From an uncultured Halieaceae bacterium (lineage in GTDB: Bacteria; Pseudomonadota; Gammaproteobacteria; Pseudomonadales; Halieaceae), in assembly GCA_913056165.1 (NCBI GenBank), contig CAJXMD010000002.1, positions 7,676-71,675 on the forward strand: 64,000 bases of DNA, given 5' to 3'. The translations under genes were made by a program, and so were the position numbers. The first letter of the stretch is position 1. Each line of letters begins with the position of its first letter. Below are positions 1 to 64,000 of the stretch, one piece after another. The notes under the pieces were generated by a model. It did not search any database, was not told the DNA's origin, and worked only from the letters and a program-made list of their open reading frames with translations.

Positions 1-566
1 ATGAGTCGGCTATCGGGTGTCTTCTGCGAGGCTCGTCGGCAGTTGGATTGGGAGTGTGAATCGGGGGGAGGGCGGTGGTTGGTCGCCAGCAGTCAATTAA
101 CTCAGTCAATGCTTGCGGAAGAAAATGGCACACCCTCTTTTAGCCGAATTGGAGGTGGGTGACCGGGTTTGAAATTGGGCTCGAGTCCCTAGGCCTTAGT
201 CCCGAGCCCTCTGACCAGTAGCTTCGAAGTTGGTTACCGCGCTTCCGGGAGCCCCATCATTCCCCTTTATCGGGTTCAGCCTTCGCTTATCGCTACCGGG
301 TGATGTGCATCAGCCAATTGCATACTCCTGAGTATGGGCTTGAGGAAGGACTCCGGGCCGAGCTTGGGCTTGGAGGGGCCTCAGATTCATGTTTTTGGGG
401 GTTCTTCGGTGAAGTTGCCGACAAAATGGGCGAAACCTAGACAAAACAGTGACGAATCGAAGGATTTTTGGGGAAATGCCGCATCCCGTTAGACAGCACG
501 GCCGGCTTGGTCCATTATCCGCAATCTTGCTGAAAACTGGCGGCTAAAATACGGGAACTCGACGAG

Positions 567-1013
567 ATGTCCGAAATATTAGTGCTTCATGGGCCCAACC
601 TGAATCTACTGGGCGACCGAGAACCCGAGGTGTACGGGTCTGAAACCCTTGAGGACATTAATAGCCGTTTAGGTGATCAGGCCGCGGCAGCAGGCGTGTC
701 CCTGCAGTGTGCACAAAGCAACGCGGAAAATGATCTCGTCGACTTGGTGCAGGGTGCAAAGAAGGCCAACACCCGCTTTATCATTATTAATCCCGCGGCG
801 TATACCCACACCAGTGTAGCCCTGCGCGATGCGTTGCTTGCAGTAGCCATTCCATTTATCGAAGTGCACTTATCCAATGTGCACGCCAGAGAGTCTTTCC
901 GGCAACACAGTTATTTTTCCGATGTGGCCGTTGGGGTGATATGCGGGTTGGGTAGTCGGGGTTATGACTACGCACTTGCCGCCGCCATCAACGCCATTCA
1001 ATCCGACACCTGA
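567..1013 (+). CDS. aroQ: Type II 3-dehydroquinate dehydratase
   Basis: [18 protein letters not shown], [16 protein letters not shown] and [11 protein letters not shown] motifs; classic aroQ-accB-accC order. Confidence 0.97.
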
Positions 1014-1027
1014 ACGAGGAGCATGTC

Positions 1028-1498
1028 ATGGACATCCGCAAGGTGAAAAAACTCATTGAGCTACTCGAAGAGTCAAATATCGATGAGATTGAGATCCACG
1101 AAGGCGAGGAGTCGGTTCGCATTAGCCGCAATAAAAGCGGTGGTGCACCGGTGAATTACGTAGCGGCTCCCGCACCAGCGGCAAGTGCACCAGCCCCTGC
1201 GGCTTCGCCCACGCCTGCAAGTAGTGCCAGTGAACCTGCGGCCGCATCGGAGCCGGTATCCACTGATAACGCCGTGCTTTCGCCCATGGTTGGAACGTTT
1301 TATCGCTCCCCCAGCCCAGATGCGGCAGCTTTCGTTGAAGTGGGCCAGACGGTTCGAGTCGGCGACGTGCTGTGCATCGTTGAGGCCATGAAGATGATGA
1401 ATCAGATTGAGGCAGACCGGGCCGGCACGGTCACTGCGATTCATGTCGCTGACGGTGAGCCAGTGGAATTCGATCAACCCCTGATTACGATTGCCTGA
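1028..1498 (+). CDS. accB: Acetyl-CoA carboxylase biotin carboxyl carrier protein
   Basis: [13 protein letters not shown]-terminus, Ala/Pro linker, EAMKM biotinylation motif; GAGGAGG RBS. Confidence 0.98.
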
Positions 1499-1512
1499 CA
1501 CCCTTCGGGGTG
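1499..1512 (+). other. Intercistronic hairpin with cUUCGg tetraloop between accB and accC
   Basis: CACCC-TTCG-GGGTG immediately after the accB stop codon; no U-tract. Confidence 0.45.
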
Positions 1513-1546
1513 ATCAAGGTATCGCCTCCCAACGAGGAATTGTTTG

Positions 1547-2893
1547 ATGTTAGAACGAGTACTGATCGCCAATCGTGGTGAAATAGCACTTCGTGTGTTG
1601 CGAGCTTGCAGGGAGCTGGGCATCGAGACGGTCGCCGTACACTCCACGGCTGATCGTGAATTGAAGCATGTCCGGCTTGCAGATCAAGCAGTTTGCATAG
1701 GCCCGCCGCCCTCGGCAAAGAGCTATCTCAATGTCCCTGCCATCATCAGTGTTGCAGAGGTCACTAATGCCGACGGTATCCACCCCGGCTATGGTTTCCT
1801 GTCGGAGAACGCGGACTTTGCAGAACAGGTCGAAAACAGCGGCTTTGTGTTTATTGGTCCCACGGCAGAGACGATTCGGTTGATGGGGGATAAGGTATCC
1901 GCCAAACAACAAATGACTCGCTCAGGCGTACCGACAGTACCCGGTTCCGAGGGTGCGATACCTGATGACCCGGATGAAATTCTGAAGATAGCTAGAGACA
2001 TTGGCTTCCCCGTGATCGTCAAGGCGGCCGCTGGGGGCGGCGGCCGTGGCATGCGTGTCGTTCACAACGAGGAGGTGCTACTCAGCTCGATCAAAGTCAC
2101 TCAGTCGGAAGCGCAGGCTGCCTTCGGTTCGCCGGTGGTGTACATGGAGAAGTTCCTCCAGCGGCCTCGCCATGTGGAGGTGCAGGTACTGGCTGATGGC
2201 CAGGGCAATGCGGTGCACTTGGGGGATCGTGATTGTTCGTTGCAGCGTCGGCATCAGAAGGTAATTGAGGAAGCGCCAGCGCCGGGCATCGATGACAAGC
2301 TGCGTCAGGAAATCGGTGAAGCCTGTGTTAAAGCCTGTATTGATATGGGGTACCGCGGCGCGGGGACCTTCGAATTTCTCTATGAGGATGGTGGCTTCTA
2401 CTTTATTGAAATGAATACCCGTGTTCAGGTGGAGCATCCAGTGACTGAGATGATCACCGGTATCGACATTGTCCGCGAACAGTTACTGATTGCCTCGGGT
2501 GAAAAACTTTCCTTCAAGCAAGAGGACATCAAATTCCACGGCCATGCCCTCGAGTGCCGTATTAATGCAGAAGACCCCCGCAACTTCTTGCCATCGCCCG
2601 GTACCATCAATACCTTTCACGCGCCGGGAGGCCCCGGGGTTCGTGTCGATTCCCACGTCTATAACGGCTATACCGTGCCCCCGCACTACGACAGTTTGAT
2701 TGGCAAGTTGATTACCCACGGTGACACCCGAACCGCTGCCCTCGCCAAAATGCGACAGGCACTCGACGAGCTTATTGTGGAGGGTATCCGGACCAATGCG
2801 GCACTCCACCGTGAGCTCGTGGTGGATACCTCCTTTATGGCCGGGGGCGTCAGTATTCATTACCTCGAGAGCAAGCTGGAACACGAGCATTGA
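1547..2893 (+). CDS. accC: Biotin carboxylase
   Basis: [34 protein letters not shown] motifs; ATG at 1547 with GAGGA RBS. Confidence 0.98.
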
Positions 2894-3786
2894 GCCATCC
2901 CGGTTGGCAGGAGCTGACCTTTGAGACCACTCAACCCCGGGTCGAGGCCTTGGAGGACTGGCTTTTTGCGCAGGGGGCGGTCGCGGTCACCCTTGAAGAC
3001 AACGCCGATGAACCTTTGCTGGAACCGGGCCCCGGAGAGACGCCGCTGTGGCAGCAGGTGAAGGTTGTCGCTCTCTTCAACGAGGGGATAGATCTGGACC
3101 CAGTCATCGAGGCAGTTCCGGCTGAACTTATTGATACCGGAACTCCTGCGCCAGCGCACATTCCCGATCAGGACTGGGAGCGCGCATGGATGGATAACTT
3201 TCATCCCATGCAGATGGGTGAGCGGCTCTGGATCTGCCCGAGTTGGACCACCCCTCCGCAACCTGAGGCGGTCAACATCATCCTCGATCCCGGCTTGGCT
3301 TTTGGGACGGGCACTCACCCCACCACAGCCATGTGTCTGAGATCTCTGGATCGCTATATCACGACGGGTATGCAGGTGATCGACTTTGGTTGTGGCACCG
3401 GCATTCTTGCTATTGCTGCCCTTAAACTCGGCGCACAGCAGGCGCTGGCGGTGGATAACGACCCACAGGCGATCACCGCAACCAAGCAAAATGCGGAACG
3501 CAATCAGGTCGCTTCTGCACAACTGGAGATTGCTCTCCCCGAGGATGTGGCCTGGGCACCCATTCAGGAGAGCGCTGATATTGTCGTCGCCAATATTTTG
3601 GCGGGTCCGTTAGAGGCACTGGCCCCCCAGTTAAAAAGCCTGGTCAAATCAGGGGGTCGACTCATTCTTGCCGGTTTGTTGACTAATCAGGCAGAAAGCC
3701 TAATCGATGCCTACGCGCCCGAAATTGAACTCACGATCGAGCAGGAAATCGAAGGATGGGTATTGCTTGGTGGCAAGCGGTGCTGA
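2890..3786 (+). CDS. prmA: Ribosomal protein L11 methyltransferase
   Basis: [30 protein letters not shown] motifs; TTG start overlapping the accC stop. Confidence 0.96.
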
Positions 3787-3804
3787 CCTCTTAGATTGTG
3801 ATCG

Positions 3805-4866
3805 TCAGCCCTGAGCAAGCAGTTCCCTGAGGTCGATAAGCGCGGCATTGGCTCGGGAGATGTAGTTCGCCATGACCAGCGAATGATTGGCCCACAAACC
3901 AAACCCGGACCCGTTCAGTATCATCGGGCTCCATAGGGTGTGCTGGGTCGCTTCAAGCTCGCGAATAATCTGTCGCAAGCTGACGCCGGCGTTCTTTTTA
4001 TCGAGGACGTCAGCAAAATCAATCTCCGCCGCTTTCAGGAAATGAATCAGCGCCCAGGCAGCACCGCGGGTCTCATAGAAAACGTCGTCGATTTCGCTCC
4101 AGGGTGTTTGGACATCTATTTCCAGTGCATCGGCGGTCGATGCCGCAGCGACAGGATCTCCCGCCAAGTCTGTGTTAATACGCCGCTGTCCGACGCTCGC
4201 TGACAAACGTTGAGACAGACTGCCGAGTCGTTTCTCCACCATACTTAACCAGTAGCTCAGGTTGTCAGCACGAGCATAGAACTGAGCGCCCCCCTCATTT
4301 TTGACAGGAAGTCGGACGATGTAGGCTTGAAGGTAGCGAAGGGCGGCTCGGTACTCTCGCTCGGTCGACGGCAGTACCCAGCTGTTTGACTGAAAGTTGA
4401 TTCGCGGTTCGGCGAGAGTCAGGTCCACATCTTCCTTGGACTGGGACTGGGACCGGCTTAATACTTCCCGTAATGCTCTCGCAAGGTCCCTGGATTGGAT
4501 CAGCGCGCCGTATTCCCAGTTTGGCATGTTGTCGAGAAACACGCCGGGCGGAAAAATATCATTGTGCAGGTAACCCCCCGTTTTTGACAGCAGGGTATCG
4601 ATAACACCAATAAGTGAAGCAGTGGTCGCAGTCCCTCGAACTACCGGCTGATTTTTTCGGGCTGCTTGAGCTTCTGCCTGTTGTCGGACGTCAAAGAGAT
4701 CGGGTTCAATACTCCACCACATCCCGACGCCACTGAGAATCAGCGCAAGCACAAGCACTGCGCCGCCAACCGCTCTCAAGGGGACTCTGCCCTCTCGTAG
4801 ACCCGTTAATAACAGAGTGTCCCTGAGTTGTTGAACGAAACTTCCTGTCTTATCGCTCAATGCCAT
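3805..4866 (-). CDS. DUF2333-like membrane-anchored protein
   Basis: N-terminal TM helix; LLSKTGGYLHND..PPG..LDNMPNWEYG and NHSLVMANYISRANAA match my recollection of DUF2333. Confidence 0.8.
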   Translation of the reverse strand: MALSDKTGSFVQQLRDTLLLTGLREGRVPLRAVGGAVLVLALILSGVGMWWSIEPDLFDVRQQAEAQAARKNQPVVRGTATTASLIGVIDTLLSKTGGYLHNDIFPPGVFLDNMPNWEYGALIQSRDLARALREVLSRSQSQSKEDVDLTLAEPRINFQSNSWVLPSTEREYRAALRYLQAYIVRLPVKNEGGAQFYARADNLSYWLSMVEKRLGSLSQRLSASVGQRRINTDLAGDPVAAASTADALEIDVQTPWSEIDDVFYETRGAAWALIHFLKAAEIDFADVLDKKNAGVSLRQIIRELEATQHTLWSPMILNGSGFGLWANHSLVMANYISRANAALIDLRELLAQG

Positions 4867-4887
4867 ACCGAGGCGCTCCTTGCTCTC

Positions 4888-5385
4888 TTAATGGGCGTGA
4901 TGATGATGCATATCCATTGCGGCCGGGGCCTGTCTAACGACGGGCGCCTCCACACATGTCTCTTCGGCACCGGTTTGAACACAGAGGGCTACGTCTGAGC
5001 CTTCGCTCGGCATGGCGGCCACGCCCATGATCATCAGGTGGGCCCCGCCGGGTGTCAGGGTGAGGGACTCTCCGGCCTCGAGGGTGAGATTTTCCATGGG
5101 CTGCATGCGCACGGCGTCATCAACCGTGACGGTCTCGTGGAACTCAACCTTATCCGCGAAGGTCACGCTAGCACCGAGGATCGTAGTAGGCTCACCGCTA
5201 TTGTTAGTTATTTTTCCGTAGCCGGCGGTCATGGGTTGGCCGGGAGGCATTGCCCGTATCCACAAGCCCTCAAGATCTAACTGGGCCTGAGCCGATAGGG
5301 CGATGCCTGCACCCAAAGTGATACCCAATAGCCAGCTCAGGACGCTGCTGGGAGTAGTGCTGACTTTTGGGTTTGAGCAAGACAT
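4888..5385 (-). CDS. Periplasmic copper chaperone PCu(A)C
   Basis: Signal peptide, WIRAMPPG, H-x10-M...PGGAHLM copper motif, Met/His-rich C-terminal tail. Confidence 0.9.
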   Translation of the reverse strand: MSCSNPKVSTTPSSVLSWLLGITLGAGIALSAQAQLDLEGLWIRAMPPGQPMTAGYGKITNNSGEPTTILGASVTFADKVEFHETVTVDDAVRMQPMENLTLEAGESLTLTPGGAHLMIMGVAAMPSEGSDVALCVQTGAEETCVEAPVVRQAPAAMDMHHHHAH

Positions 5386-5457
5386 AACATTTCCATTTTC
5401 AATCGGTATTGGTTGAGCGAAGCGCGTTCGGTCGAGCCCCGAACTGGCAAAGGTGTC

Positions 5458-7227
5458 TCAGGAACCCCCTGCCACGCGGTCCAGCGCTTCTCGCATCATA
5501 GCAGTCGTGAGCAATTGGGGCAGGATAAAGGGGTCGCCTTTTCCGACCGCTGGGTACATCACGTAGAGGGGAATGCCATTGCGGCGGTGACTCCGCACAA
5601 ATTTCCCAATGTCTTCATCGTAGTCGGTCCAGTCAGCGACCATGTAAATCACGCCGCTGGCTTGAAACTCTGCGGTCATCTCTTTAGTGAAGAGAACGGC
5701 CTGTTCATTGGCGATGCAGGTAATGCACCAGTCCGCGGTGACATCGACAAACACTGGCGTGCCGGCATTTCTTAACTCGGCCAATGCTGCGGGTGACCAG
5801 GCCACCGTGCCCTCGCGCAAATCAGTGTCGGCGTTTGTATCTTGACCGCGAATGGTGGCCAATCCAAGGGCCAGCGCGATACTCGTAATGGCAAAGGTTT
5901 TTCGAAGCGCCGATCCGCGGTAAAGCCACAGGCCCAGGGCCAGCAGGACCAATCCTGCGAGCGCTGCGGCCATGGTATCCACACCACTCTGCTTACCCGC
6001 GACCCACAGCAACCACACCGCGGTGGCGTAGAGGGGAAAGGCCAGCACCTCTTTGAGGGTTTCCATCCAGGGACCCGGTTTCGGCAGGGCTTCACGGGCA
6101 AGATGGCTGTAGCTCAGCAACACCATGGGCGCTGCCATCCCCACACCGAGGGCCACAAACACCAGAAGCGCAATGGTCGTGGGTTGAGTCAGTGCAAAGC
6201 CCAGAGCGCTCCCCATAAACGGTGCGGTACAGGGACTTGCTACCACCACTGCCAGCACCCCAGTAAAAAAGCTGCTGCGGGCACCCTGTCCGCTGGTAAG
6301 GGCATTGCCCACATTCATCAACCCCGAGCCCAGCTGCACCACCCCCGATAGCCCCAGTCCCATGGCAGTGAAGAGATAGGCGAGGGCGATGACAAAGCCC
6401 GTGGACTGCAGTTGAAATCCCCATCCGATCAGTTGCCCCATGGATTGGAGGCTGATCAGCGCGACGGCAATACCCACAAAACTCGCGACCACCCCCGTCA
6501 GGTACCACCAGGCATGACGGTGCTGGGAGGCTGAGTCACCGGTGGCAAAGCTCAGGACCTTTAATGACAGGATTGGGAAAACGCAGGGCATCGCGTTCAA
6601 GATGACGCCACCGAGAAAAGCGAAGACAAGGGCGCTCAGCAGGGTGATGCTATTAACGGGGTCCCCTAGTGGTTGTGAGTCCTCATCGACTGTAGGGGAC
6701 GCCGGGTTTGCGTCAATCTCGGGTTCGCCAGGATTTATTGGTCCGGTCGCGCCATCGACACTAAAGACTTCGGTGTGGGGTGGGTAGCACAGACCCGCAT
6801 CGGCACATCCCTGGGATGTGACCGCAAGTCGGGTCAAGCCGAAAGGTCGATCCGCAGATACGCGCAGATCGGCGTAATCGTAGTAGACCTCCACGTCCCC
6901 AAAAAACTCATCAGTTTTTGCCAGTGCGGGGGAGTAGCTCAGCTCAGTCCCTATTTCCCCCTGAGCATCAGCCATGGTGACTTTGAAGCGGTGTTGATAT
7001 AGATAGTAACCGGGCTCTATCTGCCAGTAGAGGCGGAGGGTGGTGGCGTCGACTTGTTCGATCTCAAGATGATAGGCCTGCTCGACAGGCAGAAATTCAT
7101 TGGATTCCTGCACCAGTGCGCTGAGCCCCTGCCCCAGCGCAGTGAACGACCCGAACAGTCCCGCAACCGCGAGAAGCAGTGCCAAAGTGGAGCGGCGTAG
7201 TGCCGCGACGGGGGAACTGTAGACCAT
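5458..7227 (-). CDS. dsbD: Thiol:disulfide interchange protein DsbD family
   Basis: N-terminal domain QGCADAGLCYPP, TM domain MPCVFP/ASPCTAP, thioredoxin ADWCITC. Confidence 0.9.
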   Translation of the reverse strand: MVYSSPVAALRRSTLALLLAVAGLFGSFTALGQGLSALVQESNEFLPVEQAYHLEIEQVDATTLRLYWQIEPGYYLYQHRFKVTMADAQGEIGTELSYSPALAKTDEFFGDVEVYYDYADLRVSADRPFGLTRLAVTSQGCADAGLCYPPHTEVFSVDGATGPINPGEPEIDANPASPTVDEDSQPLGDPVNSITLLSALVFAFLGGVILNAMPCVFPILSLKVLSFATGDSASQHRHAWWYLTGVVASFVGIAVALISLQSMGQLIGWGFQLQSTGFVIALAYLFTAMGLGLSGVVQLGSGLMNVGNALTSGQGARSSFFTGVLAVVVASPCTAPFMGSALGFALTQPTTIALLVFVALGVGMAAPMVLLSYSHLAREALPKPGPWMETLKEVLAFPLYATAVWLLWVAGKQSGVDTMAAALAGLVLLALGLWLYRGSALRKTFAITSIALALGLATIRGQDTNADTDLREGTVAWSPAALAELRNAGTPVFVDVTADWCITCIANEQAVLFTKEMTAEFQASGVIYMVADWTDYDEDIGKFVRSHRRNGIPLYVMYPAVGKGDPFILPQLLTTAMMREALDRVAGGS

Positions 7228-7232
7228 GGGTA

Positions 7233-7595
7233 CTAATCGGTATTGCGATACCGAAGACGAGTACCGTGATCGAGTGACAAACGAATCTCCTCGGGGCTCA
7301 ACTCGCTGGGGAAATAAACCCCGGATACTTTGGCATCCATCAAGCTTGCGCCTTCAAGGTTTGTCTCCCGGAAATCAATGCCGGAGAGATCGGCGTTTCG
7401 GAAGTAGGCATCCGCAAAGTTCAGGCCTCTGGCATTCATCTTCCGAAGATCTCGGCCCCGGTAGTCGCCGTTTTTGAGGTGGCTGGTATCCATGCTGTCG
7501 CGATTGGCATTGAAGGCATCCACGTCCTCATGCCTCAGCATCTGGTAAAGCGGGTCGGTTTTGACCGCGGGTTTGATGTCCTGTTCAGTGCTCAT
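7233..7595 (-). CDS. Pentapeptide-repeat protein
   Basis: Repeats such as ADAYF-RNADL-SGIDF-RETNL-EGASL. Confidence 0.85.
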   Translation of the reverse strand: MSTEQDIKPAVKTDPLYQMLRHEDVDAFNANRDSMDTSHLKNGDYRGRDLRKMNARGLNFADAYFRNADLSGIDFRETNLEGASLMDAKVSGVYFPSELSPEEIRLSLDHGTRLRYRNTD

Positions 7596-7651
7596 GATTG
7601 ATCACCTGTTATGGTCGTAATGTATCTACGTAGATTTCTGGCCATCACGCT

Positions 7652-8653
7652 TCAATCACCAAAAAACGCGTGACGAAGGGATCGGTATTCGTCGGGCTTC
7701 AGCCGCGGGCCGAAGTATTTTACTACTTCACCCGCCGCTCGTACTGCAAACTGGGCGGCGCGCTCGTAATTCTCGCCTCGAGAGAGCCCGTACAAAAATG
7801 CCCCCGCAAACATATCCCCGGCACCGTTGGTGTTCACAGCCTCGACCGCGTGTGCCGGGACCTCGACCGACTTGTCGCCATCGAAAGCAAGGACCCCATC
7901 AGCGCCGCGGGTGATGACAAAGCTGCGGGCGACTTGTTTGATCGTTTCTGCGGCGTCAGCCAGGTTATCGGTTTCCGCCCACTCCAAGGCCTCCGCCTCA
8001 TTGCAAAACACCAGATCAACTCGCTCGCCGACCAGCTGTTTCATGTTGTCGCGAAAGAACTGGACCATGCCCGGGTCGGAGAAGCTTACCGATGTTTTGA
8101 CGCCGTTGGCTTCGGCAACAGCTCGGGTGTGTAGCGCCGCCGCCAGTCCGGTGGGTGAGCTGACCAAATAGCCCTCGAGGTAAACCCACTCAGATTCAAC
8201 AATGGCGCTATCGTCGACTTCATTGACTGACAGTGTTTCCGATACCCCAAGAAACGTGTTCATGCTGCGCTCGGCGTCGGGGGTAATGAGGACCAGGCAC
8301 TTACCGGTGGTCCCTGCGCCCCGGTTGTCAGCGAGGCAGTGGGCAACCCCGGAGGCTTCCAGATCGGCGAGATAGATATCCCCATCCGCATCGGCAGCGA
8401 CCTTACAGCTCATAAACGTGGGCGCGCCAAATAGGGCGGTCGCAATCATACTGTTACCGGCACTGCCTCCTGAAGCGTGACTGGCGCGAATCAAGTGCCC
8501 TTCCAAATGCCCCAGCAGTTCCTCCTGACGGGCTTCATCCACCAGCGTCATCATGCCCTTTTCTACTTTCATGTCACCAAGCTCGGCATCCGAGACCTGA
8601 ATTTCGGTGTCGACGAGGGCGGCACCGATGGCATAGGCGGCGTATTTCTTCAC
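7652..8653 (-). CDS. PfkB-family (adenosine kinase-like) kinase
   Basis: GGSAGN, FCNEAEA, NTNGAGDMFAGAFL PfkB signatures; GTG start. Confidence 0.88.
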   Translation of the reverse strand: MKKYAAYAIGAALVDTEIQVSDAELGDMKVEKGMMTLVDEARQEELLGHLEGHLIRASHASGGSAGNSMIATALFGAPTFMSCKVAADADGDIYLADLEASGVAHCLADNRGAGTTGKCLVLITPDAERSMNTFLGVSETLSVNEVDDSAIVESEWVYLEGYLVSSPTGLAAALHTRAVAEANGVKTSVSFSDPGMVQFFRDNMKQLVGERVDLVFCNEAEALEWAETDNLADAAETIKQVARSFVITRGADGVLAFDGDKSVEVPAHAVEAVNTNGAGDMFAGAFLYGLSRGENYERAAQFAVRAAGEVVKYFGPRLKPDEYRSLRHAFFGD

Positions 8654-8715
8654 GCGGGGAGTCCTTCTACTGACGTGGGAGAAGTCGAATGATACCCGAA
8701 TCCAGCGGCGAGGGA

Positions 8716-8736
8716 TTTACGTTTACGTTACATAAT
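8716..8736. promoter_or_regulatory. Candidate LiuR-type (MerR family) operator abutting a -10-like CATAAT
   Basis: TTTACGTTTACGTTAC vs recalled consensus TTTACGTwwACGTAAA (2 mismatches), in a divergent intergenic region. Confidence 0.4.
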
Positions 8737-8827
8737 GCTGTCCGCTCCCAAGCCATGTAGACTGCCCTCCCGCCGGTGACAGGCAAAGACCCGTAATCTC
8801 AAGGTTCACTATGATAGAGGACGCTTA

Positions 8828-9409
8828 GTGCTAGCCAATGACATCATTCCCCACCTTCGGGATTTCCAGCGACCGGAACTCAATCAGGGTTCAACTGATC
8901 GTAAGGCGGCCGTGGCAATTGCCCTTCACGAGGGTAGCGGTGGAGTCGAGATGCTCATGATCAAACGCGCGGTGCGGGAAGGCGATCCCTGGTCGGGTCA
9001 TATGGGCTTTCCCGGCGGCCGGCGGGATCCCGATGATGCGAGCTGTCTGGCTTGCGCTATCCGCGAGACCCGTGAAGAGATCGGTCTCGATCTGGATGAA
9101 CATGCTTCGCTGCTTTGTGAACTGAGTGACGTTAATACCGGCTGGCGCCCGGATCGCCCCGAGATGCTTATCGCGCCCTACGTATACTGGCTGGAGAGAA
9201 TGCCATCGCTCACGCTAAATCATGAGGTGGATGATGTGGTGTGGGTGCCCATGGCTTTTCTACGAGATGCCAGCAACCGACAGGCTCTCAAATGGGAATG
9301 GCGGGGTCGGGCGATCGAGTCCGATGCCTACTACTATCAGGACAATCAAATCTGGGGGCTGTCCTTGATGATGATCGACGAACTGCTGAGCATTTTGCCC
9401 AAATCTTAG
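8828..9409 (+). CDS. Nudix CoA pyrophosphatase-like hydrolase
   Basis: AAVAI, DPWSGHMGFPGGRRD and AIRETREEIG Nudix box, IWGLS. Confidence 0.88.
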   Translation: MLANDIIPHLRDFQRPELNQGSTDRKAAVAIALHEGSGGVEMLMIKRAVREGDPWSGHMGFPGGRRDPDDASCLACAIRETREEIGLDLDEHASLLCELSDVNTGWRPDRPEMLIAPYVYWLERMPSLTLNHEVDDVVWVPMAFLRDASNRQALKWEWRGRAIESDAYYYQDNQIWGLSLMMIDELLSILPKS

Positions 9410-9420
9410 CTGTCCAAGGC

Positions 9421-10098
9421 TTAGTCTCCCAGATAGGGGTCCTGACCCCGCAAAAAGCTTTTGGTATCGAGCAGAAGCTCACGCGCGGCGGGGTCTTCCC
9501 GAGAAGCTTTCTGCAAACTCTCGATGGAGAGACTGCCATCAAGGTAGCTGGTGATGAGATCAATCACCACGGGATTCATCTTGGGATCGTAGGCCCAGCG
9601 CGGCATGTCGGGCAACAGATTGCCTGTGGCGGTATTGCCGTAGACCTCGAGAAAGTAGCCGCCGCAGGCAGATAAGGCGTAGTCACCAACCCGGCCAAAG
9701 CTCTGATTGGGGGTTGAGGGATCAAACCCTCCCTCGGGCAGGTCGCTGATCTTTTCAAGCGCCAGCATCCAGCGGCTTCCCGGGGTAAAACCATCAGGTG
9801 GTGGCCGGCAGTAGTCTCCGGTCTTGGTCCATACCCGGATGTCAGTGAGCCAGTCGGGCCCGCGCGAGATTTCCTCAATGCTCATGTCCACCGCATTGCC
9901 CCGAACGGCAGCGACTTCACCCACGACCACGAGATCGGAGGTGGGTGCCACGTCGGTGAAGCTGCCTTGCCAGAGACACTCACAGGATTCTGGTGCTTCG
10001 TTGGCGACAACGTCAACCGAGGGTGCTGCAAGGGCAAGGCCCGTGAAGAGCGTTAATACGATGTAAAGACGAAAACACCTCCGCAAGTTCGTTTCCAT
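9421..10098 (-). CDS. Exported hypothetical protein, TIMP/NTR-like Cys pattern
   Basis: Signal peptide then SCEC..SDLVVVGEV, C-x6-F-x2-G-x2-W and SACG; probable start ATG 10098 (ORF track 10197). Confidence 0.7.
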   Translation of the reverse strand: METNLRRCFRLYIVLTLFTGLALAAPSVDVVANEAPESCECLWQGSFTDVAPTSDLVVVGEVAAVRGNAVDMSIEEISRGPDWLTDIRVWTKTGDYCRPPPDGFTPGSRWMLALEKISDLPEGGFDPSTPNQSFGRVGDYALSACGGYFLEVYGNTATGNLLPDMPRWAYDPKMNPVVIDLITSYLDGSLSIESLQKASREDPAARELLLDTKSFLRGQDPYLGD

Positions 10099-10203
10099 TG
10101 GTGTCGTCTCCAGTGGCTCTGTGTGCCGCGTATCGGTCTGCCGAGGGCACTGTTGCAGAGAGTCAGGCTGCCGGCTTGATGAGAAGGAACCCGCCACGGG
10201 GTG

Positions 10204-12499
<2,296 letters not shown>

Positions 12500-12576
12500 G
12501 TCGCGCTTGCTCTTGGTCTAAGGGTGTAACAGTCAAAGGGTGAACAGTGGCCCCATTATCGCAGGGCTTTAGCCGC

Positions 12577-12996
12577 TCAGAAAGGCCTCGTGTAGACCAG
12601 CAGCACAATCCCAAACAAAAACAAGACCGGCACTTCATTGAAAAACCGGTAAAACACGTGGGTCTTGTCGTCCTCTGCGTTGCCGATGCGGCGCATATAA
12701 ACACCACACTGCAGGTGATAGCCGACGAGGAACGCTACTCCCGCCAGTTTCGCCTGCATCCAGTGGGCCGTGAGGTAATACTCCCATTGATAGCTCAATC
12801 GCCACAGCCCAAAGCCGATGGTCAACAGCATAAAAGGGGTCACAAAGCGGTAGAGCTTTCGCGCCATGACGGCGAGGGTCTGACGGGTCTCGGGATCGGT
12901 GGACTGGGCGTAATAAACGAAGATCCGGGGCAAATAAAACAGCCCCGCGAACCAACAAACCATAAAAATGACATGAAACGCCTTAATCCAGAGCAT
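12577..12996 (-). CDS. hemJ: Protoporphyrinogen oxidase HemJ (CopD-like family)
   Basis: WIKAFHVIF..WFAGLFYLPRIFVY, WMQAKL, RFFNEVP; 4 TM helices; directly upstream of hemL. Confidence 0.88.
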   Translation of the reverse strand: MLWIKAFHVIFMVCWFAGLFYLPRIFVYYAQSTDPETRQTLAVMARKLYRFVTPFMLLTIGFGLWRLSYQWEYYLTAHWMQAKLAGVAFLVGYHLQCGVYMRRIGNAEDDKTHVFYRFFNEVPVLFLFGIVLLVYTRPF

Positions 12997-13061
12997 GACG
13001 ACCTCGCCGTAACATGAGAAAGTTTGGCTTTGGAACCATATCAGAAAAAGTGAGACTCCCC

Positions 13062-14093
13062 ATGATTAAGGTTGGGATCGTTGGCGGCACCGGATACACG
13101 GGTGTTGAGCTGCTGCGCCTGCTGTTGCGTCACCCCGAGGTGTCGGTCGAGATTATCTCTTCACGGGGAGAGGCGGGGCGGCGTCTGGACGATTTGTTTC
13201 CAACGCTGAGGTCTCACGCCGACCTGGTTTTTACTGATCCTGCCGATGCCGGCTGGGAGACTTGTGATGCGGTGTTCTTTGCCACGCCCCACAATGTCGC
13301 CATGAAGACCGCGCCAGCCCTGCTCGATAAAGGAGTGCGCGTTATCGATCTGTCGGCGGATTATCGGTTGAAGGACGTTGGGTTATGGGAGTCCTGGTAT
13401 GGCGAGGCCCACGCCAGCCCGGTCCTGTGCGCCGAGGCCGTGTACGGTCTGCCCGAGATGAACCGGGCGGCGATCCCCAAAGCGCAACTGGTGGCCTGCG
13501 CCGGCTGCTACCCCACCTCGGTGCAGCTGGGATTTATGCCTCTTTTGGAAGCTGGCCTCATAGACCCCTCGTCACTCATTGCCAGTAGTGCATCGGGTGT
13601 CAGCGGTGCGGGTCGTCAGGCGAAGGTTGCCAATTTACTGACCGAGGCGGGGGAGAGTTTCAAGGCCTATGGTGTGGCCGGACATCGGCACCTGCCCGAA
13701 ATCGAGCAGGGGCTCAATACGATGAGCGAGGATTCGGTTTCGCTCACCTTTGTGCCCCATTTAGTCCCCATGAGTCGAGGCATTCATTCGACCCTTTTTG
13801 GCCGACTGACGAGGCCCGATACGGATCTTCATCAGGTGTTCAGTGAGCGCTATGCCAATGAACCCTTTGTCGATGTGCTGCCTGTGGGCCAGACCCCTGA
13901 GACGGGTCATGTTAAGGGCGGCAACCGCTGTCAGATCGGGGTCACCGTACCGCAGGAGAGGGATACTGCAGTGGTGACTGTCGCCATCGATAATCTGGTG
14001 AAGGGTGCTTCGGGGCAGGCGGTGCAGGTCATGAATTTGATGTTTGGACTGCCGGAGACCTGCGGACTCGATGGCATTGCCATCTCTCCCTGA
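13062..14093 (+). CDS. argC: N-acetyl-gamma-glutamyl-phosphate reductase
   Basis: [37 protein letters not shown]; start moved to ATG 13062. Confidence 0.97.
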
Positions 14094-14102
14094 GCCCAAA
14101 CC

Positions 14103-14792
14103 ATGCCAAGACAGCAGTATCGAACCGTTATCAAGCGGGAACATCCTCAACGGCGGAGAATGCTGTGGGCTGTCTCGATTCTTCTGGTGGCAGCGGCGAT
14201 TAGCTTGGCCTATTTGGCTGGTGAGCAACATGGTAGCCGAGAGCCGGTGCCATGGACTGGCGAAGCCGATCAGCTTCGCGACGAGTTGGCACAGGCGGAG
14301 ACCAGCGCTGTTATCGACGCTCAAGCGACTCGGGAACTAACGGAGTCATTGGCAGAAGCCAGGGGAATCATTGAGGAGCGGGAGCGGGAACTCGCCTTTT
14401 ATAAGGAAGTGCTGGCACCCGAGGAGTTGAGCCGGGGCCCGCGCCTCCGCCAGCCGGTCTTCAGCGCCACGGATCAGCCCCGGGTCTGGCGGTATCAGCT
14501 TGTGGTGCAGCAAGGGGGCAAAACGTCGAGTGGCTATCGCGGAGACATGGACGTCAGTTTTATGGGCTTTCTGGCCGGAGAAATCACGACGCTCCGCCTC
14601 AGCGAACTCGATCAACGCTTGAAAGGCGCCCCCATCACCCTCAATTTTCGGTATTTCCAGCGTGCAGAGGGAGAGATCGAGTTCCCCTTGGGCTTTTCGC
14701 CCGATCAGGTGGAAGTTGTGGTCGATATTTCAAAGCCAGCCTTAGAAGATATTCGAACTGGTTATATTTGGAATGAATTAGTGTTACGTTAG
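14103..14792 (+). CDS. DUF6776-like membrane-anchored coiled-coil protein
   Basis: TM helix, coiled coil, ELAFYKEVLAP and FRYFQR motifs; usual argC-bactofilin neighbour. Confidence 0.7.
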   Translation: MPRQQYRTVIKREHPQRRRMLWAVSILLVAAAISLAYLAGEQHGSREPVPWTGEADQLRDELAQAETSAVIDAQATRELTESLAEARGIIEERERELAFYKEVLAPEELSRGPRLRQPVFSATDQPRVWRYQLVVQQGGKTSSGYRGDMDVSFMGFLAGEITTLRLSELDQRLKGAPITLNFRYFQRAEGEIEFPLGFSPDQVEVVVDISKPALEDIRTGYIWNELVLR

Positions 14793-14838
14793 GAGGTTCC
14801 GCTGCTGATTAAGCAGTCAAAACGGTACGGAGAGACTG

Positions 14839-15276
14839 ATGATGGGACGTAAAGACAAGCCGCTGACAACCGTTCAGGGCTCGACCACACTGATCGCGCG
14901 AGACGCGGTGGTCACGGGGGACATCCAGTTTTCTGGCAATTTGGATGTCGAAGGAAAGGTTAACGGGTCTATCGTTGCCCAAGAAGGCAAAGAAGCCATG
15001 TTGCGTATCATGGAAGGGGGCGAAGTCTCTGGAGAGATCAGGGTACCTTCTGCGGTGATCAACGGTGCCGTCAAAGGCGATATCCATTCCAGCGAGCGAC
15101 TCGAGCTTGCGGAGAAAGCAGAGGTCGATGGGGATGTTTACTACCACCTCATCGAGATGGCCGTTGGCTGTCGCGCCAATGGTGGTCTGCGTCATGTGTC
15201 GGCCAAGATTGACGACCTTGCGAGTCAACGCGAGAAGCGCCAGGCCGAGGAAAGCGCCCAGTCCGAGTTGGGCTGA
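14839..15276 (+). CDS. Bactofilin (polymer-forming cytoskeletal protein)
   Basis: TTLIA...VTGDIQFSGNLDVEGKVNGSI...VINGAVKGDIHS beta-helix repeats. Confidence 0.92.
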   Translation: MMGRKDKPLTTVQGSTTLIARDAVVTGDIQFSGNLDVEGKVNGSIVAQEGKEAMLRIMEGGEVSGEIRVPSAVINGAVKGDIHSSERLELAEKAEVDGDVYYHLIEMAVGCRANGGLRHVSAKIDDLASQREKRQAEESAQSELG

Positions 15277-15371
15277 AAAAAGCGTGGTGAGGAAGTCGGC
15301 AGTAGTGCCGCTCCTCACGCGATCCCTTTGCGTTACACTATCGCTAACTAATACTCAATACAGCTAGCATC

Positions 15372-15725
15372 ATGACAGTTGTCGAAGCCTTTGATCCCAA
15401 CGAAATTCGTTTAACCGACAATGCGGTGAAAAAGGTGTCCGCGTTGGTGGCGGATGAGGGTAACCCAAATCTCAAGCTGCGCATCTACATCACTGGCGGC
15501 GGCTGTTCGGGATTTCAGTACGGGTTTACTTTTGATGAAGCCTCTGCCGAAGACGATTGGGTCGTCGAGCGTGACGGTGTGACAGCTCTGGTAGACGCCA
15601 TGTCGTATCAGTATTTGATGGGGTCTGAAGTGGATTACACCGAGGGGCTTGAAGGCGCTCGCTTCGTGGTCAACAACCCCAATGCCGTTACTACCTGTGG
15701 GTGCGGCGCTTCCTTCTCTATCTAG
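15372..15725 (+). CDS. erpA: Fe-S cluster insertion protein ErpA
   Basis: [13 protein letters not shown] and TTCGCGASF. Confidence 0.95.
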
Positions 15726-15747
15726 CGCGCTTTATCCAGTCCGGGAT

Positions 15748-16869
15748 CTACCCCCGGTAAATACCCCCAAGCACTCGATACCCTGAGGCACCGGTAACGG
15801 CAGGTTCGTTACCAGGCAGATCATCGAGTGTTCTTGCGGCGAGCCAGGCAAAACAGAACGCTTCCACCCAATCGGGGTCAATACCCAGTGACGCGGTTGT
15901 GATTACCTCGGTCTCAGGGAGCAGTTCCGTGAATCGAGCCATGAGTGCGCTGTTGTGAACACCACCACCGCACACGGCGAGTCGTTTGGGCGGGGTGCCG
16001 GCCAGATCACGGTCGTTAAGTGATAGCGCCACCGAGCATGCTGTCAGCTCCAGCAAGGTTCGTTGTACGTTCTCCGCTGGAGGGATGTCGGCCACGCCCT
16101 GTATATGGGTTTCCAGCCAATCGCGGCAAAAATAGTCTGGGCCTGTGCTCTTTGGCGGGGCGGCGGTAAAAAAGGGATCAGAGAGCATGCTACTCAGCAG
16201 TGCCTCATCGACGGCACCACTCATTGCCCAACTGCCATCGGCATCAAACGGCCGCTGTTGATGGGTCTGAACCCACCCATCCATCAGCGTATTGCCGGGC
16301 CCTGTATCAAACCCGATCACCGAGTCGTCGCTACCCAACAATGAAATATTCGCAATGCCCCCAACATTGAGTACGGCGGTGTTAGTACCTGTCTGGCCAA
16401 ACATCGCTCGATGGAATCCCGGAGCGAGGGGCGCCCCTTGACCTCCTGCGGCCATATCCCTGCGTCGAAAATCAGCCACGGTGGTGATGCCGGTGAGCTC
16501 CGCGATTTTATTGGCGTCGCCGATCTGCAGAGTAAAGGGATATTCGCCCTCGGGCTGGTGACGGATTGTCTGCCCGTGACTACCGATGGCGCGGACATCG
16601 TCACGACTGATGCCCGCTTTCTCAATGACCTTCAATGCCGCCTTGGCAAAGGCAACCGCCATCACCTGATCGAGATGCCCCATGCGCATCAGTTCGTCTC
16701 GGCCCGATACGGTTAACGCATGGATGGATGCTTTGGTGTCTGCATCGATCGGTTCATTATGGGTCGCCACCAGTTGCGGTGCGCTACCCGAAAAGTCGGC
16801 GATACAGGCATCAATGCTGTCGGCGCTTGTGCCCGACATGAGGCCGATAAAGAAGGGGGGATGGGTCAC
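15748..16869 (-). CDS. anmK: Anhydro-N-acetylmuramic acid kinase
   Basis: IGLMSGTS, GSHGQT, DFRRRDMAAGGQGAPL, FDTGPGN. Confidence 0.96.
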   Translation of the reverse strand: MTHPPFFIGLMSGTSADSIDACIADFSGSAPQLVATHNEPIDADTKASIHALTVSGRDELMRMGHLDQVMAVAFAKAALKVIEKAGISRDDVRAIGSHGQTIRHQPEGEYPFTLQIGDANKIAELTGITTVADFRRRDMAAGGQGAPLAPGFHRAMFGQTGTNTAVLNVGGIANISLLGSDDSVIGFDTGPGNTLMDGWVQTHQQRPFDADGSWAMSGAVDEALLSSMLSDPFFTAAPPKSTGPDYFCRDWLETHIQGVADIPPAENVQRTLLELTACSVALSLNDRDLAGTPPKRLAVCGGGVHNSALMARFTELLPETEVITTASLGIDPDWVEAFCFAWLAARTLDDLPGNEPAVTGASGYRVLGGIYRG

Positions 16870-18296
16870 TGTCCCGACGACTCGCCCCGGCTGCCGGCGC
16901 TGGCGAGATTCTGGGTATTTTTGAGCGCCGCCAATTGCTGCCCCGGGCGTGCTACTTCCCGCTCAAAGCGCGGTAGCTCGGCCTCAGGCAATGACTTTGC
17001 CTTGGGCAGGGACTTGTGAACCCGACGGGGGTTTCGGTGGACTCCATTCACAAGAAACTCGTAGTGGAGATGAGGGCCGGTTGCCGAGCCGGTTGATCCC
17101 ACCGTGCCGATAATGTCTCCCTGTTTAACTCGCGTCCCTTTTTTCACACGCCGCTTGTGGAGGTGCAGATAGTGGGTCTTGTAGGTTTCCCCATGCTGGA
17201 TAAAGACGTAGTTGCCGTTGGGCCGCGTGTAGCCGGCTTCGACCACACGACCGTCTCCGGCTGCATAGACTGGCGTGCCGGTCGGGGCCGCATAATCCGT
17301 GCCCCGATGGGGTCGCTTGGTTTTGTAGATCGGATGGAGGCGATTTGGGTTGAAATTCGAGCTGACCCGAGTGAAGTCCAAAGGCGCTTTTAAAAAGGCC
17401 TTGCGCATACTCACCCCGTCTTCGTTGTAATAGCTGGTATCTCCCAAGGAGTCGGTGTAGCGGTAGGCTTGAAAGGTCTCGCCCTTGTTGGTGAAGGCGG
17501 CGGCGACGATGTCACCATCCGCATACTTGTCTCCATCAATCCAGGCTTCCTCGTAGACCAGCTCAATAGTGTCGCCGACACGAGGATCCAGGGCGAAGTC
17601 AATGACTCCCCCAAAAATACCGGCAAGATCCATGATCACCTTGCTGGACAACCCCGCTGCTTGCCCGGCGAGAAACAGTGATGAACTGATGCGCATGGTG
17701 GCGCTCTGTTCAAAAATTTCCGGCTCGCGGACGGTAACCTCGGTGCGATAGGTATTGCCGTCGCGAGTAAAGGTCGACCACTTTAAAGCCGATTCCTTGT
17801 GCTTGACCCGATGAAGCCTACCCTCTGGGGAGGTCTGGAAACTGAGGGTCTCTCCTGGATAAATTTTTCGCAGGGCCCGCCCGCCATCGGCTTTGGTCAC
17901 CTCGTAGACATCACGGTCAGAAAATCCCGCTCTGGCGAAAATGAGGGAGAGGTTATCGCCGTTTCTAACAACTTCCTCGCGCCAGGGGGGCTCTGCCGGT
18001 GGCGGAGATGGCCGGGCGGCGTTATGGTCCGGTGCTTGCTCGGAGGAGAGTCCACCAGTCGCTTGCTCTGGGGATGTGAAGTCAGCATTGGAGGGCGCGG
18101 TTCCGGCCACATCGGCTGGAGAGAGGTCAGTTGTTTCATTGCCACTAATGCCAAATACCAGAAGCAGGGAGCCAAGCAACAGGCTAGTCACTGCAAGCTT
18201 CGAGCGCAGGGTGCTCAGAGGTGACCCGCTGGCGGGCGCCTCGAGGGGCGTCGCGCCTCTTGGACGCGTTGTCGATCGAATCTTTGGCAGTCCCAT
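16866..18296 (-). CDS. M23 peptidoglycan DD-endopeptidase (MepM/OapA-like)
   Basis: TM anchor, LysM-like segment, HRGTD and GPHLHYE M23 motifs; start uncertain (18296 preferred, ORF track 18392). Confidence 0.9.
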   Translation of the reverse strand: MGLPKIRSTTRPRGATPLEAPASGSPLSTLRSKLAVTSLLLGSLLLVFGISGNETTDLSPADVAGTAPSNADFTSPEQATGGLSSEQAPDHNAARPSPPPAEPPWREEVVRNGDNLSLIFARAGFSDRDVYEVTKADGGRALRKIYPGETLSFQTSPEGRLHRVKHKESALKWSTFTRDGNTYRTEVTVREPEIFEQSATMRISSSLFLAGQAAGLSSKVIMDLAGIFGGVIDFALDPRVGDTIELVYEEAWIDGDKYADGDIVAAAFTNKGETFQAYRYTDSLGDTSYYNEDGVSMRKAFLKAPLDFTRVSSNFNPNRLHPIYKTKRPHRGTDYAAPTGTPVYAAGDGRVVEAGYTRPNGNYVFIQHGETYKTHYLHLHKRRVKKGTRVKQGDIIGTVGSTGSATGPHLHYEFLVNGVHRNPRRVHKSLPKAKSLPEAELPRFEREVARPGQQLAALKNTQNLASAGSRGESSGQ

Positions 18297-18327
18297 GATC
18301 CTGCAGGCGTCGCTGACATTAGCTCGT

Positions 18328-18333
18328 ATTATA
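18328..18333 (-). promoter_or_regulatory. Possible sigma70 -10 element for the M23-anmK unit
   Basis: Perfect TATAAT on the minus strand about 30 nt upstream of ATG 18296; no well-spaced -35. Confidence 0.35.
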
Positions 18334-18510
18334 CGCGTTAGGTTGCCCTTCAACATCGTCAACGTTGTGATTGCCGGCTGAGGGTCATTCACCCTCGATA
18401 TCTTACCGATCCACCGGCACGGGAAGCGGCCTGCAATCCCTGCTTGAGCAGGAAAACTGCGGGCTCCTGAGCTACACTTGGATCTCCGATCACCAACAAC
18501 TATCCGCTAT

Positions 18511-19818
18511 ATGTCCAACGCCCTGTTGCAAGACCTGAGAGATCGAGGTCTGGTTTTCCAAATCGCCGGTGAAGAGGCTTTCGAGGCCTGGCTCGAGGGG
18601 GGTCCCAGAACCCTCTACTGCGGGTTTGATCCCACAGCTGATAGCTTGCATATTGGGTCGCTTGTGCCCCTGTTAATGTTGCGACGGTTTCAGCTTGCGG
18701 GGCATCGGCCGCTGGCCCTTGTGGGCGGTGCGACGGGGTTGATCGGCGATCCCAGTTTCAAGTCGGCAGAACGGCAGTTAAATACACCGGATGTGGTCGC
18801 AGGATGGGTCGACAAGTTGAAAGCCCAGGTTAGTCAGTTCATTGATTTTGAGGGTGATCATCTGCAAGAGGGCACCGCGGCACTGGTAGTGAATAACCTG
18901 GACTGGACTCAGGATGTGGATGTGCTGACGTTCCTTCGTGACGTTGGTAAGCATTTCTCGATCAACGCGATGATTCAGAAGGAGTCCGTGAAACAGCGAA
19001 TCGAGCGTGAAGGCGCGGGTATTAGCTTCACCGAATTCACGTACATGATTCTCCAGTCCTACGATTTTTCCGAGCTCTATCGACAATATGAGTGTGGCCT
19101 GCAGATCGGTGGTTCCGATCAGTGGGGCAACATTACCGGAGGTATTGACCTCACCCGTCGTTTGCACGGTGGCCAGACATTTGGTCTGACGATGCCCTTG
19201 GTGACCAAGGCTGATGGCACCAAGTTTGGTAAGACCGAGTCGGGCACCATCTGGCTTGATGCGAGAAAGACCTCGCCTTATGCCTTTTATCAGTTCTGGT
19301 TGAGCACCGCGGATGCGGATGTGTATAAATTTTTGCGTTACTTCACCTTCCTGCCTGTCGAGGAGATTGCGCGGATTGAGGAGGAAGACAACGCGAGGGA
19401 GGGGCGGCCAGAAGCCCAGCGGATTCTTGCGAAAGAGGTAACGTCGCTGGTTCACGGTGCTGAGGGCCTCGCCGCTGCAGAAAGAATCACCGAGGCGCTG
19501 TTTGCTGGAGAAGCCTCTGCCTTAAGCGCGGATGACTTGAATCAGCTTGCTCTCGACGGCTTGCCGACTTCCACGCTTGATCTCAATACCGCGCCACCGA
19601 CCCTGACTCAGTTGCTGAGTGAGTCCGGTATGGTCTCCTCTGGTAAGCAGGTAAAAGATGCCCTCAAAAATAATGCTGTGACGATTAACGGTGTGGCGGT
19701 GCAGGGAGAAGCTTCGATTGCGGTGGAGGCTTGTTTTTCACCTGACCATGCGCTGCATGGTCGGTACTGGATCGTGCGCTTGGGTAAAAAGAAGTACCAC
19801 CTTTTTACAACAGCCTAG
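18511..19818 (+). CDS. tyrS: Tyrosine--tRNA ligase
   Basis: [30 protein letters not shown]-terminal S4 domain; start moved to ATG 18511. Confidence 0.98.
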
Positions 19819-20006
19819 ATAAGCCGCGCGATCATAGGTCGTAGCGTGGATTTGGTCTCCGGAAATTAAGAGAGCCGTTGTGACAGTGAATTTGCGATCA
19901 GGATGTGTGGCGTTGGGGAAAGAATATGCCACGGCCAATGGTCTGGTCATCGGACGAGATAGTGACTGTGACATCGTTTATGACTCTTCGGAGATATCCC
20001 GACCTC

Positions 20007-20765
20007 ATGCGCGACTCAATGCGGCGGGTTTCAACGTCAATGTCGTTCCCTGAGGCTCCGACAGGCGTGTATCCCGAGGATAACGACACCTTTAATCGGC
20101 TGCATGAAGAGCTTGTGGCTGCTGCTGAGGTGCTGGACGGAATCGATCCCGCTGTTACGGTATTTGGCAGCGCTCGCCTCAAAGAGCAGGAACCTGAATT
20201 TGAAGTGGCTCGCGAGATCGCGCTGGGTCTTGCCCGCGCAGGGGTGCCGGTCATTACTGGCGGCGGCCCCGGCATCATGGAGGCAGCTAACCGGGGAGCA
20301 AAGGAAGGTGGCGGGGTCTCTGTTGGCCTCAAAATAGCGTTGCCTCGTGAGCAGCATGAAAATCCCTATCTGGATCGTCGTGCACACTTTCGCTATTTCA
20401 TGTCACGAAAGTTCATGCTCACCCGCTACAGCTATGGCTTTGTTGTTTTCCCTGGAGGCTTCGGCACGTTGGACGAGTTGTTCGAACTGCTGGTGCTTTA
20501 CAACACCGACCGGGCGGAGCGTCGCCCCATTGTGCTGGTGGGCAAGGCCTTCTGGCAGGATCTGCTTACCTGGATGATGGATTTTCAGGGGGGGCGAGAG
20601 TTTATCGATCCGGAGGATCTGGGCGAGCTCACTGTAGTAGATAGTGCTGATGAGGCACTCGCGGTTCTCCTCAACCCCGATAGGCGCGGAGCGCTGGACG
20701 TCCAGGTATCTGAATCTCATATTGTCGATGCCTCAGATGCTCTCGATCGCGAGAAGACACCCTAG
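20007..20765 (+). CDS. LOG-family (TIGR00730-like) nucleotide phosphoribohydrolase
   Basis: VFGSAR, TGGGPGIMEAANRG, PGGFGTLDELFE; start uncertain (20007 or 20040). Confidence 0.9.
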   Translation: MRDSMRRVSTSMSFPEAPTGVYPEDNDTFNRLHEELVAAAEVLDGIDPAVTVFGSARLKEQEPEFEVAREIALGLARAGVPVITGGGPGIMEAANRGAKEGGGVSVGLKIALPREQHENPYLDRRAHFRYFMSRKFMLTRYSYGFVVFPGGFGTLDELFELLVLYNTDRAERRPIVLVGKAFWQDLLTWMMDFQGGREFIDPEDLGELTVVDSADEALAVLLNPDRRGALDVQVSESHIVDASDALDREKTP

Positions 20766-21787
20766 TGCTGCCGGTTATTTTCGGTTTGGCTGGCCCAGTA
20801 GTCTCCACGGAGGAGCGCAGTCTTTTTCAGCGAACGAACCCTCTTGGGTTTATTTTGTTTGGTCGCAATGTGGAGAATCGCGATCAGTTGAGCGCGCTCA
20901 CCGACTCGCTACGCGAGGCCACCGGGAGAGATAATCTTCCTATCCTCATCGACCAGGAAGGGGGACGTGTTGCCCGCTTGGGTCCTCCCGAATGGCTGTC
21001 TTGGCCATCGGCAGCAACCTTCGCTGCTGCCTACACCAAAGATCCTGATAAGGCTCGCCAAGCGGCACGTTGTAATTTCGAGGCGCTGGGTCTGGAGCTT
21101 GCCGAGGTTGGTATCACCGTAGATTGTGCTCCGGTGTTGGATGTCCCCCAGCCTGGCGCTCATGACATTATTGGGGATCGCGCCTTTGGTGACGGTGTAA
21201 ATAGCATTGTCCAGCTCGGTGCCACCGTGCTGGATGGACTAGCCAAGGCGGGCGTTGTTGGCGTCATTAAACATATTCCCGGCCATGGTCGCGCAGCTGC
21301 GGATAGTCATTTGGCCTTGCCGGAAGTTTCCGCCAGCGCGGAGGAACTCGCCACTGATCTCGCACCGTTTAAGGCACTGGCTTACGCGCCGATGGCGATG
21401 ACCGCCCACATCCGATATCCAGCGTGGGACGACGTTCACTGCGCGACGCTTTCGCCCACAATCATTCGGTCGGTCATTCGCGAACACATCGGCTTTGACG
21501 GCTTGTTAATGTCCGATGATCTCGACATGAAAGCACTCGAGGGATCAATACCCGAGCTTGGTTTACAGGCAGTACAGGCGGGCTGTGACGTCGCCCTTAA
21601 CTGCTGGGGAAGATTTGACGATATGTGTGGCCTTGCGGACCTGTTGCCGCCGGCCAGCGGCGATTGTCGACGGCGTCTTGAGGCCGCGATGGCGGCCCGA
21701 ACCCCTTTTACCGGTAGTGCCGCTGAGTTACAGGAACGAAAGCAGGCCGTGATTGATGAGCGGGATACCTTGATCGGACAGCCCTGA
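20765..21787 (+). CDS. nagZ: Beta-N-acetylhexosaminidase (GH3)
   Basis: IDQEGGRV, KHIPGHG..DSH, SDDLDM. Confidence 0.93.
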   Translation: MLPVIFGLAGPVVSTEERSLFQRTNPLGFILFGRNVENRDQLSALTDSLREATGRDNLPILIDQEGGRVARLGPPEWLSWPSAATFAAAYTKDPDKARQAARCNFEALGLELAEVGITVDCAPVLDVPQPGAHDIIGDRAFGDGVNSIVQLGATVLDGLAKAGVVGVIKHIPGHGRAAADSHLALPEVSASAEELATDLAPFKALAYAPMAMTAHIRYPAWDDVHCATLSPTIIRSVIREHIGFDGLLMSDDLDMKALEGSIPELGLQAVQAGCDVALNCWGRFDDMCGLADLLPPASGDCRRRLEAAMAARTPFTGSAAELQERKQAVIDERDTLIGQP

Positions 21788-21900
21788 TTGTCTTGATTGA
21801 TTCCCGCTTAACTCGCTCCTTGGTTGGTGATTGATCCGGGATTGTCGTACTGTCGGGGCTCACTAGCGTGGTAAGCATTGGAAACACGGAAGAACCACAA

Positions 21901-21951
21901 GCGAAATAAACTGTCAGGCGAAACAAAGCGCCGGGCGAAACAAAGAGTCCA
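21901..21951 (+). repeat. Three imperfect direct repeats, 17-nt period, core GCGAAAYAAA
   Basis: GCGAAATAAACTGTCAG / GCGAAACAAAGCGCCGG / GCGAAACAAAGAGTCCA. Confidence 0.7.
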
Positions 21952-21972
21952 GGCAGAGAGAGTAAGTTAAAG

Positions 21973-22260
21973 GTGATGGGAAAAGATTCAGGACGGCTCA
22001 CTCAGGCTGTTATCGTTCAGCTGGTTATTGTGGTTGGCATGTTGACGATGGCAGGGTGTGGCACTTCGACACTCGCGCCAGATAACGCTGCTGACGCCAC
22101 CCTTTGCGAGGACCCGCGTCCCATGGTCTGCACCATGGAATACATGCCCGTATGTGCCAATTTAGCGGCCGGCGGAACGGCCACTTATCCCTCCGGCTGT
22201 AATGCCTGCGCTGATATCGCCGTGGCAAGCTGGGTCGACTCCCCCTGTGAGGAAGAATAA
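21973..22260 (+). CDS. Small lipoprotein with Kazal-like Cys-rich domain
   Basis: Lipobox MAGC; CEDPRPMVCTMEYMPVCA...TYPSGCNAC...C. Confidence 0.8.
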   Translation: MMGKDSGRLTQAVIVQLVIVVGMLTMAGCGTSTLAPDNAADATLCEDPRPMVCTMEYMPVCANLAAGGTATYPSGCNACADIAVASWVDSPCEEE

Positions 22261-23586
22261 ATGTCATTAACCAATCGTATTTTGCTCGCGATGGCCGCGG
22301 GCATTGTTGTGGGGTCAGGCCTCGAGCTGTTGCTGTCTGCCCAACCGGAAGACAGCGCTGTCGCGGGCTTTATCAATGACTATCTTGTTTACGGGTTGTT
22401 CGATGTGCTCGGACGAATATTTATCGCGTCGCTGAAACTGCTGGTGGTGCCACTGGTCATGGTCTCCCTGATCTGCGGGATGACGTCTTTGGGTAGCAGC
22501 GCGCGGATGGGGGCCATTGCCGGTCGGACGATCGGGCTGTATCTGCTGACCACGGGTGTCGCCGTGTCGCTTGGATTACTGGGAGCGACCTTGTTGGGGC
22601 CTGGCAAGGGGCTTTCGATCGAGGCTGCATCGACTTTTGAGGCGAAGACCTCGCCGCCCCTTGGGGATGTGTTGGTCAATATTTTTCCCTCGAACCCGTT
22701 CGCGGCGATGGCTGAGGGGGAAATGCTTCAGGTCATCGTATTTGCCTTGCTGGTGGGATTTGCTCTGACCCGCGCCGGGGAGGCGGGACAGCGGCTCGCC
22801 GGTTGGTTCCGCGATATGGAAGTGGTGGTCATGAAGATGGTGGGCGTCATGATTGAGCTGGCACCATACGGGGTGTTTGCCTTGCTGGTGAAGCTGTTTG
22901 CCACCATGGGCTTCGGCACCATCGCCAACCTCGCTGCGTACTTCCTGACCCTGTCGGGACTACTGATCTTCCACGGTCTCGTGGTCTACTCCCTGTTGCT
23001 GAAAACGACCACCGGCCTCAATCCCGGATTGCTGCGCGCCAAAATGCGTCGGGTGTGGGCGTTTGCTTTCTCGACGGCCTCGTCTGGTGCAACCCTGCCT
23101 ATTACCTTGCGAACGGTAGAGAGCCGGTTGGGTGTTCCCAAGAGTGTTGCGGGTTTTGCAGTCCCCTTGGGGGCAACCATCAACATGGATGGCACGGCGA
23201 TTATGCAGGGCGTCGCGACTGTCTTTATTGCGCAGGTCTACGGTATTGATCTGACCGCGTCGCAGCTATTGATGGTGATACTCACGGCGACACTGGCTTC
23301 CATTGGCGCCGCGGCGGTGCCCGGTGTGGGATTGATTACCTTGTCTCTTGTGCTGCAACAAGCTGGCCTGCCCGTTGAAGGGATTGCGCTGATTATCGGT
23401 GTCGATCGATTGCTCGACATGATCAGAACCGCTGTGAACGTGACCGGCGATGCCACCGTCGCCACCATTGTTGCGTACAAGGAGGGCCAGCTTGATCAAG
23501 CCGTTTATAATGACCCCCATGCGGATCACGATGCAGACGAACCTGCGCCGCAAGATCAGTCATCCTCACCCATGGAGAATCCATGA
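22261..23586 (+). CDS. Dicarboxylate/amino acid:cation symporter (DAACS)
   Basis: FSTASSGATLP, GATINMDGTA, VDRLLDMIRTAVNVTGDA. Confidence 0.95.
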   Translation: MSLTNRILLAMAAGIVVGSGLELLLSAQPEDSAVAGFINDYLVYGLFDVLGRIFIASLKLLVVPLVMVSLICGMTSLGSSARMGAIAGRTIGLYLLTTGVAVSLGLLGATLLGPGKGLSIEAASTFEAKTSPPLGDVLVNIFPSNPFAAMAEGEMLQVIVFALLVGFALTRAGEAGQRLAGWFRDMEVVVMKMVGVMIELAPYGVFALLVKLFATMGFGTIANLAAYFLTLSGLLIFHGLVVYSLLLKTTTGLNPGLLRAKMRRVWAFAFSTASSGATLPITLRTVESRLGVPKSVAGFAVPLGATINMDGTAIMQGVATVFIAQVYGIDLTASQLLMVILTATLASIGAAAVPGVGLITLSLVLQQAGLPVEGIALIIGVDRLLDMIRTAVNVTGDATVATIVAYKEGQLDQAVYNDPHADHDADEPAPQDQSSSPMENP

Positions 23587-24233
23587 CTCTCGCCGTCACC
23601 GTCGTACCGGTCACTCCCTACCAGCAAAACTGTTCCGTGGTGAAGTGTGAAACCACGGGCAAGGCGGCAATCGTCGATCCCGGCGGAGATATTGATCGCA
23701 TTCTGGCAGCGGTTGAAAAAATGAGCGCAACGGTAGAGAAGATTCTCTTGACCCACGGTCATATGGATCACTGTGCTGCCAGCGATGTGCTTCGTCAGCG
23801 TCTGTCTGTCCCCATTGAGGGGCCCGAAGAGGGGGACCGCTTCTGGATCGACAAGCTGCCCGAGTGGTGCCAGATGGCCAACTTTCCCCACGCAGATGCG
23901 TTTGAGCCGGATCGTTGGCTCAAGGATGGCGAAACCGTCACTGTGGGCGACGCCACGCTTCAGGTTGTTCACTGTCCGGGGCACACCCCAGGCCATGTCG
24001 TGTTTGTCCATGCGCCTCACAAGATCGCTTGGGTTGGGGACGTCATCTTTGCCGGCTCCATAGGGCGCACAGACTTTCCCATGGGAGATCATGACACCTT
24101 GATTAGCTCCATACGGGACAAGCTGTTTCCCCTCGGCGATGACATGCAGTTCATTCCCGGACATGGCCCGAACTCCACGTTTGGTCGCGAGCGAGCATCG
24201 AATCCCTTCGTTGCCGATACCCGTTTCGGCTGA
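23583..24233 (+). CDS. MBL-fold metallo-hydrolase (YcbL/GloC-like)
   Basis: THGHMDH, PGHTPGH, GSIGRTD, PGHG. Confidence 0.92.
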   Translation: MTLAVTVVPVTPYQQNCSVVKCETTGKAAIVDPGGDIDRILAAVEKMSATVEKILLTHGHMDHCAASDVLRQRLSVPIEGPEEGDRFWIDKLPEWCQMANFPHADAFEPDRWLKDGETVTVGDATLQVVHCPGHTPGHVVFVHAPHKIAWVGDVIFAGSIGRTDFPMGDHDTLISSIRDKLFPLGDDMQFIPGHGPNSTFGRERASNPFVADTRFG

Positions 24234-24242
24234 GACTGTTTT

Positions 24243-24857
24243 ATGGATCGAGATCAGGTCGCGCTTATTCGCGGGGCATACGTAACGCTCTTTGATCAGA
24301 TCGCCCATCCCGATGGCGCCAATTACCCCAGGACTCGTGAGTGGATCTGGCAAGTGCTCGAGCATCCCGAGGAGCCACTCGATAAACGTCAGCAAAGCAG
24401 AGGCCTGTCGCTACTGACCGATACCCTGCTAGTGGCAAGTCTTGTGGGAGTAAGTAGCACGGCTCTTGTTGGGGAAGAGCAGAGAGCCGTTGCCGAGGCC
24501 AACGGGCCTGACCGAGTTTCGGTCAGCGTTGGGTTTCTCTATGCACTGGCTCTGGTGCATCCGCCTGAGCCGGCACCCGACAGCGCGCTTGATCAATTAG
24601 GCGAGGAGGTCTTACAGCAGTTGATGCGCGCTCCATTGCCCGCTCCTGAGGAAAAGGGTTTCTGGGGTGAGGTTCGCGTATTGGGAGAAGCACTTTATCG
24701 CCGTATTTTTTCGGACCAGAGCATCTCCCTCGACACCCCCGAGCCTTTGCTCTACGCGATGGGCGTTGGTCTCGGTCCCTGCTCCCGACGTGAGCTATGG
24801 CTGAGGGCGGAGCTCATTCGACGCGTTATTGCCCAGAGTGCTCAACCGGCGGGGTAG
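24243..24857 (+). CDS. Hypothetical protein
   Basis: 204-aa ORF starting 10 nt after the upstream co-oriented stop and filling the gap; no recognised motif. Confidence 0.65.
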   Translation: MDRDQVALIRGAYVTLFDQIAHPDGANYPRTREWIWQVLEHPEEPLDKRQQSRGLSLLTDTLLVASLVGVSSTALVGEEQRAVAEANGPDRVSVSVGFLYALALVHPPEPAPDSALDQLGEEVLQQLMRAPLPAPEEKGFWGEVRVLGEALYRRIFSDQSISLDTPEPLLYAMGVGLGPCSRRELWLRAELIRRVIAQSAQPAG

Positions 24858-24884
24858 TTCTCAGACGGACCCTGCGGCTGTCGG

Positions 24885-25961
24885 CTAATCCGCAACAAAC
24901 CCTTCCCAGCTGGCCATGTAGTCGATGAAGGCAGGACCGAGACCCTGTGCTTTTAAATAGTCGCGAGTGACCGGTAGGCCTTGCATGGTGAACTGGGGGT
25001 CGGCGATAGCTCGCTGGGGAAAGTCGTGGTGCAAAATGGCGCCACGGCCAACAATGACAAAGTCGAGACCCCGATCAAGGGCGTCCTGGCACTGAGCCGC
25101 GCTGTATAACTTCCCAGCCCCTCCAAGGGCGACGCCATCGCGGGGTAGGTCGGTAAAAATCTCGAGTAGGGATTTTCCGCCAAAGGCTTCCTCGTGCGCT
25201 GGTTTGGTCACGTCCCATAGGGACATATCAAGGTAATCAACGCGTTTGTCGGTGAGCAAGGCGGCGGCGAGGTCCCTGATCTCGGCAGTTTGTTGACCAA
25301 AACGCTCCGGAGAGAGGCGGATGCCCAGACTGAAAGCGCGGCCGCACCGTGCGTTGATGCCTTCGATAATGTCAAACAGGATGCGCGCCCGATTTTCTGC
25401 ACTACCGCCGTATTGGTCCTCCCGGCGGTTGTACTGGGGGCTTAAGAATTCCGAGAGCAAATAACCGTGGGCACCATGCAGCTCCACCCCGTCAAACCCA
25501 GCCTGCTGGCAGCGCCCGGCGGCGTTAACAAAATCCTGAACGAGCTGCTGAACTTGTTCAGAGGTCATGGCTTTTGAGCCAGTCTTTTCGTCATCTGAGG
25601 GACACTGGGGGACACCGTCACAGTAATCCGGTTGGGATCGCATGCCGCTGTGTTGCAGTTGAACCACGGCGTGGCTTCCGTGAGCCTTGATGCCAGCGGC
25701 GAGCCGGGTCAGCCCGGGAATATGCCGGTCGTCATGGGCGCCAAGCTGGCCCGGAAAACCCACACCGCTATGCTGCACCGACGCGGCACAGGTCATCGTC
25801 AGACTAAAGCCACCCTCTGCCCGCATGCACAGCCAGTGGTACTCGTCGTCACCCAGAGTCCCGTCGGCGGCACTTTGGAGGTTGGTTAGGGGTGCCAATA
25901 CGAGTCGGTTGGATAGAGTCGACCCGTTCGCGAGGATCAGAGGTTCTGAAAGAGAGGGCAT
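24885..25961 (-). CDS. NADH:flavin oxidoreductase (old yellow enzyme family)
   Basis: NRLVLAPLT, GFDGVELHGAHGYL, NRREDQYGGS; start moved to ATG 25961. Confidence 0.92.
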   Translation of the reverse strand: MPSLSEPLILANGSTLSNRLVLAPLTNLQSAADGTLGDDEYHWLCMRAEGGFSLTMTCAASVQHSGVGFPGQLGAHDDRHIPGLTRLAAGIKAHGSHAVVQLQHSGMRSQPDYCDGVPQCPSDDEKTGSKAMTSEQVQQLVQDFVNAAGRCQQAGFDGVELHGAHGYLLSEFLSPQYNRREDQYGGSAENRARILFDIIEGINARCGRAFSLGIRLSPERFGQQTAEIRDLAAALLTDKRVDYLDMSLWDVTKPAHEEAFGGKSLLEIFTDLPRDGVALGGAGKLYSAAQCQDALDRGLDFVIVGRGAILHHDFPQRAIADPQFTMQGLPVTRDYLKAQGLGPAFIDYMASWEGFVAD

Positions 25962-26012
25962 GGATAAAATCTCGTGGGCCTGGGTGGCCCGAGAGTGTAT
26001 CAAACAGCGGGC

Positions 26013-27773
26013 CTAGCCGACCCGGGCCATGCTCAAGTTCACGCCTTTGACGCGGGTTTTTTTGAGGTGCCTGAGAATTTGCTTGGGCATCCCCTCGGGC
26101 AAATCAATGGTTGAGCACTCGTCCAGAATATTGATGGTGCCAATATAATCCCCTTCGATCCCCGCTTCATTGGCAATAGCACCAACGAGCTCACCGGGTT
26201 TGACACCGTGCTTGCGTCCAACGGCTACCCGAAAGCGCTCCATCGGCATGTCCGGATGGTTTTTAAGGGGTCGGGCCTGTCCGAGATCTGCCTCTTGTTG
26301 CTGAGAAGACTTGGCTTGCAAGGCTTTTCGACGCTCCCGCCGGTTTGGTGGGCGAGACTCTTCAGAACTCGTTTTAGCCGAATCCTGATCTGCAAAAAGG
26401 GGCGTGACCTTACGATTTTTCTTGTCAGGTGACTCCTTTGTTCGGGCCGACTTGGTGTGACCCGAAGAGGCCGGCTGAAGAAGACCCGCCAGGGCAATGG
26501 CGACCGCACGTGCGTCTCCGCCCGCCTCGGCACACAAGGTATCGACAACCGCTGCGATCGCTTGATCGGTCTCTCCGGCCATTGCCGCCCGTACCCTGTT
26601 GGCAAATTCCTCTCGGCGCTTCTCATCAATAGCCAAAGGTGAGGGCAGCCGTATTTCGGGGATCTCCTGGCGGGTTAGCCGCTCAATGTTGCGCAGCATA
26701 CGGCGCTCTCTTGGCACGACGAACAGGATCGCTTTTCCTTTACGGCCCGCGCGCCCTGTGCGCCCGATGCGATGGACGTAGGCCTCTTCATCAAAGGGTA
26801 CGTCGAAGTTTATGACGTGACTGATGCGATCCACATCAAGCCCTCTGGCAGCCACATCGGTGGCGACCACAATATTGATTGCCCCAGACTTGAGTTGATC
26901 AATCGTACGTACCCGGGCTTTCTGGTCCATGTCACCATTTAGGGGTGCTGCCTGAAAACCGCGCTGCCGCAGCAGTTCGGCGACCGCCGCGGTGCTCTCG
27001 CGAGTGCGGGTAAAAACGATAACGCCATCGGTATCTTCAAAGGCTAATAAGCGGGTCAGCGCTTCGACCTTGCTGGCGCCTTTGGCGAGCCAGTAACACT
27101 GTTCGATATTTTCGTTGGTGGTAGCGGCCGCCGCGACCGAAATTTCTTGCGCATCATGCAGATGTTTGTTGGCAATCGCGCGAACCTTCGGTGGCATGGT
27201 GGCAGAGAATAAAGCGACCTGACGCTGGGAGGGTGTCTTGGCAAGGATGGTATCGACATCATCGATAAATCCCATGCGGAGCATCTCATCGGCCTCATCG
27301 AGGACAACGGTTTTTATCGTAGAAAAATCAGCACTACCGCGCTCAAGGTGATCGAGCATTCGACCCGGCGTCGCAACCACGATGTGCACACCTTCTTTGA
27401 GCGCCCTCAGCTGCTGGCGCATATCGGCGCCGCCGCAGAGCGCCGCCACCTTCAGGCCCTTCATATTTGATCCGTACTGTCGGAAGGCATCGCCGACTTG
27501 TAGGGCGAGTTCCCGGGTTGGGCACAGCACGAGTGCCTGAGGCTTTCGCTCTGCGAGCTCAATGCGGGTCAGGGCAGGGAGCGCAAAAGCCGCAGTTTTT
27601 CCAGTGCCGGTTTGGGCGAGCCCTACGATGTCATGGCCTTCAAGTAGCTGGGGAATCGTGGCCGCTTGAATAGGCGTAGCCGTGTCATAGCCGCGATGAG
27701 TCAGGCTCTCCAGCAAAAAAATGGGTAGGCCCAGCGCCTCAAAGCGTTGGGTGACAGGTTCGGTCGATGACAT
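26013..27773 (-). CDS. deaD: DEAD-box RNA helicase with C-terminal DbpA-type RNA-binding domain (DeaD-like)
   Basis: AQTGTGKT, PTRELA, DEAD, SAT, HRIGRTGRAG; VGAIANE RBD; ATG 27773 with GAGG RBS. Confidence 0.85.
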   Translation of the reverse strand: MSSTEPVTQRFEALGLPIFLLESLTHRGYDTATPIQAATIPQLLEGHDIVGLAQTGTGKTAAFALPALTRIELAERKPQALVLCPTRELALQVGDAFRQYGSNMKGLKVAALCGGADMRQQLRALKEGVHIVVATPGRMLDHLERGSADFSTIKTVVLDEADEMLRMGFIDDVDTILAKTPSQRQVALFSATMPPKVRAIANKHLHDAQEISVAAAATTNENIEQCYWLAKGASKVEALTRLLAFEDTDGVIVFTRTRESTAAVAELLRQRGFQAAPLNGDMDQKARVRTIDQLKSGAINIVVATDVAARGLDVDRISHVINFDVPFDEEAYVHRIGRTGRAGRKGKAILFVVPRERRMLRNIERLTRQEIPEIRLPSPLAIDEKRREEFANRVRAAMAGETDQAIAAVVDTLCAEAGGDARAVAIALAGLLQPASSGHTKSARTKESPDKKNRKVTPLFADQDSAKTSSEESRPPNRRERRKALQAKSSQQQEADLGQARPLKNHPDMPMERFRVAVGRKHGVKPGELVGAIANEAGIEGDYIGTINILDECSTIDLPEGMPKQILRHLKKTRVKGVNLSMARVG

Positions 27774-27938
27774 GGTGGGGATCCTCTCGAAGGGCGCCAC
27801 ACTACGCGCTGTCGTCCTTCCGTACAACAGGATTAACAGGGCTTATTGCCATTAATGGCGGTGATCTTTTCCAGAGACCGGGTTGGCAGGGTGTGATGCT
27901 ACGTGGAGACCCTGTCTTTAGCGGCTATATACACGAAG

Positions 27939-29651
27939 TTAAGGCTGGCTATTCACAGGGTAAGGCTGACCAGCAAAGACGGTCGCGACGACCTTGATAT
28001 CCCGAAGCGCATCTGCAGGAACGGCGAGGGGATCTGTATCGAGCACTGTGAAATCAGCAATTTTGCCCGCACGGATGGATCCGAGATTATTTTCCTCGCC
28101 CAGTATCCATGCCGCGTCGATGGTCACTGCGCGTAACGCCGCTTCTGGGGACAGTGCTTCACTGGCGATGCCTTGTTTTCCGCTAATGGTTTCCCTGGCA
28201 GTCGCCGCCCACATCAAAGTCAGTGGCGACAGAGGAGCCATTGGGCTATCTGAGTGCAGGCCGATGGGGATACCGGCCCGCTCGAGGCTACCGAGTCGCA
28301 CCATTTGCTCGGCCCGGTCGGGTCCCAGCCAGGTCTCGGCGTAAAGCTCAGAGAGGATGAAGTGGTAATAGGGGTTTGCCGACACCAGAGCCCCCAGGGC
28401 TTTGAGCTGACGGGTTTGGTCTTCGGTGCTGTAGGCAAAGTGCTCTAGGGTCATGCGATGATCGACCCGGGGTGATTCCCGCAACAGTTCCTCGAGAAGC
28501 TCGATGAACCAGCCCGCCGCCGCGTCACCGTTGGCATGGGCGTGTAGCTGAAAACCTGCATCCCAAAAGGTTTGGGCGTAGTCCGCTGTCAGGTCTCGCG
28601 GCGCCATCCACACGCCGTTGTGGCCATCCAGATAGCCCGGCGGGCCGAACTGACTGAGGCCAGAAAAAATGGCGCCATCGAGCATCAGTTTGAAATGGTT
28701 TCCGACGCTAACCCGATCCGTGTTTTGGGCTTGCCAGGATCTGACTTGCTCCAGTGCGTCCTCTGGCGCTACACCGCGATTAATGAAATCCACAATGATC
28801 GGGGTCAAGATAATCCGCGCCGGCACCGGGTAGGCCTCTGCAACCGCGCGGATACCTGCTATCTCCTGCTCGGGGTTACCAAAAATCCCGGTTCCCATAT
28901 CGAGGGCGGTAGTCACCCCGCTCTGGTGCATCATGGCTAAAAAATTCTGCATGCCTTTGCCATAGCGCGCAGGCTCGAAGAGGAAGTTGAAGGAACCCAT
29001 CACCGCCTTTAAGCCGTTCTCATAAAAGTGTCCGCGCTCCCAGGACGCATCGTGAACTCGAGCCGCATCTTCCGCGGAAATTCCCAGCATGTTCCACGCG
29101 GCATCGTTGCCGATGACCTCGTGAAAGGAGCGATGCCAGATGATGACCGGCTGATCCCCGAACCACTCATTGAGATCCTCACGCCAAATTTCCCCGTGCC
29201 ACAGGGGGTGATAGCCCCAGGCAATAAAAGGAACCGCCTGATCGGTGTGTGCCGCGGCGAGAGCCGTGAGTTTTTCCTTGTATGCCTCTGGGGTTTTAGC
29301 ACCAGGGAACTCCCCGGTGGGCAGGGACCAGTCGTCAGGGGCGAGAAACGGAAATTGGGTGAGCACCGCGGGCAGTGACGGATGAACATGGGGTTCGATA
29401 AAGCCGGGGATCAGAACCTCGTCCTCAAACTGGCGGTCAATACGCCCACCTTTGATCCTGAGGACGGGTTCCAGTGAGTCGACATCCCCCACCGCGACGA
29501 TCCGACCGTCCTCGACGGCCACTGCTGTCGCCGTGGGCATCGCCGGTTCCATCGTTCGAATCAGCTTGGCGGTATAGACCGTCACCTCTGCAGCAGTGGG
29601 TGCTGTAAACGAGCAGAGTGCAAGCAGGGCGAGGCAGGCGCGGCGCAACAT
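27939..29651 (-). CDS. Exported amidohydrolase (amidohydro_3/YtcJ-like)
   Basis: Signal peptide, PGFIEPHVH, HANGD, EH, HSDSP, GSIRAGKIADF. Confidence 0.88.
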   Translation of the reverse strand: MLRRACLALLALCSFTAPTAAEVTVYTAKLIRTMEPAMPTATAVAVEDGRIVAVGDVDSLEPVLRIKGGRIDRQFEDEVLIPGFIEPHVHPSLPAVLTQFPFLAPDDWSLPTGEFPGAKTPEAYKEKLTALAAAHTDQAVPFIAWGYHPLWHGEIWREDLNEWFGDQPVIIWHRSFHEVIGNDAAWNMLGISAEDAARVHDASWERGHFYENGLKAVMGSFNFLFEPARYGKGMQNFLAMMHQSGVTTALDMGTGIFGNPEQEIAGIRAVAEAYPVPARIILTPIIVDFINRGVAPEDALEQVRSWQAQNTDRVSVGNHFKLMLDGAIFSGLSQFGPPGYLDGHNGVWMAPRDLTADYAQTFWDAGFQLHAHANGDAAAGWFIELLEELLRESPRVDHRMTLEHFAYSTEDQTRQLKALGALVSANPYYHFILSELYAETWLGPDRAEQMVRLGSLERAGIPIGLHSDSPMAPLSPLTLMWAATARETISGKQGIASEALSPEAALRAVTIDAAWILGEENNLGSIRAGKIADFTVLDTDPLAVPADALRDIKVVATVFAGQPYPVNSQP

Positions 29652-29687
29652 GGCGGGTCCCAAGTAAAAGCGTGCTCGAAGTGTTAC

Positions 29688-31115
29688 TTATTGAATGGTT
29701 TTAATCCAGTCGCCGATACGGGGCTCGCCGCTGGGATAGTAGCCATTGATCAGCCGGAGCTGGTCCTCGGCGTCGGGGATGCGCGCGCTCGAAGAAAGGC
29801 TGTTTAGAGTCGCTCCGCGGGGCACTTGTACATAGTGCAGGTTGCGGCTCTCGCCTTTAACTTTTTCCCGTGCGGCGAGTGGTCTGAAGCTCTCAATGAT
29901 GGTCAGCAGGTTGGCATCCCCCGATGCGATGTCGGGGGTTTCTCCAGTAAAGAGAAAACGATAGCGATGATCGATAACCGCCAGACGTTTACTGACCCCA
30001 TTGCCCGACGCAATGGCCGTGCTTCCCTTCAAACCAAATTGGTCGAGCTCAGCCTGATTGGTGAGCTCACCAGTCGCTTGTGTTGTTAAAAAATCATTGG
30101 GCGCTACGGCAGGATCGACTTTGGACAGGGACAGGGTGACCTTTTCACTTCCATCAGCAGAAGTTGCGACGATCGAGCGGGACCCTTGCTGCACCGTCCA
30201 ACCCTCGGGATAGCTAAAGGAAAAGTCGAGCTTGTTGTGATAGAAACGATTGGGTTCCGCTTGGGCTTGAGCACTGGCCCCAAAAACCAGGCCCTCTACC
30301 TGAGAGCGGAAGGCACCGGGTAATTCGGGGTCCTCGGGCTGATTGTCCAGATCAAGATTGTTGGCGGTTTTCACCACGGTTTGAAGTCGAAGGTCATTGC
30401 GGGGGTGGCTGGCATAGAGACCGTGATAGGTGCCCACCGGCTTACCCGATGATTTTGCCTGAACACGTCGAAACATCTCCTGGTCTTTCAGCACGCCAAT
30501 GACCGAGAGCAGGGCGTCCGCATCGTAGCCGCTTCTATGCATAAACTCGGCACCGGCGGCATCCGCCTCCAGCTCCATATCGCGCCCAAAGCCGCTGATG
30601 ACTTCGGCGCCGACCATGCGGGCAGCATCATAGACGTCGCCGCTCCCTGTCAAAATGTAGGCTGTTGTCGCGAGTATGGTGGAGGTGGTCGACTGAGTTT
30701 TGCGTCTGCTGTGATGCCGCTCGGTGATGTGACCAATTTCATGAGCAATGACGCCCGCCAGCTCGGCCTCGGTTTCCAGGTAGGCCAGCAACCCACGGTT
30801 GATGTAGATGTAGCCGCCAGGCAGGGCGAAGGCGTTGATATCGGGAGAGTCCAGTACGGTAAAACTAAAATGCGCATCGGGCATCGACGAATTGGCTACC
30901 AGTCGCTGGCCGATGTCGTTGATGTAGGCGGCGAGCTCGGGATCGTCATAGACACCAATGGCCTCGATCATTTCCCGATACTCTTCGGGGGTGTCCTCGG
31001 GAAGATCAACCTGTCTGCCACCGACGGTGACTGTGGGCGAGGCAGCGTTCGCCGCCAGCGAGCCAGTTAACAGCAGGCTTGCAATGAGACGACAGGCATG
31101 AAGTCGAGAAAACAT
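29688..31115 (-). CDS. M48-family metalloprotease with C-terminal LysM-like segment
   Basis: Signal peptide, NAFALPGG, HEIGH, ELEAD, SHP; start moved to ATG 31115. Confidence 0.9.
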   Translation of the reverse strand: MFSRLHACRLIASLLLTGSLAANAASPTVTVGGRQVDLPEDTPEEYREMIEAIGVYDDPELAAYINDIGQRLVANSSMPDAHFSFTVLDSPDINAFALPGGYIYINRGLLAYLETEAELAGVIAHEIGHITERHHSRRKTQSTTSTILATTAYILTGSGDVYDAARMVGAEVISGFGRDMELEADAAGAEFMHRSGYDADALLSVIGVLKDQEMFRRVQAKSSGKPVGTYHGLYASHPRNDLRLQTVVKTANNLDLDNQPEDPELPGAFRSQVEGLVFGASAQAQAEPNRFYHNKLDFSFSYPEGWTVQQGSRSIVATSADGSEKVTLSLSKVDPAVAPNDFLTTQATGELTNQAELDQFGLKGSTAIASGNGVSKRLAVIDHRYRFLFTGETPDIASGDANLLTIIESFRPLAAREKVKGESRNLHYVQVPRGATLNSLSSSARIPDAEDQLRLINGYYPSGEPRIGDWIKTIQ

Positions 31116-31131
31116 GGCGAGGGGAGCGTGC

Positions 31132-31839
31132 TTACCGAGTGGCCGAGAGATAATCGAGCAACTGATCCCCGAGGCTGTCACAGGCGGTACCTTGCACGGG
31201 TGCAATGATCGGGATGGGTACTACGACTGCGGGCATATAACTCTGGCCGCTGGTGTTGGCGCTGATTCGGCCGACCTCGGTTTGATCGGTAAAATCCCAG
31301 ATAGTTGCCTCGTAGTCGGACGCGTTGCCCCAGGTGCCAAAACCGAAGCAGCCAGCGCCACCGGGGCCGACGCCGCAGGTCATTGAGCCCGAGCTATTGG
31401 TTTCGATGGTCGAGCCATCTATCCAGATCATGTACTCCAATTTGATATCAGTGAACTGATTGGCCACCGGTTCCTGCATCAGCAGTCGATCGATGTCCTG
31501 AGGTCGCAGGGGCGCGGTACGTGGCTCAAACCAGGGGTACATCATGTTGATGAACTCAAGTTCGTGTAACACGGTGATGGAGTTGTCACCTCGACGAATG
31601 TGATCGCCTATGCATTCAATAAAATCGAACTCGGTTTCGTAATCGGGTGCATGGCGTCGGCCCAGTATGACGACCGAGGAATCTCCAATTCCCTCGGTGG
31701 GTTCAAGAAAGGTCATCTCATCGACAGTCGCGGTGACACAGCCTTGAAGAAACAGGAATAAAAGAACCAGCGCGGACCCGTAGCCTAGGGATCGCCTATT
31801 CCCTGTGGGGTGGCGGGATGTCGTGAGAGTGCGATTCAC
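31132..31839 (-). CDS. Hypothetical lipoprotein
   Basis: Lipobox LQGC; GTGA overlap with the upstream gene. Confidence 0.8.
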   Translation of the reverse strand: MNRTLTTSRHPTGNRRSLGYGSALVLLFLFLQGCVTATVDEMTFLEPTEGIGDSSVVILGRRHAPDYETEFDFIECIGDHIRRGDNSITVLHELEFINMMYPWFEPRTAPLRPQDIDRLLMQEPVANQFTDIKLEYMIWIDGSTIETNSSGSMTCGVGPGGAGCFGFGTWGNASDYEATIWDFTDQTEVGRISANTSGQSYMPAVVVPIPIIAPVQGTACDSLGDQLLDYLSATR

Positions 31840-32585
31840 GAAGAAGCTCCCTCGGGTTCATCAGGGGTACCGCTACTGTCACCATTTAATGCTGCTGCGG
31901 GAACCTCCGTGATAGCGTTGCGTGTTTCCAGCCACTCGATCACCGCTGGGACCCGGTGAAAGGAAGTCGCGAAATTGGCGCCCGCATCTCGCAGTGCTAC
32001 CACCGCAGCCAGGTTTACCGCCTCTTCATCCGACTGCAGGAATGCAGTGGGTGTTTTGCCGTAAGCGCTCAGTGTCCAGTCGGCGATGCTCTGATTCGGG
32101 TCGTAGGTCAGTTCGCCGTCGCTGTGCTCGTGAATGGCGTCAGTGGTGACCAGACGAAATCGGTACTTCATCCAGATTTCATACACCTTGACGTTGGTGT
32201 GTAGCGGAATGGTGTACTGCAGGTCTTCGACGTAGGGAATAATCACGGCGTCGATGTCCTGCTCGACAGCGTGCAGGGCGTCATGGCTATCGATATGGAC
32301 GATGTTCGTGAACATGCCGCCTAACAGCGTGTCCCAGAATTCAACTTGGGCATCGCCAGTTTTCACCAGCCAGTCGGTTTCCTCGCGCCCGGCCGCTTCA
32401 TCGTAAATCTCGTGGTTGGCGAAGCTCTCGGTATAGACCACGCCGAGGGTAAGCGGCGTTTGCTCCATGAGAGGTTTCGGAAAATTACCCTGAACCACCA
32501 CCTGCTTTGCCCCGCAGGCAGCCAAAAAAAGAGCAACGGCTGCAGCAGCAGTGAGTCGGATGGTGCGATTAGGGCCTGAAATCAT
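31836..32585 (-). CDS. Hypothetical lipoprotein
   Basis: Lipobox LAAC; probable start ATG 32585 overlapping the upstream stop. Confidence 0.8.
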   Translation of the reverse strand: MISGPNRTIRLTAAAAVALFLAACGAKQVVVQGNFPKPLMEQTPLTLGVVYTESFANHEIYDEAAGREETDWLVKTGDAQVEFWDTLLGGMFTNIVHIDSHDALHAVEQDIDAVIIPYVEDLQYTIPLHTNVKVYEIWMKYRFRLVTTDAIHEHSDGELTYDPNQSIADWTLSAYGKTPTAFLQSDEEAVNLAAVVALRDAGANFATSFHRVPAVIEWLETRNAITEVPAAALNGDSSGTPDEPEGASS

Positions 32586-33567
32586 TGAGTCCAACGAAGG
32601 TGCCACCATTTCGATAGGTCAGTTCTCGCATCAGTGTAGCAAAACGAACCCCGGTAGTTTGTAGTTGGGGGGGGCGAATAAACTGGACAGGAAACCCGAC
32701 AGCGTGGATTCGCACCCGTCTTTCACCGTCAAAATTGTCGGCATTGAGCTGATCTACTGTCTGAACCACGCTGCGAATGGAGTCGCCGGTGAATTCATCA
32801 CCAAACACGTAAATAGATATTTTTTTGTTGGGGTCATAGAAGGTACGCACCGCTGCAGTAATACCCTCGACCGGGGAGCTATTGGAAAAGACGTTCCAGT
32901 TGGCGAGATTTCGCAAAATGAGACTGCGCCGGGCAGGGGTATCGGGTATCCACTGACTCCGATAGCGGGAAAACAGATAGTTCCCCATATCGTTTAATAC
33001 CTGAATTCCTTTGACTTCCGGGTAAATGTTGAGCGTGGCCTCCATCTCTTTAAGCATGCGCTCCCAGGCGTAAGAAAACATCGAGCCGGAGGTGTCGATA
33101 ATGAAAATGATGTACTCGCTGTCGACTGGAATCCCCCCAATCAATTGATTTTTCTTTTCACTGTTAATGCCCAGCAGTCGTTTTTCTTCTTCGCTTAACT
33201 GCTGTCGGGCGATGGCGAGTTGTTGCTGAACAATGCTGTTGGTGTTGCGCGTAGTCTCAAGGGCGTCAAAGCGTGACTGAGCTTTTGCCAGCGCTCCTTG
33301 GAGGATGGCTATGCGCTCTTTGTACTGTGATATTTGTTCCTGCTTGGCATCTAACTCACGATTTAAAATTGTGGTTTCTCCCCGAATCTCGAACAGTTGC
33401 TCGGTGAGTTCAGCGACTTTGCCGTCGGCCACGATCGTGGATTTCTCCAGAATCTGTGGTTGCACGGTTTTTGTGATCATTAAAAGCAGAATGACCGCGC
33501 CGAAACCACAGCAGATAACGTCCAGAAAGGAGATCGAAAATTCAGGAGTGCCCCGTCGCTGCCTCAT
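32569..33567 (-). CDS. Single-pass TM + coiled-coil + VWA domain protein (paralog 2)
   Basis: SFLDVICCGFGAVILLLMI TM segment, heptad-rich stalk, IFIIDTSGSM MIDAS; ATGA overlap. Confidence 0.85.
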   Translation of the reverse strand: MRQRRGTPEFSISFLDVICCGFGAVILLLMITKTVQPQILEKSTIVADGKVAELTEQLFEIRGETTILNRELDAKQEQISQYKERIAILQGALAKAQSRFDALETTRNTNSIVQQQLAIARQQLSEEEKRLLGINSEKKNQLIGGIPVDSEYIIFIIDTSGSMFSYAWERMLKEMEATLNIYPEVKGIQVLNDMGNYLFSRYRSQWIPDTPARRSLILRNLANWNVFSNSSPVEGITAAVRTFYDPNKKISIYVFGDEFTGDSIRSVVQTVDQLNADNFDGERRVRIHAVGFPVQFIRPPQLQTTGVRFATLMRELTYRNGGTFVGLNDFRP

Positions 33568-34655
33568 GGCCAATCCCTCGAGGGCGACATAAATGAGCCG
33601 CCCGTTACTTGCGCCAACTGCCAGTATTCAGATGCCGCCATCGGATCACCTTCCATGGGGGCGAGGATAATATTAACCGGCACACCCGCCGGCAGCCGCC
33701 GAACCGCCGACCTGAATAGCTCGAGTCGGTCCCGTCCCGAGATCGTTGTTTTTCGTGGCGGGGCATCTCCCTGTGTGGGTAAACCATCGGTGATCAGAAA
33801 AATATTGTCCGGCCCTCCCGGTAGCGCCGCCACCGCATCAAAGGCCTTATGCAGGCTGGTTCCACCGGAGGGTAGCTGTTGGCGCAGGGCATCGGTCGCG
33901 CTTTTCAATAACTCCCCATCTGCGACGTCGAGCCAGCGGTTTTTCTTGTCTTCGAGAACTGAGTTGGCTTCGGTATTAAAGGCAATGATTTGAAACTGCG
34001 CATTGATGGGTAGCTGCGCAGTGAGCCAGTCGACCGTATTCAGCGTGCGAACCCACTTGGGGGCGGTTTGCTGAAGCTCGGCGTCCATGTTTCTAAGCCG
34101 GATGACATTGACAATACTGTCAGCAAGCATGCTCGCGGAGGCATCTACGAGAATAACGATGCGGCTACCTCCGAGGTTTAAGCCCGTCAGATACTGACGG
34201 TTGCCCACCCCCACGTACTCACGAGCACTTCGACCCGCCTGCGCTTCGGCGGCTTCCTTAAGTTTTTCCACTCGCTCCTCGAGTCGGTTAATTTCAGCTT
34301 TCAGAGCCTCCACATCCTGATCTTCACTCAGGCCGCTTTCTTCAAGGGACGCAATAAGCGCTTCGTAATTGTCGAGCTCTTCGGTCACCCGGGTTGCTAA
34401 CCCCTGAGCTTCAACGATATCCAGATCAGCACTGGTGAGCGCGTTGCGAAGACGGACGAGACCGGCCTCGCCCTCCCGGATGTCCTCTTCCAGCAGGTCG
34501 ATTTCCGCAAACACCTCGGCGTTGACGGTTCGACTCTCAATTTCCATCGAGTGATCGATGATAAGGAACACCAAGACCACCGCCCCGAAACCACAGGACA
34601 TAATGTCCAGAAAACTGAGGTTGAAGGTCGATGTCTGCCGCTTACGTCGAGTCAA
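33564..34655 (-). CDS. Single-pass TM + coiled-coil + VWA domain protein (paralog 1)
   Basis: SFLDIMSCGFGAVVLVFLII TM segment, coiled coil, LVDASASM...GGT...ITDGLP MIDAS; TTG start with GAGGAG RBS. Confidence 0.87.
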   Translation of the reverse strand: MTRRKRQTSTFNLSFLDIMSCGFGAVVLVFLIIDHSMEIESRTVNAEVFAEIDLLEEDIREGEAGLVRLRNALTSADLDIVEAQGLATRVTEELDNYEALIASLEESGLSEDQDVEALKAEINRLEERVEKLKEAAEAQAGRSAREYVGVGNRQYLTGLNLGGSRIVILVDASASMLADSIVNVIRLRNMDAELQQTAPKWVRTLNTVDWLTAQLPINAQFQIIAFNTEANSVLEDKKNRWLDVADGELLKSATDALRQQLPSGGTSLHKAFDAVAALPGGPDNIFLITDGLPTQGDAPPRKTTISGRDRLELFRSAVRRLPAGVPVNIILAPMEGDPMAASEYWQLAQVTGGSFMSPSRDWP

Positions 34656-34658
34656 CCA

Positions 34659-35918
34659 TTACTCCTCGACGGCGATGAGCTGCGCGTTGAATCCCATGGC
34701 ATCGGTGATGACATCACCGACAGTGAAAACATGGCCAGCCTCAGCTGCCCTGCCGTTGATGTTGAGGTCCTGAGGGATGGGTGCGGCAAGTATGATCGAT
34801 GTGCCCTGCTGCTCGAGTTGAATCTCCTGTGGCGAGAGTGCGCCCGGTGTAAAGGCTTTGGCGATGCCGCCGCTCACCCAGTGGGTGGGTCGGGGGAGCG
34901 GGTTTGACTCGTGAGATTCTGTGGCGGGAGCAGGACTCTCGGTCTGGGGTGCCACCCGGGAGTTGGTGGATTCTGCGGGTACCCGACGCTGAAGCACCAG
35001 CGCATCCGGCGCTTGCCGCAGACTGTCGGCAAATTTTAGTGTGGTGGTGACGATAGCGCCGTTGTCGATGCCTGCCGCAGAGCTATCCATGACCAATCCG
35101 GGCAGCTGATCGAGGGGCGATTCCAGCAGTATCGGTGAGTCTGCATCCAGCAGCGGTTGAAGCGCGTTCGCGTAGGCGGCGCCAACGCAAGCCAGATCCT
35201 CCTGAGTTACCCGGACGTCATAGCCATTGATCGACATGTGCGCCTCACCTTGGGCTTTCAGGGTGGCGAGGAAGACCGGGAGTTGGTCGTACAGGGTCTG
35301 CTCTCCGTCCGCGGATCGAAGCGGATCAAAACGGGTTTGATCCACAAAAGCGCCAGCAATACTGTTGGCCAAGCGATCCTGCAGAGCGAGCAGTCCCTCA
35401 CCCGGCAATGCCTGAGAGTTTGTTGCGGCCACGTGACCATCGGAGACCTGAAACTGGGTGACCAAGGTCTGGTGTAGCTGAAGTTCAACGTGCAGTCCCT
35501 GTCCCATGCCGCTGGCGCTACCGAGCAGCGCGGATCGGTGAATCAATCCGTCGATAGAAAAGGGGAGGTGTTCCACAATACCTAGCAGGAGTGACAGCTG
35601 CTCGCGCGTAAAGCTCCCGGGCACGGTGAGTAGGACACGATCGGGTCGATTGGCTTCCTCGTAAAGGGTCTGAAGATGTTCATGGGCTAGATCCGCTGTG
35701 TGTCGTGCCTTGCCGAGAGGGGGCGCCAGTGGCGCGGTGCCCAGCTGCGACCAAAAGCGCGTGTTGACCTCGCGAGGGGTGCGTCGTTGGGTGCGCAAGG
35801 CCGCTATCCCGAAACGAAATTGCTTGCCATCGAACCAGGCGTATCCCGGGGATTCGATGTCCGTGTCGCCTCGCCAGATTTTTAGCGCGGTGTCGTGGAG
35901 GTCTAGAACAGCCGTCAT
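34659..35918 (-). CDS. Cytoplasmic protein resembling a degenerate Hsp70/actin-fold domain plus FHA-like C-terminus
   Basis: Colinear by-eye similarity to the DnaK NBD (LLTVPGSF vs VITVPAYF etc.); LNING...GDVI tail; ATGA overlap. Confidence 0.65.
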   Translation of the reverse strand: [419 protein letters not shown]

Positions 35919-36718
35919 GATCTCGGTACTGCAAGGTGGCGAAGGAGTTTGCGATCGATGTACCGCTGGGTGCTAAGGACGAGGCGCTCTTGGGAGAGTT
36001 GCAGCTGGTGTAAGGCAAACATGATGATGATCGATAGAACCAGCGCGACAAAGGTGCTGTTGAAGGCAACCCCCAAACTCACGGTGACCCCCGAGATATC
36101 GCCTTCCACTGCCTTATAGGCTTGTCCCAGCGCGTCACCGATACCCCGTACGGTGCCGATAAACCCGATGGAGGGGATGGCCCAAGAGATATATCGCACC
36201 ATGGAAAGTTCCGAATCCAGTCGGTCTGCTTCGATGTCGCACTGTTCTCGCACGGACTCGGATACCGCGGGGATCGACTGGGTCGTCGCAAAACGTTGGA
36301 GCGCATTCATAAGCGCTCGTGGCAGCAAAAAATCCTGCTCTTCTTCAGGGAGAGCTTCCAGAGCCCGCGCGTAGTCTCTTGAGTCTTGCGGCAGCAGGCT
36401 GGTGCCGGTGGGAACATCCATTAGATTGCGCCCCAGCATTCCCTGCTCAAGTCGGGTGCGATGGGCCTTGAGTCCCATGATCGCCAGAGCCCAAAACAGC
36501 AGGATAAAACATGCCTCCTGCTCAAAATCCCGGATGACGATGGCAAGTGTTCGCTGTGCTTCCACCGCCTCCCCGGCAGCCTGCAGGGCGGCCTGCGCGG
36601 CGAGTTGTGCTTCGGCGGTGGGGCGAATGAGTCCGATATAGACGCCGTGCACCACGATGACCGCAAGAAGCAGGGCAAAAACCTGATAGAGAAATTCGTT
36701 ATTGATACGCAAAGGCAT
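35915..36718 (-). CDS. MotA/TolQ/ExbB proton-channel family protein
   Basis: WAIPSIGFIGTVRGI and LGVAFNSTFVAL TM motifs; two additional N-terminal TM helices. Confidence 0.92.
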   Translation of the reverse strand: MPLRINNEFLYQVFALLLAVIVVHGVYIGLIRPTAEAQLAAQAALQAAGEAVEAQRTLAIVIRDFEQEACFILLFWALAIMGLKAHRTRLEQGMLGRNLMDVPTGTSLLPQDSRDYARALEALPEEEQDFLLPRALMNALQRFATTQSIPAVSESVREQCDIEADRLDSELSMVRYISWAIPSIGFIGTVRGIGDALGQAYKAVEGDISGVTVSLGVAFNSTFVALVLSIIIMFALHQLQLSQERLVLSTQRYIDRKLLRHLAVPRS

Positions 36719-36732
36719 AGTAGAGATCCTGC

Positions 36733-37041
36733 TTATATATCAACGGGGAAGGATACCGAGCTGTCCTCGGAGATCGTCTCGCTGGGAATGTAGTCCAGAG
36801 TGGGTCGTGCGGTTGGGTTCACCTCAAGGGGCGCCTCTTCTTCCCGCTCCGGAGCAGCCACTTGAGAGGACTCGGATTCGGTAGCCGGTTCTGGGAGGGT
36901 TGATTCCTGTGCCTCGAGGCCAGCAGACACCAGCCCTGCGGCCAGGGCTAAACTACCTAGCATCACTGCCACAGGCGCTTTATAGCCGGCACGGCTTTCC
37001 TTGTCCTGTGACGCTATCTTTCTGGTGAGCTTATTCTGCAT
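36733..37041 (-). CDS. Small exported acidic protein
   Basis: Hydrophobic signal segment, low-complexity linker, C-terminal YIPSETISEDSSVSFPVDI; overlaps the upstream stop. Confidence 0.75.
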   Translation of the reverse strand: MQNKLTRKIASQDKESRAGYKAPVAVMLGSLALAAGLVSAGLEAQESTLPEPATESESSQVAAPEREEEAPLEVNPTARPTLDYIPSETISEDSSVSFPVDI

Positions 37042-39154
37042 AGCGCGCTATCCTGAAACCCAAGTCGTCCCTGCCCGCGGCTCCATAATCACGGTAGGTG
37101 AGCCGAAGTTCCGCCAGTCGACTCAGCGCCCAGCTTGCGCCTCTGACGGTGTAGTTGTCTCCGTTCACACTGCCCAGCGGGTCGGTGGCGAGTTCTGCAT
37201 TGGCAGATGGAATCACGTAAACATCGTGAACCCATTCCGCCACGTTACCCCCCATATCGTACAGGCCCCGGTGGTTGGGCGGAAAGCTCGCCACTGGCGC
37301 TGCCACGATATGACCGTCCGCGTACCCGTTGAGGATACGGCCGGTCACCAAGGCAGAGGTATTGTCTGCTACGTTCACCACGGGCGCACTGGGTGGGAAT
37401 TCCTCACCCCAGGCAAATTTCCGATAGCCCTCGCCCTCGATCCGAGCCGCGTAAGACCATTCGGCCTCAGTGGGTAGGCGATAGCCGGTGCTGGATGCGT
37501 TGTAACCCCGGATAATGCCTTCGCTCTCTCGATAGAAAGGCGGTAGCCCCTCCTTAGCGCTCAGCCAGTTACAGAACCGGGCTGCCTGTTGCCAGCTGAT
37601 CTGGGCCACTGGCTGATGCTCCCGATTGAGGCTATTGCCCTCAATTTGCCCGCTGCTATGGCTTTCCAGAAACTGTCTGAACTGGGCGTTAGTGGTCTCT
37701 GTTGTTGCCAAGTAAAAAGCGCGTTCGAGTTTTACCGTGTGCAGCACTTCATTGGAGCGCCGTCCCGGCTCTCGCCGCGATGCCCCCATGGAGAACTCAT
37801 TCATGGGTTCGGCGATCGGATCGATGAGCACCAGCGTTTGTCCCAACGGCGACACAATCTCGGGTTTGATCGCTGCCTTGCGGGCTTCTGCCTCGGTAAG
37901 CAGAGCGATATCCACGACCTGCTCCAGGCCTTCGCGGGGCGTGACCTGCAACCGCTCGCTGGCATAGCCTGGTGCCCGAATTTCAACCCGCTGGGTTACC
38001 GCGGGGAGGGCGAGTGTCTGATCTCCACGACCCATCACCGTGCCATTCACCAGAAGCTCAGCGCTCGACGGCTGAACACGAAAAGTGACGTCACCCAGCC
38101 GGGGAGTCAGGGTGACGTCCCGGGTTGCGGTATCACCGCGTGCCAGTTCGAGGGTTAACCGGGCACGCTGATAGCCGGATTTTGTGAGTTGTATGCTGTG
38201 AGTCTCATCGGGTGTGAGTTCAATCTCCAGCGGTGTTCGTCCCTCGAAGGTGCCATCCACCGCCACCGCGGCGCCCGTCGGTGTAGACGTGAGTGAAAGC
38301 ACACCGGCAGAGGGTTTCAGTTGGACGGGCCCGATCTCCTGCGGCACACCCGCCACTACAGTGAGTTCAACTGGGGCATCCACATACCCGTTGGCGCGAA
38401 TAACCAGCTCGCGCTCGCCGCTCATGACTTCAATTGGCGTGCCGGCATTTCCTATCGGTTCTCCATCCAGCCATACGCTGGCGTCTTCTGGTGTCGAGGT
38501 AATCAGTATGTCAGCCCAGTCGGGTTCGAGGTCGACGCTAAGTGTCTGCTCGATCCCCCGGCCGGTAACATCGATGGTGGTGTCTCGCTCGATATAGCGG
38601 GGCAGCGAAAACCTCAATGTCCCGGACCCGGCGGGCAGCGAGAGACGCTGCAACGGTGTGACGCCGATAGCAACCTCGTCTAAAAAAACCTCGGCTCCAG
38701 CCGGCGCGGATTCGATCGTGACCCATCCCGGTTTGATGGCGGGACTGATATCCAGGCGCTGGCTCTCTGCGTCGCCAACGGTGATCGTGTCCTCGAAATC
38801 TTCGTAGCCGGCCACCTTTACTACCAGTTCGTACTCGCCGCTTCGAAGTAGGTATCTGGGACCGATAGGGATCGCGATGCCTGACAGGCTTATGTCAGCT
38901 GTTCCAATAGCATCCACGACGATGTCCAGTGAGCGGGCGGTGAGTAGAAAAAACAGCGCGTAGATAACGATGGCGCCGCCTACACCACCGACCAATAGAG
39001 GCCATCGTCGAACTCCCTCTGATGGACCGGTGGTGCTGAGAGGTTCAAAGGCCGTCGGACTGAGCGGCCCGTCTGACTGGCCGGGCTGCTGTGATGCGGG
39101 CATTGGGCTAAAACCATCCGCCTTCAGGGGCTTGTCGTCCTCGTTCATGGGCAT
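37031..39154 (-). CDS. TM-anchored multi-PEGA + FGE-sulfatase (SUMF1-like) domain protein
   Basis: Repeated (I/L)xSxPxGAxVx(L/V)D PEGA units; FSMG, YRLPTEAEW, GLYDMGGNVAEW, GFR motifs. Confidence 0.9.
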   Translation of the reverse strand: MPMNEDDKPLKADGFSPMPASQQPGQSDGPLSPTAFEPLSTTGPSEGVRRWPLLVGGVGGAIVIYALFFLLTARSLDIVVDAIGTADISLSGIAIPIGPRYLLRSGEYELVVKVAGYEDFEDTITVGDAESQRLDISPAIKPGWVTIESAPAGAEVFLDEVAIGVTPLQRLSLPAGSGTLRFSLPRYIERDTTIDVTGRGIEQTLSVDLEPDWADILITSTPEDASVWLDGEPIGNAGTPIEVMSGERELVIRANGYVDAPVELTVVAGVPQEIGPVQLKPSAGVLSLTSTPTGAAVAVDGTFEGRTPLEIELTPDETHSIQLTKSGYQRARLTLELARGDTATRDVTLTPRLGDVTFRVQPSSAELLVNGTVMGRGDQTLALPAVTQRVEIRAPGYASERLQVTPREGLEQVVDIALLTEAEARKAAIKPEIVSPLGQTLVLIDPIAEPMNEFSMGASRREPGRRSNEVLHTVKLERAFYLATTETTNAQFRQFLESHSSGQIEGNSLNREHQPVAQISWQQAARFCNWLSAKEGLPPFYRESEGIIRGYNASSTGYRLPTEAEWSYAARIEGEGYRKFAWGEEFPPSAPVVNVADNTSALVTGRILNGYADGHIVAAPVASFPPNHRGLYDMGGNVAEWVHDVYVIPSANAELATDPLGSVNGDNYTVRGASWALSRLAELRLTYRDYGAAGRDDLGFRIARYAE

Positions 39155-40677
39155 CAGATACTCTCCGTGCAGCGGACGTCGACCGCGCCTTTTTGTCCCG
39201 GTTTCACGCTGAAGGAAACCCGAACATCACGGAAGCCTGTCCGCACCCCCATGGCGACGTAGTCACCCGGTCGGAGCGTTAAATTCTGTTCGCTGAATGC
39301 GCCAAGCCGGCGAACCCGCAGGAGAGTCACATCGGTCTGACCATCGGATGTCACGTTTACCTCCACGGGGGTGCGGGCATAGTTGAGTGCCGCCGAAATC
39401 GCCTGAATTTGCCCCGAGAGAACAGGGCCCGGTGCGCTAATGGCTTGCGCCTGTTGCAGGGTGGCTTCCGCCTCGGCCAGTACCCGTCGGTCTACTAACC
39501 GCTCTTGTTCATCGAGAATGGTTTGCAGCGCTGTTGCCAAGGCAGCCCGGGGCTTCACCCGGTCAAGTCCCTGTTGGGCGAATACCAGCGTAGGATCGGT
39601 GGCCAGTGCTTCCTCGTAAGTATCGAGAGCCCCTTGCCAGTCTTCCGCACGCTCTTTTTGTTCCCCTGTCTGAGCCAGTGCTCGCAAGGTGGCATCTGTC
39701 TTGGCCTCAGATAACTCGGTTTCGGCGGCTTGCACCTCGGCTGATGTGGGACGCAGCTGCCGAGCCTTCTGGAAGGCCGCCGCCGCCCCTTCAAAGTTTT
39801 CCTGATCAAGCAGGTCATAGCCCCTTGTCATCGCCTGGCGAAATCGTTGGTCTGCATCCTGCTGTTGGAAGGTCGCGAGCATGTCACCTGCTCGTTGATG
39901 ATCCGGATCGGCACTGACCGCCCGTTTGGTTGCATCAATGGCAGCTGAGAGATCATTTTGATCGGCTGCTTCAATCGCCGCGTCCAGTGCTTTAGACACC
40001 TCGGGTATAACAGCCACTCTTGCGCGTAGCGTGTCCCGATCCAGATCATTTGGTGAGAGCAACACCAGCAAATCCAAATTTGCTGTGGCGTCGAGTTGGT
40101 TGCCCTCTTCAATGGCGTTCAGGGTGGCCGCTCGCGCGTCAGCGATTCGTGCTGGCACGCTGTCTTCAAGGGTGACCAGTGCATCTCCCGCATTTAAATA
40201 AGCGGTTGCTGCCTCGGTAAAATCCCCGTTCCGGTAGGCCTCATCCCCCGACATCGCCGTTGCTATAGTGGCCTGATAGGCATTGGGTGCCCAGCGCTCC
40301 ACCCCAAGATCTTGCAGTATCTCCTGAAGTTCAAGCACCCGCTGCAAGGCATCCTGCGCGGCTTTGCGCGCCTGTTGCCGTTGTGCCTCGGCAAAGGGAC
40401 TGCGCTCCACCGGCGCTTGCGCTGACGCCGCTGACCCGACGCTCCCCGATGCACTCGAATCGGTGGCGGGGGACATTGACGACTGTGTCTCAGGCGTTGA
40501 TGGGTCACCCACCAACAGAGGGAGCAGTACGAAAACACAGACTGCGACAACGCCCAGCGTGAGAATACCGGGCACCAACCACGGGGGTCGTTGCCCGGCG
40601 TCCGTCGACTCATTAACGGTGTCGGTTTGTGGGGAGAAGGCGGTCGGGTTGAGGGGTTTGTCGGTGCTATCGCTCAC
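39154..40677 (-). CDS. TM-anchored TPR-like helical protein with C-terminal PEGA-like domain
   Basis: N-terminal TM helix, Ala-rich TPR-like repeats, SDGQTDV...LRPGDY...GFRDVR tail. Confidence 0.78.
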   Translation of the reverse strand: MSDSTDKPLNPTAFSPQTDTVNESTDAGQRPPWLVPGILTLGVVAVCVFVLLPLLVGDPSTPETQSSMSPATDSSASGSVGSAASAQAPVERSPFAEAQRQQARKAAQDALQRVLELQEILQDLGVERWAPNAYQATIATAMSGDEAYRNGDFTEAATAYLNAGDALVTLEDSVPARIADARAATLNAIEEGNQLDATANLDLLVLLSPNDLDRDTLRARVAVIPEVSKALDAAIEAADQNDLSAAIDATKRAVSADPDHQRAGDMLATFQQQDADQRFRQAMTRGYDLLDQENFEGAAAAFQKARQLRPTSAEVQAAETELSEAKTDATLRALAQTGEQKERAEDWQGALDTYEEALATDPTLVFAQQGLDRVKPRAALATALQTILDEQERLVDRRVLAEAEATLQQAQAISAPGPVLSGQIQAISAALNYARTPVEVNVTSDGQTDVTLLRVRRLGAFSEQNLTLRPGDYVAMGVRTGFRDVRVSFSVKPGQKGAVDVRCTESI

Positions 40678-40698
40678 GGAAGTGATGTCCTGAAAGTC

Positions 40699-40729
40699 GG
40701 TCAGTGCCCCAGTTGCCGGGGCTCTGGCC
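40699..40729 (-). other. Intercistronic GC-rich hairpin (possible weak terminator or mRNA stabiliser)
   Basis: Minus strand GGCCAG-A-GCCCC / 7-nt loop / GGGGC-A-CTGACC, followed by GACTTT. Confidence 0.4.
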
Positions 40730-41998
40730 TCATTGTCCCGAATTTAACCCGTCGACGGAACTGTCAGGCTCGGTCTGCGCTGATTCAGGACTCGTTAGGC
40801 CGCCAGTACTGCTACCCCTCATATTGGGTTCTTCCCTCTGCAGCTCTCCCATCTCTGCGGCGTAGAGATCCGCCATCAACTCTCGCCACTGGCTGTACTG
40901 ATCCTCGGCGCTACCCGACAGCCGCACGGTACGATCCTCAAGTTCAATGACCCGGGGTGTAATTTCAGCTTGCAGCGACTGCCCAAGCTCTTCGATAGCC
41001 AGGGAATGGATGCTGGACTCCGCCCGTTTTTCCAAGCCGCTCTTCAGCAAATAGCCACCGCCAGCAATGCCCACTGCCCCGGCGGTTCGGGCATAGCTGC
41101 TACTCGAGCCCTGAGCGGCAATACCTGCCACGACGGCCGCGGCGCCGGCAATTAATCGCTGGTTGGCTTCTTGTTGTAGCTCCCTTTGAGCAATCACTTC
41201 GTCATAACTCAGCTTGCGCCATTCTTGGTAGGGCGTATACATCTCTTCCGAGAAACCATCGTAGTGACCCTGCAAGGTGTCCACGAAGACGTAATTTCGC
41301 TGTCGAAGATTGCGCACACGCTCAAGCATGGGGTCATCCTCAGCTGGTAAACGCCTCAATTGATATTCGCCATCCTTGTCCTCTTGAAGATAATCGGCAA
41401 AGGCATTTTCAGCGAATGCTCTTGCGAACCTGAGTTCAGCGACCTGGCGAATCGTTACGCGCTCTTTTGAAGTGGATGCGTTGAACTTGTCGAGCATGTC
41501 ATTGGCAATCAGTCGGTAAACCAGCAGGAAGGGGTCCTGATTCGTGGCAGCGCGTTGGTCATAGGCATAGCGACTGGTTGTGCCCTCGTAGGTCTTGTCA
41601 ATCCAGACTGCTCCGGTGGCGTCTGTGACTATCACAGCTAATGCCAGTCGCTCACCATCACTGTGAGCGATACGCCCGGTGACTAACAGGTCAGTGAACT
41701 GCTTGTCGTCAGGGACGACTCGAACCGCACCCCAGGCGCCGACCCCCTCCAGCACCTGGGCAAGTTCTCTCGCGATAAAGGTAGCCTCCGCTCGACGAAT
41801 TTCGGGATACACCTGATCATCATCAGTCAGGCTGTCGATGCCCGGGTCGAGAATCGCAACCCCCACGTCCAGCACTTCATTTTCTGGCACAAGTTGTTGG
41901 GGTTGCTCCAGCGCAGGCACCGAGGTGCTCTTGACGGTTTGACTGACGCAGCCAGCGAGGACGAGCGCACCGAGCAATATCGTAAGTGTGCGCATCAT
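40730..41998 (-). CDS. Hypothetical lipoprotein with glycine-zipper-like segment
   Basis: Lipobox LAGC; LIAGAAAVVAGIAA...AGAVGIAGGGYLL. Confidence 0.82.
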   Translation of the reverse strand: MMRTLTILLGALVLAGCVSQTVKSTSVPALEQPQQLVPENEVLDVGVAILDPGIDSLTDDDQVYPEIRRAEATFIARELAQVLEGVGAWGAVRVVPDDKQFTDLLVTGRIAHSDGERLALAVIVTDATGAVWIDKTYEGTTSRYAYDQRAATNQDPFLLVYRLIANDMLDKFNASTSKERVTIRQVAELRFARAFAENAFADYLQEDKDGEYQLRRLPAEDDPMLERVRNLRQRNYVFVDTLQGHYDGFSEEMYTPYQEWRKLSYDEVIAQRELQQEANQRLIAGAAAVVAGIAAQGSSSSYARTAGAVGIAGGGYLLKSGLEKRAESSIHSLAIEELGQSLQAEITPRVIELEDRTVRLSGSAEDQYSQWRELMADLYAAEMGELQREEPNMRGSSTGGLTSPESAQTEPDSSVDGLNSGQ

Positions 41999-43128
41999 GA
42001 CTGCGGGATCTCCAATCCTTTGTATTTACGGTATTCATTCCAAAGACGCTCCCGAACCTTGGGATCGGGTTCGCGCATGGCAGCCTCCCGCAGCTGACGG
42101 GCAACGACATCGTCATTGCTGCCATCGGGGATATCGTCAGGGGCCTTATAAATAGCAGGATTATCAGGCGGTGCGCCACCACCCCGTGATGCACCCCCCA
42201 TGCCGCCACCTGTAGAGCTTCCACCCCCCATGGCCACGTCGTCGTTATAGGGATTACGACCGCTGGTGCCGGCGCCGGCGGGCTCGGGTTGCTCGCGCTG
42301 GGCATTTCGGTTGGCACGCTCTCGTGCCTCTTCGCGCTGGCGCTGTTGCTCCTCGAGGATCATCGCATCGAAATCACTGGTGCTTTGTTCCAGCTGGCGA
42401 TCGAGAATGGCCACTTGCTCCGCCGTGGTCATAATGTCGCTACCGCTAGCCACCCCCTCCATGCCGCCATCCGCACGAGTGCCGGGACCGCTGGGGGATG
42501 CATTCTCAGTGCCGGCGGGGGATCCTCCACTCTCGCCATTGCCGCCGTCGGCATCCGCCACCCCGGAGGCTGAGTCGGTGCCATCACCACCGCCGTAGCT
42601 TTCTTCAAAAGTGGGTAGCTCGTCACGCATATCGGGCAGCGCATCAGCCCCCGCGATATCACCGAAACCCGGTTCGCTGCTGTCGCCCATGCTCTCTGAG
42701 CCACTCTCGCTACCAGAGTTCGCGGCTCCCGGATCTTGTGTGCTCGAGCCAGTATCCGCGGTCGGCATACCGCCCTCATCTTGAGTCGATTCCCCGGCCC
42801 CGGAACTTGCAGATGGGGAGGGGAAACCACCTCCGGTCGGCATGGATTGGCCACCGCTGGACCCGCCCGATGACGAAGCGCTTGACTGACTGCCAGATGC
42901 GCTCGAGGAACTGCTACTGGCGCTGCTGCTCGATGAGGAGGATGACGAACTTGAAGAAGGCGATGAGGATGAAGACGAAGACGAGGGCGTTGACGGCGTC
43001 GTCGGCATGCTCGGCGTCGTTGGCGTACTGGCGCTTGGACACCCTGACAACAAAATAAGCACGCCCAACAGAGCGATCATCTTGGTAATCCGGATGGTGA
43101 AGCGGCTATTCATAAAGTCTTCTTTCAT
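41995..43128 (-). CDS. Ser/Gly-rich disordered lipoprotein with short helical C-terminal module
   Basis: Lipobox LSGC, poly-Ser tracts, C-terminal DDVVARQLREAAMREPDP..RERLWNEYRKYK. Confidence 0.8.
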   Translation of the reverse strand: MKEDFMNSRFTIRITKMIALLGVLILLSGCPSASTPTTPSMPTTPSTPSSSSSSSSPSSSSSSSSSSSSASSSSSSASGSQSSASSSGGSSGGQSMPTGGGFPSPSASSGAGESTQDEGGMPTADTGSSTQDPGAANSGSESGSESMGDSSEPGFGDIAGADALPDMRDELPTFEESYGGGDGTDSASGVADADGGNGESGGSPAGTENASPSGPGTRADGGMEGVASGSDIMTTAEQVAILDRQLEQSTSDFDAMILEEQQRQREEARERANRNAQREQPEPAGAGTSGRNPYNDDVAMGGGSSTGGGMGGASRGGGAPPDNPAIYKAPDDIPDGSNDDVVARQLREAAMREPDPKVRERLWNEYRKYKGLEIPQS

Positions 43129-43135
43129 GTCCTTT

Positions 43136-44482
43136 TCAGTCCAGTAACACAGTTTCCGGATCCCAGGCCGTTGCGCTAAAGGACCAGATCAGCCCCTCGG
43201 AAGCCACTGGCTGGGAGCCGTCAAAGCCGGGCCTGAAGCGCGTGTCTTTCAGCGTGCGTACCAGTCGGCGTACGGCTTTGTCGTCCTCAAGTTCGGGACG
43301 CAGCAATTCCTCAAACTCCTTCACCCGCCCCGTTTCGGTGACGCTGAATGACACTGCAAGCGGCCCCTGATCGCTGTTCATGTAGGGGGGTAGGGGATCG
43401 AGGCTCTCAATAGCTGGCAGTGGTACTGGTTGGGCAAAAAATCGCGCCATTAGTTCCGGTTGCTCGCCTCCCTCGATCAGTCCCATCGCGGTTGCGTAGT
43501 GAATTTCCGCCTCTGAAAACTTGCCAAACCACATCGCCCAGTCCCCGAGGGCGACGGTGTCCTGCGCGTGTTGCTCCAGAGATACCTCATTGGCTGTGTC
43601 CAGCTCGAGTAGTGCATTCAACACCGCTACTCCCCGTTTGTAGGCGGTGCTGGTAAGCCCGGCAAGCTGCGCATCACTATCCTTGGATGCCTTGTAATAG
43701 GGGTAGCCACGATGCCCTGCAAAGAGGTACTGGGAGGTCAGCATGCCCATGAGCGGGCGCCGCAACTGAGGCGCCGAGTTGCCGTGGATCTCGATCATCT
43801 CGGTGAGCGCCAAGCGGTAGAGGTCCCAGGTCACCATGAGTCGCCCCATCTGGGTTTCAGGATCCCCGACCCGCATGAGGAAAGCCTGCTGTTGCCACTG
43901 AGCTTGTCGCATCAGGGCCTCTGCGGAGTCTGACCGATTGGCGAGAGAGCGTCGCTCAACGCGGTAGAGATAACGTTGCCGTTCATCGACCTGATCAAAT
44001 TGTCCCATCGCCATGTGACTTCTGATCTCGCTGCGCAGCAGCGCCAGCTGTTCCCCCGAATAAAGGCCATTATTGATGCGGGCGATATGCGCGCCGCGCT
44101 TGAGTACATCGATAGCTTCTTCATGACGATTGAGCTGTTGCAAGGCAGTGCCCAGTCCGAGCAGCTGTTCTGTCATGCCAGGAGAATAGGCACCACCCAG
44201 TCGCTCCTGCGCCTCAATCGCCGCCTGGTATTCGAGGACTAATGACGATTCGGCCACCGGCTCCGGCGAAGGCCTTGCGTCGAGGCTGTTGCGCATGTCG
44301 ATCACGACGGCATCGGCGGGATTGTCAGCGGTGGTTTCCGGGGTGGGCCTTGCGGTTGGATCGGACTCAATCGGGTCGCTGTTCTCTACCTGTGCGACCG
44401 AGCCAATGCTAAGACTGCACAACAGCGCCAGAACAAGCCCGGGGAGGAGGTGTCTAGGTCCTTTTGTTAAGTGTGCGCGCAT
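43136..44482 (-). CDS. Exported TPR-like protein with TonB C-terminal-like domain
   Basis: Signal peptide, TPR-like helices, VSFSVTETGRV...TRFRP...PV TonB_C pattern; probable start ATG 44482. Confidence 0.75.
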   Translation of the reverse strand: MRAHLTKGPRHLLPGLVLALLCSLSIGSVAQVENSDPIESDPTARPTPETTADNPADAVVIDMRNSLDARPSPEPVAESSLVLEYQAAIEAQERLGGAYSPGMTEQLLGLGTALQQLNRHEEAIDVLKRGAHIARINNGLYSGEQLALLRSEIRSHMAMGQFDQVDERQRYLYRVERRSLANRSDSAEALMRQAQWQQQAFLMRVGDPETQMGRLMVTWDLYRLALTEMIEIHGNSAPQLRRPLMGMLTSQYLFAGHRGYPYYKASKDSDAQLAGLTSTAYKRGVAVLNALLELDTANEVSLEQHAQDTVALGDWAMWFGKFSEAEIHYATAMGLIEGGEQPELMARFFAQPVPLPAIESLDPLPPYMNSDQGPLAVSFSVTETGRVKEFEELLRPELEDDKAVRRLVRTLKDTRFRPGFDGSQPVASEGLIWSFSATAWDPETVLLD

Positions 44483-44779
44483 CCAAGCACCCTCATCGCT
44501 ATCGCGGTGATCTCCCAGTATAGCCAGTAGTTGACCCATGAGACCAAGGGAGGTGCGTGGGATAACCCCCGCGCTTGCTATATGATGTCGCGTTTTGCAT
44601 CAGGGCTCTGTCGATCAACACGGACCAGGCGGGGCCAAAACACCCAAATTAGTGGCAGCAACGCGTGTTTTTGGTCGTGCAGTGGCAGCTTTTCAGGGCT
44701 CTCGCAGGGCTTTTGCAGGATGCTTGCGTGACTTACATGGGCACGCGGGAGAGCGGCCCCAATCAAAGGATGGTGGTGA

Positions 44780-45586
44780 GTGGGACAGTTTGAGACAGAT
44801 ACGGCGGTCACAAAAATCGCGGACAACCGTTGGACGGCAACCTGTCAGCGAGGCTGGCGGATCGGCTCGACGATGAATGGGGGATATGTGCTTTCCTTGA
44901 TGGCTCGCGCGCTACGGGAAGCACTGCCCCATCGGGACCCCCTTTCGATTAACGCCTTTTATTTTTCGCCCTGTGTCTTGGGTGAGTGCGAGATCGAGGT
45001 GGAGACTCTCAAGGAAAACCGGGGGACGAGTTTTGGTTCTGCGAGTTTGTTCCAAGATGGTGAGCTGAAGGTGCGAGCCACTGCCGCCTATACGGATATT
45101 GATCGACTTCAGGGCGAAACCTGGATTAACAACACGCCACCTGCGGTGCCTGCGTTTGAGGATTGTGCTCATAGCAGTGCCCATTCTCTGGAGATCCACG
45201 AGCGAGTGGACATGCGATTGATCGAGGGGCAGGGCGTATTCACCGGCGAGCCGCCCTCCAAATCGGGGGAGTTTGTCGCATGGTTGCAGCACCGCGATGG
45301 CGCTGCCAGTGACACTATCGACCTTGCGATGTGGGCTGACATCATGCCGCCACCACCCTTCACTCTGTTTGGTCCTTTCGGTTGGGTGCCGACCATCGAG
45401 CTGACGGTTCAGTGTCGCAAAAAGCCCGCGCCCGGCCCCGTTATCGGGCGACTGACCTCCCGCCATCTCACCAACGGGATTATCGAGTCAGACAGTGATC
45501 TTTGGGACAGCGACGGTCAGCTCATCGGGCTCGCTCGTCAGACCATGAAGGTGAAGTTACCGAGCAACCCTCAATCCCGGAGATGA
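44780..45586 (+). CDS. Acyl-CoA thioesterase family (double hot-dog fold)
   Basis: WRIGSTMNGGY, WVPTIELTV, LWDSDGQLIGLARQ. Confidence 0.88.
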   Translation: MGQFETDTAVTKIADNRWTATCQRGWRIGSTMNGGYVLSLMARALREALPHRDPLSINAFYFSPCVLGECEIEVETLKENRGTSFGSASLFQDGELKVRATAAYTDIDRLQGETWINNTPPAVPAFEDCAHSSAHSLEIHERVDMRLIEGQGVFTGEPPSKSGEFVAWLQHRDGAASDTIDLAMWADIMPPPPFTLFGPFGWVPTIELTVQCRKKPAPGPVIGRLTSRHLTNGIIESDSDLWDSDGQLIGLARQTMKVKLPSNPQSRR

Positions 45587-45622
45587 GCTCTGTAAGCTGG
45601 TTTGTCAAAAGCTGCGGTACGC

Positions 45623-47428
45623 TCAGTGCGTGCTACTAGAGCCTGGAGTAGAGCCTGGAGCTATCACGGAAGCAATCGTGCCTTCTCGTCTTGGATCGAC
45701 ACCACCCAGATAATCGCCCGTTGGTTTTTGGACAACAACGCTGAGCCCTGAGTTTTCGCCCGAGGATTCTTTTACGTTAAACCCTCGCTGGCGCATGGTC
45801 TCCACGAGGGTGGGCGATGCTACCGAAGACTCAATTCGCACACTATCTCCTCGCGCGACGACGTTGGGCAGGTCAACAGCCTGCTGGGGTGTCAGACCCC
45901 AGTCAAGGACCCCAACCAGAGTCTTAAGCGTGTAGGCGAGGATGGAGTTACCGCCTGGCGACCCTGTTGCCATTAAAAAGTCGCCGTCCTCATCAAGCAC
46001 GATGGTCGGTGACATGGATGAGCGAGGGTATTTGCCCGGCGCTGCATGATTCGCGACCAGCTTGCCGTCCTCATCGAGGGGGTCCCGGGCAAAGTCAGTC
46101 AGCTGATTGTTGAGGAACATCCCGCCCACCATGCGCGCCGAGCCAAAAATGCTTTCGACACTGGCGGTCATCGAGACCACATTACCCCGGTGATCGACCA
46201 CTACAAAATGGGTAGTGCCCGCCTGATCGTCTGTGGTATCTGTCCCAAAAGTGGCACCGGCGGTTTTGGTCGGCTCGAAGGCCCAGGGGTCTCCCGGGGT
46301 TACGCTGTCGATCGCTTTTTTTGGATTGATCAGTTTGGCCCGAGTTGCGAGGTAGGTCTTATTGAGCATGCCCTCTAGCGGGACTGGGATCTGACTGACA
46401 TCTGCAACGTATTGATCCCGGTCCGCATACGCCAGCTGCTGCGCTGCGATGATTATCGCCCAGTCGTCGTGACGGTTGCCGGAGGGAAGGGCGGTATGCT
46501 CCAGTAGCCCGAGCATCATGCCTACGCCAATCCAGGATGACGCGGGAGGGGGCCCGCAGACTTTTTGCTGGCGATAGTCGATACATAAGGGCCTTCTTTT
46601 TACGGCTTGATAGCCTGCCATGTCGTCGACGCTCAGGGTGCCGGCCCGGGGCGGCGTGTTGGCTGCCGCCACAATGGCTTGAGCCAGCGGGCCGCGATAA
46701 AAAATATCCGGGTCCTCGGCGATTGTCTCGAGAGTTTTGGCGTAGGCGGGATTGGTCAGTCGGGTACGAGGCTCGCCCGCTTGATCATAAAAATAGTGGT
46801 AGGCATCCATTGGCCCGTCCTCAGGCGTCAGAGGAATCAGGCGTCCGTTATAGCGGCTGACGAAACTCGCGAGCCGTGGTGATACCTCAAAGCCTTCGAG
46901 AGCAAGCTTACGGGCGGGCGCGAACAGCGATGACCAAGGCAGTGTTCCGTGTTCCTTGTGAGCCATTTTGAGCATGGCCAGCACGCCCGGCACGCCGATG
47001 GAGAGCCCACTGTTTTTTGCAGCAAGGAAAGGGAGTGGTGTGCCGGTGTCATCCAAAAACATGGTGGGCGAAGCACCCGCAGGTGCCACCTCGCGCCCGT
47101 CATAAACAGCGAGATCGTTAGTATCACCCGCCAGATGCATCATGAAGCCGCCCCCGCCGAGGCCGGAGCTCTGGGGCTCCACGAGGCTCAGCACCGCTTC
47201 AATGGCAACTGCCGCGTCCACCGATGATCCCCCTTGCTGTAACACCCACTCACCGGCGCGAGTTGCATGTGGGTTGGCGGTTACCACCATGGCCGAGGAA
47301 AGCGCCGGCGCTTCAGGGGCTCCGGCTGCCGTACAGGCTGTGAGTAGCAGGGTACTGCAGATCAGGGTCCGCGCGAGTTCGCGAATGGGATGTATCACGG
47401 CAGGCAGGATACCCTCAGAATTCAGCAT
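45623..47428 (-). CDS. ggt: Gamma-glutamyltransferase family lipoprotein
   Basis: Lipobox LTAC, EPQSSGLGGG, TTHF nucleophile, NNQLTDF, PRSSMSP, GSPGG. Confidence 0.92.
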   Translation of the reverse strand: MLNSEGILPAVIHPIRELARTLICSTLLLTACTAAGAPEAPALSSAMVVTANPHATRAGEWVLQQGGSSVDAAVAIEAVLSLVEPQSSGLGGGGFMMHLAGDTNDLAVYDGREVAPAGASPTMFLDDTGTPLPFLAAKNSGLSIGVPGVLAMLKMAHKEHGTLPWSSLFAPARKLALEGFEVSPRLASFVSRYNGRLIPLTPEDGPMDAYHYFYDQAGEPRTRLTNPAYAKTLETIAEDPDIFYRGPLAQAIVAAANTPPRAGTLSVDDMAGYQAVKRRPLCIDYRQQKVCGPPPASSWIGVGMMLGLLEHTALPSGNRHDDWAIIIAAQQLAYADRDQYVADVSQIPVPLEGMLNKTYLATRAKLINPKKAIDSVTPGDPWAFEPTKTAGATFGTDTTDDQAGTTHFVVVDHRGNVVSMTASVESIFGSARMVGGMFLNNQLTDFARDPLDEDGKLVANHAAPGKYPRSSMSPTIVLDEDGDFLMATGSPGGNSILAYTLKTLVGVLDWGLTPQQAVDLPNVVARGDSVRIESSVASPTLVETMRQRGFNVKESSGENSGLSVVVQKPTGDYLGGVDPRREGTIASVIAPGSTPGSSSTH

Positions 47429-47477
47429 TGCATTTATCCCTAGTGTTCAATGACGGTTGGCCCAGTCTCAACGCCGA

Positions 47478-49343
47478 TCAATACGCGACGAATCCGCCGG
47501 GGAGACGCATATCCGCAAATCCTTCTCGCCAATCACTGTTCATGCGAATGGAGATGACGCGGCCAAGACTTTCATCGGCAGTTTTCAGGCGATGGCCCCG
47601 CGCTTCAAGTAATTTTATTGTGTCTGGACTGATACCCGCCTCGACTTTTACTTCATCGGGCATCCACTGATGGTGTACCCGCGGCGCGGCAATTGCCTCG
47701 GCCGCATTCATATCAAACACAATCGTATTGAGTATTGTCTGCAGAACACTGGTGATGATCACCGACCCGCCAGGGCTACCGGTGGCGAGTAGCGGGTAGC
47801 CGTTCTTGAGCACCATAGTGGGTGACATGGAAGACAGGGGCCGGCGACCCGGTGCTACTGCATTAGCCTCGCCCTGAAGAAGGCCATAGGCGTTGGGAAA
47901 GCCGGGGCGTGCGGCAAAGTCGTCCATTTCATTGTTCATAAGAATGCCCGTGCCGGGGATGACGATGTGGGATCCGTAGCTAAAGTTGAGGGTGTAGGTA
48001 TTTGAGACAACGTTACCGTCCCTGTCGACCACGTTGAAGTGCGTGGTATCGGTGCTCTCTTTGCTGGTTACTTCCCCCGGCCCAATGACCGCTGAGGGCG
48101 TTGCGGTCTCGCTATCGATCAGCTGTCTCCGTTTGTCTGCGTATGTCTTGCTGATGAGTTCCTTAGCTGGGATAGGTGTTTGATCCGGGTCGCCAAGATG
48201 CTTGCTTCTGTCAGCGTAGGCTAGCTTCATGCTCTCAATAAGGTGGTGCAGGTAGCTTGCCGAGTTATGTCCCATGGCCTCCAGTGGATAGGGTGCCAGC
48301 AGATTGAGCATCTGGATGAGATGGATGCCACCGGATGAGGGCGGTGCCGCGGAGATGATGTCATGGCCGCGAAAACGGCCCCTGACAGGAGCACGTTCAA
48401 CCGGTTGATAGGCGGCGAGATCGGCCGTAGTAATGAGCCCGCCATTCGCCGCCATATCGTCGGCGATAAGTGCCGCCGTTTCACCGCGATAGAAGCCGTC
48501 CCTTCCCTTATCCCGGATACGTCTTAGCGTGGCGGCGAGCTCGGGTTGTTTAAACAGGCTTCCCACTGGCGTGACAGTCTGCTCTGGGGTGAAAAACACC
48601 GCGCGGGTGGCGGGAACCTGCATCAGGTGATCGGCGGCGCTCATGATGTCGGCAAACAAATCTGCAGGCATGGGAAAGCCGTTTTCCGCAAGATCAATGG
48701 CGGGCTGTATCACCTGTTCTAGCGGTAGCGTGCCGTAGGCTTCCAGCGCATGGATGAGCCCGGCAACGGTTCCGGGAACCCCGGAGGCGGAATGGCTGAA
48801 ATAAGCCATGTCTTCGTTGACCGACCCATCGTCGTTGAGAAACATATCGCGGGTAGCGCGCTGAGGGGCCATCTCCCGATAGTCGATAAAAACCTGACGA
48901 TCTTCCGCTGCCAGGTGCAGTAGCATAAAACCACCGCCGCCGAGATTGCCTGCCCGCGGCAGTGTCACCGCGAGGGCAAAGCCAGTCGCGACCGCCGCGT
49001 CAACGGCGTTACCCCCGGCCTTAAGCATGCTGAGACCCGCTTCGCTGGCAAGCCTTTCCGGACCCACCACCATGTCTCCCACGGTGATAGGAGGGACAAA
49101 GCGCGAGCCCAAATCGATGACAGGAGCGCTTGCTGTGTTCAACCCGATCACAGACGGTTGAGCCCAGGGCAGCGGTGAAGTCAGGAGCAAAGAGACACAG
49201 AGTCCCTTTACAAAGAGTTCTCTTATAGAGAGTTCCTTTTCAGAGACTCCCTTAAAGAGTCCCTTGAGAGGTGCCGGGAGCCAGCACCAGCAGCTCGAAA
49301 TCAGCGCGTTCACTTGATGGCGGAGAAAACAGGGGGGGAACAT
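47478..49343 (-). CDS. ggt: Gamma-glutamyltransferase
   Basis: GGNAVDAA, DYRE, TTHF, NNEMDDF, PLSSMSP, GSPGG; start uncertain. Confidence 0.93.
   Translation of the reverse strand: MFPPCFLRHQVNALISSCWCWLPAPLKGLFKGVSEKELSIRELFVKGLCVSLLLTSPLPWAQPSVIGLNTASAPVIDLGSRFVPPITVGDMVVGPERLASEAGLSMLKAGGNAVDAAVATGFALAVTLPRAGNLGGGGFMLLHLAAEDRQVFIDYREMAPQRATRDMFLNDDGSVNEDMAYFSHSASGVPGTVAGLIHALEAYGTLPLEQVIQPAIDLAENGFPMPADLFADIMSAADHLMQVPATRAVFFTPEQTVTPVGSLFKQPELAATLRRIRDKGRDGFYRGETAALIADDMAANGGLITTADLAAYQPVERAPVRGRFRGHDIISAAPPSSGGIHLIQMLNLLAPYPLEAMGHNSASYLHHLIESMKLAYADRSKHLGDPDQTPIPAKELISKTYADKRRQLIDSETATPSAVIGPGEVTSKESTDTTHFNVVDRDGNVVSNTYTLNFSYGSHIVIPGTGILMNNEMDDFAARPGFPNAYGLLQGEANAVAPGRRPLSSMSPTMVLKNGYPLLATGSPGGSVIITSVLQTILNTIVFDMNAAEAIAAPRVHHQWMPDEVKVEAGISPDTIKLLEARGHRLKTADESLGRVISIRMNSDWREGFADMRLPGGFVAY
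49199..49267. repeat. Five imperfect tandem repeats (15,15,15,12,12 nt), core AGAGTYCYTT
   Basis: AGAGTCCCTTTACAA AGAGTTCTCTTATAG AGAGTTCCTTTTCAG AGACTCCCTTAA AGAGTCCCTTGA. Confidence 0.65.
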
Positions 49344-49488
49344 AAAAAAGTGGGGCCCGTTATCGACAGGGGCGCCAAAATACCTTGGCTTTGTATCCGG
49401 CGCCAGTGTTTATCGACCCTTTGTTATGGTTGGCAGTGGCAGCACCGCGTTACACTCCATCAACAGTAAGCGACGAGGGCACCAGCGG

Positions 49489-50124
49489 GTGAATTACGAG
49501 GATCATCGACGGCAGTACGTCCTTGGCGGGCTACGCAGCAGCATGCTCAGCGCCTCGCCCTTTGACCTATTTGCCGAGTGGCAGCAGCAGGCGATCGACG
49601 CTGGGCTCAAGGACCCGACCGCCGTGTCGTTGGCCACCGTGGATAGTCAGGGCGTGCCATGGCAGCGGTTGGTGCTTCTAAAAGGTATTTCGAACGGCGG
49701 GTTTGTTTTTTACACCAGCTACAGCAGCAATAAGGCGCAGGCATTGGCATCTGAGCCCCGAGCGTCCATGTTGTTCCCCTGGAATGAATTAGATCGTCAG
49801 GTGATTGCGTCGGGTCGGGTGGCGGCGATATCAGATGAAGAGAGCGACGCCTATTTCAGCAGCCGCCCCCGAGAGAGCCAGTTGGGGGCCTGGGCGTCGA
49901 GTCAAAGTCAGCCAATAGTAAATCGGGAGCAGTTGGAGAGTCAGTACGCTGAGGTATTGCAGCGCTTTGGAGATGGGGACATTCCTCGTCCTCCTCACTG
50001 GGGCGGCTATCGACTGGAGCCTGAGACAATTGAATTTTGGCAGGGGGGTCAAAACCGCCTGCACGATCGTTTTCGATTTAGCCGGGAGGGGGCTGACTGG
50101 GTCGCGCAGCGGCTTCAGCCATAG
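49489..50124 (+). CDS. pdxH: Pyridoxamine 5'-phosphate oxidase
   Basis: RLVLLKG, YFSSRPRESQLGAWAS, EFWQG..RLHDR, RLQP; probable GTG start at 49489. Confidence 0.96.
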   Translation: MNYEDHRRQYVLGGLRSSMLSASPFDLFAEWQQQAIDAGLKDPTAVSLATVDSQGVPWQRLVLLKGISNGGFVFYTSYSSNKAQALASEPRASMLFPWNELDRQVIASGRVAAISDEESDAYFSSRPRESQLGAWASSQSQPIVNREQLESQYAEVLQRFGDGDIPRPPHWGGYRLEPETIEFWQGGQNRLHDRFRFSREGADWVAQRLQP

Positions 50125-50170
50125 CACTTGGCTCAGACCAGAGTTTGCCTCGTGACAGCGCCTTTAAGAT

Positions 50171-51445
50171 TCATTGCGCCTGACGGGTGAAGTAATGGGG
50201 TAGAGCCGGCAGTCCGAGCAGATGACGCCGGATGAGGTCGAGGGCTACCGCGGCTACCAACCCCTGAAACAGGGATCTTGAGCCGGGGATTTGGGCGCGG
50301 TGGGTCCTGAGATCCTCCCGGGTCCCCCAGGCGATCCAGACGGTGCCGACCGGTTTGTCCGCTGTCCCGCCATCGGGCCCGGCAATGCCCGATACGGCGA
50401 CGCCAATATCTGCCCCTGCACGCTCTAACGCACCCAGTAGCATTTGCCGGACCACAGGCTCACTGACCGCCCCCTCGGTGTTCAGCACATTCTCTCCCAC
50501 ACCCAGCAACTGGTTTTTGGCGCTGTTGGCATAGGTGACGAGCCCAGCCTCAAAGACCGCGGAGGAGCCGGGTTCCCTTGTAACCATTGAGGCGATGAGT
50601 CCACCTGTGCAGGACTCAGCGGTTGTCATGGTCTTTTTCTGGTCTCTCAGAAGGGCTTGAACCACCTGAGCAAGCCGGGCGTCCTTCTCACCCAGAATAT
50701 GGTCCCCGAAGCGGTTCACAAGCAGGTCATAGGCGCGTTTTTGGTCGGGCACATGCTCAGCATGCGCGACCGTAAGCTTGAGTTCCAGCTGTGGCAGCCC
50801 AGCTCGAAATCCAAGTGTGACCGATGAAGGCCAGCCGTCCCCCAATTCATTGGCCCACTGCTGAATGGTTGATTCACCCACTCCAAAGGTCTGAATGCGT
50901 TGGATATAGGTTTCACTTCCCCCAACAGCGGCGACCAGCATGGTGGTGACTGTCGGCAACATTGCTTCAAGTTCCGAGGGCACTCCCGGTGTTGTCAGCA
51001 CCAGGCAGTTACCCAGTGATAAAGAAAACCCCACTGCGCTCCCGATTGGATTAGGAATGAGGTCGGCGTTTTCGGGGAGCCAGGCCTGCTTGAGATTTGC
51101 GCTGTTGGCTTGAATGCCTCGTCGCTCGCACCAGGCTTCTACGTGAGCCAGGGCTTCGGCATTTTCGACCAATGGTGCTCCGCATAGATCCCCAATGATG
51201 CTCGCCGTGAGGTCATCTTCCGTCGGCCCAAGGCCCCCGTTGACGATGACGCCATCGTATTCTTGGCTGAGTCGCAGCAGGGATTTTTTCAGGGCGTCGG
51301 GCTCATCGCCGACGGTGCATTTCTCGGCGACTAAAATTCCTGTTTCAAGCAAGTGGCGCGAGATCATCGCGGAATTGGTATCCACGGTGTCCCCAGTCAT
51401 AAGCTCATGGCCGGTGAGGAGCAGCGCGATAGCGGGTGACGGCAT
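50171..51445 (-). CDS. cinA: CinA-family protein (MoCF-like domain + PncC NMN deamidase)
   Basis: GHELMTGDTVDTN, GGLGPTEDD, AESCTGG, SGIAGPDGG. Confidence 0.93.
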   Translation of the reverse strand: MPSPAIALLLTGHELMTGDTVDTNSAMISRHLLETGILVAEKCTVGDEPDALKKSLLRLSQEYDGVIVNGGLGPTEDDLTASIIGDLCGAPLVENAEALAHVEAWCERRGIQANSANLKQAWLPENADLIPNPIGSAVGFSLSLGNCLVLTTPGVPSELEAMLPTVTTMLVAAVGGSETYIQRIQTFGVGESTIQQWANELGDGWPSSVTLGFRAGLPQLELKLTVAHAEHVPDQKRAYDLLVNRFGDHILGEKDARLAQVVQALLRDQKKTMTTAESCTGGLIASMVTREPGSSAVFEAGLVTYANSAKNQLLGVGENVLNTEGAVSEPVVRQMLLGALERAGADIGVAVSGIAGPDGGTADKPVGTVWIAWGTREDLRTHRAQIPGSRSLFQGLVAAVALDLIRRHLLGLPALPHYFTRQAQ

Positions 51446-51569
51446 GGTGAATTCTCTGTGGCAAAGATCTTTTGAAAGGTTGCTGGGAAAGGTTGCTGGA
51501 GAAGGTCGCTAGGATAGCCCGTTATCGGACTGTTTGGTGGGGACCGAGAGGATCTCCGACTGAACTGAA

Positions 51570-51645
51570 TATTCTATAAGGTAATAAAAAATAATTATTT
51601 ATTTCTTTTTTATTTCGCTTGTACGATTTGACCTCATTTTATTAA
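51570..51645. promoter_or_regulatory. AT-rich regulatory region with a 9-bp inverted repeat upstream of cysH
   Basis: AATAAAAAA(51583-51591)-N14-TTTTTTATT(51606-51614); the most conspicuously AT-rich stretch I noticed in the window. Confidence 0.55.
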
Positions 51646-51662
51646 GCCTATGGAACTGAACC

Positions 51663-52397
51663 ATGTCCCAACGATCGAGGGAGCAATCCGAAACCTCGCT
51701 TCAGAGCTTTGCTGCGGAAACTCTCCCTCAGGCTAATCGGAAATTGCGACATGCCGACCCTGTTGCGATTATCGACTGGTCCATCGAGACCGCCCGAGCC
51801 TTGGCAGAAGAGAGCAGGCAAACTGCGGGCCGTTTAGGTCATCTGCCCCCCATCATGATGACTACGAGTATGGGGGTGAACGCAGCGGTCATGCTTCATG
51901 CGGTTACGTCGAGGTTACCCAACATTCCCGTGGTGTGGGTGGATACCGGTTTCAATCTCGCCGACACCTATCGGGTGGCTCATCAACTGGAGCATGATTT
52001 AAATCTCAACTTGAGGGTGTACAGCCCGCGGATGACTCCGGAGCGGATCCGAACCTTGATGGGCGGCGTTCCAATGACTGAGGATGAGGAGCAACATCGT
52101 CGATTCACCGAGCTGGTAAAGCTGGAACCGTTTGATCGCGCGATTCAGGAATTGCAGCCACGGGTGTGGTTGACGGGAATCCGACGGGAGGAAACTGCCT
52201 ATCGGCGAGGCTTGGAGTGTGTGACGTATGATTCTCGAGGCCTGATTAAAGTAGCCCCGTTTTTTCACGCCACCGAAGCCGATCTTGAGGCCTACCGTCG
52301 CCGGTATACACTGCCGACCACGAAGCATTATTTTGACCCCACCAAGGTCGATGCAAGTCGTGAGTGTGGCTTGCACACGGCGTCCTCCGCAGCTTGA
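51663..52397 (+). CDS. cysH: PAPS/APS reductase family protein
   Basis: VWVDTG, KLEPF, TGIRRE, C-terminal ECGLH. Confidence 0.85.
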   Translation: MSQRSREQSETSLQSFAAETLPQANRKLRHADPVAIIDWSIETARALAEESRQTAGRLGHLPPIMMTTSMGVNAAVMLHAVTSRLPNIPVVWVDTGFNLADTYRVAHQLEHDLNLNLRVYSPRMTPERIRTLMGGVPMTEDEEQHRRFTELVKLEPFDRAIQELQPRVWLTGIRREETAYRRGLECVTYDSRGLIKVAPFFHATEADLEAYRRRYTLPTTKHYFDPTKVDASRECGLHTASSAA

Positions 52398-52444
52398 GTT
52401 GATTCAACAGGGCTGCCGTAAGCCGAGGTCAGTCTGCCCGGATG

Positions 52445-53842
52445 TCAGAAGTCCGCGTGACCAGGGGTGCGTGGAAAGGGGATGACGTCCCGCACGTTTT
52501 CCATGCCGGTGACATAGGCGAGAAGGCGCTCGAAGCCCAAGCCAAATCCTGCGTGGGGGACTGTGCCATAGCGTCGCAGATCGCGGTACCACCAGAGGTC
52601 TTCCTTGAGTTCTGCATCCATACGTGCATCCAGAACCTCCAGTCTCTCCTCGCGCTGGGAGCCACCAATGATCTCTCCGATTCCCGGTGCAAGCACGTCC
52701 ATTGCGGCGACGGTTTTGTCGTCATCGTTCAAGCGCATGTAAAAAGCTTTTATCTCTTTGGGGTAATCGGTGACCACGACCGGACGCCCGATATGTGTCT
52801 CGGCCAAATAGCGTTCGTGTTCGGACGCGAGATCCATACCCCAACTCACCGGGAACTCAAATGTTCGGCCACTGGATTCGAGAATGCCGATAGCCTCACT
52901 GTAGCTGATGCGTTCGAAGGTGGCGTTGACGATACCCTCGAGGCGCTCGATCACGGTGGTATCAATGCGCTGCTGGAAAAACCTCATGTCCTCCTCGCAG
53001 CTGTTGAGCACCTCGGAGATCGCGGCTTGCAAAAGCCGTTCGGCCAGATTGGCGTTGTCGTTTAAGTCAGCAAAGGCGATTTCTGGTTCGACCATCCAGA
53101 ATTCGGCGAGGTGTCTTGAGGTATTGGAGTTTTCTGCGCGAAAGGTCGGTCCGAAGGTGTACACCTTGCCCATGGAAAGGCAGTGTGACTCTACAGCCAG
53201 TTGACCCGATACCGTGAGGAAGGCGTCGCGACCAAAAAAATCCTGACTGGTATCTACGGATCCATCCGCGTGTCGAGGCAGGTTGGCAAAATCCAGAGTG
53301 CTGACTTTGAATAGTTCTCCAGCGCCCTCGCAGTCACTGGCGGTGACGATGGGCGTATTGACCCAATAAAAGCCCTCCCGATGAAAAAAATTGTGGATGG
53401 CATTTGCCAGTACATGGCGCACCCGGGTTATCGCGCCAAAGGTGTTGGTGCGGGTGCGCAAATGCGCTTGAGTGCGAAGATATTCAAAAGTATGTCGTTT
53501 CTTTGCAATGGGATAGCTCTCGGGGTCATCAACCGTTCCAACGACCACCACCTCGGATGCCTGTATCTCCACTGACTGCCCTTTGCCCTCCGACGCAACC
53601 AGCTCGCCGCTCACTTCAACCGCACAGCCAGTACCCAGCGCCAGTACCTCTGACTCGTAGTTCGCAAGGGTGTTTGGTACCACGGCCTGAATCGGATCGA
53701 AACAGGTGCCATCGTGGATGGCAAGGAACGAGATGCCTGCTTTTGAATCTCGCTTACTTCTGAGCCAGCCTTTAACCGTTACTGACTGGCCAAGTGTTGT
53801 ATCGGGTTCAAAAAGGGCTCTAATGGGTTTCCAGGCTGACAT
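52445..53842 (-). CDS. asnS: Asparagine--tRNA ligase
   Basis: [40 protein letters not shown]. Confidence 0.97.
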
Positions 53843-53935
53843 GGTGTGCTTCCGGGCTAGGTAAGATAGCGTATTAACGTAGTGGGTTGTTCTGCTCGAG
53901 GCTGCGGAAAAAGGTCTTGCTGTTGGCGTCTCAAA

Positions 53936-55945
53936 TCAGCCTTCCGAACCTTCTTTGGGAGGCTTGAGGCCGCTGTGTTCGTCCAGAGTAAATACCACCA
54001 CGTGGTCTCCCCCAGCCGCAACACCACCGTAGTTTACGTGAACGGCTTGGTTTAATTGAAAGCGGCGGGTTGTCGAGGTGAGGCTCGCGGTCCATTTATC
54101 AAAACTGAATTTTTCCGGGTCTTGTCGCAAATCAACCACCCCTTCAAGCCCGGTTTCATCGAGTCGAACCGTAAACCCGGCGCTCGTGATGTGACAGACA
54201 ACACCACTAAAGTGCAGCTTGCCGTCGCCCTTGAGTTTCTCGAGGTAGTTGTGGGTAAGCCAGCGTTCAGCCGCCTGACTTGCCTCCCGGCTTCGCGCAA
54301 TCATCTCGCTGGTTTTGGATAGCATGCCCCCCGCCACTTTATCCGCGGTGCTTTTTTCCAACACTGCCTTTATTTGCCGGTGGGCCATAAAGTCCAGATA
54401 TTTACGCAAGGGCGATGTTGCATTGGTATAGGCTGGCAGTCCCATCCCCATGTGCTCTCTTGACTGAATGCTGAAAGCGGCGCGGGTAAGAAGCCTGTTC
54501 ACCATCCCGCGGAGGGGCTGCGGATGGGGCTGGCTCAATGTCGTCAGTACTTGGCGGTAACCCTCGAGGGTCTCCAGCTTCACATCGACCAATTCCGGTT
54601 GGTAGCGGGACAGAAACTCTCTCGCTTCATCGAGTCGATCTTTCCTGAAGCCCGAGTGAATGACGAAGGGACCAGTTGCATTGGCACTTGTCAGCAACGA
54701 CGCAGCGCTTCGATTTGTGGCGATCATGCATTCTTCCACCAAGTGCTGTGAAGCAAGCTTTTCGCCTTTGTCGATGGTCTCTATCTGCTTGTTTTCATTT
54801 AAGTGCCATCGGTATTCCTGCCGATCCTCCATCACCAGCTCATGCTCTTCCCGATAGCGTCGCAGTGCGCGATACGCCTGTACCAGAGCCTCTAATGGGT
54901 TTGACCAGGCGATGAGCTCGTCGTTGTGACCAGTCACGTAGCGGTCGACCGCGGCGTAGGTCAGTTTGGCACGTGATCGTACTGACGCCTTCATGAACTC
55001 GTACTCGGCAACGCGGCCATCATCGGTTACCAACATTTTGCATACCAATGCCGGACGGATCGTATCCTCACTCAGGGCACACAGGTCTCGACTAATGCCC
55101 TCGGGCAGCATCGGGATAACATCGCCATGAAAGTAGACCGACGTTCCCCGGGCCAAGAGCGCTTTTTCCACCTCGTCGTTACCGTCCAGATAGGCGGTCG
55201 GGTCAGCGATTGCGACATAAAGGGTCCAGCCGCTGCTGGTTACCTCTGCATACAGGGCATCATCGATGTCTACGGTGCGGGCTGAGTCAATTGACACAAA
55301 GGAGAGGTGAGTCAAATCAACCCGATCCTGCTCGTCGAGCGGCGATCGGCTGGCTGCGTAGTCCGTCAGAATTTTTGCCTCTTTGTCAGACCACTCCCAG
55401 GGAATACCGACCCGAGTCGCGCAGTAGCGGTTTTCGATGCCAGGTGTTTGTTCATTGCCGAGAAGCTGCAGGACTTTTGCTGAGGGTTTTCCATCTTTTA
55501 TCGGATGACGGAGAACTGCGCACTCAACAAGATCGCCGGCTTTTGCGCCGTTGCGTGCGTGAGGCGGAATAAAAAGCCACCGACTTAGATTGTGCAAATC
55601 GGGCTCGACGAAAACTGCTTTACCCTTGGTTACGATTTTCCCGACAAAGCGATCCAGAGGTGATTCAACGAGGCGTTCTATCTCAGCGACAGTTCGGCCC
55701 TCTTTGGCCTTTCCTTTTGCTTTTCTGTCTCTGTTGGGTGCGGGTCGAATGCAGATGCCGACCCGGTCTCCTGGCAGCACCTTTAACATTTCGTCCGGGG
55801 GAATAAAGATTTCACGGCCATCATCAACCACCGCAAACCCATAGCGATTCTGCGTGCCTTTGACGGTGGCTTCAGCCTGCTCTTTTTGGGCTTCGATCTC
55901 TTGTTTGAGCCCCTGCAACTGAGCCATTGCATCGTTGTTCAGCAT
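53936..55945 (-). CDS. RNase II/R-family (RNB domain) 3'-5' exoribonuclease
   Basis: CSD YGF, SIDSARTVDIDDA, TSPLRKY, S1 tail; start moved to ATG 55945. Confidence 0.9.
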   Translation of the reverse strand: MLNNDAMAQLQGLKQEIEAQKEQAEATVKGTQNRYGFAVVDDGREIFIPPDEMLKVLPGDRVGICIRPAPNRDRKAKGKAKEGRTVAEIERLVESPLDRFVGKIVTKGKAVFVEPDLHNLSRWLFIPPHARNGAKAGDLVECAVLRHPIKDGKPSAKVLQLLGNEQTPGIENRYCATRVGIPWEWSDKEAKILTDYAASRSPLDEQDRVDLTHLSFVSIDSARTVDIDDALYAEVTSSGWTLYVAIADPTAYLDGNDEVEKALLARGTSVYFHGDVIPMLPEGISRDLCALSEDTIRPALVCKMLVTDDGRVAEYEFMKASVRSRAKLTYAAVDRYVTGHNDELIAWSNPLEALVQAYRALRRYREEHELVMEDRQEYRWHLNENKQIETIDKGEKLASQHLVEECMIATNRSAASLLTSANATGPFVIHSGFRKDRLDEAREFLSRYQPELVDVKLETLEGYRQVLTTLSQPHPQPLRGMVNRLLTRAAFSIQSREHMGMGLPAYTNATSPLRKYLDFMAHRQIKAVLEKSTADKVAGGMLSKTSEMIARSREASQAAERWLTHNYLEKLKGDGKLHFSGVVCHITSAGFTVRLDETGLEGVVDLRQDPEKFSFDKWTASLTSTTRRFQLNQAVHVNYGGVAAGGDHVVVFTLDEHSGLKPPKEGSEG

Positions 55946-56338
55946 GGCCGCGTGGAACTCCTGACAACCTGTGACTGGCGAGGCGATCGAAGAGTTAACC
56001 TGATCGCTTCTTTTTAATGTGGGCATACATGCTAGCGAAAAAGACATCGGCTGTCAGCGACAACTTGTCCTGCTTGGCAGATTTTGCCAACCGCATTGAC
56101 AGCCGCGAAGCTGAGAGGTTTACTGGAAGCAGAGCCGAAAAGGATTGAGTAGGACATACGTCGTTGACGAAGCGAGCTAATCCGGAAGGATTTTTGCCGA
56201 CAAGTATCAAGCTGCTGTGCGCCAACAGTTCTTTGAGGCGGTCACCGGCGTCGATCAAGCTCCCCCCAGAATCCAGGTCGACATCCCTGCGACTTCATAA
56301 CGCCCTGTTATTTCACGTAAAACCCAGAGGTCCTGTGT

Positions 56339-57775
56339 ATGGAAGCTAGCGCTGCTGTTCGTCTTGATATGCCAGCTGCAAACCCCGCTAACAAGAAAAT
56401 CTACGTGTTGGATACCAATGTGCTCCTTCACGACCCAACGGCTGTTGCGGCCTTTGCCGAGCACCATGTGGTGATTCCGATGACGGTCCTTGAAGAGCTT
56501 GATCACATCAAAGATCGGCGGGATAAAACGGTGAGTCGTGAAGCGCGGATTGCCATCCAGATGATCGACAAGGTCGTTGGTTCATCAGGCCCTGCTGAAA
56601 TTCAGTCGGGCGTCGACATTCCCGGCTCAAATCTCAACGGCCCCCTGGGCACCTTGGCGATCTATCCGGATCAATTGCTGCAGGACGAGGGTGAAATTCC
56701 CTTTCTCGACGCGACTCAGGATCAAGCCAATGACAACCGTATTATCAATGTAGCACTCCGCTTGCAGTCCGAGTGCGCCGAGTCTGTCGTGTGCCTCGTT
56801 ACCAAAGATATCAACATGCGGATCAAGGCCAAGGGTTCAGGTCTCAATAATGTCGAGGATTATCTCCACGATCGGGTCCTCGATGACATTGACCTGCTGG
56901 CGACGGGCTATGAGCATGTGGAAGGCGACTTTTGGGCTACCGTTTCCGAGGTGGATACCATTCGGGAAGACAATGTGACGCTTCACCGTGTGCCGCGAGA
57001 ATCCCTTCCTGCGAGTTACCCCAATCAATTTGTTTATGACGATCAGGACTTTCTGGCTTATGTAAAACGCCTGGATGATGACTACGCGTATCTTCGCGTC
57101 GACAGCCGTGACAATCTTCTCAATCAGCGTTTCTGGGGTCTTGCGCCGCGTAATCTAGAGCAGGCCATGGCGATGCGGTTGCTCGATGACGACGATATAG
57201 ACATGACGGTCATGACCGGCCCGGCCGGTTCCGGTAAAACCCTCCTTGCCCTAGCTTACGGATTGCACGCCATCCTCGAGCAGAAGAAATACTCAAAGCT
57301 TATCGTGGCAAGATCGACGCCGCCAATTGCCGAGGACATCGGCTTTCTCCCCGGAACTGAAGAGGAAAAGATGGCGCCTTGGCTGGCAGCATTCGACGAT
57401 AATCTGGAAATACTTCACGGGGGTGATGAGTGTGCCGGGGGCAGCATTGACTACGTGAAGGAGCGCGCCAACATCCAGTTTAAGTCCCTCAATTTCATGC
57501 GGGGACGTTCCTTCAACAATGCCTACATCATCATCGATGAAGCGCAGGGACTGACTCAGTTCCAGCTCAAGTCAATCATCAGCCGTGTAGGCGCAGATTC
57601 AAAAATCGTCGTGCTGGGCAATTTGGCTCAAATCGATAACAAGTATATCTCGCCACTAACATCGGGTTTGACCTACCTGGTTGAGCGGGTCAAGGCCTAC
57701 CCCCACGCAGGCATTATGTTTATCAATGGCATTGTTCGCTCTCGCCTCGCAGCCTTCGCGGAGGAAAACCTGTAA
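56339..57775 (+). CDS. PIN-domain PhoH-family ATPase
   Basis: YVLDTNVLLHD PIN domain; GPAGSGKT, IGFLPG, RGRS, IIDEAQ. Confidence 0.93.
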   Translation: MEASAAVRLDMPAANPANKKIYVLDTNVLLHDPTAVAAFAEHHVVIPMTVLEELDHIKDRRDKTVSREARIAIQMIDKVVGSSGPAEIQSGVDIPGSNLNGPLGTLAIYPDQLLQDEGEIPFLDATQDQANDNRIINVALRLQSECAESVVCLVTKDINMRIKAKGSGLNNVEDYLHDRVLDDIDLLATGYEHVEGDFWATVSEVDTIREDNVTLHRVPRESLPASYPNQFVYDDQDFLAYVKRLDDDYAYLRVDSRDNLLNQRFWGLAPRNLEQAMAMRLLDDDDIDMTVMTGPAGSGKTLLALAYGLHAILEQKKYSKLIVARSTPPIAEDIGFLPGTEEEKMAPWLAAFDDNLEILHGGDECAGGSIDYVKERANIQFKSLNFMRGRSFNNAYIIIDEAQGLTQFQLKSIISRVGADSKIVVLGNLAQIDNKYISPLTSGLTYLVERVKAYPHAGIMFINGIVRSRLAAFAEENL

Positions 57776-57789
57776 CTGGCGTTTGAAGC

Positions 57790-58620
57790 CTAATAGGCGA
57801 GGGCGGCGTTTACCTTTATAGGGTCGCCCGACTCCACTGCCCAGGAGACGTCCTGTTGATCCGAGAGCATCACCACGGTCGAGCCGAGAAAGAAACGTCC
57901 GATCTCATCCCCCGCTGCAAAAGCGGGTCCCTGTCCGTCTTCCCAACCTCGATCGCGAATGGTTTTCGGCGCGGGGGATTCCACGCCACCCCATACGGTT
58001 TCGATCCCCGCAACGATGATTGCACCGACGAGCACCAGCACAATTGGGCCCTCCTCGGTGGAGAAATAGCACACCAGGCGTTCGTTGCGTGCAAACAAGT
58101 TGTTCACACCGTTGGTGGTGGATTGATTGACTGCAAATAAGTCCCCCGGAACATAGCGGGTCCACTGTAGCTGCCCAGCGATCGGCATGTGAATGCGATG
58201 GTAGTCTCGCGGAGATAGATAGACGGTCGCGAAGCTGCCGTCGGCAAAAGTGGCTGCTTCTTCCTCAGTGCCGGCGAGAAGTGACTGAACGTTGAACCAG
58301 CGGCCTTTCGCCTGAATCATCGCGCCCGATTCGATGTTGCCTCGCTGGCTGAGCGCTCCATCAGCGGGGCTTACCCAGCGGGATGTCGCCAGAGGACGCG
58401 CGTCAGCTTCCAAAGCCCGTGTAAAAAAATGGTTAAAGTGATCAAAGGCAGCGGGATCTTTCACCTGTGCTTCGTCGAGACTGATGCCATAGCTCCACAT
58501 AAAAATCTTGATCAGCAGTGTCTTCAACCAGGCGGGATATTGCATAAAGGCCAAAACGCCAATTGCTCTGGAGATCAGGTGTTGTGGTAAGAGCGCCTGT
58601 AAGGCAGTGAAAAGTGTCAT
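57790..58620 (-). CDS. psd: Phosphatidylserine decarboxylase proenzyme
   Basis: FFTR, SPADG, YLSPRDYHR, LGST cleavage motif; start ATG 58620. Confidence 0.95.
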   Translation of the reverse strand: MTLFTALQALLPQHLISRAIGVLAFMQYPAWLKTLLIKIFMWSYGISLDEAQVKDPAAFDHFNHFFTRALEADARPLATSRWVSPADGALSQRGNIESGAMIQAKGRWFNVQSLLAGTEEEAATFADGSFATVYLSPRDYHRIHMPIAGQLQWTRYVPGDLFAVNQSTTNGVNNLFARNERLVCYFSTEEGPIVLVLVGAIIVAGIETVWGGVESPAPKTIRDRGWEDGQGPAFAAGDEIGRFFLGSTVVMLSDQQDVSWAVESGDPIKVNAALAY

Positions 58621-58776
58621 GAATTGCGCCGTTGCCAAAGAAGTTTGTCTGGTAGTGTAATGGCTGGAGCGCGCGTTGTGGTCAATGATCTAGGGGGAGC
58701 GGTTTGGCGCTAATGCCATCCAATGACAAAGATGACGGGGAACCAACAGAAGAGGACCGAAGTCTGGAGATGGGTG

Positions 58777-59991
58777 ATGGAATCTAACGGAGTCTTTTCA
58801 AATGTGGTGCGATGGCTCTGTGTGGCTATCGTTTTCGGGGCAGGCAGTGCCCATGCCAATGCCGCCACCAATCAGGCATTGTCAGCAGAACGCCCAAGCC
58901 TTGAGCACCAAGAGCTTATTGTTGAATCCTTTGGGCCCTCCAGCCAAGCGCCTTTATTGCAGCTCGCTCAGGCCGGCGAAGAGTCTGGCTCTGAGGCATC
59001 AGGGATAGCCGACACCAGTGTTCCCGGGACTGACTCTGATGAGGGACAGGTAGCGGGTGACGTTGACGTTCCCCCAGATGGACAGACAGTAAGTCAACAG
59101 GAGGAAGAAGGAGAGACATGGCTGGACTCGGGGCACGGCTACGTGACAGCAAAAGCAGACGATTTAACGCGCTGGTTTGATAGTTATTTTGGCAGTACCG
59201 AGGCGGATCAGAATGTCGCATCTTCTCGTCTAAGGGTTCGGGTGACGGCGGAAGAGGATGAGCGTGAGGGCACTAATTTCAGGGTTTCGTTAGGGGGTAA
59301 GGTAAACCTGCCTCAGATTTCCAAGCGGCTCGACCTCGTGTTCAGGGGGGATGACCCCGCCGATGATATTAATGGTCAAGAGGACCTGTCACAGTCTCCG
59401 GTGGCCCTGCAGCTGCAGGTAGGTAAGCGCAAGGAAACACGCCATCGGTTTGACTTAACGCTGGGTGTCGGCTCTGGTGGACCCAAGCCGGGAGCACGCT
59501 ATCGGTACGCGATTGACTTCAACGACAGGAACAGCCTGCAATTTACCGAGCGGGTACAGTATGAGTTCGACGACGGTGTGATCAGCACTTCTCGTCTGGT
59601 ACTAGACCATCAGTTGGCCAACGACGCCTTGCTACGGAGCTACAGTCGTGTGCTTTGGGGAGAGGCTACCGACGGCGTTGAGGCCAGCTCGTCGCTGCAG
59701 TGGATCAAGTTTTGGCAACGGCGGCCGCCAACTTCACGCGGCACAGACGAGAGAGGCCTGATGGTCTACGGCGAAGTGTCCGGGCAAACGGAGCCCTATG
59801 AGTATGTATCCAATTATCGGGTGGGGTTTCGTTATCGCCGGCAAACTTATCGAAGGTATTTGTTCCTCGAATTTGAACCCAGTTACAACTGGCGGGTTGA
59901 CGAGCCCTATGACGAGCGGGCCGGGGCATGGAGGATCGAGCTGCGCTTCGAGTTTTTGCTCTTCGATGACCTCCGGCGGGACAAAGGCTGA
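58777..59991 (+). CDS. Exported hypothetical protein, probable outer-membrane beta-barrel
   Basis: Signal peptide, acidic linker, many alternating amphipathic strands ending IELRFEFLLF; GGAGA RBS before ATG 58777. Confidence 0.7.
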   Translation: MESNGVFSNVVRWLCVAIVFGAGSAHANAATNQALSAERPSLEHQELIVESFGPSSQAPLLQLAQAGEESGSEASGIADTSVPGTDSDEGQVAGDVDVPPDGQTVSQQEEEGETWLDSGHGYVTAKADDLTRWFDSYFGSTEADQNVASSRLRVRVTAEEDEREGTNFRVSLGGKVNLPQISKRLDLVFRGDDPADDINGQEDLSQSPVALQLQVGKRKETRHRFDLTLGVGSGGPKPGARYRYAIDFNDRNSLQFTERVQYEFDDGVISTSRLVLDHQLANDALLRSYSRVLWGEATDGVEASSSLQWIKFWQRRPPTSRGTDERGLMVYGEVSGQTEPYEYVSNYRVGFRYRRQTYRRYLFLEFEPSYNWRVDEPYDERAGAWRIELRFEFLLFDDLRRDKG

Positions 59992-60017
59992 TTCTGTCGC
60001 TACCGCGATATTTGTGG

Positions 60018-61001
60018 TTACAGCGCCTGTTGTTCGGTGATCAGCCTGAAACTGTCAAATCGCTCCCGGCTGATCATCCCTCCATCCAATGCTTTCAAAA
60101 TCGCACAGTCGGTCTCGTGCTCGTGACGGCAATCCCGGAAGCGGCACTGACCCAAAAATGGTCTGAATTCAATGAAAGCGTTGGCGATTTCTGCCGCGGG
60201 TAGGTGGGCGAGCTGAAACTCGCGTATACCCGGGCTGTCGATCAGCTTTGCCCCATTGGGCAGGTGGTACAGCTCCGCAGTAGTGGTTGTGTGACGGCCC
60301 TTGTCCGCGCCCAACGATAGCGCACCGACGCGGATATCCTCGCTTCGGCTGTCTGCGGATGGCAGTAGGCGTTTCACCAGTGACGACTTGCCGACCCCCG
60401 ACTGCCCTACAAGGACAGCGGTTTGTTCGGCCATAAGCGGGTGGAGTTGGCGCGCGTCGGGATCGGACTCTCTATCGGTGTGAGTGACCGAGTACCCAAG
60501 GTTTTCATAGGTCCTGGCAAGCTGCCCAAGTGCATTTCTTTCAGTGTCCAAATCCCCTTTGTTCACCACCAGCACGGGTCGAATGCCCGCGTGTTCTGCG
60601 GCCACCAGATAGCGATCAATCAAATTGGTATGAGGCGGAGGGACCACGGCGATAACGATCAGCATCACGTCCACGTTAGCGGCGATGGGCTTTAGATCAC
60701 CGCGGGGGTTGGCTCGGGTGAGCACCGTGTGGCGCGCCTCAACGGCCGCTATTACACCTTCGTGTTCGCTGGTTTGCCAGGCAACTCGATCTCCGGCCAC
60801 CACATTATCAATGTGCGGCCGGATAAAGCACTGCCGGTGCTCGCCGGAAAGGCTGTCCTCAACAAGCGCTCGTTGGCCGTAGCGGGCGATGACGAGTCCT
60901 CCATTCAGTTCGCCGGAGAGGTCGCCGGTATTTTCGAGCCGCCTCTCCTGGGCGGCGGAAATTCGCCGCGACTGCTGCTGACTGATTCGTCTTTTTGCCA
61001 T
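60018..61001 (-). CDS. rsgA: Small ribosomal subunit biogenesis GTPase RsgA
   Basis: MAKRRI start, NKGD, GQSGVGKS, GRHTTT, DSPG, CRFRDCRH..C. Confidence 0.96.
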   Translation of the reverse strand: MAKRRISQQQSRRISAAQERRLENTGDLSGELNGGLVIARYGQRALVEDSLSGEHRQCFIRPHIDNVVAGDRVAWQTSEHEGVIAAVEARHTVLTRANPRGDLKPIAANVDVMLIVIAVVPPPHTNLIDRYLVAAEHAGIRPVLVVNKGDLDTERNALGQLARTYENLGYSVTHTDRESDPDARQLHPLMAEQTAVLVGQSGVGKSSLVKRLLPSADSRSEDIRVGALSLGADKGRHTTTTAELYHLPNGAKLIDSPGIREFQLAHLPAAEIANAFIEFRPFLGQCRFRDCRHEHETDCAILKALDGGMISRERFDSFRLITEQQAL

Positions 61002-61089
61002 CGCCCCAGTGTACTCCGCTCCGACAATCGATGGGTGATTTCTGTGACTCAGGCTTTGGTAGACTGCAGGCCACGGCGAGGAGAAGCGA

Positions 61090-61641
61090 ATGGTAGATGA
61101 GCGCAACTTGATCTGGGTTGATATGGAAATGACCGGACTGATCCCTGAGCAGCATCGCGTTATCGAGATCGCGACGATTGTGACCGATGGTGACCTGAAT
61201 GAACTGGCGCAAGGACCAGTCATCGCGATCCATCAGGCGGACGCGGCGCTCGACATTATGGATGAATGGAATACCACTCATCATAACGCGTCGGGGTTGG
61301 TCTCCCGGGTCCGAGAGAGTCGGGTTGACGAAGCCGAGGCTGCACGCCAGACACTCGACTTTCTCGCCGACTGGGTGCCCGCGGGCGTGTCTCCCATGTG
61401 TGGCAACTCGATTTGTCAGGATCGGCGATTCATGGCTCGGCACTTGCCGACCCTTGAGGCTTATTTCCACTATCGGAATCTTGACGTTTCAACACTGAAA
61501 ATACTTGCTCAACGCTGGCGACCCGACCTGCCTGGCTTGAACAAAAAAACCGCGCACCTAGCGCTCGATGACATCAAGGAGTCAATCGAGGAGCTTCGCT
61601 ACTATCGCGAGTACTTTTTACGCACCACCGCCCAGACGTGA
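61090..61641 (+). CDS. orn: Oligoribonuclease
   Basis: [31 protein letters not shown]. Confidence 0.97.
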
Positions 61642-62709
61642 CTGCTGTTGGTCAAGGGCCCATGCAACGTGCTCGCGAACCAGCGCTGAAGGATCGTCAT
61701 GCCGAGCCTTCAGGGCCGCGATAGCGCTCGCGCTGTCTTCGGAATTACCGAGAGCGATAGCAATATTGCGTAACCATCGCTCATAGCCGATACGGCGAAT
61801 TGGTGATCCTTCGGTTCGCTGGTCGAAGTCCTCTGAGGTCCAGGCGAAAAGGTCGACGAGGGTGCTGTTATCGAGATCATGCCTCGGGGCAAAGTCGGTC
61901 TCTCTACTGAGCTGGGCGAATTTGTTCCAAGGACAAACCAGCTGGCAGTCATCGCAACCGTAAATCCGGTTGCCCATCAGAGGTCTGAGTTCCGGGTCGA
62001 TGCTTCCCTTGTGTTCGATGGTGAGATAGGAAATGCAGCGCCGGGCATCGAGAACGAAGGGGGCGACAAAGGCATTGGTAGGGCAGACCTCGAGGCAGGC
62101 TGAGCAGCTCCCACAGTGCTTTTCCGTCTTTGGGGCATCTGTGGGGAAGGGAAGGTCAGTGTAAATCTCGCCGAGGAAAAACCACGAACCGGCCTTTTCA
62201 TTGATAAGCATGGTGTTTTTGGCGATCCAGCCCAGTCCGCCGTTCTCGGCAAGGGCCCGTTCCAGAACCGGGGCACTGTCGACAAAGGCCCGATACTGAC
62301 CGCCAGCAAGTTCCCTTTCAATCCGCTTGGCCAAGTCAGCGAGCCTACGCCTGACAAGCTTGTGGTAATCCCTACCCAGTGCATAGCGTGACACATAGCC
62401 ACGCGTTGAATCCTGGAGGACGGCGTCGGGGTCTGAGGATGCTGGGTAGTAGTCCATGCGCAGGGTCAATACGCTACAGGTTCCGGGGATAAGCTCCTCG
62501 GGTCGCGAGCGAGCCGTGCCATGACGGGCCATATATTCCATTTCGCCGTGATAGCCAGCGTCAAGCCATTTTTGCAGGTAGCTCTCGTGTTGGCTCAGAT
62601 CGATCCCGGTTATGCCAAGCTGCTGGAAGCCAAGTTCTTCTGCCCAGCCCTGAAGGGTATCTCTCAGGGCAGCGAGGTCGCGGTCTTGGATGGAATCTGA
62701 ACGTGCCAT
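61618..62709 (-). CDS. queG: Epoxyqueuosine reductase
   Basis: [23 protein letters not shown]...[23 protein letters not shown]. Confidence 0.97.
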
Positions 62710-62872
62710 GAGGCCATTGTGACAGACTCGCGTGCCGAGTTCTTACAGGCATTCTCTGTCAGCGAGTCACCCGCGCGTTTCGAGAGGAGGTCAACAAAAT
62801 GGGAGGGGCGTGCGGGTTAAAATCGGCGCGCTGATCTGACTCGCCCGCCTTCAGTCGAGGTAAACTAGATTC

Positions 62873-63367
62873 ATGGAGCCCGACACTGACTTTACACAGA
62901 CCCGGTATCTGTCCAACGAGGAGGCAACCCTCACATTAGGGGCGGAGATGTCGGGAGTGCTGGAAAAACCGGCACTGGTGTTTCTGGAGGGGGACCTCGG
63001 TGCCGGTAAAACAACCCTGAGCCGCGGTTTGCTGCGAGGTCTGGGCCACGAGGGTGGTGTGAAAAGCCCGACTTACACACTGGTGGAGCCTTACGCCCTA
63101 GATGGGGTGACCGTATTTCATTTTGATCTCTATCGCCTCTCGGATGGGGCCGAGCTAGCGTATCTCGGCCTGGATGATTACTTCGCTACACCGTCAATCT
63201 TGTTGGTTGAGTGGCCCGAGCGGGGGGCGGGTTGGCTGGGGAGACCCGACTGGCGGGTGACCCTGTCACCTGACGGCGAAGGTCGGCAGGTGACTCTGAG
63301 GGCGATGAGCTCGCGAGGGCGTGACTGGCTTAATCGATTAGAGCAGCGGTCTAATCGTGACGGTTGA
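62873..63367 (+). CDS. tsaE: tRNA t6A biosynthesis ATPase TsaE
   Basis: GDLGAGKT, KSPTYTLVE, HFDLYRL, VEW. Confidence 0.96.
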   Translation: MEPDTDFTQTRYLSNEEATLTLGAEMSGVLEKPALVFLEGDLGAGKTTLSRGLLRGLGHEGGVKSPTYTLVEPYALDGVTVFHFDLYRLSDGAELAYLGLDDYFATPSILLVEWPERGAGWLGRPDWRVTLSPDGEGRQVTLRAMSSRGRDWLNRLEQRSNRDG

Positions 63368-63487
63368 GCACCGGCTGGCCCGAAAGGTGGCGAGCAAGAG
63401 TGGCGTCGCGTCGACGGTCACTTGCGGGATGGTGCGCCAGACCGCAACATAGTCCGGCATACCATCGGTTTCGACGAGGGATACATA

Positions 63488-64000
63488 TTGCAGGCCTCAA
63501 CAATCACTGTTGGTAACGTGATAGCAATAGTGTTGCTTGGTCTGGTTGCCCTCGTCCCGCCGCCATCTCTGGCGACTGAGGTCATTGATGTGCGGTTGTG
63601 GCGGGCACCTGACCATACCCGGGTGGTATTTGATCTCTCTGACGCTATCAAACACTCAATTATACAGCTCGATAACCCGACACGTGTTGTTGTGGATATC
63701 AACGACGTTCGATTGAGAGGCGCACTCAGCGACCTGCCATTGGAAAATACGCCGATAGACCGGGTGAGGTCGGGAATCCGAAAGGGCAACGACCTTCGCA
63801 TTGTGTTTGATCTGCGTGCCAAGGTGACGCCGAAAAGTTTTGCTCTTGATCCCAACGAGCGAACGGGTCATCGACTGGTGCTCGATCTTTTTGATGATGC
63901 CCCCACAAAAACTGAACAGTCCGAGATCCAGAAGGGCCAGACGCCTGCGACAAAAAGCGTGGAGGAATTAGACGACAGGCGAGACATTATCGTTGCTATC
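63488..64000 (+). CDS. amiB: N-acetylmuramoyl-L-alanine amidase (AMIN domain), 5' part, runs off the window
   Basis: Not in the ORF track; TTG 63488 after GAGGGA reads signal peptide, VRLWRAPDHTRVVFDL ... RLVLDL ... RRDIIVAI; expected gene after tsaE. Confidence 0.85.
   Translation, partial: MQASTITVGNVIAIVLLGLVALVPPPSLATEVIDVRLWRAPDHTRVVFDLSDAIKHSIIQLDNPTRVVVDINDVRLRGALSDLPLENTPIDRVRSGIRKGNDLRIVFDLRAKVTPKSFALDPNERTGHRLVLDLFDDAPTKTEQSEIQKGQTPATKSVEELDDRRDIIVAI

Follow-up and report, generated by a model that had tools for sequence, protein, structure and literature searches.

We describe a 13-gene locus of an uncultured, Luminiphilus-like Halieaceae bacterium, in which the TolQ-like protein g7 and two Asp-bearing vWA partners, g9 and g10, very probably form an ion-driven motor. 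Eight of the genes (g2, g3, g4, g5, g6, g7, g9 and g10) are a core conserved across Gammaproteobacteria, and the five others are add-ons. We tentatively propose that the core genes form an ion-driven machine whose routine task would be envelope upkeep, through force exerted on the outer membrane. The locus covers positions 29688-44482 of the window, the whole 64,000-nucleotide stretch of DNA analyzed. A first-pass annotation had called 13 co-oriented genes, and indeed all 13 ORFs were found on the minus strand:

g1, 43136..44482, minus strand: add-on; signal peptide, TPR repeats and C-terminal TonB_C, predicted periplasmic.
g2, 41995..43128, minus strand: core; lipoprotein whose long linker is rich in Ser and Gly; its C-terminal helical motif is conserved and begins with Asp-Asp.
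g3, 40730..41998, minus strand: core; lipoprotein predicted to sit in the outer membrane, combining a TolB_N/CsgG/PelC/PqiC-type domain with a long helical hairpin, whose tip is hydrophobic and rich in Gly/Ala.
g4, 39154..40677, minus strand: core; anchored in the inner membrane, followed by a rod of TPR-like helices and a PEGA-like domain at the C-terminus.
g5, 37031..39154, minus strand: core; anchored in the inner membrane, with four to five PEGA repeats and a head of FGE fold that lacks the catalytic cysteines.
g6, 36733..37041, minus strand: core; predicted secreted micro-protein with the C-terminus FPVDI (alternative start 36966).
g7, 35915..36718, minus strand: core; TolQ-like motor subunit with T189 and T222 and an extra N-terminal helix with His24.
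g8, 34659..35918, minus strand: add-on; cytoplasmic, degenerate Hsp70-type nucleotide-binding fold and a weakly supported FHA-like domain.
g9, 33564..34655, minus strand: core; Asp17 in the trans-pore helix, then a stalk predicted as coiled coil and a vWA head in which MIDAS is intact.
g10, 32569..33567, minus strand: core; g9 paralogue that has Asp16, a stalk and likewise a vWA head in which MIDAS is intact.
g11, 31836..32609, minus strand: add-on; lipoprotein (alternative start 32585).
g12, 31132..31839, minus strand: add-on; lipoprotein, possibly of the CT253/CsgG type (a lead only).
g13, 29688..31118, minus strand: add-on; M48 zinc protease with an intact HEIGH (longest ORF from 31205).

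From g1 to g13, the 12 junction gaps are 7, -4, 52, -1, -11, 14, -4, 3, -4, -17, -4 and 13 nt, calculated with the starts that we infer to be preferred for g10 (ATG 33567), g11 (ATG 32585) and g13 (ATG 31118). The recomputed maximum therefore equals the 52 nt given before, and four lipoboxes account for the four lipoproteins that had been called. The domain calls all held, albeit with unequal strength. MotA_ExbB on g7 (E 4.9e-14), VWA on g9, PEGA and FGE on g5, TPR on g4 and M48 on g13 are direct Pfam matches, while TonB_C on g1, the Hsp70 fold on g8, vWA on g10 and PEGA on g4 were detectable by profiles only. The FHA call on g8 is weak, several FHA structures being matched at E 0.19-0.99.

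Within the Halieaceae, 37 of 39 full-length loci carry all 13 genes in the same order on one strand, and one gene match is missing in each of the remaining two. This linkage exceeds chance. The 13-gene system is the version found in Halieaceae; across Gammaproteobacteria, the conserved unit comprises the eight core genes. The TolQ-like gene was present in 148 of 151 Halieaceae genomes, with two copies in just 2, and the system is patchy in class (38/400) and phylum (11/301) genomes. Cultured carriers include Luminiphilus syltensis, Parahaliea mediterranea and Seongchinamella unica, and a g9 homologue is named from Methylophaga frappieri. The named relatives carrying the system are mostly marine, and carriers include small-genome bacteria. 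Halieaceae are described as abundant in coastal seawater (PMC10100682).

In the g7 model (pLDDT 94), residues 53-267 superimpose on TolQ with Z 14.9 and rmsd 3.8 over 205 aligned residues. Among the matches listed, TolQ and ExbB (Z 13.3) are the best, followed by ZorA (10.7) and MotA/PomA (at most 9.8); GldL is not among the matches listed. T189 and T222 are invariant (32/32) and align with the TolQ threonines. The Glu at TolQ position 173 is not kept, its place being taken by Val217, and the extra N-terminal helix carries H24 in 31 of 32 members. Both partner proteins have a trans-pore Asp throughout (D17 in 61/61 g9 and D16 in 42/42 g10 members), and the residues of MIDAS, a metal-binding site, are intact in 60/61 and 61/61 members, respectively. 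The median distance from helix to head is 124 residues in g9 and 111 in g10. Profile comparison relates g10 to g9 with 99.9% probability at 19% identity; integrin I-domains matched g10 at E 0.026 only. The two genes are adjacent in 34 of 35 divergent loci, the remaining one lying at a contig end. g7 is located inside 33 of the 35 divergent g9 loci, and the genomes of the two others carry it at another site; where g7 has left the operon, as in G175 and G265, it is retained in the genome. No ORF in the 115 cluster loci showed the canonical ExbD/TolR motif, using a pattern that recovers all 3 ExbD-family genes of the own genome. Each of these three genes has an ExbB/TolQ gene of its own next to it, and the one MotA left over has a MotB neighbor, in line with the earlier claim that a canonical ExbD/TolR partner is absent.

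Motors of this kind were predicted in silico by Williams-Jones et al. (Mol Biol Evol 2025, PMC12204202) as a TPH-vWA "second family" with a TolQ-like motor. The text of that paper characterizes it by a tolQ homologue, a heterologous membrane-tethered vWA pair, a trans-pore Asp, a Thr ring, no tolR/exbD and no SHLS motif. All six sequence-testable features are found in the triad, including the tight linkage of g7 to the vWA genes and the lack of S-x3-H in the vWA-protein helices (0/100 and 0/107), and by the criteria as described there we would assign the triad to this family. The label "undescribed", given at first, was just partly right, because the motor triad fits the TPH-vWA prediction (PMC12204202); a description of function or partner genes was not found. 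The paper's text gives no partner genes for the TolQ-like family and PEGA does not occur in it, although a figure or the deposited files may show neighbors. New relative to the prediction are MIDAS in both heads, the His helix, the TolB_N/CsgG/PelC-fold lipoprotein and the g5-linked peptide, and the kinase and g8 variants likewise go beyond that text.

A motor with two different plug subunits could also move or retract an adhesin, as in Agl-Glt gliding. The heterodimeric plug parallels AglR5-Q-S (PMC11761067), and gliding is suggested in the text of PMC12204202 for its first vWA family. Furthermore, vWA domains have adhesive properties, and the system includes TPR, TonB_C and FHA-like parts. 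Against this, the vWA heads are anchored to the inner membrane rather than surface-exposed, the loci contain no outer-membrane barrel or adhesin, and TonB_C (6/35) and g8 (18/35) are dispensable in divergent loci. The system is also near-universal in a coastal seawater family and occurs in very small genomes. We know of no gliding in the carrier groups. Surface adhesion or gliding appears improbable to us, and surface motility is the least favored of the three functions first proposed (motility/adhesion, export, envelope remodelling).

The remaining core genes encode inner-membrane stalk proteins, lipoproteins and a peptide. g4 has a transmembrane segment at 38-56 and TPR_2 in 43 of 53 members; its PEGA domain matched a g5 repeat at 95.4% in hhalign and was seen in 0/53 members by Pfam. 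When g5 was aligned to human FGE, both Cys were absent. Its FGE fold resembles PorK/GldK (E 1e-26). In the g3 model (pLDDT 85.5), the fold is that of an outer-membrane ring (flagellar LPHT ring chain, Z 10.6), of envelope lipoproteins and of export channels such as CsgG and, with Z 9.5 and rmsd 2.3 over 108 residues, PelC, a fold that alone is no proof of function. The hydrophobic hairpin tip is conserved in 55/56. In a 400-genome sample, all 35 g3-positive genomes have g9, and g3 was found in 0/362 genomes without a true g9; G265 (100% complete) has the motor and no g3 match. The lipoprotein g2 (lipobox LSGC) was detected in 22/35 divergent loci, several misses falling at contig ends, and at least two Asp precede its ARQ motif in 79/89 loci.

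A PxD/N-I/M ending, the mark of g6, was seen directly behind g5 in 114 of 115 loci, with P conserved in 114/114, D in 112/114 and I in 113/114, and in L153, the sole locus without it by pattern, g6 was recovered by HMM. In the compact subtype described below, the mature part has about 15 residues. Where clusters are split, g6 remains with g5 and not with g9/g10 (L166 versus L128), and the MIDAS residues are unchanged in two loci whose g6 has Asn instead of the Asp; both observations make g6 less likely as the MIDAS ligand.

These parts also bear on export, the main rival to envelope upkeep. Here, g3 hairpins would form an outer-membrane channel, through which rotating vWA heads would push or pull a protein or polymer in a T9SS-like manner. 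The likeness of g3 to CsgG and PelC and its conserved hydrophobic hairpin fit such a role, and so does the small g6, predicted to be secreted and reminiscent of CsgF. The FGE fold of g5 points in the same direction, since the PorK ring is turned by the PorLM motor (PMC12635249). However, neither a recurring cargo gene nor an outer-membrane barrel was found among the 79 proteins that were scanned in the loci and their surroundings. FPxDI is not a shared signal either: among 26,029 own-genome ORFs it ends g6 and three doubtful short ORFs without other gene signs. Moreover, g5 holds its FGE head on an inner-membrane anchor, whereas PorK is a lipoprotein. We regard export as unlikely.

The cytoplasmic side of the system is variable. 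The earlier statement that there is no kinase is true of the present locus, but in three other genomes (L131, L135, L167) g4 is fused to a cytoplasmic N-terminal Ser/Thr kinase. g8, in which the Hsp70 nucleotide-binding fold was matched at E 5.8e-4 and GGT is replaced by LHQ, occurs in 18/35 divergent loci. A motif, [ILV]xPxx[FYW], in the cytoplasmic tails of g4/g5 was seen in 13/17 divergent loci with g8 and 0/16 without, a motif that was defined post hoc and a comparison in which the loci without g8 belong to few clades. An envelope sensor would explain these features: the vWA heads would fix the axle to outer-membrane partners, so that the pentamer turns or gates and envelope state reaches the cytoplasm via the g4 kinase, FHA and g8. 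A precedent for such a sensor exists in P. aeruginosa, where membrane damage is reported to be sensed by an outer-membrane lipoprotein together with an FGE protein and a kinase (PMC13713981). Yet a compact subtype without g8 and with short cytoplasmic tails retains the entire periplasmic core, and signaling is therefore optional. The T6SS marker VipB was absent from 5/5 carriers (four 99-100% complete, the own genome 86.7%), which also speaks against sensing of this type. Overall, a sensor as the main function is quite unlikely.

Among the other add-ons, g1 is near just 6/35 divergent loci. Its TPR lies below the Pfam cut-off directly, with 30/36 members positive, and TonB_C is matched at E 2e-8 to 2k9k and by Pfam in 3/36 members. 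This domain, or the vWA heads, might energize outer-membrane transporters encoded elsewhere in a TonB-independent uptake of scarce nutrients, which would suit small-genome carriers and mostly marine named relatives. We give this only a slim chance: the genome has its own ExbB-ExbD genes, a TonB-dependent receptor is not recurrent near the loci, and most loci lack g1. g11 (lipobox LAAC) had no credible profile match and occurs in 8/35 divergent loci, each time with g12. For g12, likewise in 8/35, no PDB profile match was obtained, and its Atlas neighbors at 0.93 have just 154-157 of 256 features in common. g13 is a clear M48 match (Pfam E 2e-35), scores 111.9 bits against the BepA model (cut-off 570) and has M48 counterparts in 4/35 divergent loci; a BepA-related M48 protease is linked in Halieaceae. 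We count this link for envelope upkeep, though it is limited.

The distribution suggests housekeeping. Besides its presence in 148/151 family genomes, the system is retained in five carrier genomes of 1.6-2.0 Mb, in which FlgI was found in 0/5 and TolB in 5/5; VipB was absent from the 5/5 carriers given above, no plasmid match was found, and PADLOC matched 0/13 proteins. We count this pattern for upkeep, which might well be the job of the system, though we stop short of calling it probable. The same pattern bears on anti-phage defence of the Zorya type, for which the likeness of g7 to ZorA (Z 10.7) could be cited. With no PADLOC match, no effector gene, no plasmid copy and a fixed chromosomal position in a nearly universal Halieaceae system, defence is highly improbable.

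For envelope upkeep, we envisage the following machine. From knowledge of the motor family, five g7 subunits are predicted to surround the helices of g9 and g10, and the ions would take a path along Asp17/Asp16 and the T189/T222 ring. Stalks of ~110-125 residues would hold the vWA heads across most of the periplasm, and g4 and g5 may be struts of similar reach. g3 would form a ring beneath the outer membrane, its hydrophobic hairpin inserted into the membrane. More speculatively, the MIDAS sites could grip acidic motifs of partners, candidates being the g2 Asp-Asp motif and the g6 Asp-Ile end, and rotation could so pull or reposition outer-membrane components by direct drive as in GldLM/PorLM, without TonB or TolA alongside. 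g8, plus the kinase where present, would be optional cytoplasmic control.

The 2025 paper (PMC12204202) leaves the question of what job TPH-vWA motors do. The locus gives such a motor a parts list in the form of the eight core genes, as well as invariant residues for mutagenesis and hosts that are in culture. If our reading is true, it would be a new coupling of ion flow to the outer membrane, with metal-dependent adhesion domains as a rotating grip. It is conceivable, but rather doubtful, that this is a further class of ion-driven trans-envelope machine next to Mot, Ton, Tol, Gld, Agl and Zorya. Such a TolQ-type motor would work by direct drive, its rotating integrin-like heads holding on to a peptide tether and acting on a ring or channel of alpha-helices in the outer membrane; it would be a core organelle of abundant marine bacteria with an export or membrane-remodelling job, and a secreted 15-residue peptide would be its ligand or pawl.

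The claim that the locus differs from known machines was borne out for Tol-Pal, Ton, Agl-Glt, T9SS, T6SS and Zorya. TolQ-TolR-TolA and ExbB-ExbD-TonB have the motor fold and Thr/Asp chemistry in common with the g7 triad; in contrast to them, the present plug proteins have long stalks and vWA heads, and g7 has the extra N-terminal helix. Tol-Pal was rejected (TIGR02796 26.2 bits versus 221; the locus lacks TolA, TolB, Pal and a receptor), as was Ton, with no ExbD in the locus and g1 near few divergent loci. The own genome carries tolQ-tolR on contig C30, and the ORFs behind this pair look tolA- and tolB-like by eye; the system is not the sole envelope motor, because Tol-Pal coexists. Zorya ZorAB belongs to the same 5:2 motor family, but the present plug has no OmpA domain, and there is no long cytoplasmic tail, effector or mobility. 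Agl-Glt resembles the system in its pentamer with two different plug subunits and its TPR, TonB_C, FHA and vWA vocabulary. However, AglQ/S have TolR-like periplasmic domains, GltG combines FHA, TM and TonB_C in one chain, and the vWA protein CglB is a surface adhesin on outer-membrane barrels. Agl-Glt was rejected with vWA heads on the plug pair and FHA-like and TonB_C domains on separate optional genes; GltA/B/H-type barrels or an adhesin were not found among the 13 genes. TagQ-TagR-PpkA-Fha1 of P. aeruginosa shares an outer-membrane lipoprotein, a non-catalytic FGE protein and, with some genomes, a membrane kinase. TagQ has a glycine zipper and PpkA a vWA domain. That system lacks an ion motor, whereas the present locus lacks a T6SS marker and a kinase. 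A T9SS GldK/PorK lipoprotein was rejected for g5, which scores 103.5 bits against TIGR03525 (cut-off 350) and has a membrane anchor; the present motor is TolQ-type, its FGE head sits on an inner-membrane stalk, and the locus has no translocon. GldLM/PorLM with the GldKN/PorKN ring is an analogy of working principle: a 5:2 motor with a periplasm-spanning dimer drives a structure of lipoproteins beneath the outer membrane, with participation of an FGE-fold protein.

The cluster encodes a real, highly conserved machine. Its 13 ORFs, numbered g1 (ending at 44482) to g13, fill the whole of the interval listed below, and the junction gaps range from -17 to 52 nt when preferred starts are used. Co-orientation and tight junctions, as described in the first-pass annotation, were thus confirmed.

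27939-29663, same strand as the cluster: amidohydrolase gene, downstream with a gap of ~39 nt
29688-44482, minus strand: the 13 genes g1 to g13
44780-45586, divergent: thioesterase gene, upstream of the cluster

These two bordering genes are found beside the cluster in many Halieaceae. The GC content of the cluster is similar to that of the remainder of the window. The TolQ-like motor subunit g7 is 97-100% identical to its counterparts in Luminiphilus loci, on which basis the host was assigned to Luminiphilus (Halieaceae). The domain calls made earlier held, and some of them required profiles (TonB_C in g1, an Hsp70 fold in g8, vWA in g10 and PEGA in g4); the FHA call on g8 is weak. Metatranscriptome contigs of relatives (four runs out of 23 listed) cover most cluster bins and carry no strand or transcript information. 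Since one contig crosses the divergently transcribed stretch ahead of g1, the signal may in part stem from carried-over DNA. A promoter scan returned 4 sites compared to 6.3 by chance, and the 27 terminator-like sites (14.4 expected) marked no clear operon end.

Within the family, g7 was found in 148 of 151 genomes, with two copies in 2 of them. Eighty loci carrying g7 were fetched; 39 were full-length, and 37 of these contain all 13 genes in order. In a class-wide sample of 400 genomes, the vWA partner g9 matched in 39, one of them spurious (G135, E 1.4e-4, without the cluster), which was dropped. All 35 genomes of this sample with the lipoprotein g3 also carry g9; three g9 carriers lacked a g3 match, two of them being fragmented and 92-93% complete. 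The unpublished genome G037 was counted in these two tallies only. In a phylum sample 11 of 301 genomes carry g9, seven of which belong to one family outside the class. The g9 profile retrieved 572 clusters at 50% identity (E up to 1e-30), a number that includes fragments as well as the paralogous second vWA partner, g10. Of the 37 other genomes that carry g9, 34 supplied a divergent set of 35 g9 loci. Here the core genes were largely kept (g10 34, g7 33, g5 32, g4 27, g3 26, g2 22), and add-ons were found less often (g8 18, g11 and g12 8, g1 6, the M48 gene 4). Most missing core genes reflect contig ends or split clusters. Where g7 lay outside the operon it was located elsewhere in the same genome, and in four loci an unrecognised ORF takes the g2 position. 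The locus is syntenic in other genomes as well. Flanking genes scanned in the divergent loci came from families other than amidohydrolase or thioesterase.

The g10 tree splits a compact subtype, which is devoid of g8, from an extended subtype (support 91/93). The compact group holds Methylophaga-like genomes, and the nesting of the outside-class family among them may point to a transfer event. One genome, G162, carries both subtypes, extended and compact (loci L133 and L149). A mobile origin was rejected: no plasmid match to the system was found, and of 2 viral contigs recovered the better one has g7 by itself amid genes for phage tails. On viral contig L179 (7488-8336) a lone g7 homologue (52%) adjoins a Na+/H+ antiporter gene, surrounded by phage tail and baseplate genes and without vWA partners. 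PADLOC was blank for the cluster proteins, and we consider a role in defence highly improbable.

The g7 model (pLDDT 94) superimposes with residues 53-267 on TolQ (Z 14.9, rmsd 3.8, 205 aligned), while other folds score lower (ExbB 13.3, ZorA 10.7, MotA/PomA 9.8 or less). All sequences keep T189 and T222, which line up with the TolQ threonines. An extra helix (residues 7-47) bears His24 in 31/32 sequences. According to PMC12204202, a His-bearing helix is what TonB and TolA use for docking to their motors, and by analogy the extra g7 helix may fill this docking site. In g9 and g10 the N-terminal helix reads FLDxxCGFGA with an invariant Asp. The following stretch up to the vWA domain (medians 111-124 residues) is coiled-coil-like in appearance and, if helical, would form a stalk of up to about 15-18 nm. 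The metal-binding MIDAS is intact in 60/61 and 61/61 vWA heads of g9 and g10, respectively. Both trans-pore helices also contain an invariant Cys four residues past the Asp:

34595-34593, minus strand: g9 Cys21
33510-33508, minus strand: g10 Cys20

In g7, Cys70 is conserved in 31/32 sequences. An intramembrane disulfide or redox control would be possible. Each of the four other MotA/ExbB genes of the genome sits beside an ExbD-family or MotB gene of its own. A canonical ExbD encoded elsewhere, named earlier as a refuting case, is therefore disfavoured as g7 partner. At locus L003 of the same genome (contig C7, 16778-20201), motA is followed by motB, which has Pfam matches to MotB_plug and OmpA, and then by another long ORF of motB-like appearance; FlgI was not found in this genome (86.7% complete), and these genes are possibly orphan stators or reflect an assembly gap. 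A second, more distant system lies in one run in G278 (L156, 1523-10976): kinase-Sel1, Sel1, TolQ-like, FHA, PP2C, two trypsin-FHA proteins and a vWA protein.

Lipoprotein sorting depends on Asp at position +2. The lipoprotein g3 lacks this residue and is hence predicted to reach the outer membrane. Its model (pLDDT 85.5) matched a flagellar LPHT ring chain (Z 10.6), PelC (9.5), TolB_N and CsgG (both 8.9), moderate values whose top rows point to the same fold; by sequence, g3 had no relative in the PDB. A long hairpin after this domain has a hydrophobic tip in 55/56 sequences. A stand-alone g3 paralogue without this tip (E 8e-64; L171, own genome, contig C3, 5838-6965) is preceded by a 231-residue lipoprotein-like ORF without Pfam match, with no motor nearby. 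A stand-alone g1 paralogue (E 2e-24; L172, contig C43, 14728-16068) lies away from the cluster, and similar lone copies occur near L120, L125 and L135. The g4 protein is a membrane-anchored TPR rod with a PEGA-like domain at its C-terminus, and in three genomes it is fused to a kinase. g5 is a membrane-anchored PEGA chain followed by an FGE head lacking both catalytic cysteines; Pfam detected no FHA domains in its N-terminal extensions. A cytoplasmic tail motif of g4/g5, defined after looking and scored in related, non-independent loci, tracks g8 (13/17 loci with g8 versus 0/16 without; background 0/470 windows). The micro-protein g6 directly follows g5 in 114/115 loci, stays beside it in four rearranged loci (L125, L132, L134, L166) and has a nearly invariant C-terminal PxDI; in the compact subtype it is reduced to about 15 residues behind a signal peptide. 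A genome search rejected this ending as a general sorting signal. In g2 a C-terminal helical motif is headed by Asp-Asp in 79/89 loci. An Hsp70 relationship of g11 is implausible (E 0.02, the sole outcome of the PDB profile search), and hhalign matches of g12 with g11 and g3 covered signal peptides only. In two unrelated loci (L128, 2600-4756; L131, 15595-16332) an OmpA-domain protein immediately follows g10, a possible peptidoglycan anchor.

We favour a direct drive, in which ions would pass at the Asp/Thr ring and the g9/g10 axle would turn relative to the g7 pentamer. The MIDAS heads might hold on to acidic motifs close to the outer membrane, while g4 and g5 would serve as struts and g3 as a ring. 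In integrins a ligand carboxylate completes the MIDAS. For g6 as candidate ligand, chemistry favours the MIDAS, whereas gene linkage favours g5. Two variants with Asp-to-Asn in g6 showed no compensation in the MIDAS, which is unchanged in both. Prediction of a joint complex of the g5 FGE, g9 vWA and g10 vWA domains with the last 35 residues of g6 as partner scored 0.70, 0.71 and 0.72, compared to 0.00 and 0.00 with the partner replaced and 0.74 with g5 replaced, and argues neither for nor against binding.

The pattern of presence looks like that of a housekeeping system. Five genomes of 1.6-2.0 Mb retain it together with TolB (5/5) and without FlgI (0/5). FlgI occurs in 3 of five other carriers, hence the system does not track flagella. 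VipB was absent from the five carriers tested (0/5). Envelope upkeep is our tentative first choice for its job. Export ranks second and appears unlikely. Sensing is still less probable, and we give adhesion or gliding, and equally uptake, a slim chance.

PMC12204202 predicts a triad of a TolQ-like protein and a vWA pair and states no function. The g7-g9-g10 triad agrees with this TPH-vWA family in the six features tested, and by these the motor core belongs, at sequence level, to a family predicted computationally. Besides this paper, our literature search, with subscription papers outside its coverage, turned up no work on the partner genes and no phenotype; the parts seen of a 2026 Ton/Tol review (PMC12905483) do not mention vWA, and PMC7159879 proved unrelated. 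The idea of an undescribed machine consequently stands for the eight-gene assembly (g2-g7, g9, g10) and its function, which appear undescribed in the literature searched, and not for the motor triad; figure or Zenodo files of PMC12204202 may show neighbour genes. Comparisons drew on PMC11761067 (Agl-Glt), PMC12635249 (PorKN ring) and PMC13713981 (TagQR-PpkA). The cluster is similar in working layout to GldLM/PorLM but falls outside Tol, Ton, Agl-Glt, T9SS, T6SS and Zorya, as had been supposed for Agl-Glt, T9SS and T6SS.

What the first reader, a model, noticed from the sequence alone, without database searches (positions are those of the whole stretch)
32569..34655. Two VWA proteins carry an ExbD/TolR/MotB-like transmembrane aspartate and may be the missing motor B-subunits
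Seen: both paralogs begin with a short basic N-tail and a near-identical TM segment, FNLSFLD(17)IMSCGFGAVVLVFLII and FSISFLD(16)VICCGFGAVILLLMI. A long coiled coil and a VWA domain follow, with MIDAS DASAS or DTSGS. Paralog 1 keeps ITDG; paralog 2 has FGDE. Established: ExbD (D25), TolR (D23) and MotB (D32) have an essential Asp at this position of their single TM helix, and no canonical B-subunit lies next to the TolQ-like gene here. Inference: a heterodimeric B-subunit in which the OmpA/ExbD periplasmic domain is replaced by a metal-dependent adhesion head on a stalk, letting the motor grip and move a protein partner. The shared CGFG is a distinctive signature.
Basis: partly seen in the sequence, partly recalled or inferred. 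Interest (0 to 1): 0.85.

Follow-up and report, generated by a model that had tools for sequence, protein, structure and literature searches.

The report
vWA-headed axle pair of proton motor
Two neighbouring genes encode membrane-anchored proteins with a conserved membrane aspartate, a long stalk and a metal-binding adhesion (vWA) head, which likely form the central axle of a proton-driven TolQ/MotA-type motor; a 2025 paper already predicted this design by computer, it remains untested, and here it sits in a larger conserved envelope gene set.

Summary
The membrane Asp is kept in 117 of 121 aligned homologues of one paralogue (the four exceptions lack the helix) and 94 of 94 of the other. Both MIDAS sites are intact. 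The nearby tolQ-like gene keeps both pore threonines in 88 of 88 orthologues, and every ExbD/TolR gene found in this genome lies beside its own exbB/tolQ.

No experiment is reported there.

That paper's text does not mention the rest of the conserved module: an S-rich tethered lipoprotein, a TolB-N/CsgG/PelC-fold lipoprotein, TPR-PEGA, a PEGA-stalked FGE-fold protein without catalytic cysteines, a small exported peptide ending FPxDI, and an optional Hsp70-fold protein.

This scan had already noted the system on other DNA (47 findings), the peptide included. Verdict: new member of a predicted, untested kind; its target is unknown.

The parts
33564..34655 (-). vWA axle paralogue A, 363 aa: basic N-tail, membrane helix with D17, about 130-aa stalk, vWA with canonical MIDAS (D171, S173, S175, T266, D290)
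32569..33567 (-). vWA axle paralogue B, 332 aa from ATG: membrane helix with D16, about 120-aa stalk, vWA with MIDAS D158/S160/S162, Ser at the usual Thr place, D257
34605..34607 (-). codon of the membrane Asp17 of paralogue A
33520..33522 (-). codon of the membrane Asp16 of paralogue B
35915..36718 (-). TolQ/ExbB/MotA-like channel subunit, 267 aa. P182, T189 and T222 align with TolQ P138, T145 and T178. V217 and I231 stand at TolQ E173 and P187. Extra N-terminal membrane helix with His24 (86 of 88)
34659..35918 (-). 419-aa protein without a membrane segment: Hsp70/actin-like nucleotide-binding fold (model residues 1-310) with a changed second phosphate motif, plus a small C-terminal beta domain (an FHA domain in some orthologues). 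Optional: 11 of 20 distant regions
36733..37041 (-). small predicted exported protein, 102 aa: hydrophobic N-terminal segment, acidic/Pro linker, conserved C-terminal tail ending FPxDI; reduced to about 40-60 aa in distant loci
37031..39154 (-). membrane-anchored protein, 5 PEGA domains plus an FGE-fold domain with no Cys among the common residues of the region that holds the catalytic pair; best solved relatives are PorK/GldK
39154..40677 (-). membrane-anchored TPR/helical protein with a C-terminal PEGA-like end (the PEGA label is from reading the sequence)
40730..41998 (-). predicted lipoprotein, 422 aa: TolB-N/CsgG/PelC/FlgT-type domain (residues about 40-175) and a long helical hairpin with a Gly/Ala-rich tip
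41995..43128 (-). predicted lipoprotein with a long low-complexity tether and a conserved acidic C-terminal helical module
43136..44539 (-). accessory: secreted TPR protein with a weak TonB_C-like C-terminus (E 0.049, under the cut-off); 5 of 20 distant regions
31836..32609 (-). accessory lipoprotein, 257 aa (Atlas neighbours with LptE/Lipoprotein_16-type families, lead only); 5 of 20 distant regions
31132..31839 (-). accessory lipoprotein, 235 aa, with five invariant Cys; 5 of 20 distant regions
29688..31205 (-). accessory M48 (BepA-like) metallopeptidase; common in close relatives, 2 of 20 distant regions

Best explanation
The two genes encode paralogous single-pass membrane proteins with a conserved membrane aspartate, a 120-130-residue stalk and a MIDAS-bearing vWA head, and they likely form the two-chain axle of a proton-driven 5:2 motor whose five-chain ring would be the TolQ-like protein at 35915-36718. 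Shown here: the residues, their conservation and the co-inheritance. Inferred from MotAB/ExbBD/TolQR (established knowledge): protons would pass the two Asp residues at the T189/T222 ring and turn axle against ring. Inferred from length: the stalks (about 15-20 nm if helical) would carry the heads towards the outer membrane. Most speculative step: the heads would bind, through a divalent metal, an acidic partner in the co-inherited scaffold (the FPxDI peptide, possibly held by the FGE-fold domain, or the acidic module of the tethered lipoprotein). They would thereby put force on an outer-membrane lipoprotein assembly, to move a protein or polymer across it or to remodel it. Confidence about 0.85 for 'axle of this motor'; about 0.4 for 'force on the outer-membrane assembly'.
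For: Asp in 117 of 121 covering representatives at under 50% mutual identity, the four others lacking the helix; Asp in 94 of 94 B orthologues; T189 and T222 in 88 of 88 channel orthologues, aligned to TolQ T145 and T178 (weak E 0.29; Pfam MotA_ExbB E 4.9e-14). The tolQ-like gene is in 18 of 20 distant regions, and the two regions without it have a close orthologue elsewhere in the genome (E 8e-92 and 6e-77). All 3 ExbD/TolR matches of this genome lie beside their own exbB/tolQ genes. No His in the vWA helices, so no SHLS side-binding motif. MIDAS residues are conserved in both heads. Scaffold genes in distant regions: PEGA-FGE 19, TPR-PEGA 19 and lipoprotein-422 18 of 20; peptide gene in 86 of 86 loci that hold the FGE gene, one ending PxNI. 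PMC12204202 section 8 (read whole) reports AF3 models of this protein class with the Asp pair inside the Thr ring.
Against: Sequence likeness of the helix to ExbD/TolR is not significant: this genome's TolR ranks 41st among 9050 frames, E 92; profile-profile probability 3.7% over 8 columns. The channel lacks the TolQ E173 and P187 equivalents, which could mean a different gating or no rotation. The paper states that no deletion phenotype is reported for its vWA transducers, and my searches found no experimental study. Lipoprotein-422 was not found in 3 of 5 genomes tested, one of them 100% complete (G265), so the outer-membrane part may not be obligatory. A sister system pairs a single Asp-helix vWA with kinase-like, PP2C and FHA genes, which points to signalling. 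This genome is 86.7% complete, so an unseen ExbD is possible.
Confidence: 0.6

Rival explanations
1. Same 5:2 complex, but the vWA heads are anchors, as the peptidoglycan-binding domain is for MotB. The TolQ-like ring would then turn and act on the cytoplasmic side, for example on the Hsp70/actin-fold protein.
For: The Hsp70-fold gene lies between channel and axle genes here and in most close relatives; its fold is confident (pLDDT 93, Z 23.6 to Ssz1, rmsd 3.4 over 306 residues). The channel has a cytoplasmic region of about 90 residues with a conserved Arg142. Anchoring is what MotB and ZorB do (recalled).
Against: The Hsp70-fold gene is missing from 9 of 20 distant regions (those genomes were not searched for it elsewhere), whereas the periplasmic and outer-membrane genes are the ones retained.
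Confidence: 0.17
2. The complex is a gated ion channel or sensor: the heads detect a ligand (such as the exported FPxDI peptide) or envelope damage, and opening is relayed by FHA and phosphorylation proteins, loosely as in Zorya.
For: A sister locus (L187) has kinase-like, FHA, PP2C and trypsin-FHA genes around a tolQ-like gene and one Asp-helix vWA. FHA domains occur on 2 of 68 Hsp70-fold orthologues. The TM3 proline is absent. A dedicated small exported peptide is always co-inherited.
Against: No kinase or effector gene among the 13 proteins of this locus scanned. The locus keeps one gene order across Halieaceae and relatives, unlike typical patchy defence islands (inference). Both pore threonines are invariant.
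Confidence: 0.15
3. The vWA proteins are ordinary membrane-anchored adhesins or chaperone adaptors. The Asp serves another purpose, and the TolQ-like ring borrows a canonical ExbD/TolR.
For: No significant sequence match of the helix to ExbD/TolR. In 2 of 20 regions the tolQ-like gene has moved away from the pair.
Against: No orphan ExbD/TolR found. In G242 the three genes stay together when the rest of the cluster has split off. An invariant buried Asp in both paralogues is costly without a channel role (inference).
Confidence: 0.08

Closest known systems
TPH-vWA proteins beside tolQ-like genes (second vWA family in Williams-Jones et al., Mol Biol Evol 2025;42:msaf138, PMC12204202, section 8, Fig. 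4c-d)
   Same: Heterologous pair of membrane-tethered vWA genes, Asp in the helix, no SHLS motif, tolQ-like neighbour with Thr ring, no syntenic tolR/exbD/motB, Proteobacteria.
   Different: The main text has 0 occurrences of PEGA, formylglycine or Hsp70 and does not mention the peptide gene; here an Hsp70-fold gene separates channel and pair. The figure's gene maps and the model files could not be seen and may show these genes. Sequence identity to the paper's Idiomarina query was not tested.
ExbBD / TolQR / MotAB 5:2 proton motors
   Same: PF01618 channel subunit with the conserved Pro and two Thr; B chain with basic N-tail, single helix and Asp near the cytoplasmic side.
   Different: Two different B chains, long stalk and vWA head instead of an ExbD or OmpA domain; no membrane-anchored TonB/TolA gene found in the locus; TolQ E173 and P187 not kept; extra N-terminal helix with a conserved His.
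GldLM/PorLM motor with the GldKN/PorKN ring of the type IX secretion system (mechanism recalled)
   Same: Works-like analogy only: a long periplasmic dimer on a 5:2 motor next to a non-catalytic FGE-fold protein; the best solved relatives of the FGE domain are PorK/GldK (E 1e-21 against 5e-18 for true FGE).
   Different: The channel is of the MotA/TolQ family; the FGE-fold protein is predicted inner-membrane anchored on PEGA repeats and scores far under the GldK cut-off (103.5 against 350 bits); no other T9SS genes seen in the locus.
SHLS-type vWA transducers (first vWA family in PMC12204202, Fig. 4a-b)
   Same: Membrane-tethered vWA next to a tolQ-like gene.
   Different: Those have an SHLS His and separate tolR-like genes; these have an Asp, no His, and no tolR-like neighbour.

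Membership tests
TPH-vWA / tolQ-like class (PMC12204202) | membrane-tethered vWA genes in a heterologous pair | tested here: met
   A and B adjacent in 20 of 20 distant regions; about 23% identical
TPH-vWA / tolQ-like class (PMC12204202) | conserved Asp in the helix | tested here: met
   117 of 121; 94 of 94
TPH-vWA / tolQ-like class (PMC12204202) | tight co-occurrence with a tolQ homologue and no syntenic tolR/exbD/motB | tested here: met
   18 of 20 in the region, the other 2 elsewhere in the genome; no ExbD match in this locus. ExbD and MotB families were not scanned in the other loci
TPH-vWA / tolQ-like class (PMC12204202) | no SHLS motif in the helix | tested here: met
   no His among the common residues at positions 11-33
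TPH-vWA / tolQ-like class (PMC12204202) | Asp pair faces the Thr ring in a 5:1:1 model | not testable with these tools
   seven chains exceed the six-chain limit; the threonines are invariant
TPH-vWA / tolQ-like class (PMC12204202) | sequence homology to the paper's Idiomarina query | not tested
   the sequence was not seen in the supplement passages returned; model files not held
ExbD/TolR (PF02472) | ExbD periplasmic domain | tested here: not met
   no PF02472 match at this locus; vWA domain instead
ExbD/TolR (PF02472) | homologous N-terminal helix | tested here: inconclusive
   same pattern around the Asp but E 92 and probability 3.7%; the segment is short
MotB/OmpA-type B subunit | OmpA-like peptidoglycan-binding domain | tested here: not met
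   no such Pfam or NCBIfam hit at E 0.1
MotA/TolQ/ExbB (PF01618), for 35915-36718 | family match and pore Pro/Thr/Thr | tested here: met
   52.6 bits, cut-off 22.9; P182, T189, T222 in 88 of 88
5:2 ion-driven rotary motors | ion conduction and rotation | not testable with these tools
   needs experiment
T9SS GldK/PorK, for 37031-39154 | score over the family cut-off, lipoprotein | tested here: not met
   103.5 against 350 bits; N-terminal membrane segment with PEGA repeats

The most novel reading that the evidence does not exclude
The pair is the axle of a complete, undescribed eight-gene trans-envelope machine, widespread in marine Gammaproteobacteria. Two different MIDAS heads on a proton-driven shaft grip a dedicated exported peptide (FPxDI tail) presented by a catalytically dead FGE-fold domain, and so drive an outer-membrane lipoprotein ring with a helical pore. 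That would be a MotA-family counterpart of the type IX GldLM-GldKN drive, with the TonB-like His helix fused into the channel subunit.
Probability: 0.2. Interest if true: 0.8.

Novelty: new member of a known kind. Interest (0 to 1): 0.36.

Why it matters
If the reading holds, it confirms a predicted fourth way of using the MotA/TolQ ring, with force or signal passing straight along an asymmetric axle rather than through a TonB/TolA side chain. The system was found in 26 of 299 other sampled genomes of the class (one a weak hit), small marine genomes included, so it probably does something useful in common ocean bacteria. The defined core gene set, the two Asp codons, the two MIDAS sites and a 15-20-residue peptide make the untested 2025 prediction directly testable in cultured relatives such as Congregibacter, Pseudohaliea or Kineobactrum (named). 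The core idea itself is not new.

Tried and rejected

Apparent vWA-B fusions of 450-675 aa were ORF-calling artefacts from an overlapping frame, so there is no fusion evidence.

A profile of the vWA N-termini did not pick out ExbD/TolR/MotB significantly. The cleaved-signal and lipoprotein readings were rejected. PDB sequence search with the channel alignment found nothing at E 0.001 and TolQ only at E 0.29; with vWA-A it gave only coiled-coil noise and weak vWA hits. Pfam gave no consistent family for the two lipoprotein alignments.

Promoter and terminator scans were not informative: 4 promoter-like sites against 6.7 expected; 25 terminator-like against 14.6 (sd 4.5), none interpreted.

Contigs of two metatranscriptome runs cover 30 and 25 of 30 bins, but no silent control was laid, so this does not show transcription.

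Literature searches with no hit; one search returned only PMC12204202. Most subscription papers are outside the library.

The TonB-like reading of the channel's first helix is only partly met: His24 is conserved but position -4 is Val/Ile, not Ser.

Full report
Observation. Both genes are on the minus strand as stated. Each has a basic N-tail (median 3 Lys/Arg, 0 acidic residues before the Asp), one hydrophobic segment, a stalk of median 128 or 119 residues and a vWA domain. The Asp codons are at 34605-34607 and 33520-33522. The segments share 13 of 23 residues and the paralogues about 23% identity, so 'near-identical' is too strong.

Conservation. A phmmer search of 50%-identity representatives found 1397 proteins at E 0.001 or better. 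Of the best 150, 121 cover the helix and 117 have the Asp; the four others are fusions or fragments without the helix. These rows were not selected on the Asp. For paralogue B the Asp is in 94 of 94. The 80 loci were found with a pattern that includes the Asp of A, so I did not use them to count A's Asp. MIDAS residues are kept in A (D171 136, S173 142 and S175 134 of about 145; T266 119 of 138; D290 134 of 137) and in B (all 94 of 94, with Ser in the Thr place). A cleaved signal is unlikely: A-x-A follows the helix in 12 of 117 rows and a strict lipobox precedes the Cys in 3 of 117.

The channel gene. 35915-36718 matches PF01618. A weak alignment to E. coli TolQ (E 0.29) places P182, T189 and T222 on P138, T145 and T178; all are in 88 of 88 orthologues. 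TolQ E173 and P187 are not kept. An extra first helix carries His24 in 86 of 88. This genome (86.7% complete) has 3 ExbD/TolR matches, all beside their own exbB/tolQ genes, and none at this locus. Against simple homology, the vWA helix profile ranks this genome's TolR 41st among 9050 frames (E 92), and profile-profile comparison with 24 ExbD/TolR N-termini (of 30 loci fetched) gives 3.7% over 8 columns.

Distribution and gene set. 27 of 300 scored genomes of the class matched, counting this one, one weak hit and one unpublished genome, G037. 20 of 401 genomes of the phylum matched, 8 of them weak stalk-only hits. I took 20 regions from 19 of the 25 other strong genomes, leaving out G025, G037, G153, G201, G209 and G276. 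In those 20 regions: both vWA genes 20, PEGA-FGE 19, TPR-PEGA 19, lipoprotein-422 18, channel 18, S-rich lipoprotein 15 by whole profile (17 by its C-terminal module at E under 1e-4, two more by position), Hsp70-fold 11, TPR-467 and the two small lipoproteins 5 each, M48 2. The two regions without the channel have it elsewhere in the genome. The region with only channel and pair has the other genes further along the same contig. Lipoprotein-422 was not found in 3 of 5 genomes tested, two fragmented and one complete. These genomes are related, so the counts are not independent. Close relatives are Luminiphilus and other Halieaceae.

What the neighbours are. 34659-35918 folds confidently (pLDDT 93) as an Hsp70/actin-like domain (Foldseek E 1e-14; Z 23.6, rmsd 3.4, 306 aligned). 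Its second phosphate motif reads ExQLHQ rather than the Gly-rich Hsp70 motif (Hsp70 motif recalled), so it may be inactive. Lipoprotein-422 has an N-terminal domain like FlgT, PelC, PqiC-type, TolB-N and CsgG (Z 10.6 to 8.9; PelC rmsd 2.3 over 108), several of which form outer-membrane rings (recalled), then a long hairpin with a Gly/Ala-rich tip. The FGE-fold domain is closest to PorK/GldK among solved structures and shows no Cys among the common residues at positions 668-689. The 102-aa ORF at 36733-37041 is a conserved gene. A profile of its tail scored over 15 bits in 76 of 86 loci holding the FGE gene, 8 more had a like-ending frame at the same place, one was found by pattern, and one ends PxNI. 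By chance 5 of 47,723 frames of this genome end in the loose motif, one being this gene. Where the cluster is split, the peptide gene stays with PEGA-FGE rather than with the channel (G175, G265, G242), a weak hint that these two are partners.

Mechanism. Shown: anatomy, conservation, co-inheritance. Inferred from established 5:2 motors: the two helices sit in the pentamer and protons at the Asp pair turn one part against the other (about 0.85). Inferred from stalk length and intact MIDAS sites: the heads bind acidic partners near the outer membrane and put force on the lipoprotein assembly (about 0.4). [quoted passage not shown]

What is known. PMC12204202: I saw the abstract and outline, section 8 whole with the Fig. 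4 legend, term passages and supplement passages. I did not see the figures or the SI 3 model files, which may show the neighbouring genes. It describes this class and proposes direct rotation in the pentamer. The four other papers were seen as listings only. Searches found nothing on the wider gene set; they do not cover most subscription journals. This scan's own notes hold 47 findings on the same system in at least 45 genomes, and some on the peptide; I consulted the latter after finding the peptide.

Verdict. Real feature, sound interpretation, already predicted in print and untested. New member of a known (predicted) kind. Interest 0.36, carried by the undescribed partners rather than by the Asp helix.

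Noticed in passing
window 36733-37041 (-): Small exported-protein gene with a conserved FPxDI C-terminus, present in all 86 loci that hold the FGE-fold gene (one PxNI variant); it stays with PEGA-FGE when the cluster splits.
   Followed up: partly
window 36630-36700 (-), first helix of the tolQ-like gene: His24 in 86 of 88 orthologues, in an extra N-terminal membrane helix; resembles the TonB/TolA motor-binding His but lacks Ser at -4.
   Followed up: partly
L187:2897-14833 (G278:C1): Sister system: three kinase-like genes (by sequence reading), tolQ-like, FHA, PP2C, two trypsin-FHA genes and a single Asp-helix vWA gene, in a genome that also has the paired system.
   Followed up: partly
window 43136-44539 (-): Secreted TPR protein with a TonB_C-like C-terminus (weak, E 0.049) and no TonB-type anchor; a paralogue lies on contig C43.
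   Followed up: partly
G000 contig C3, about 5970-6956: A second lipoprotein-422 paralogue (28% identity, E 7e-42) away from the operon.
   Followed up: no
G175:C72:17888-18664 and G265:C39:153313-154086: The tolQ-like orthologue has moved away from the vWA pair; no other cluster gene was detected within about 7 kb of it.
   Followed up: partly
L130 (G162:C2) and L120 (G162:C1): One genome carries two divergent copies of the system; the C2 copy has the peptide ending PxNI, as does L192.
   Followed up: no
L033, L101, L107: Records labelled Enterobacteriaceae or Klebsiella carry loci that look like those of Pseudohongiellaceae; the labels of these metagenome bins may be wrong.
   Followed up: no
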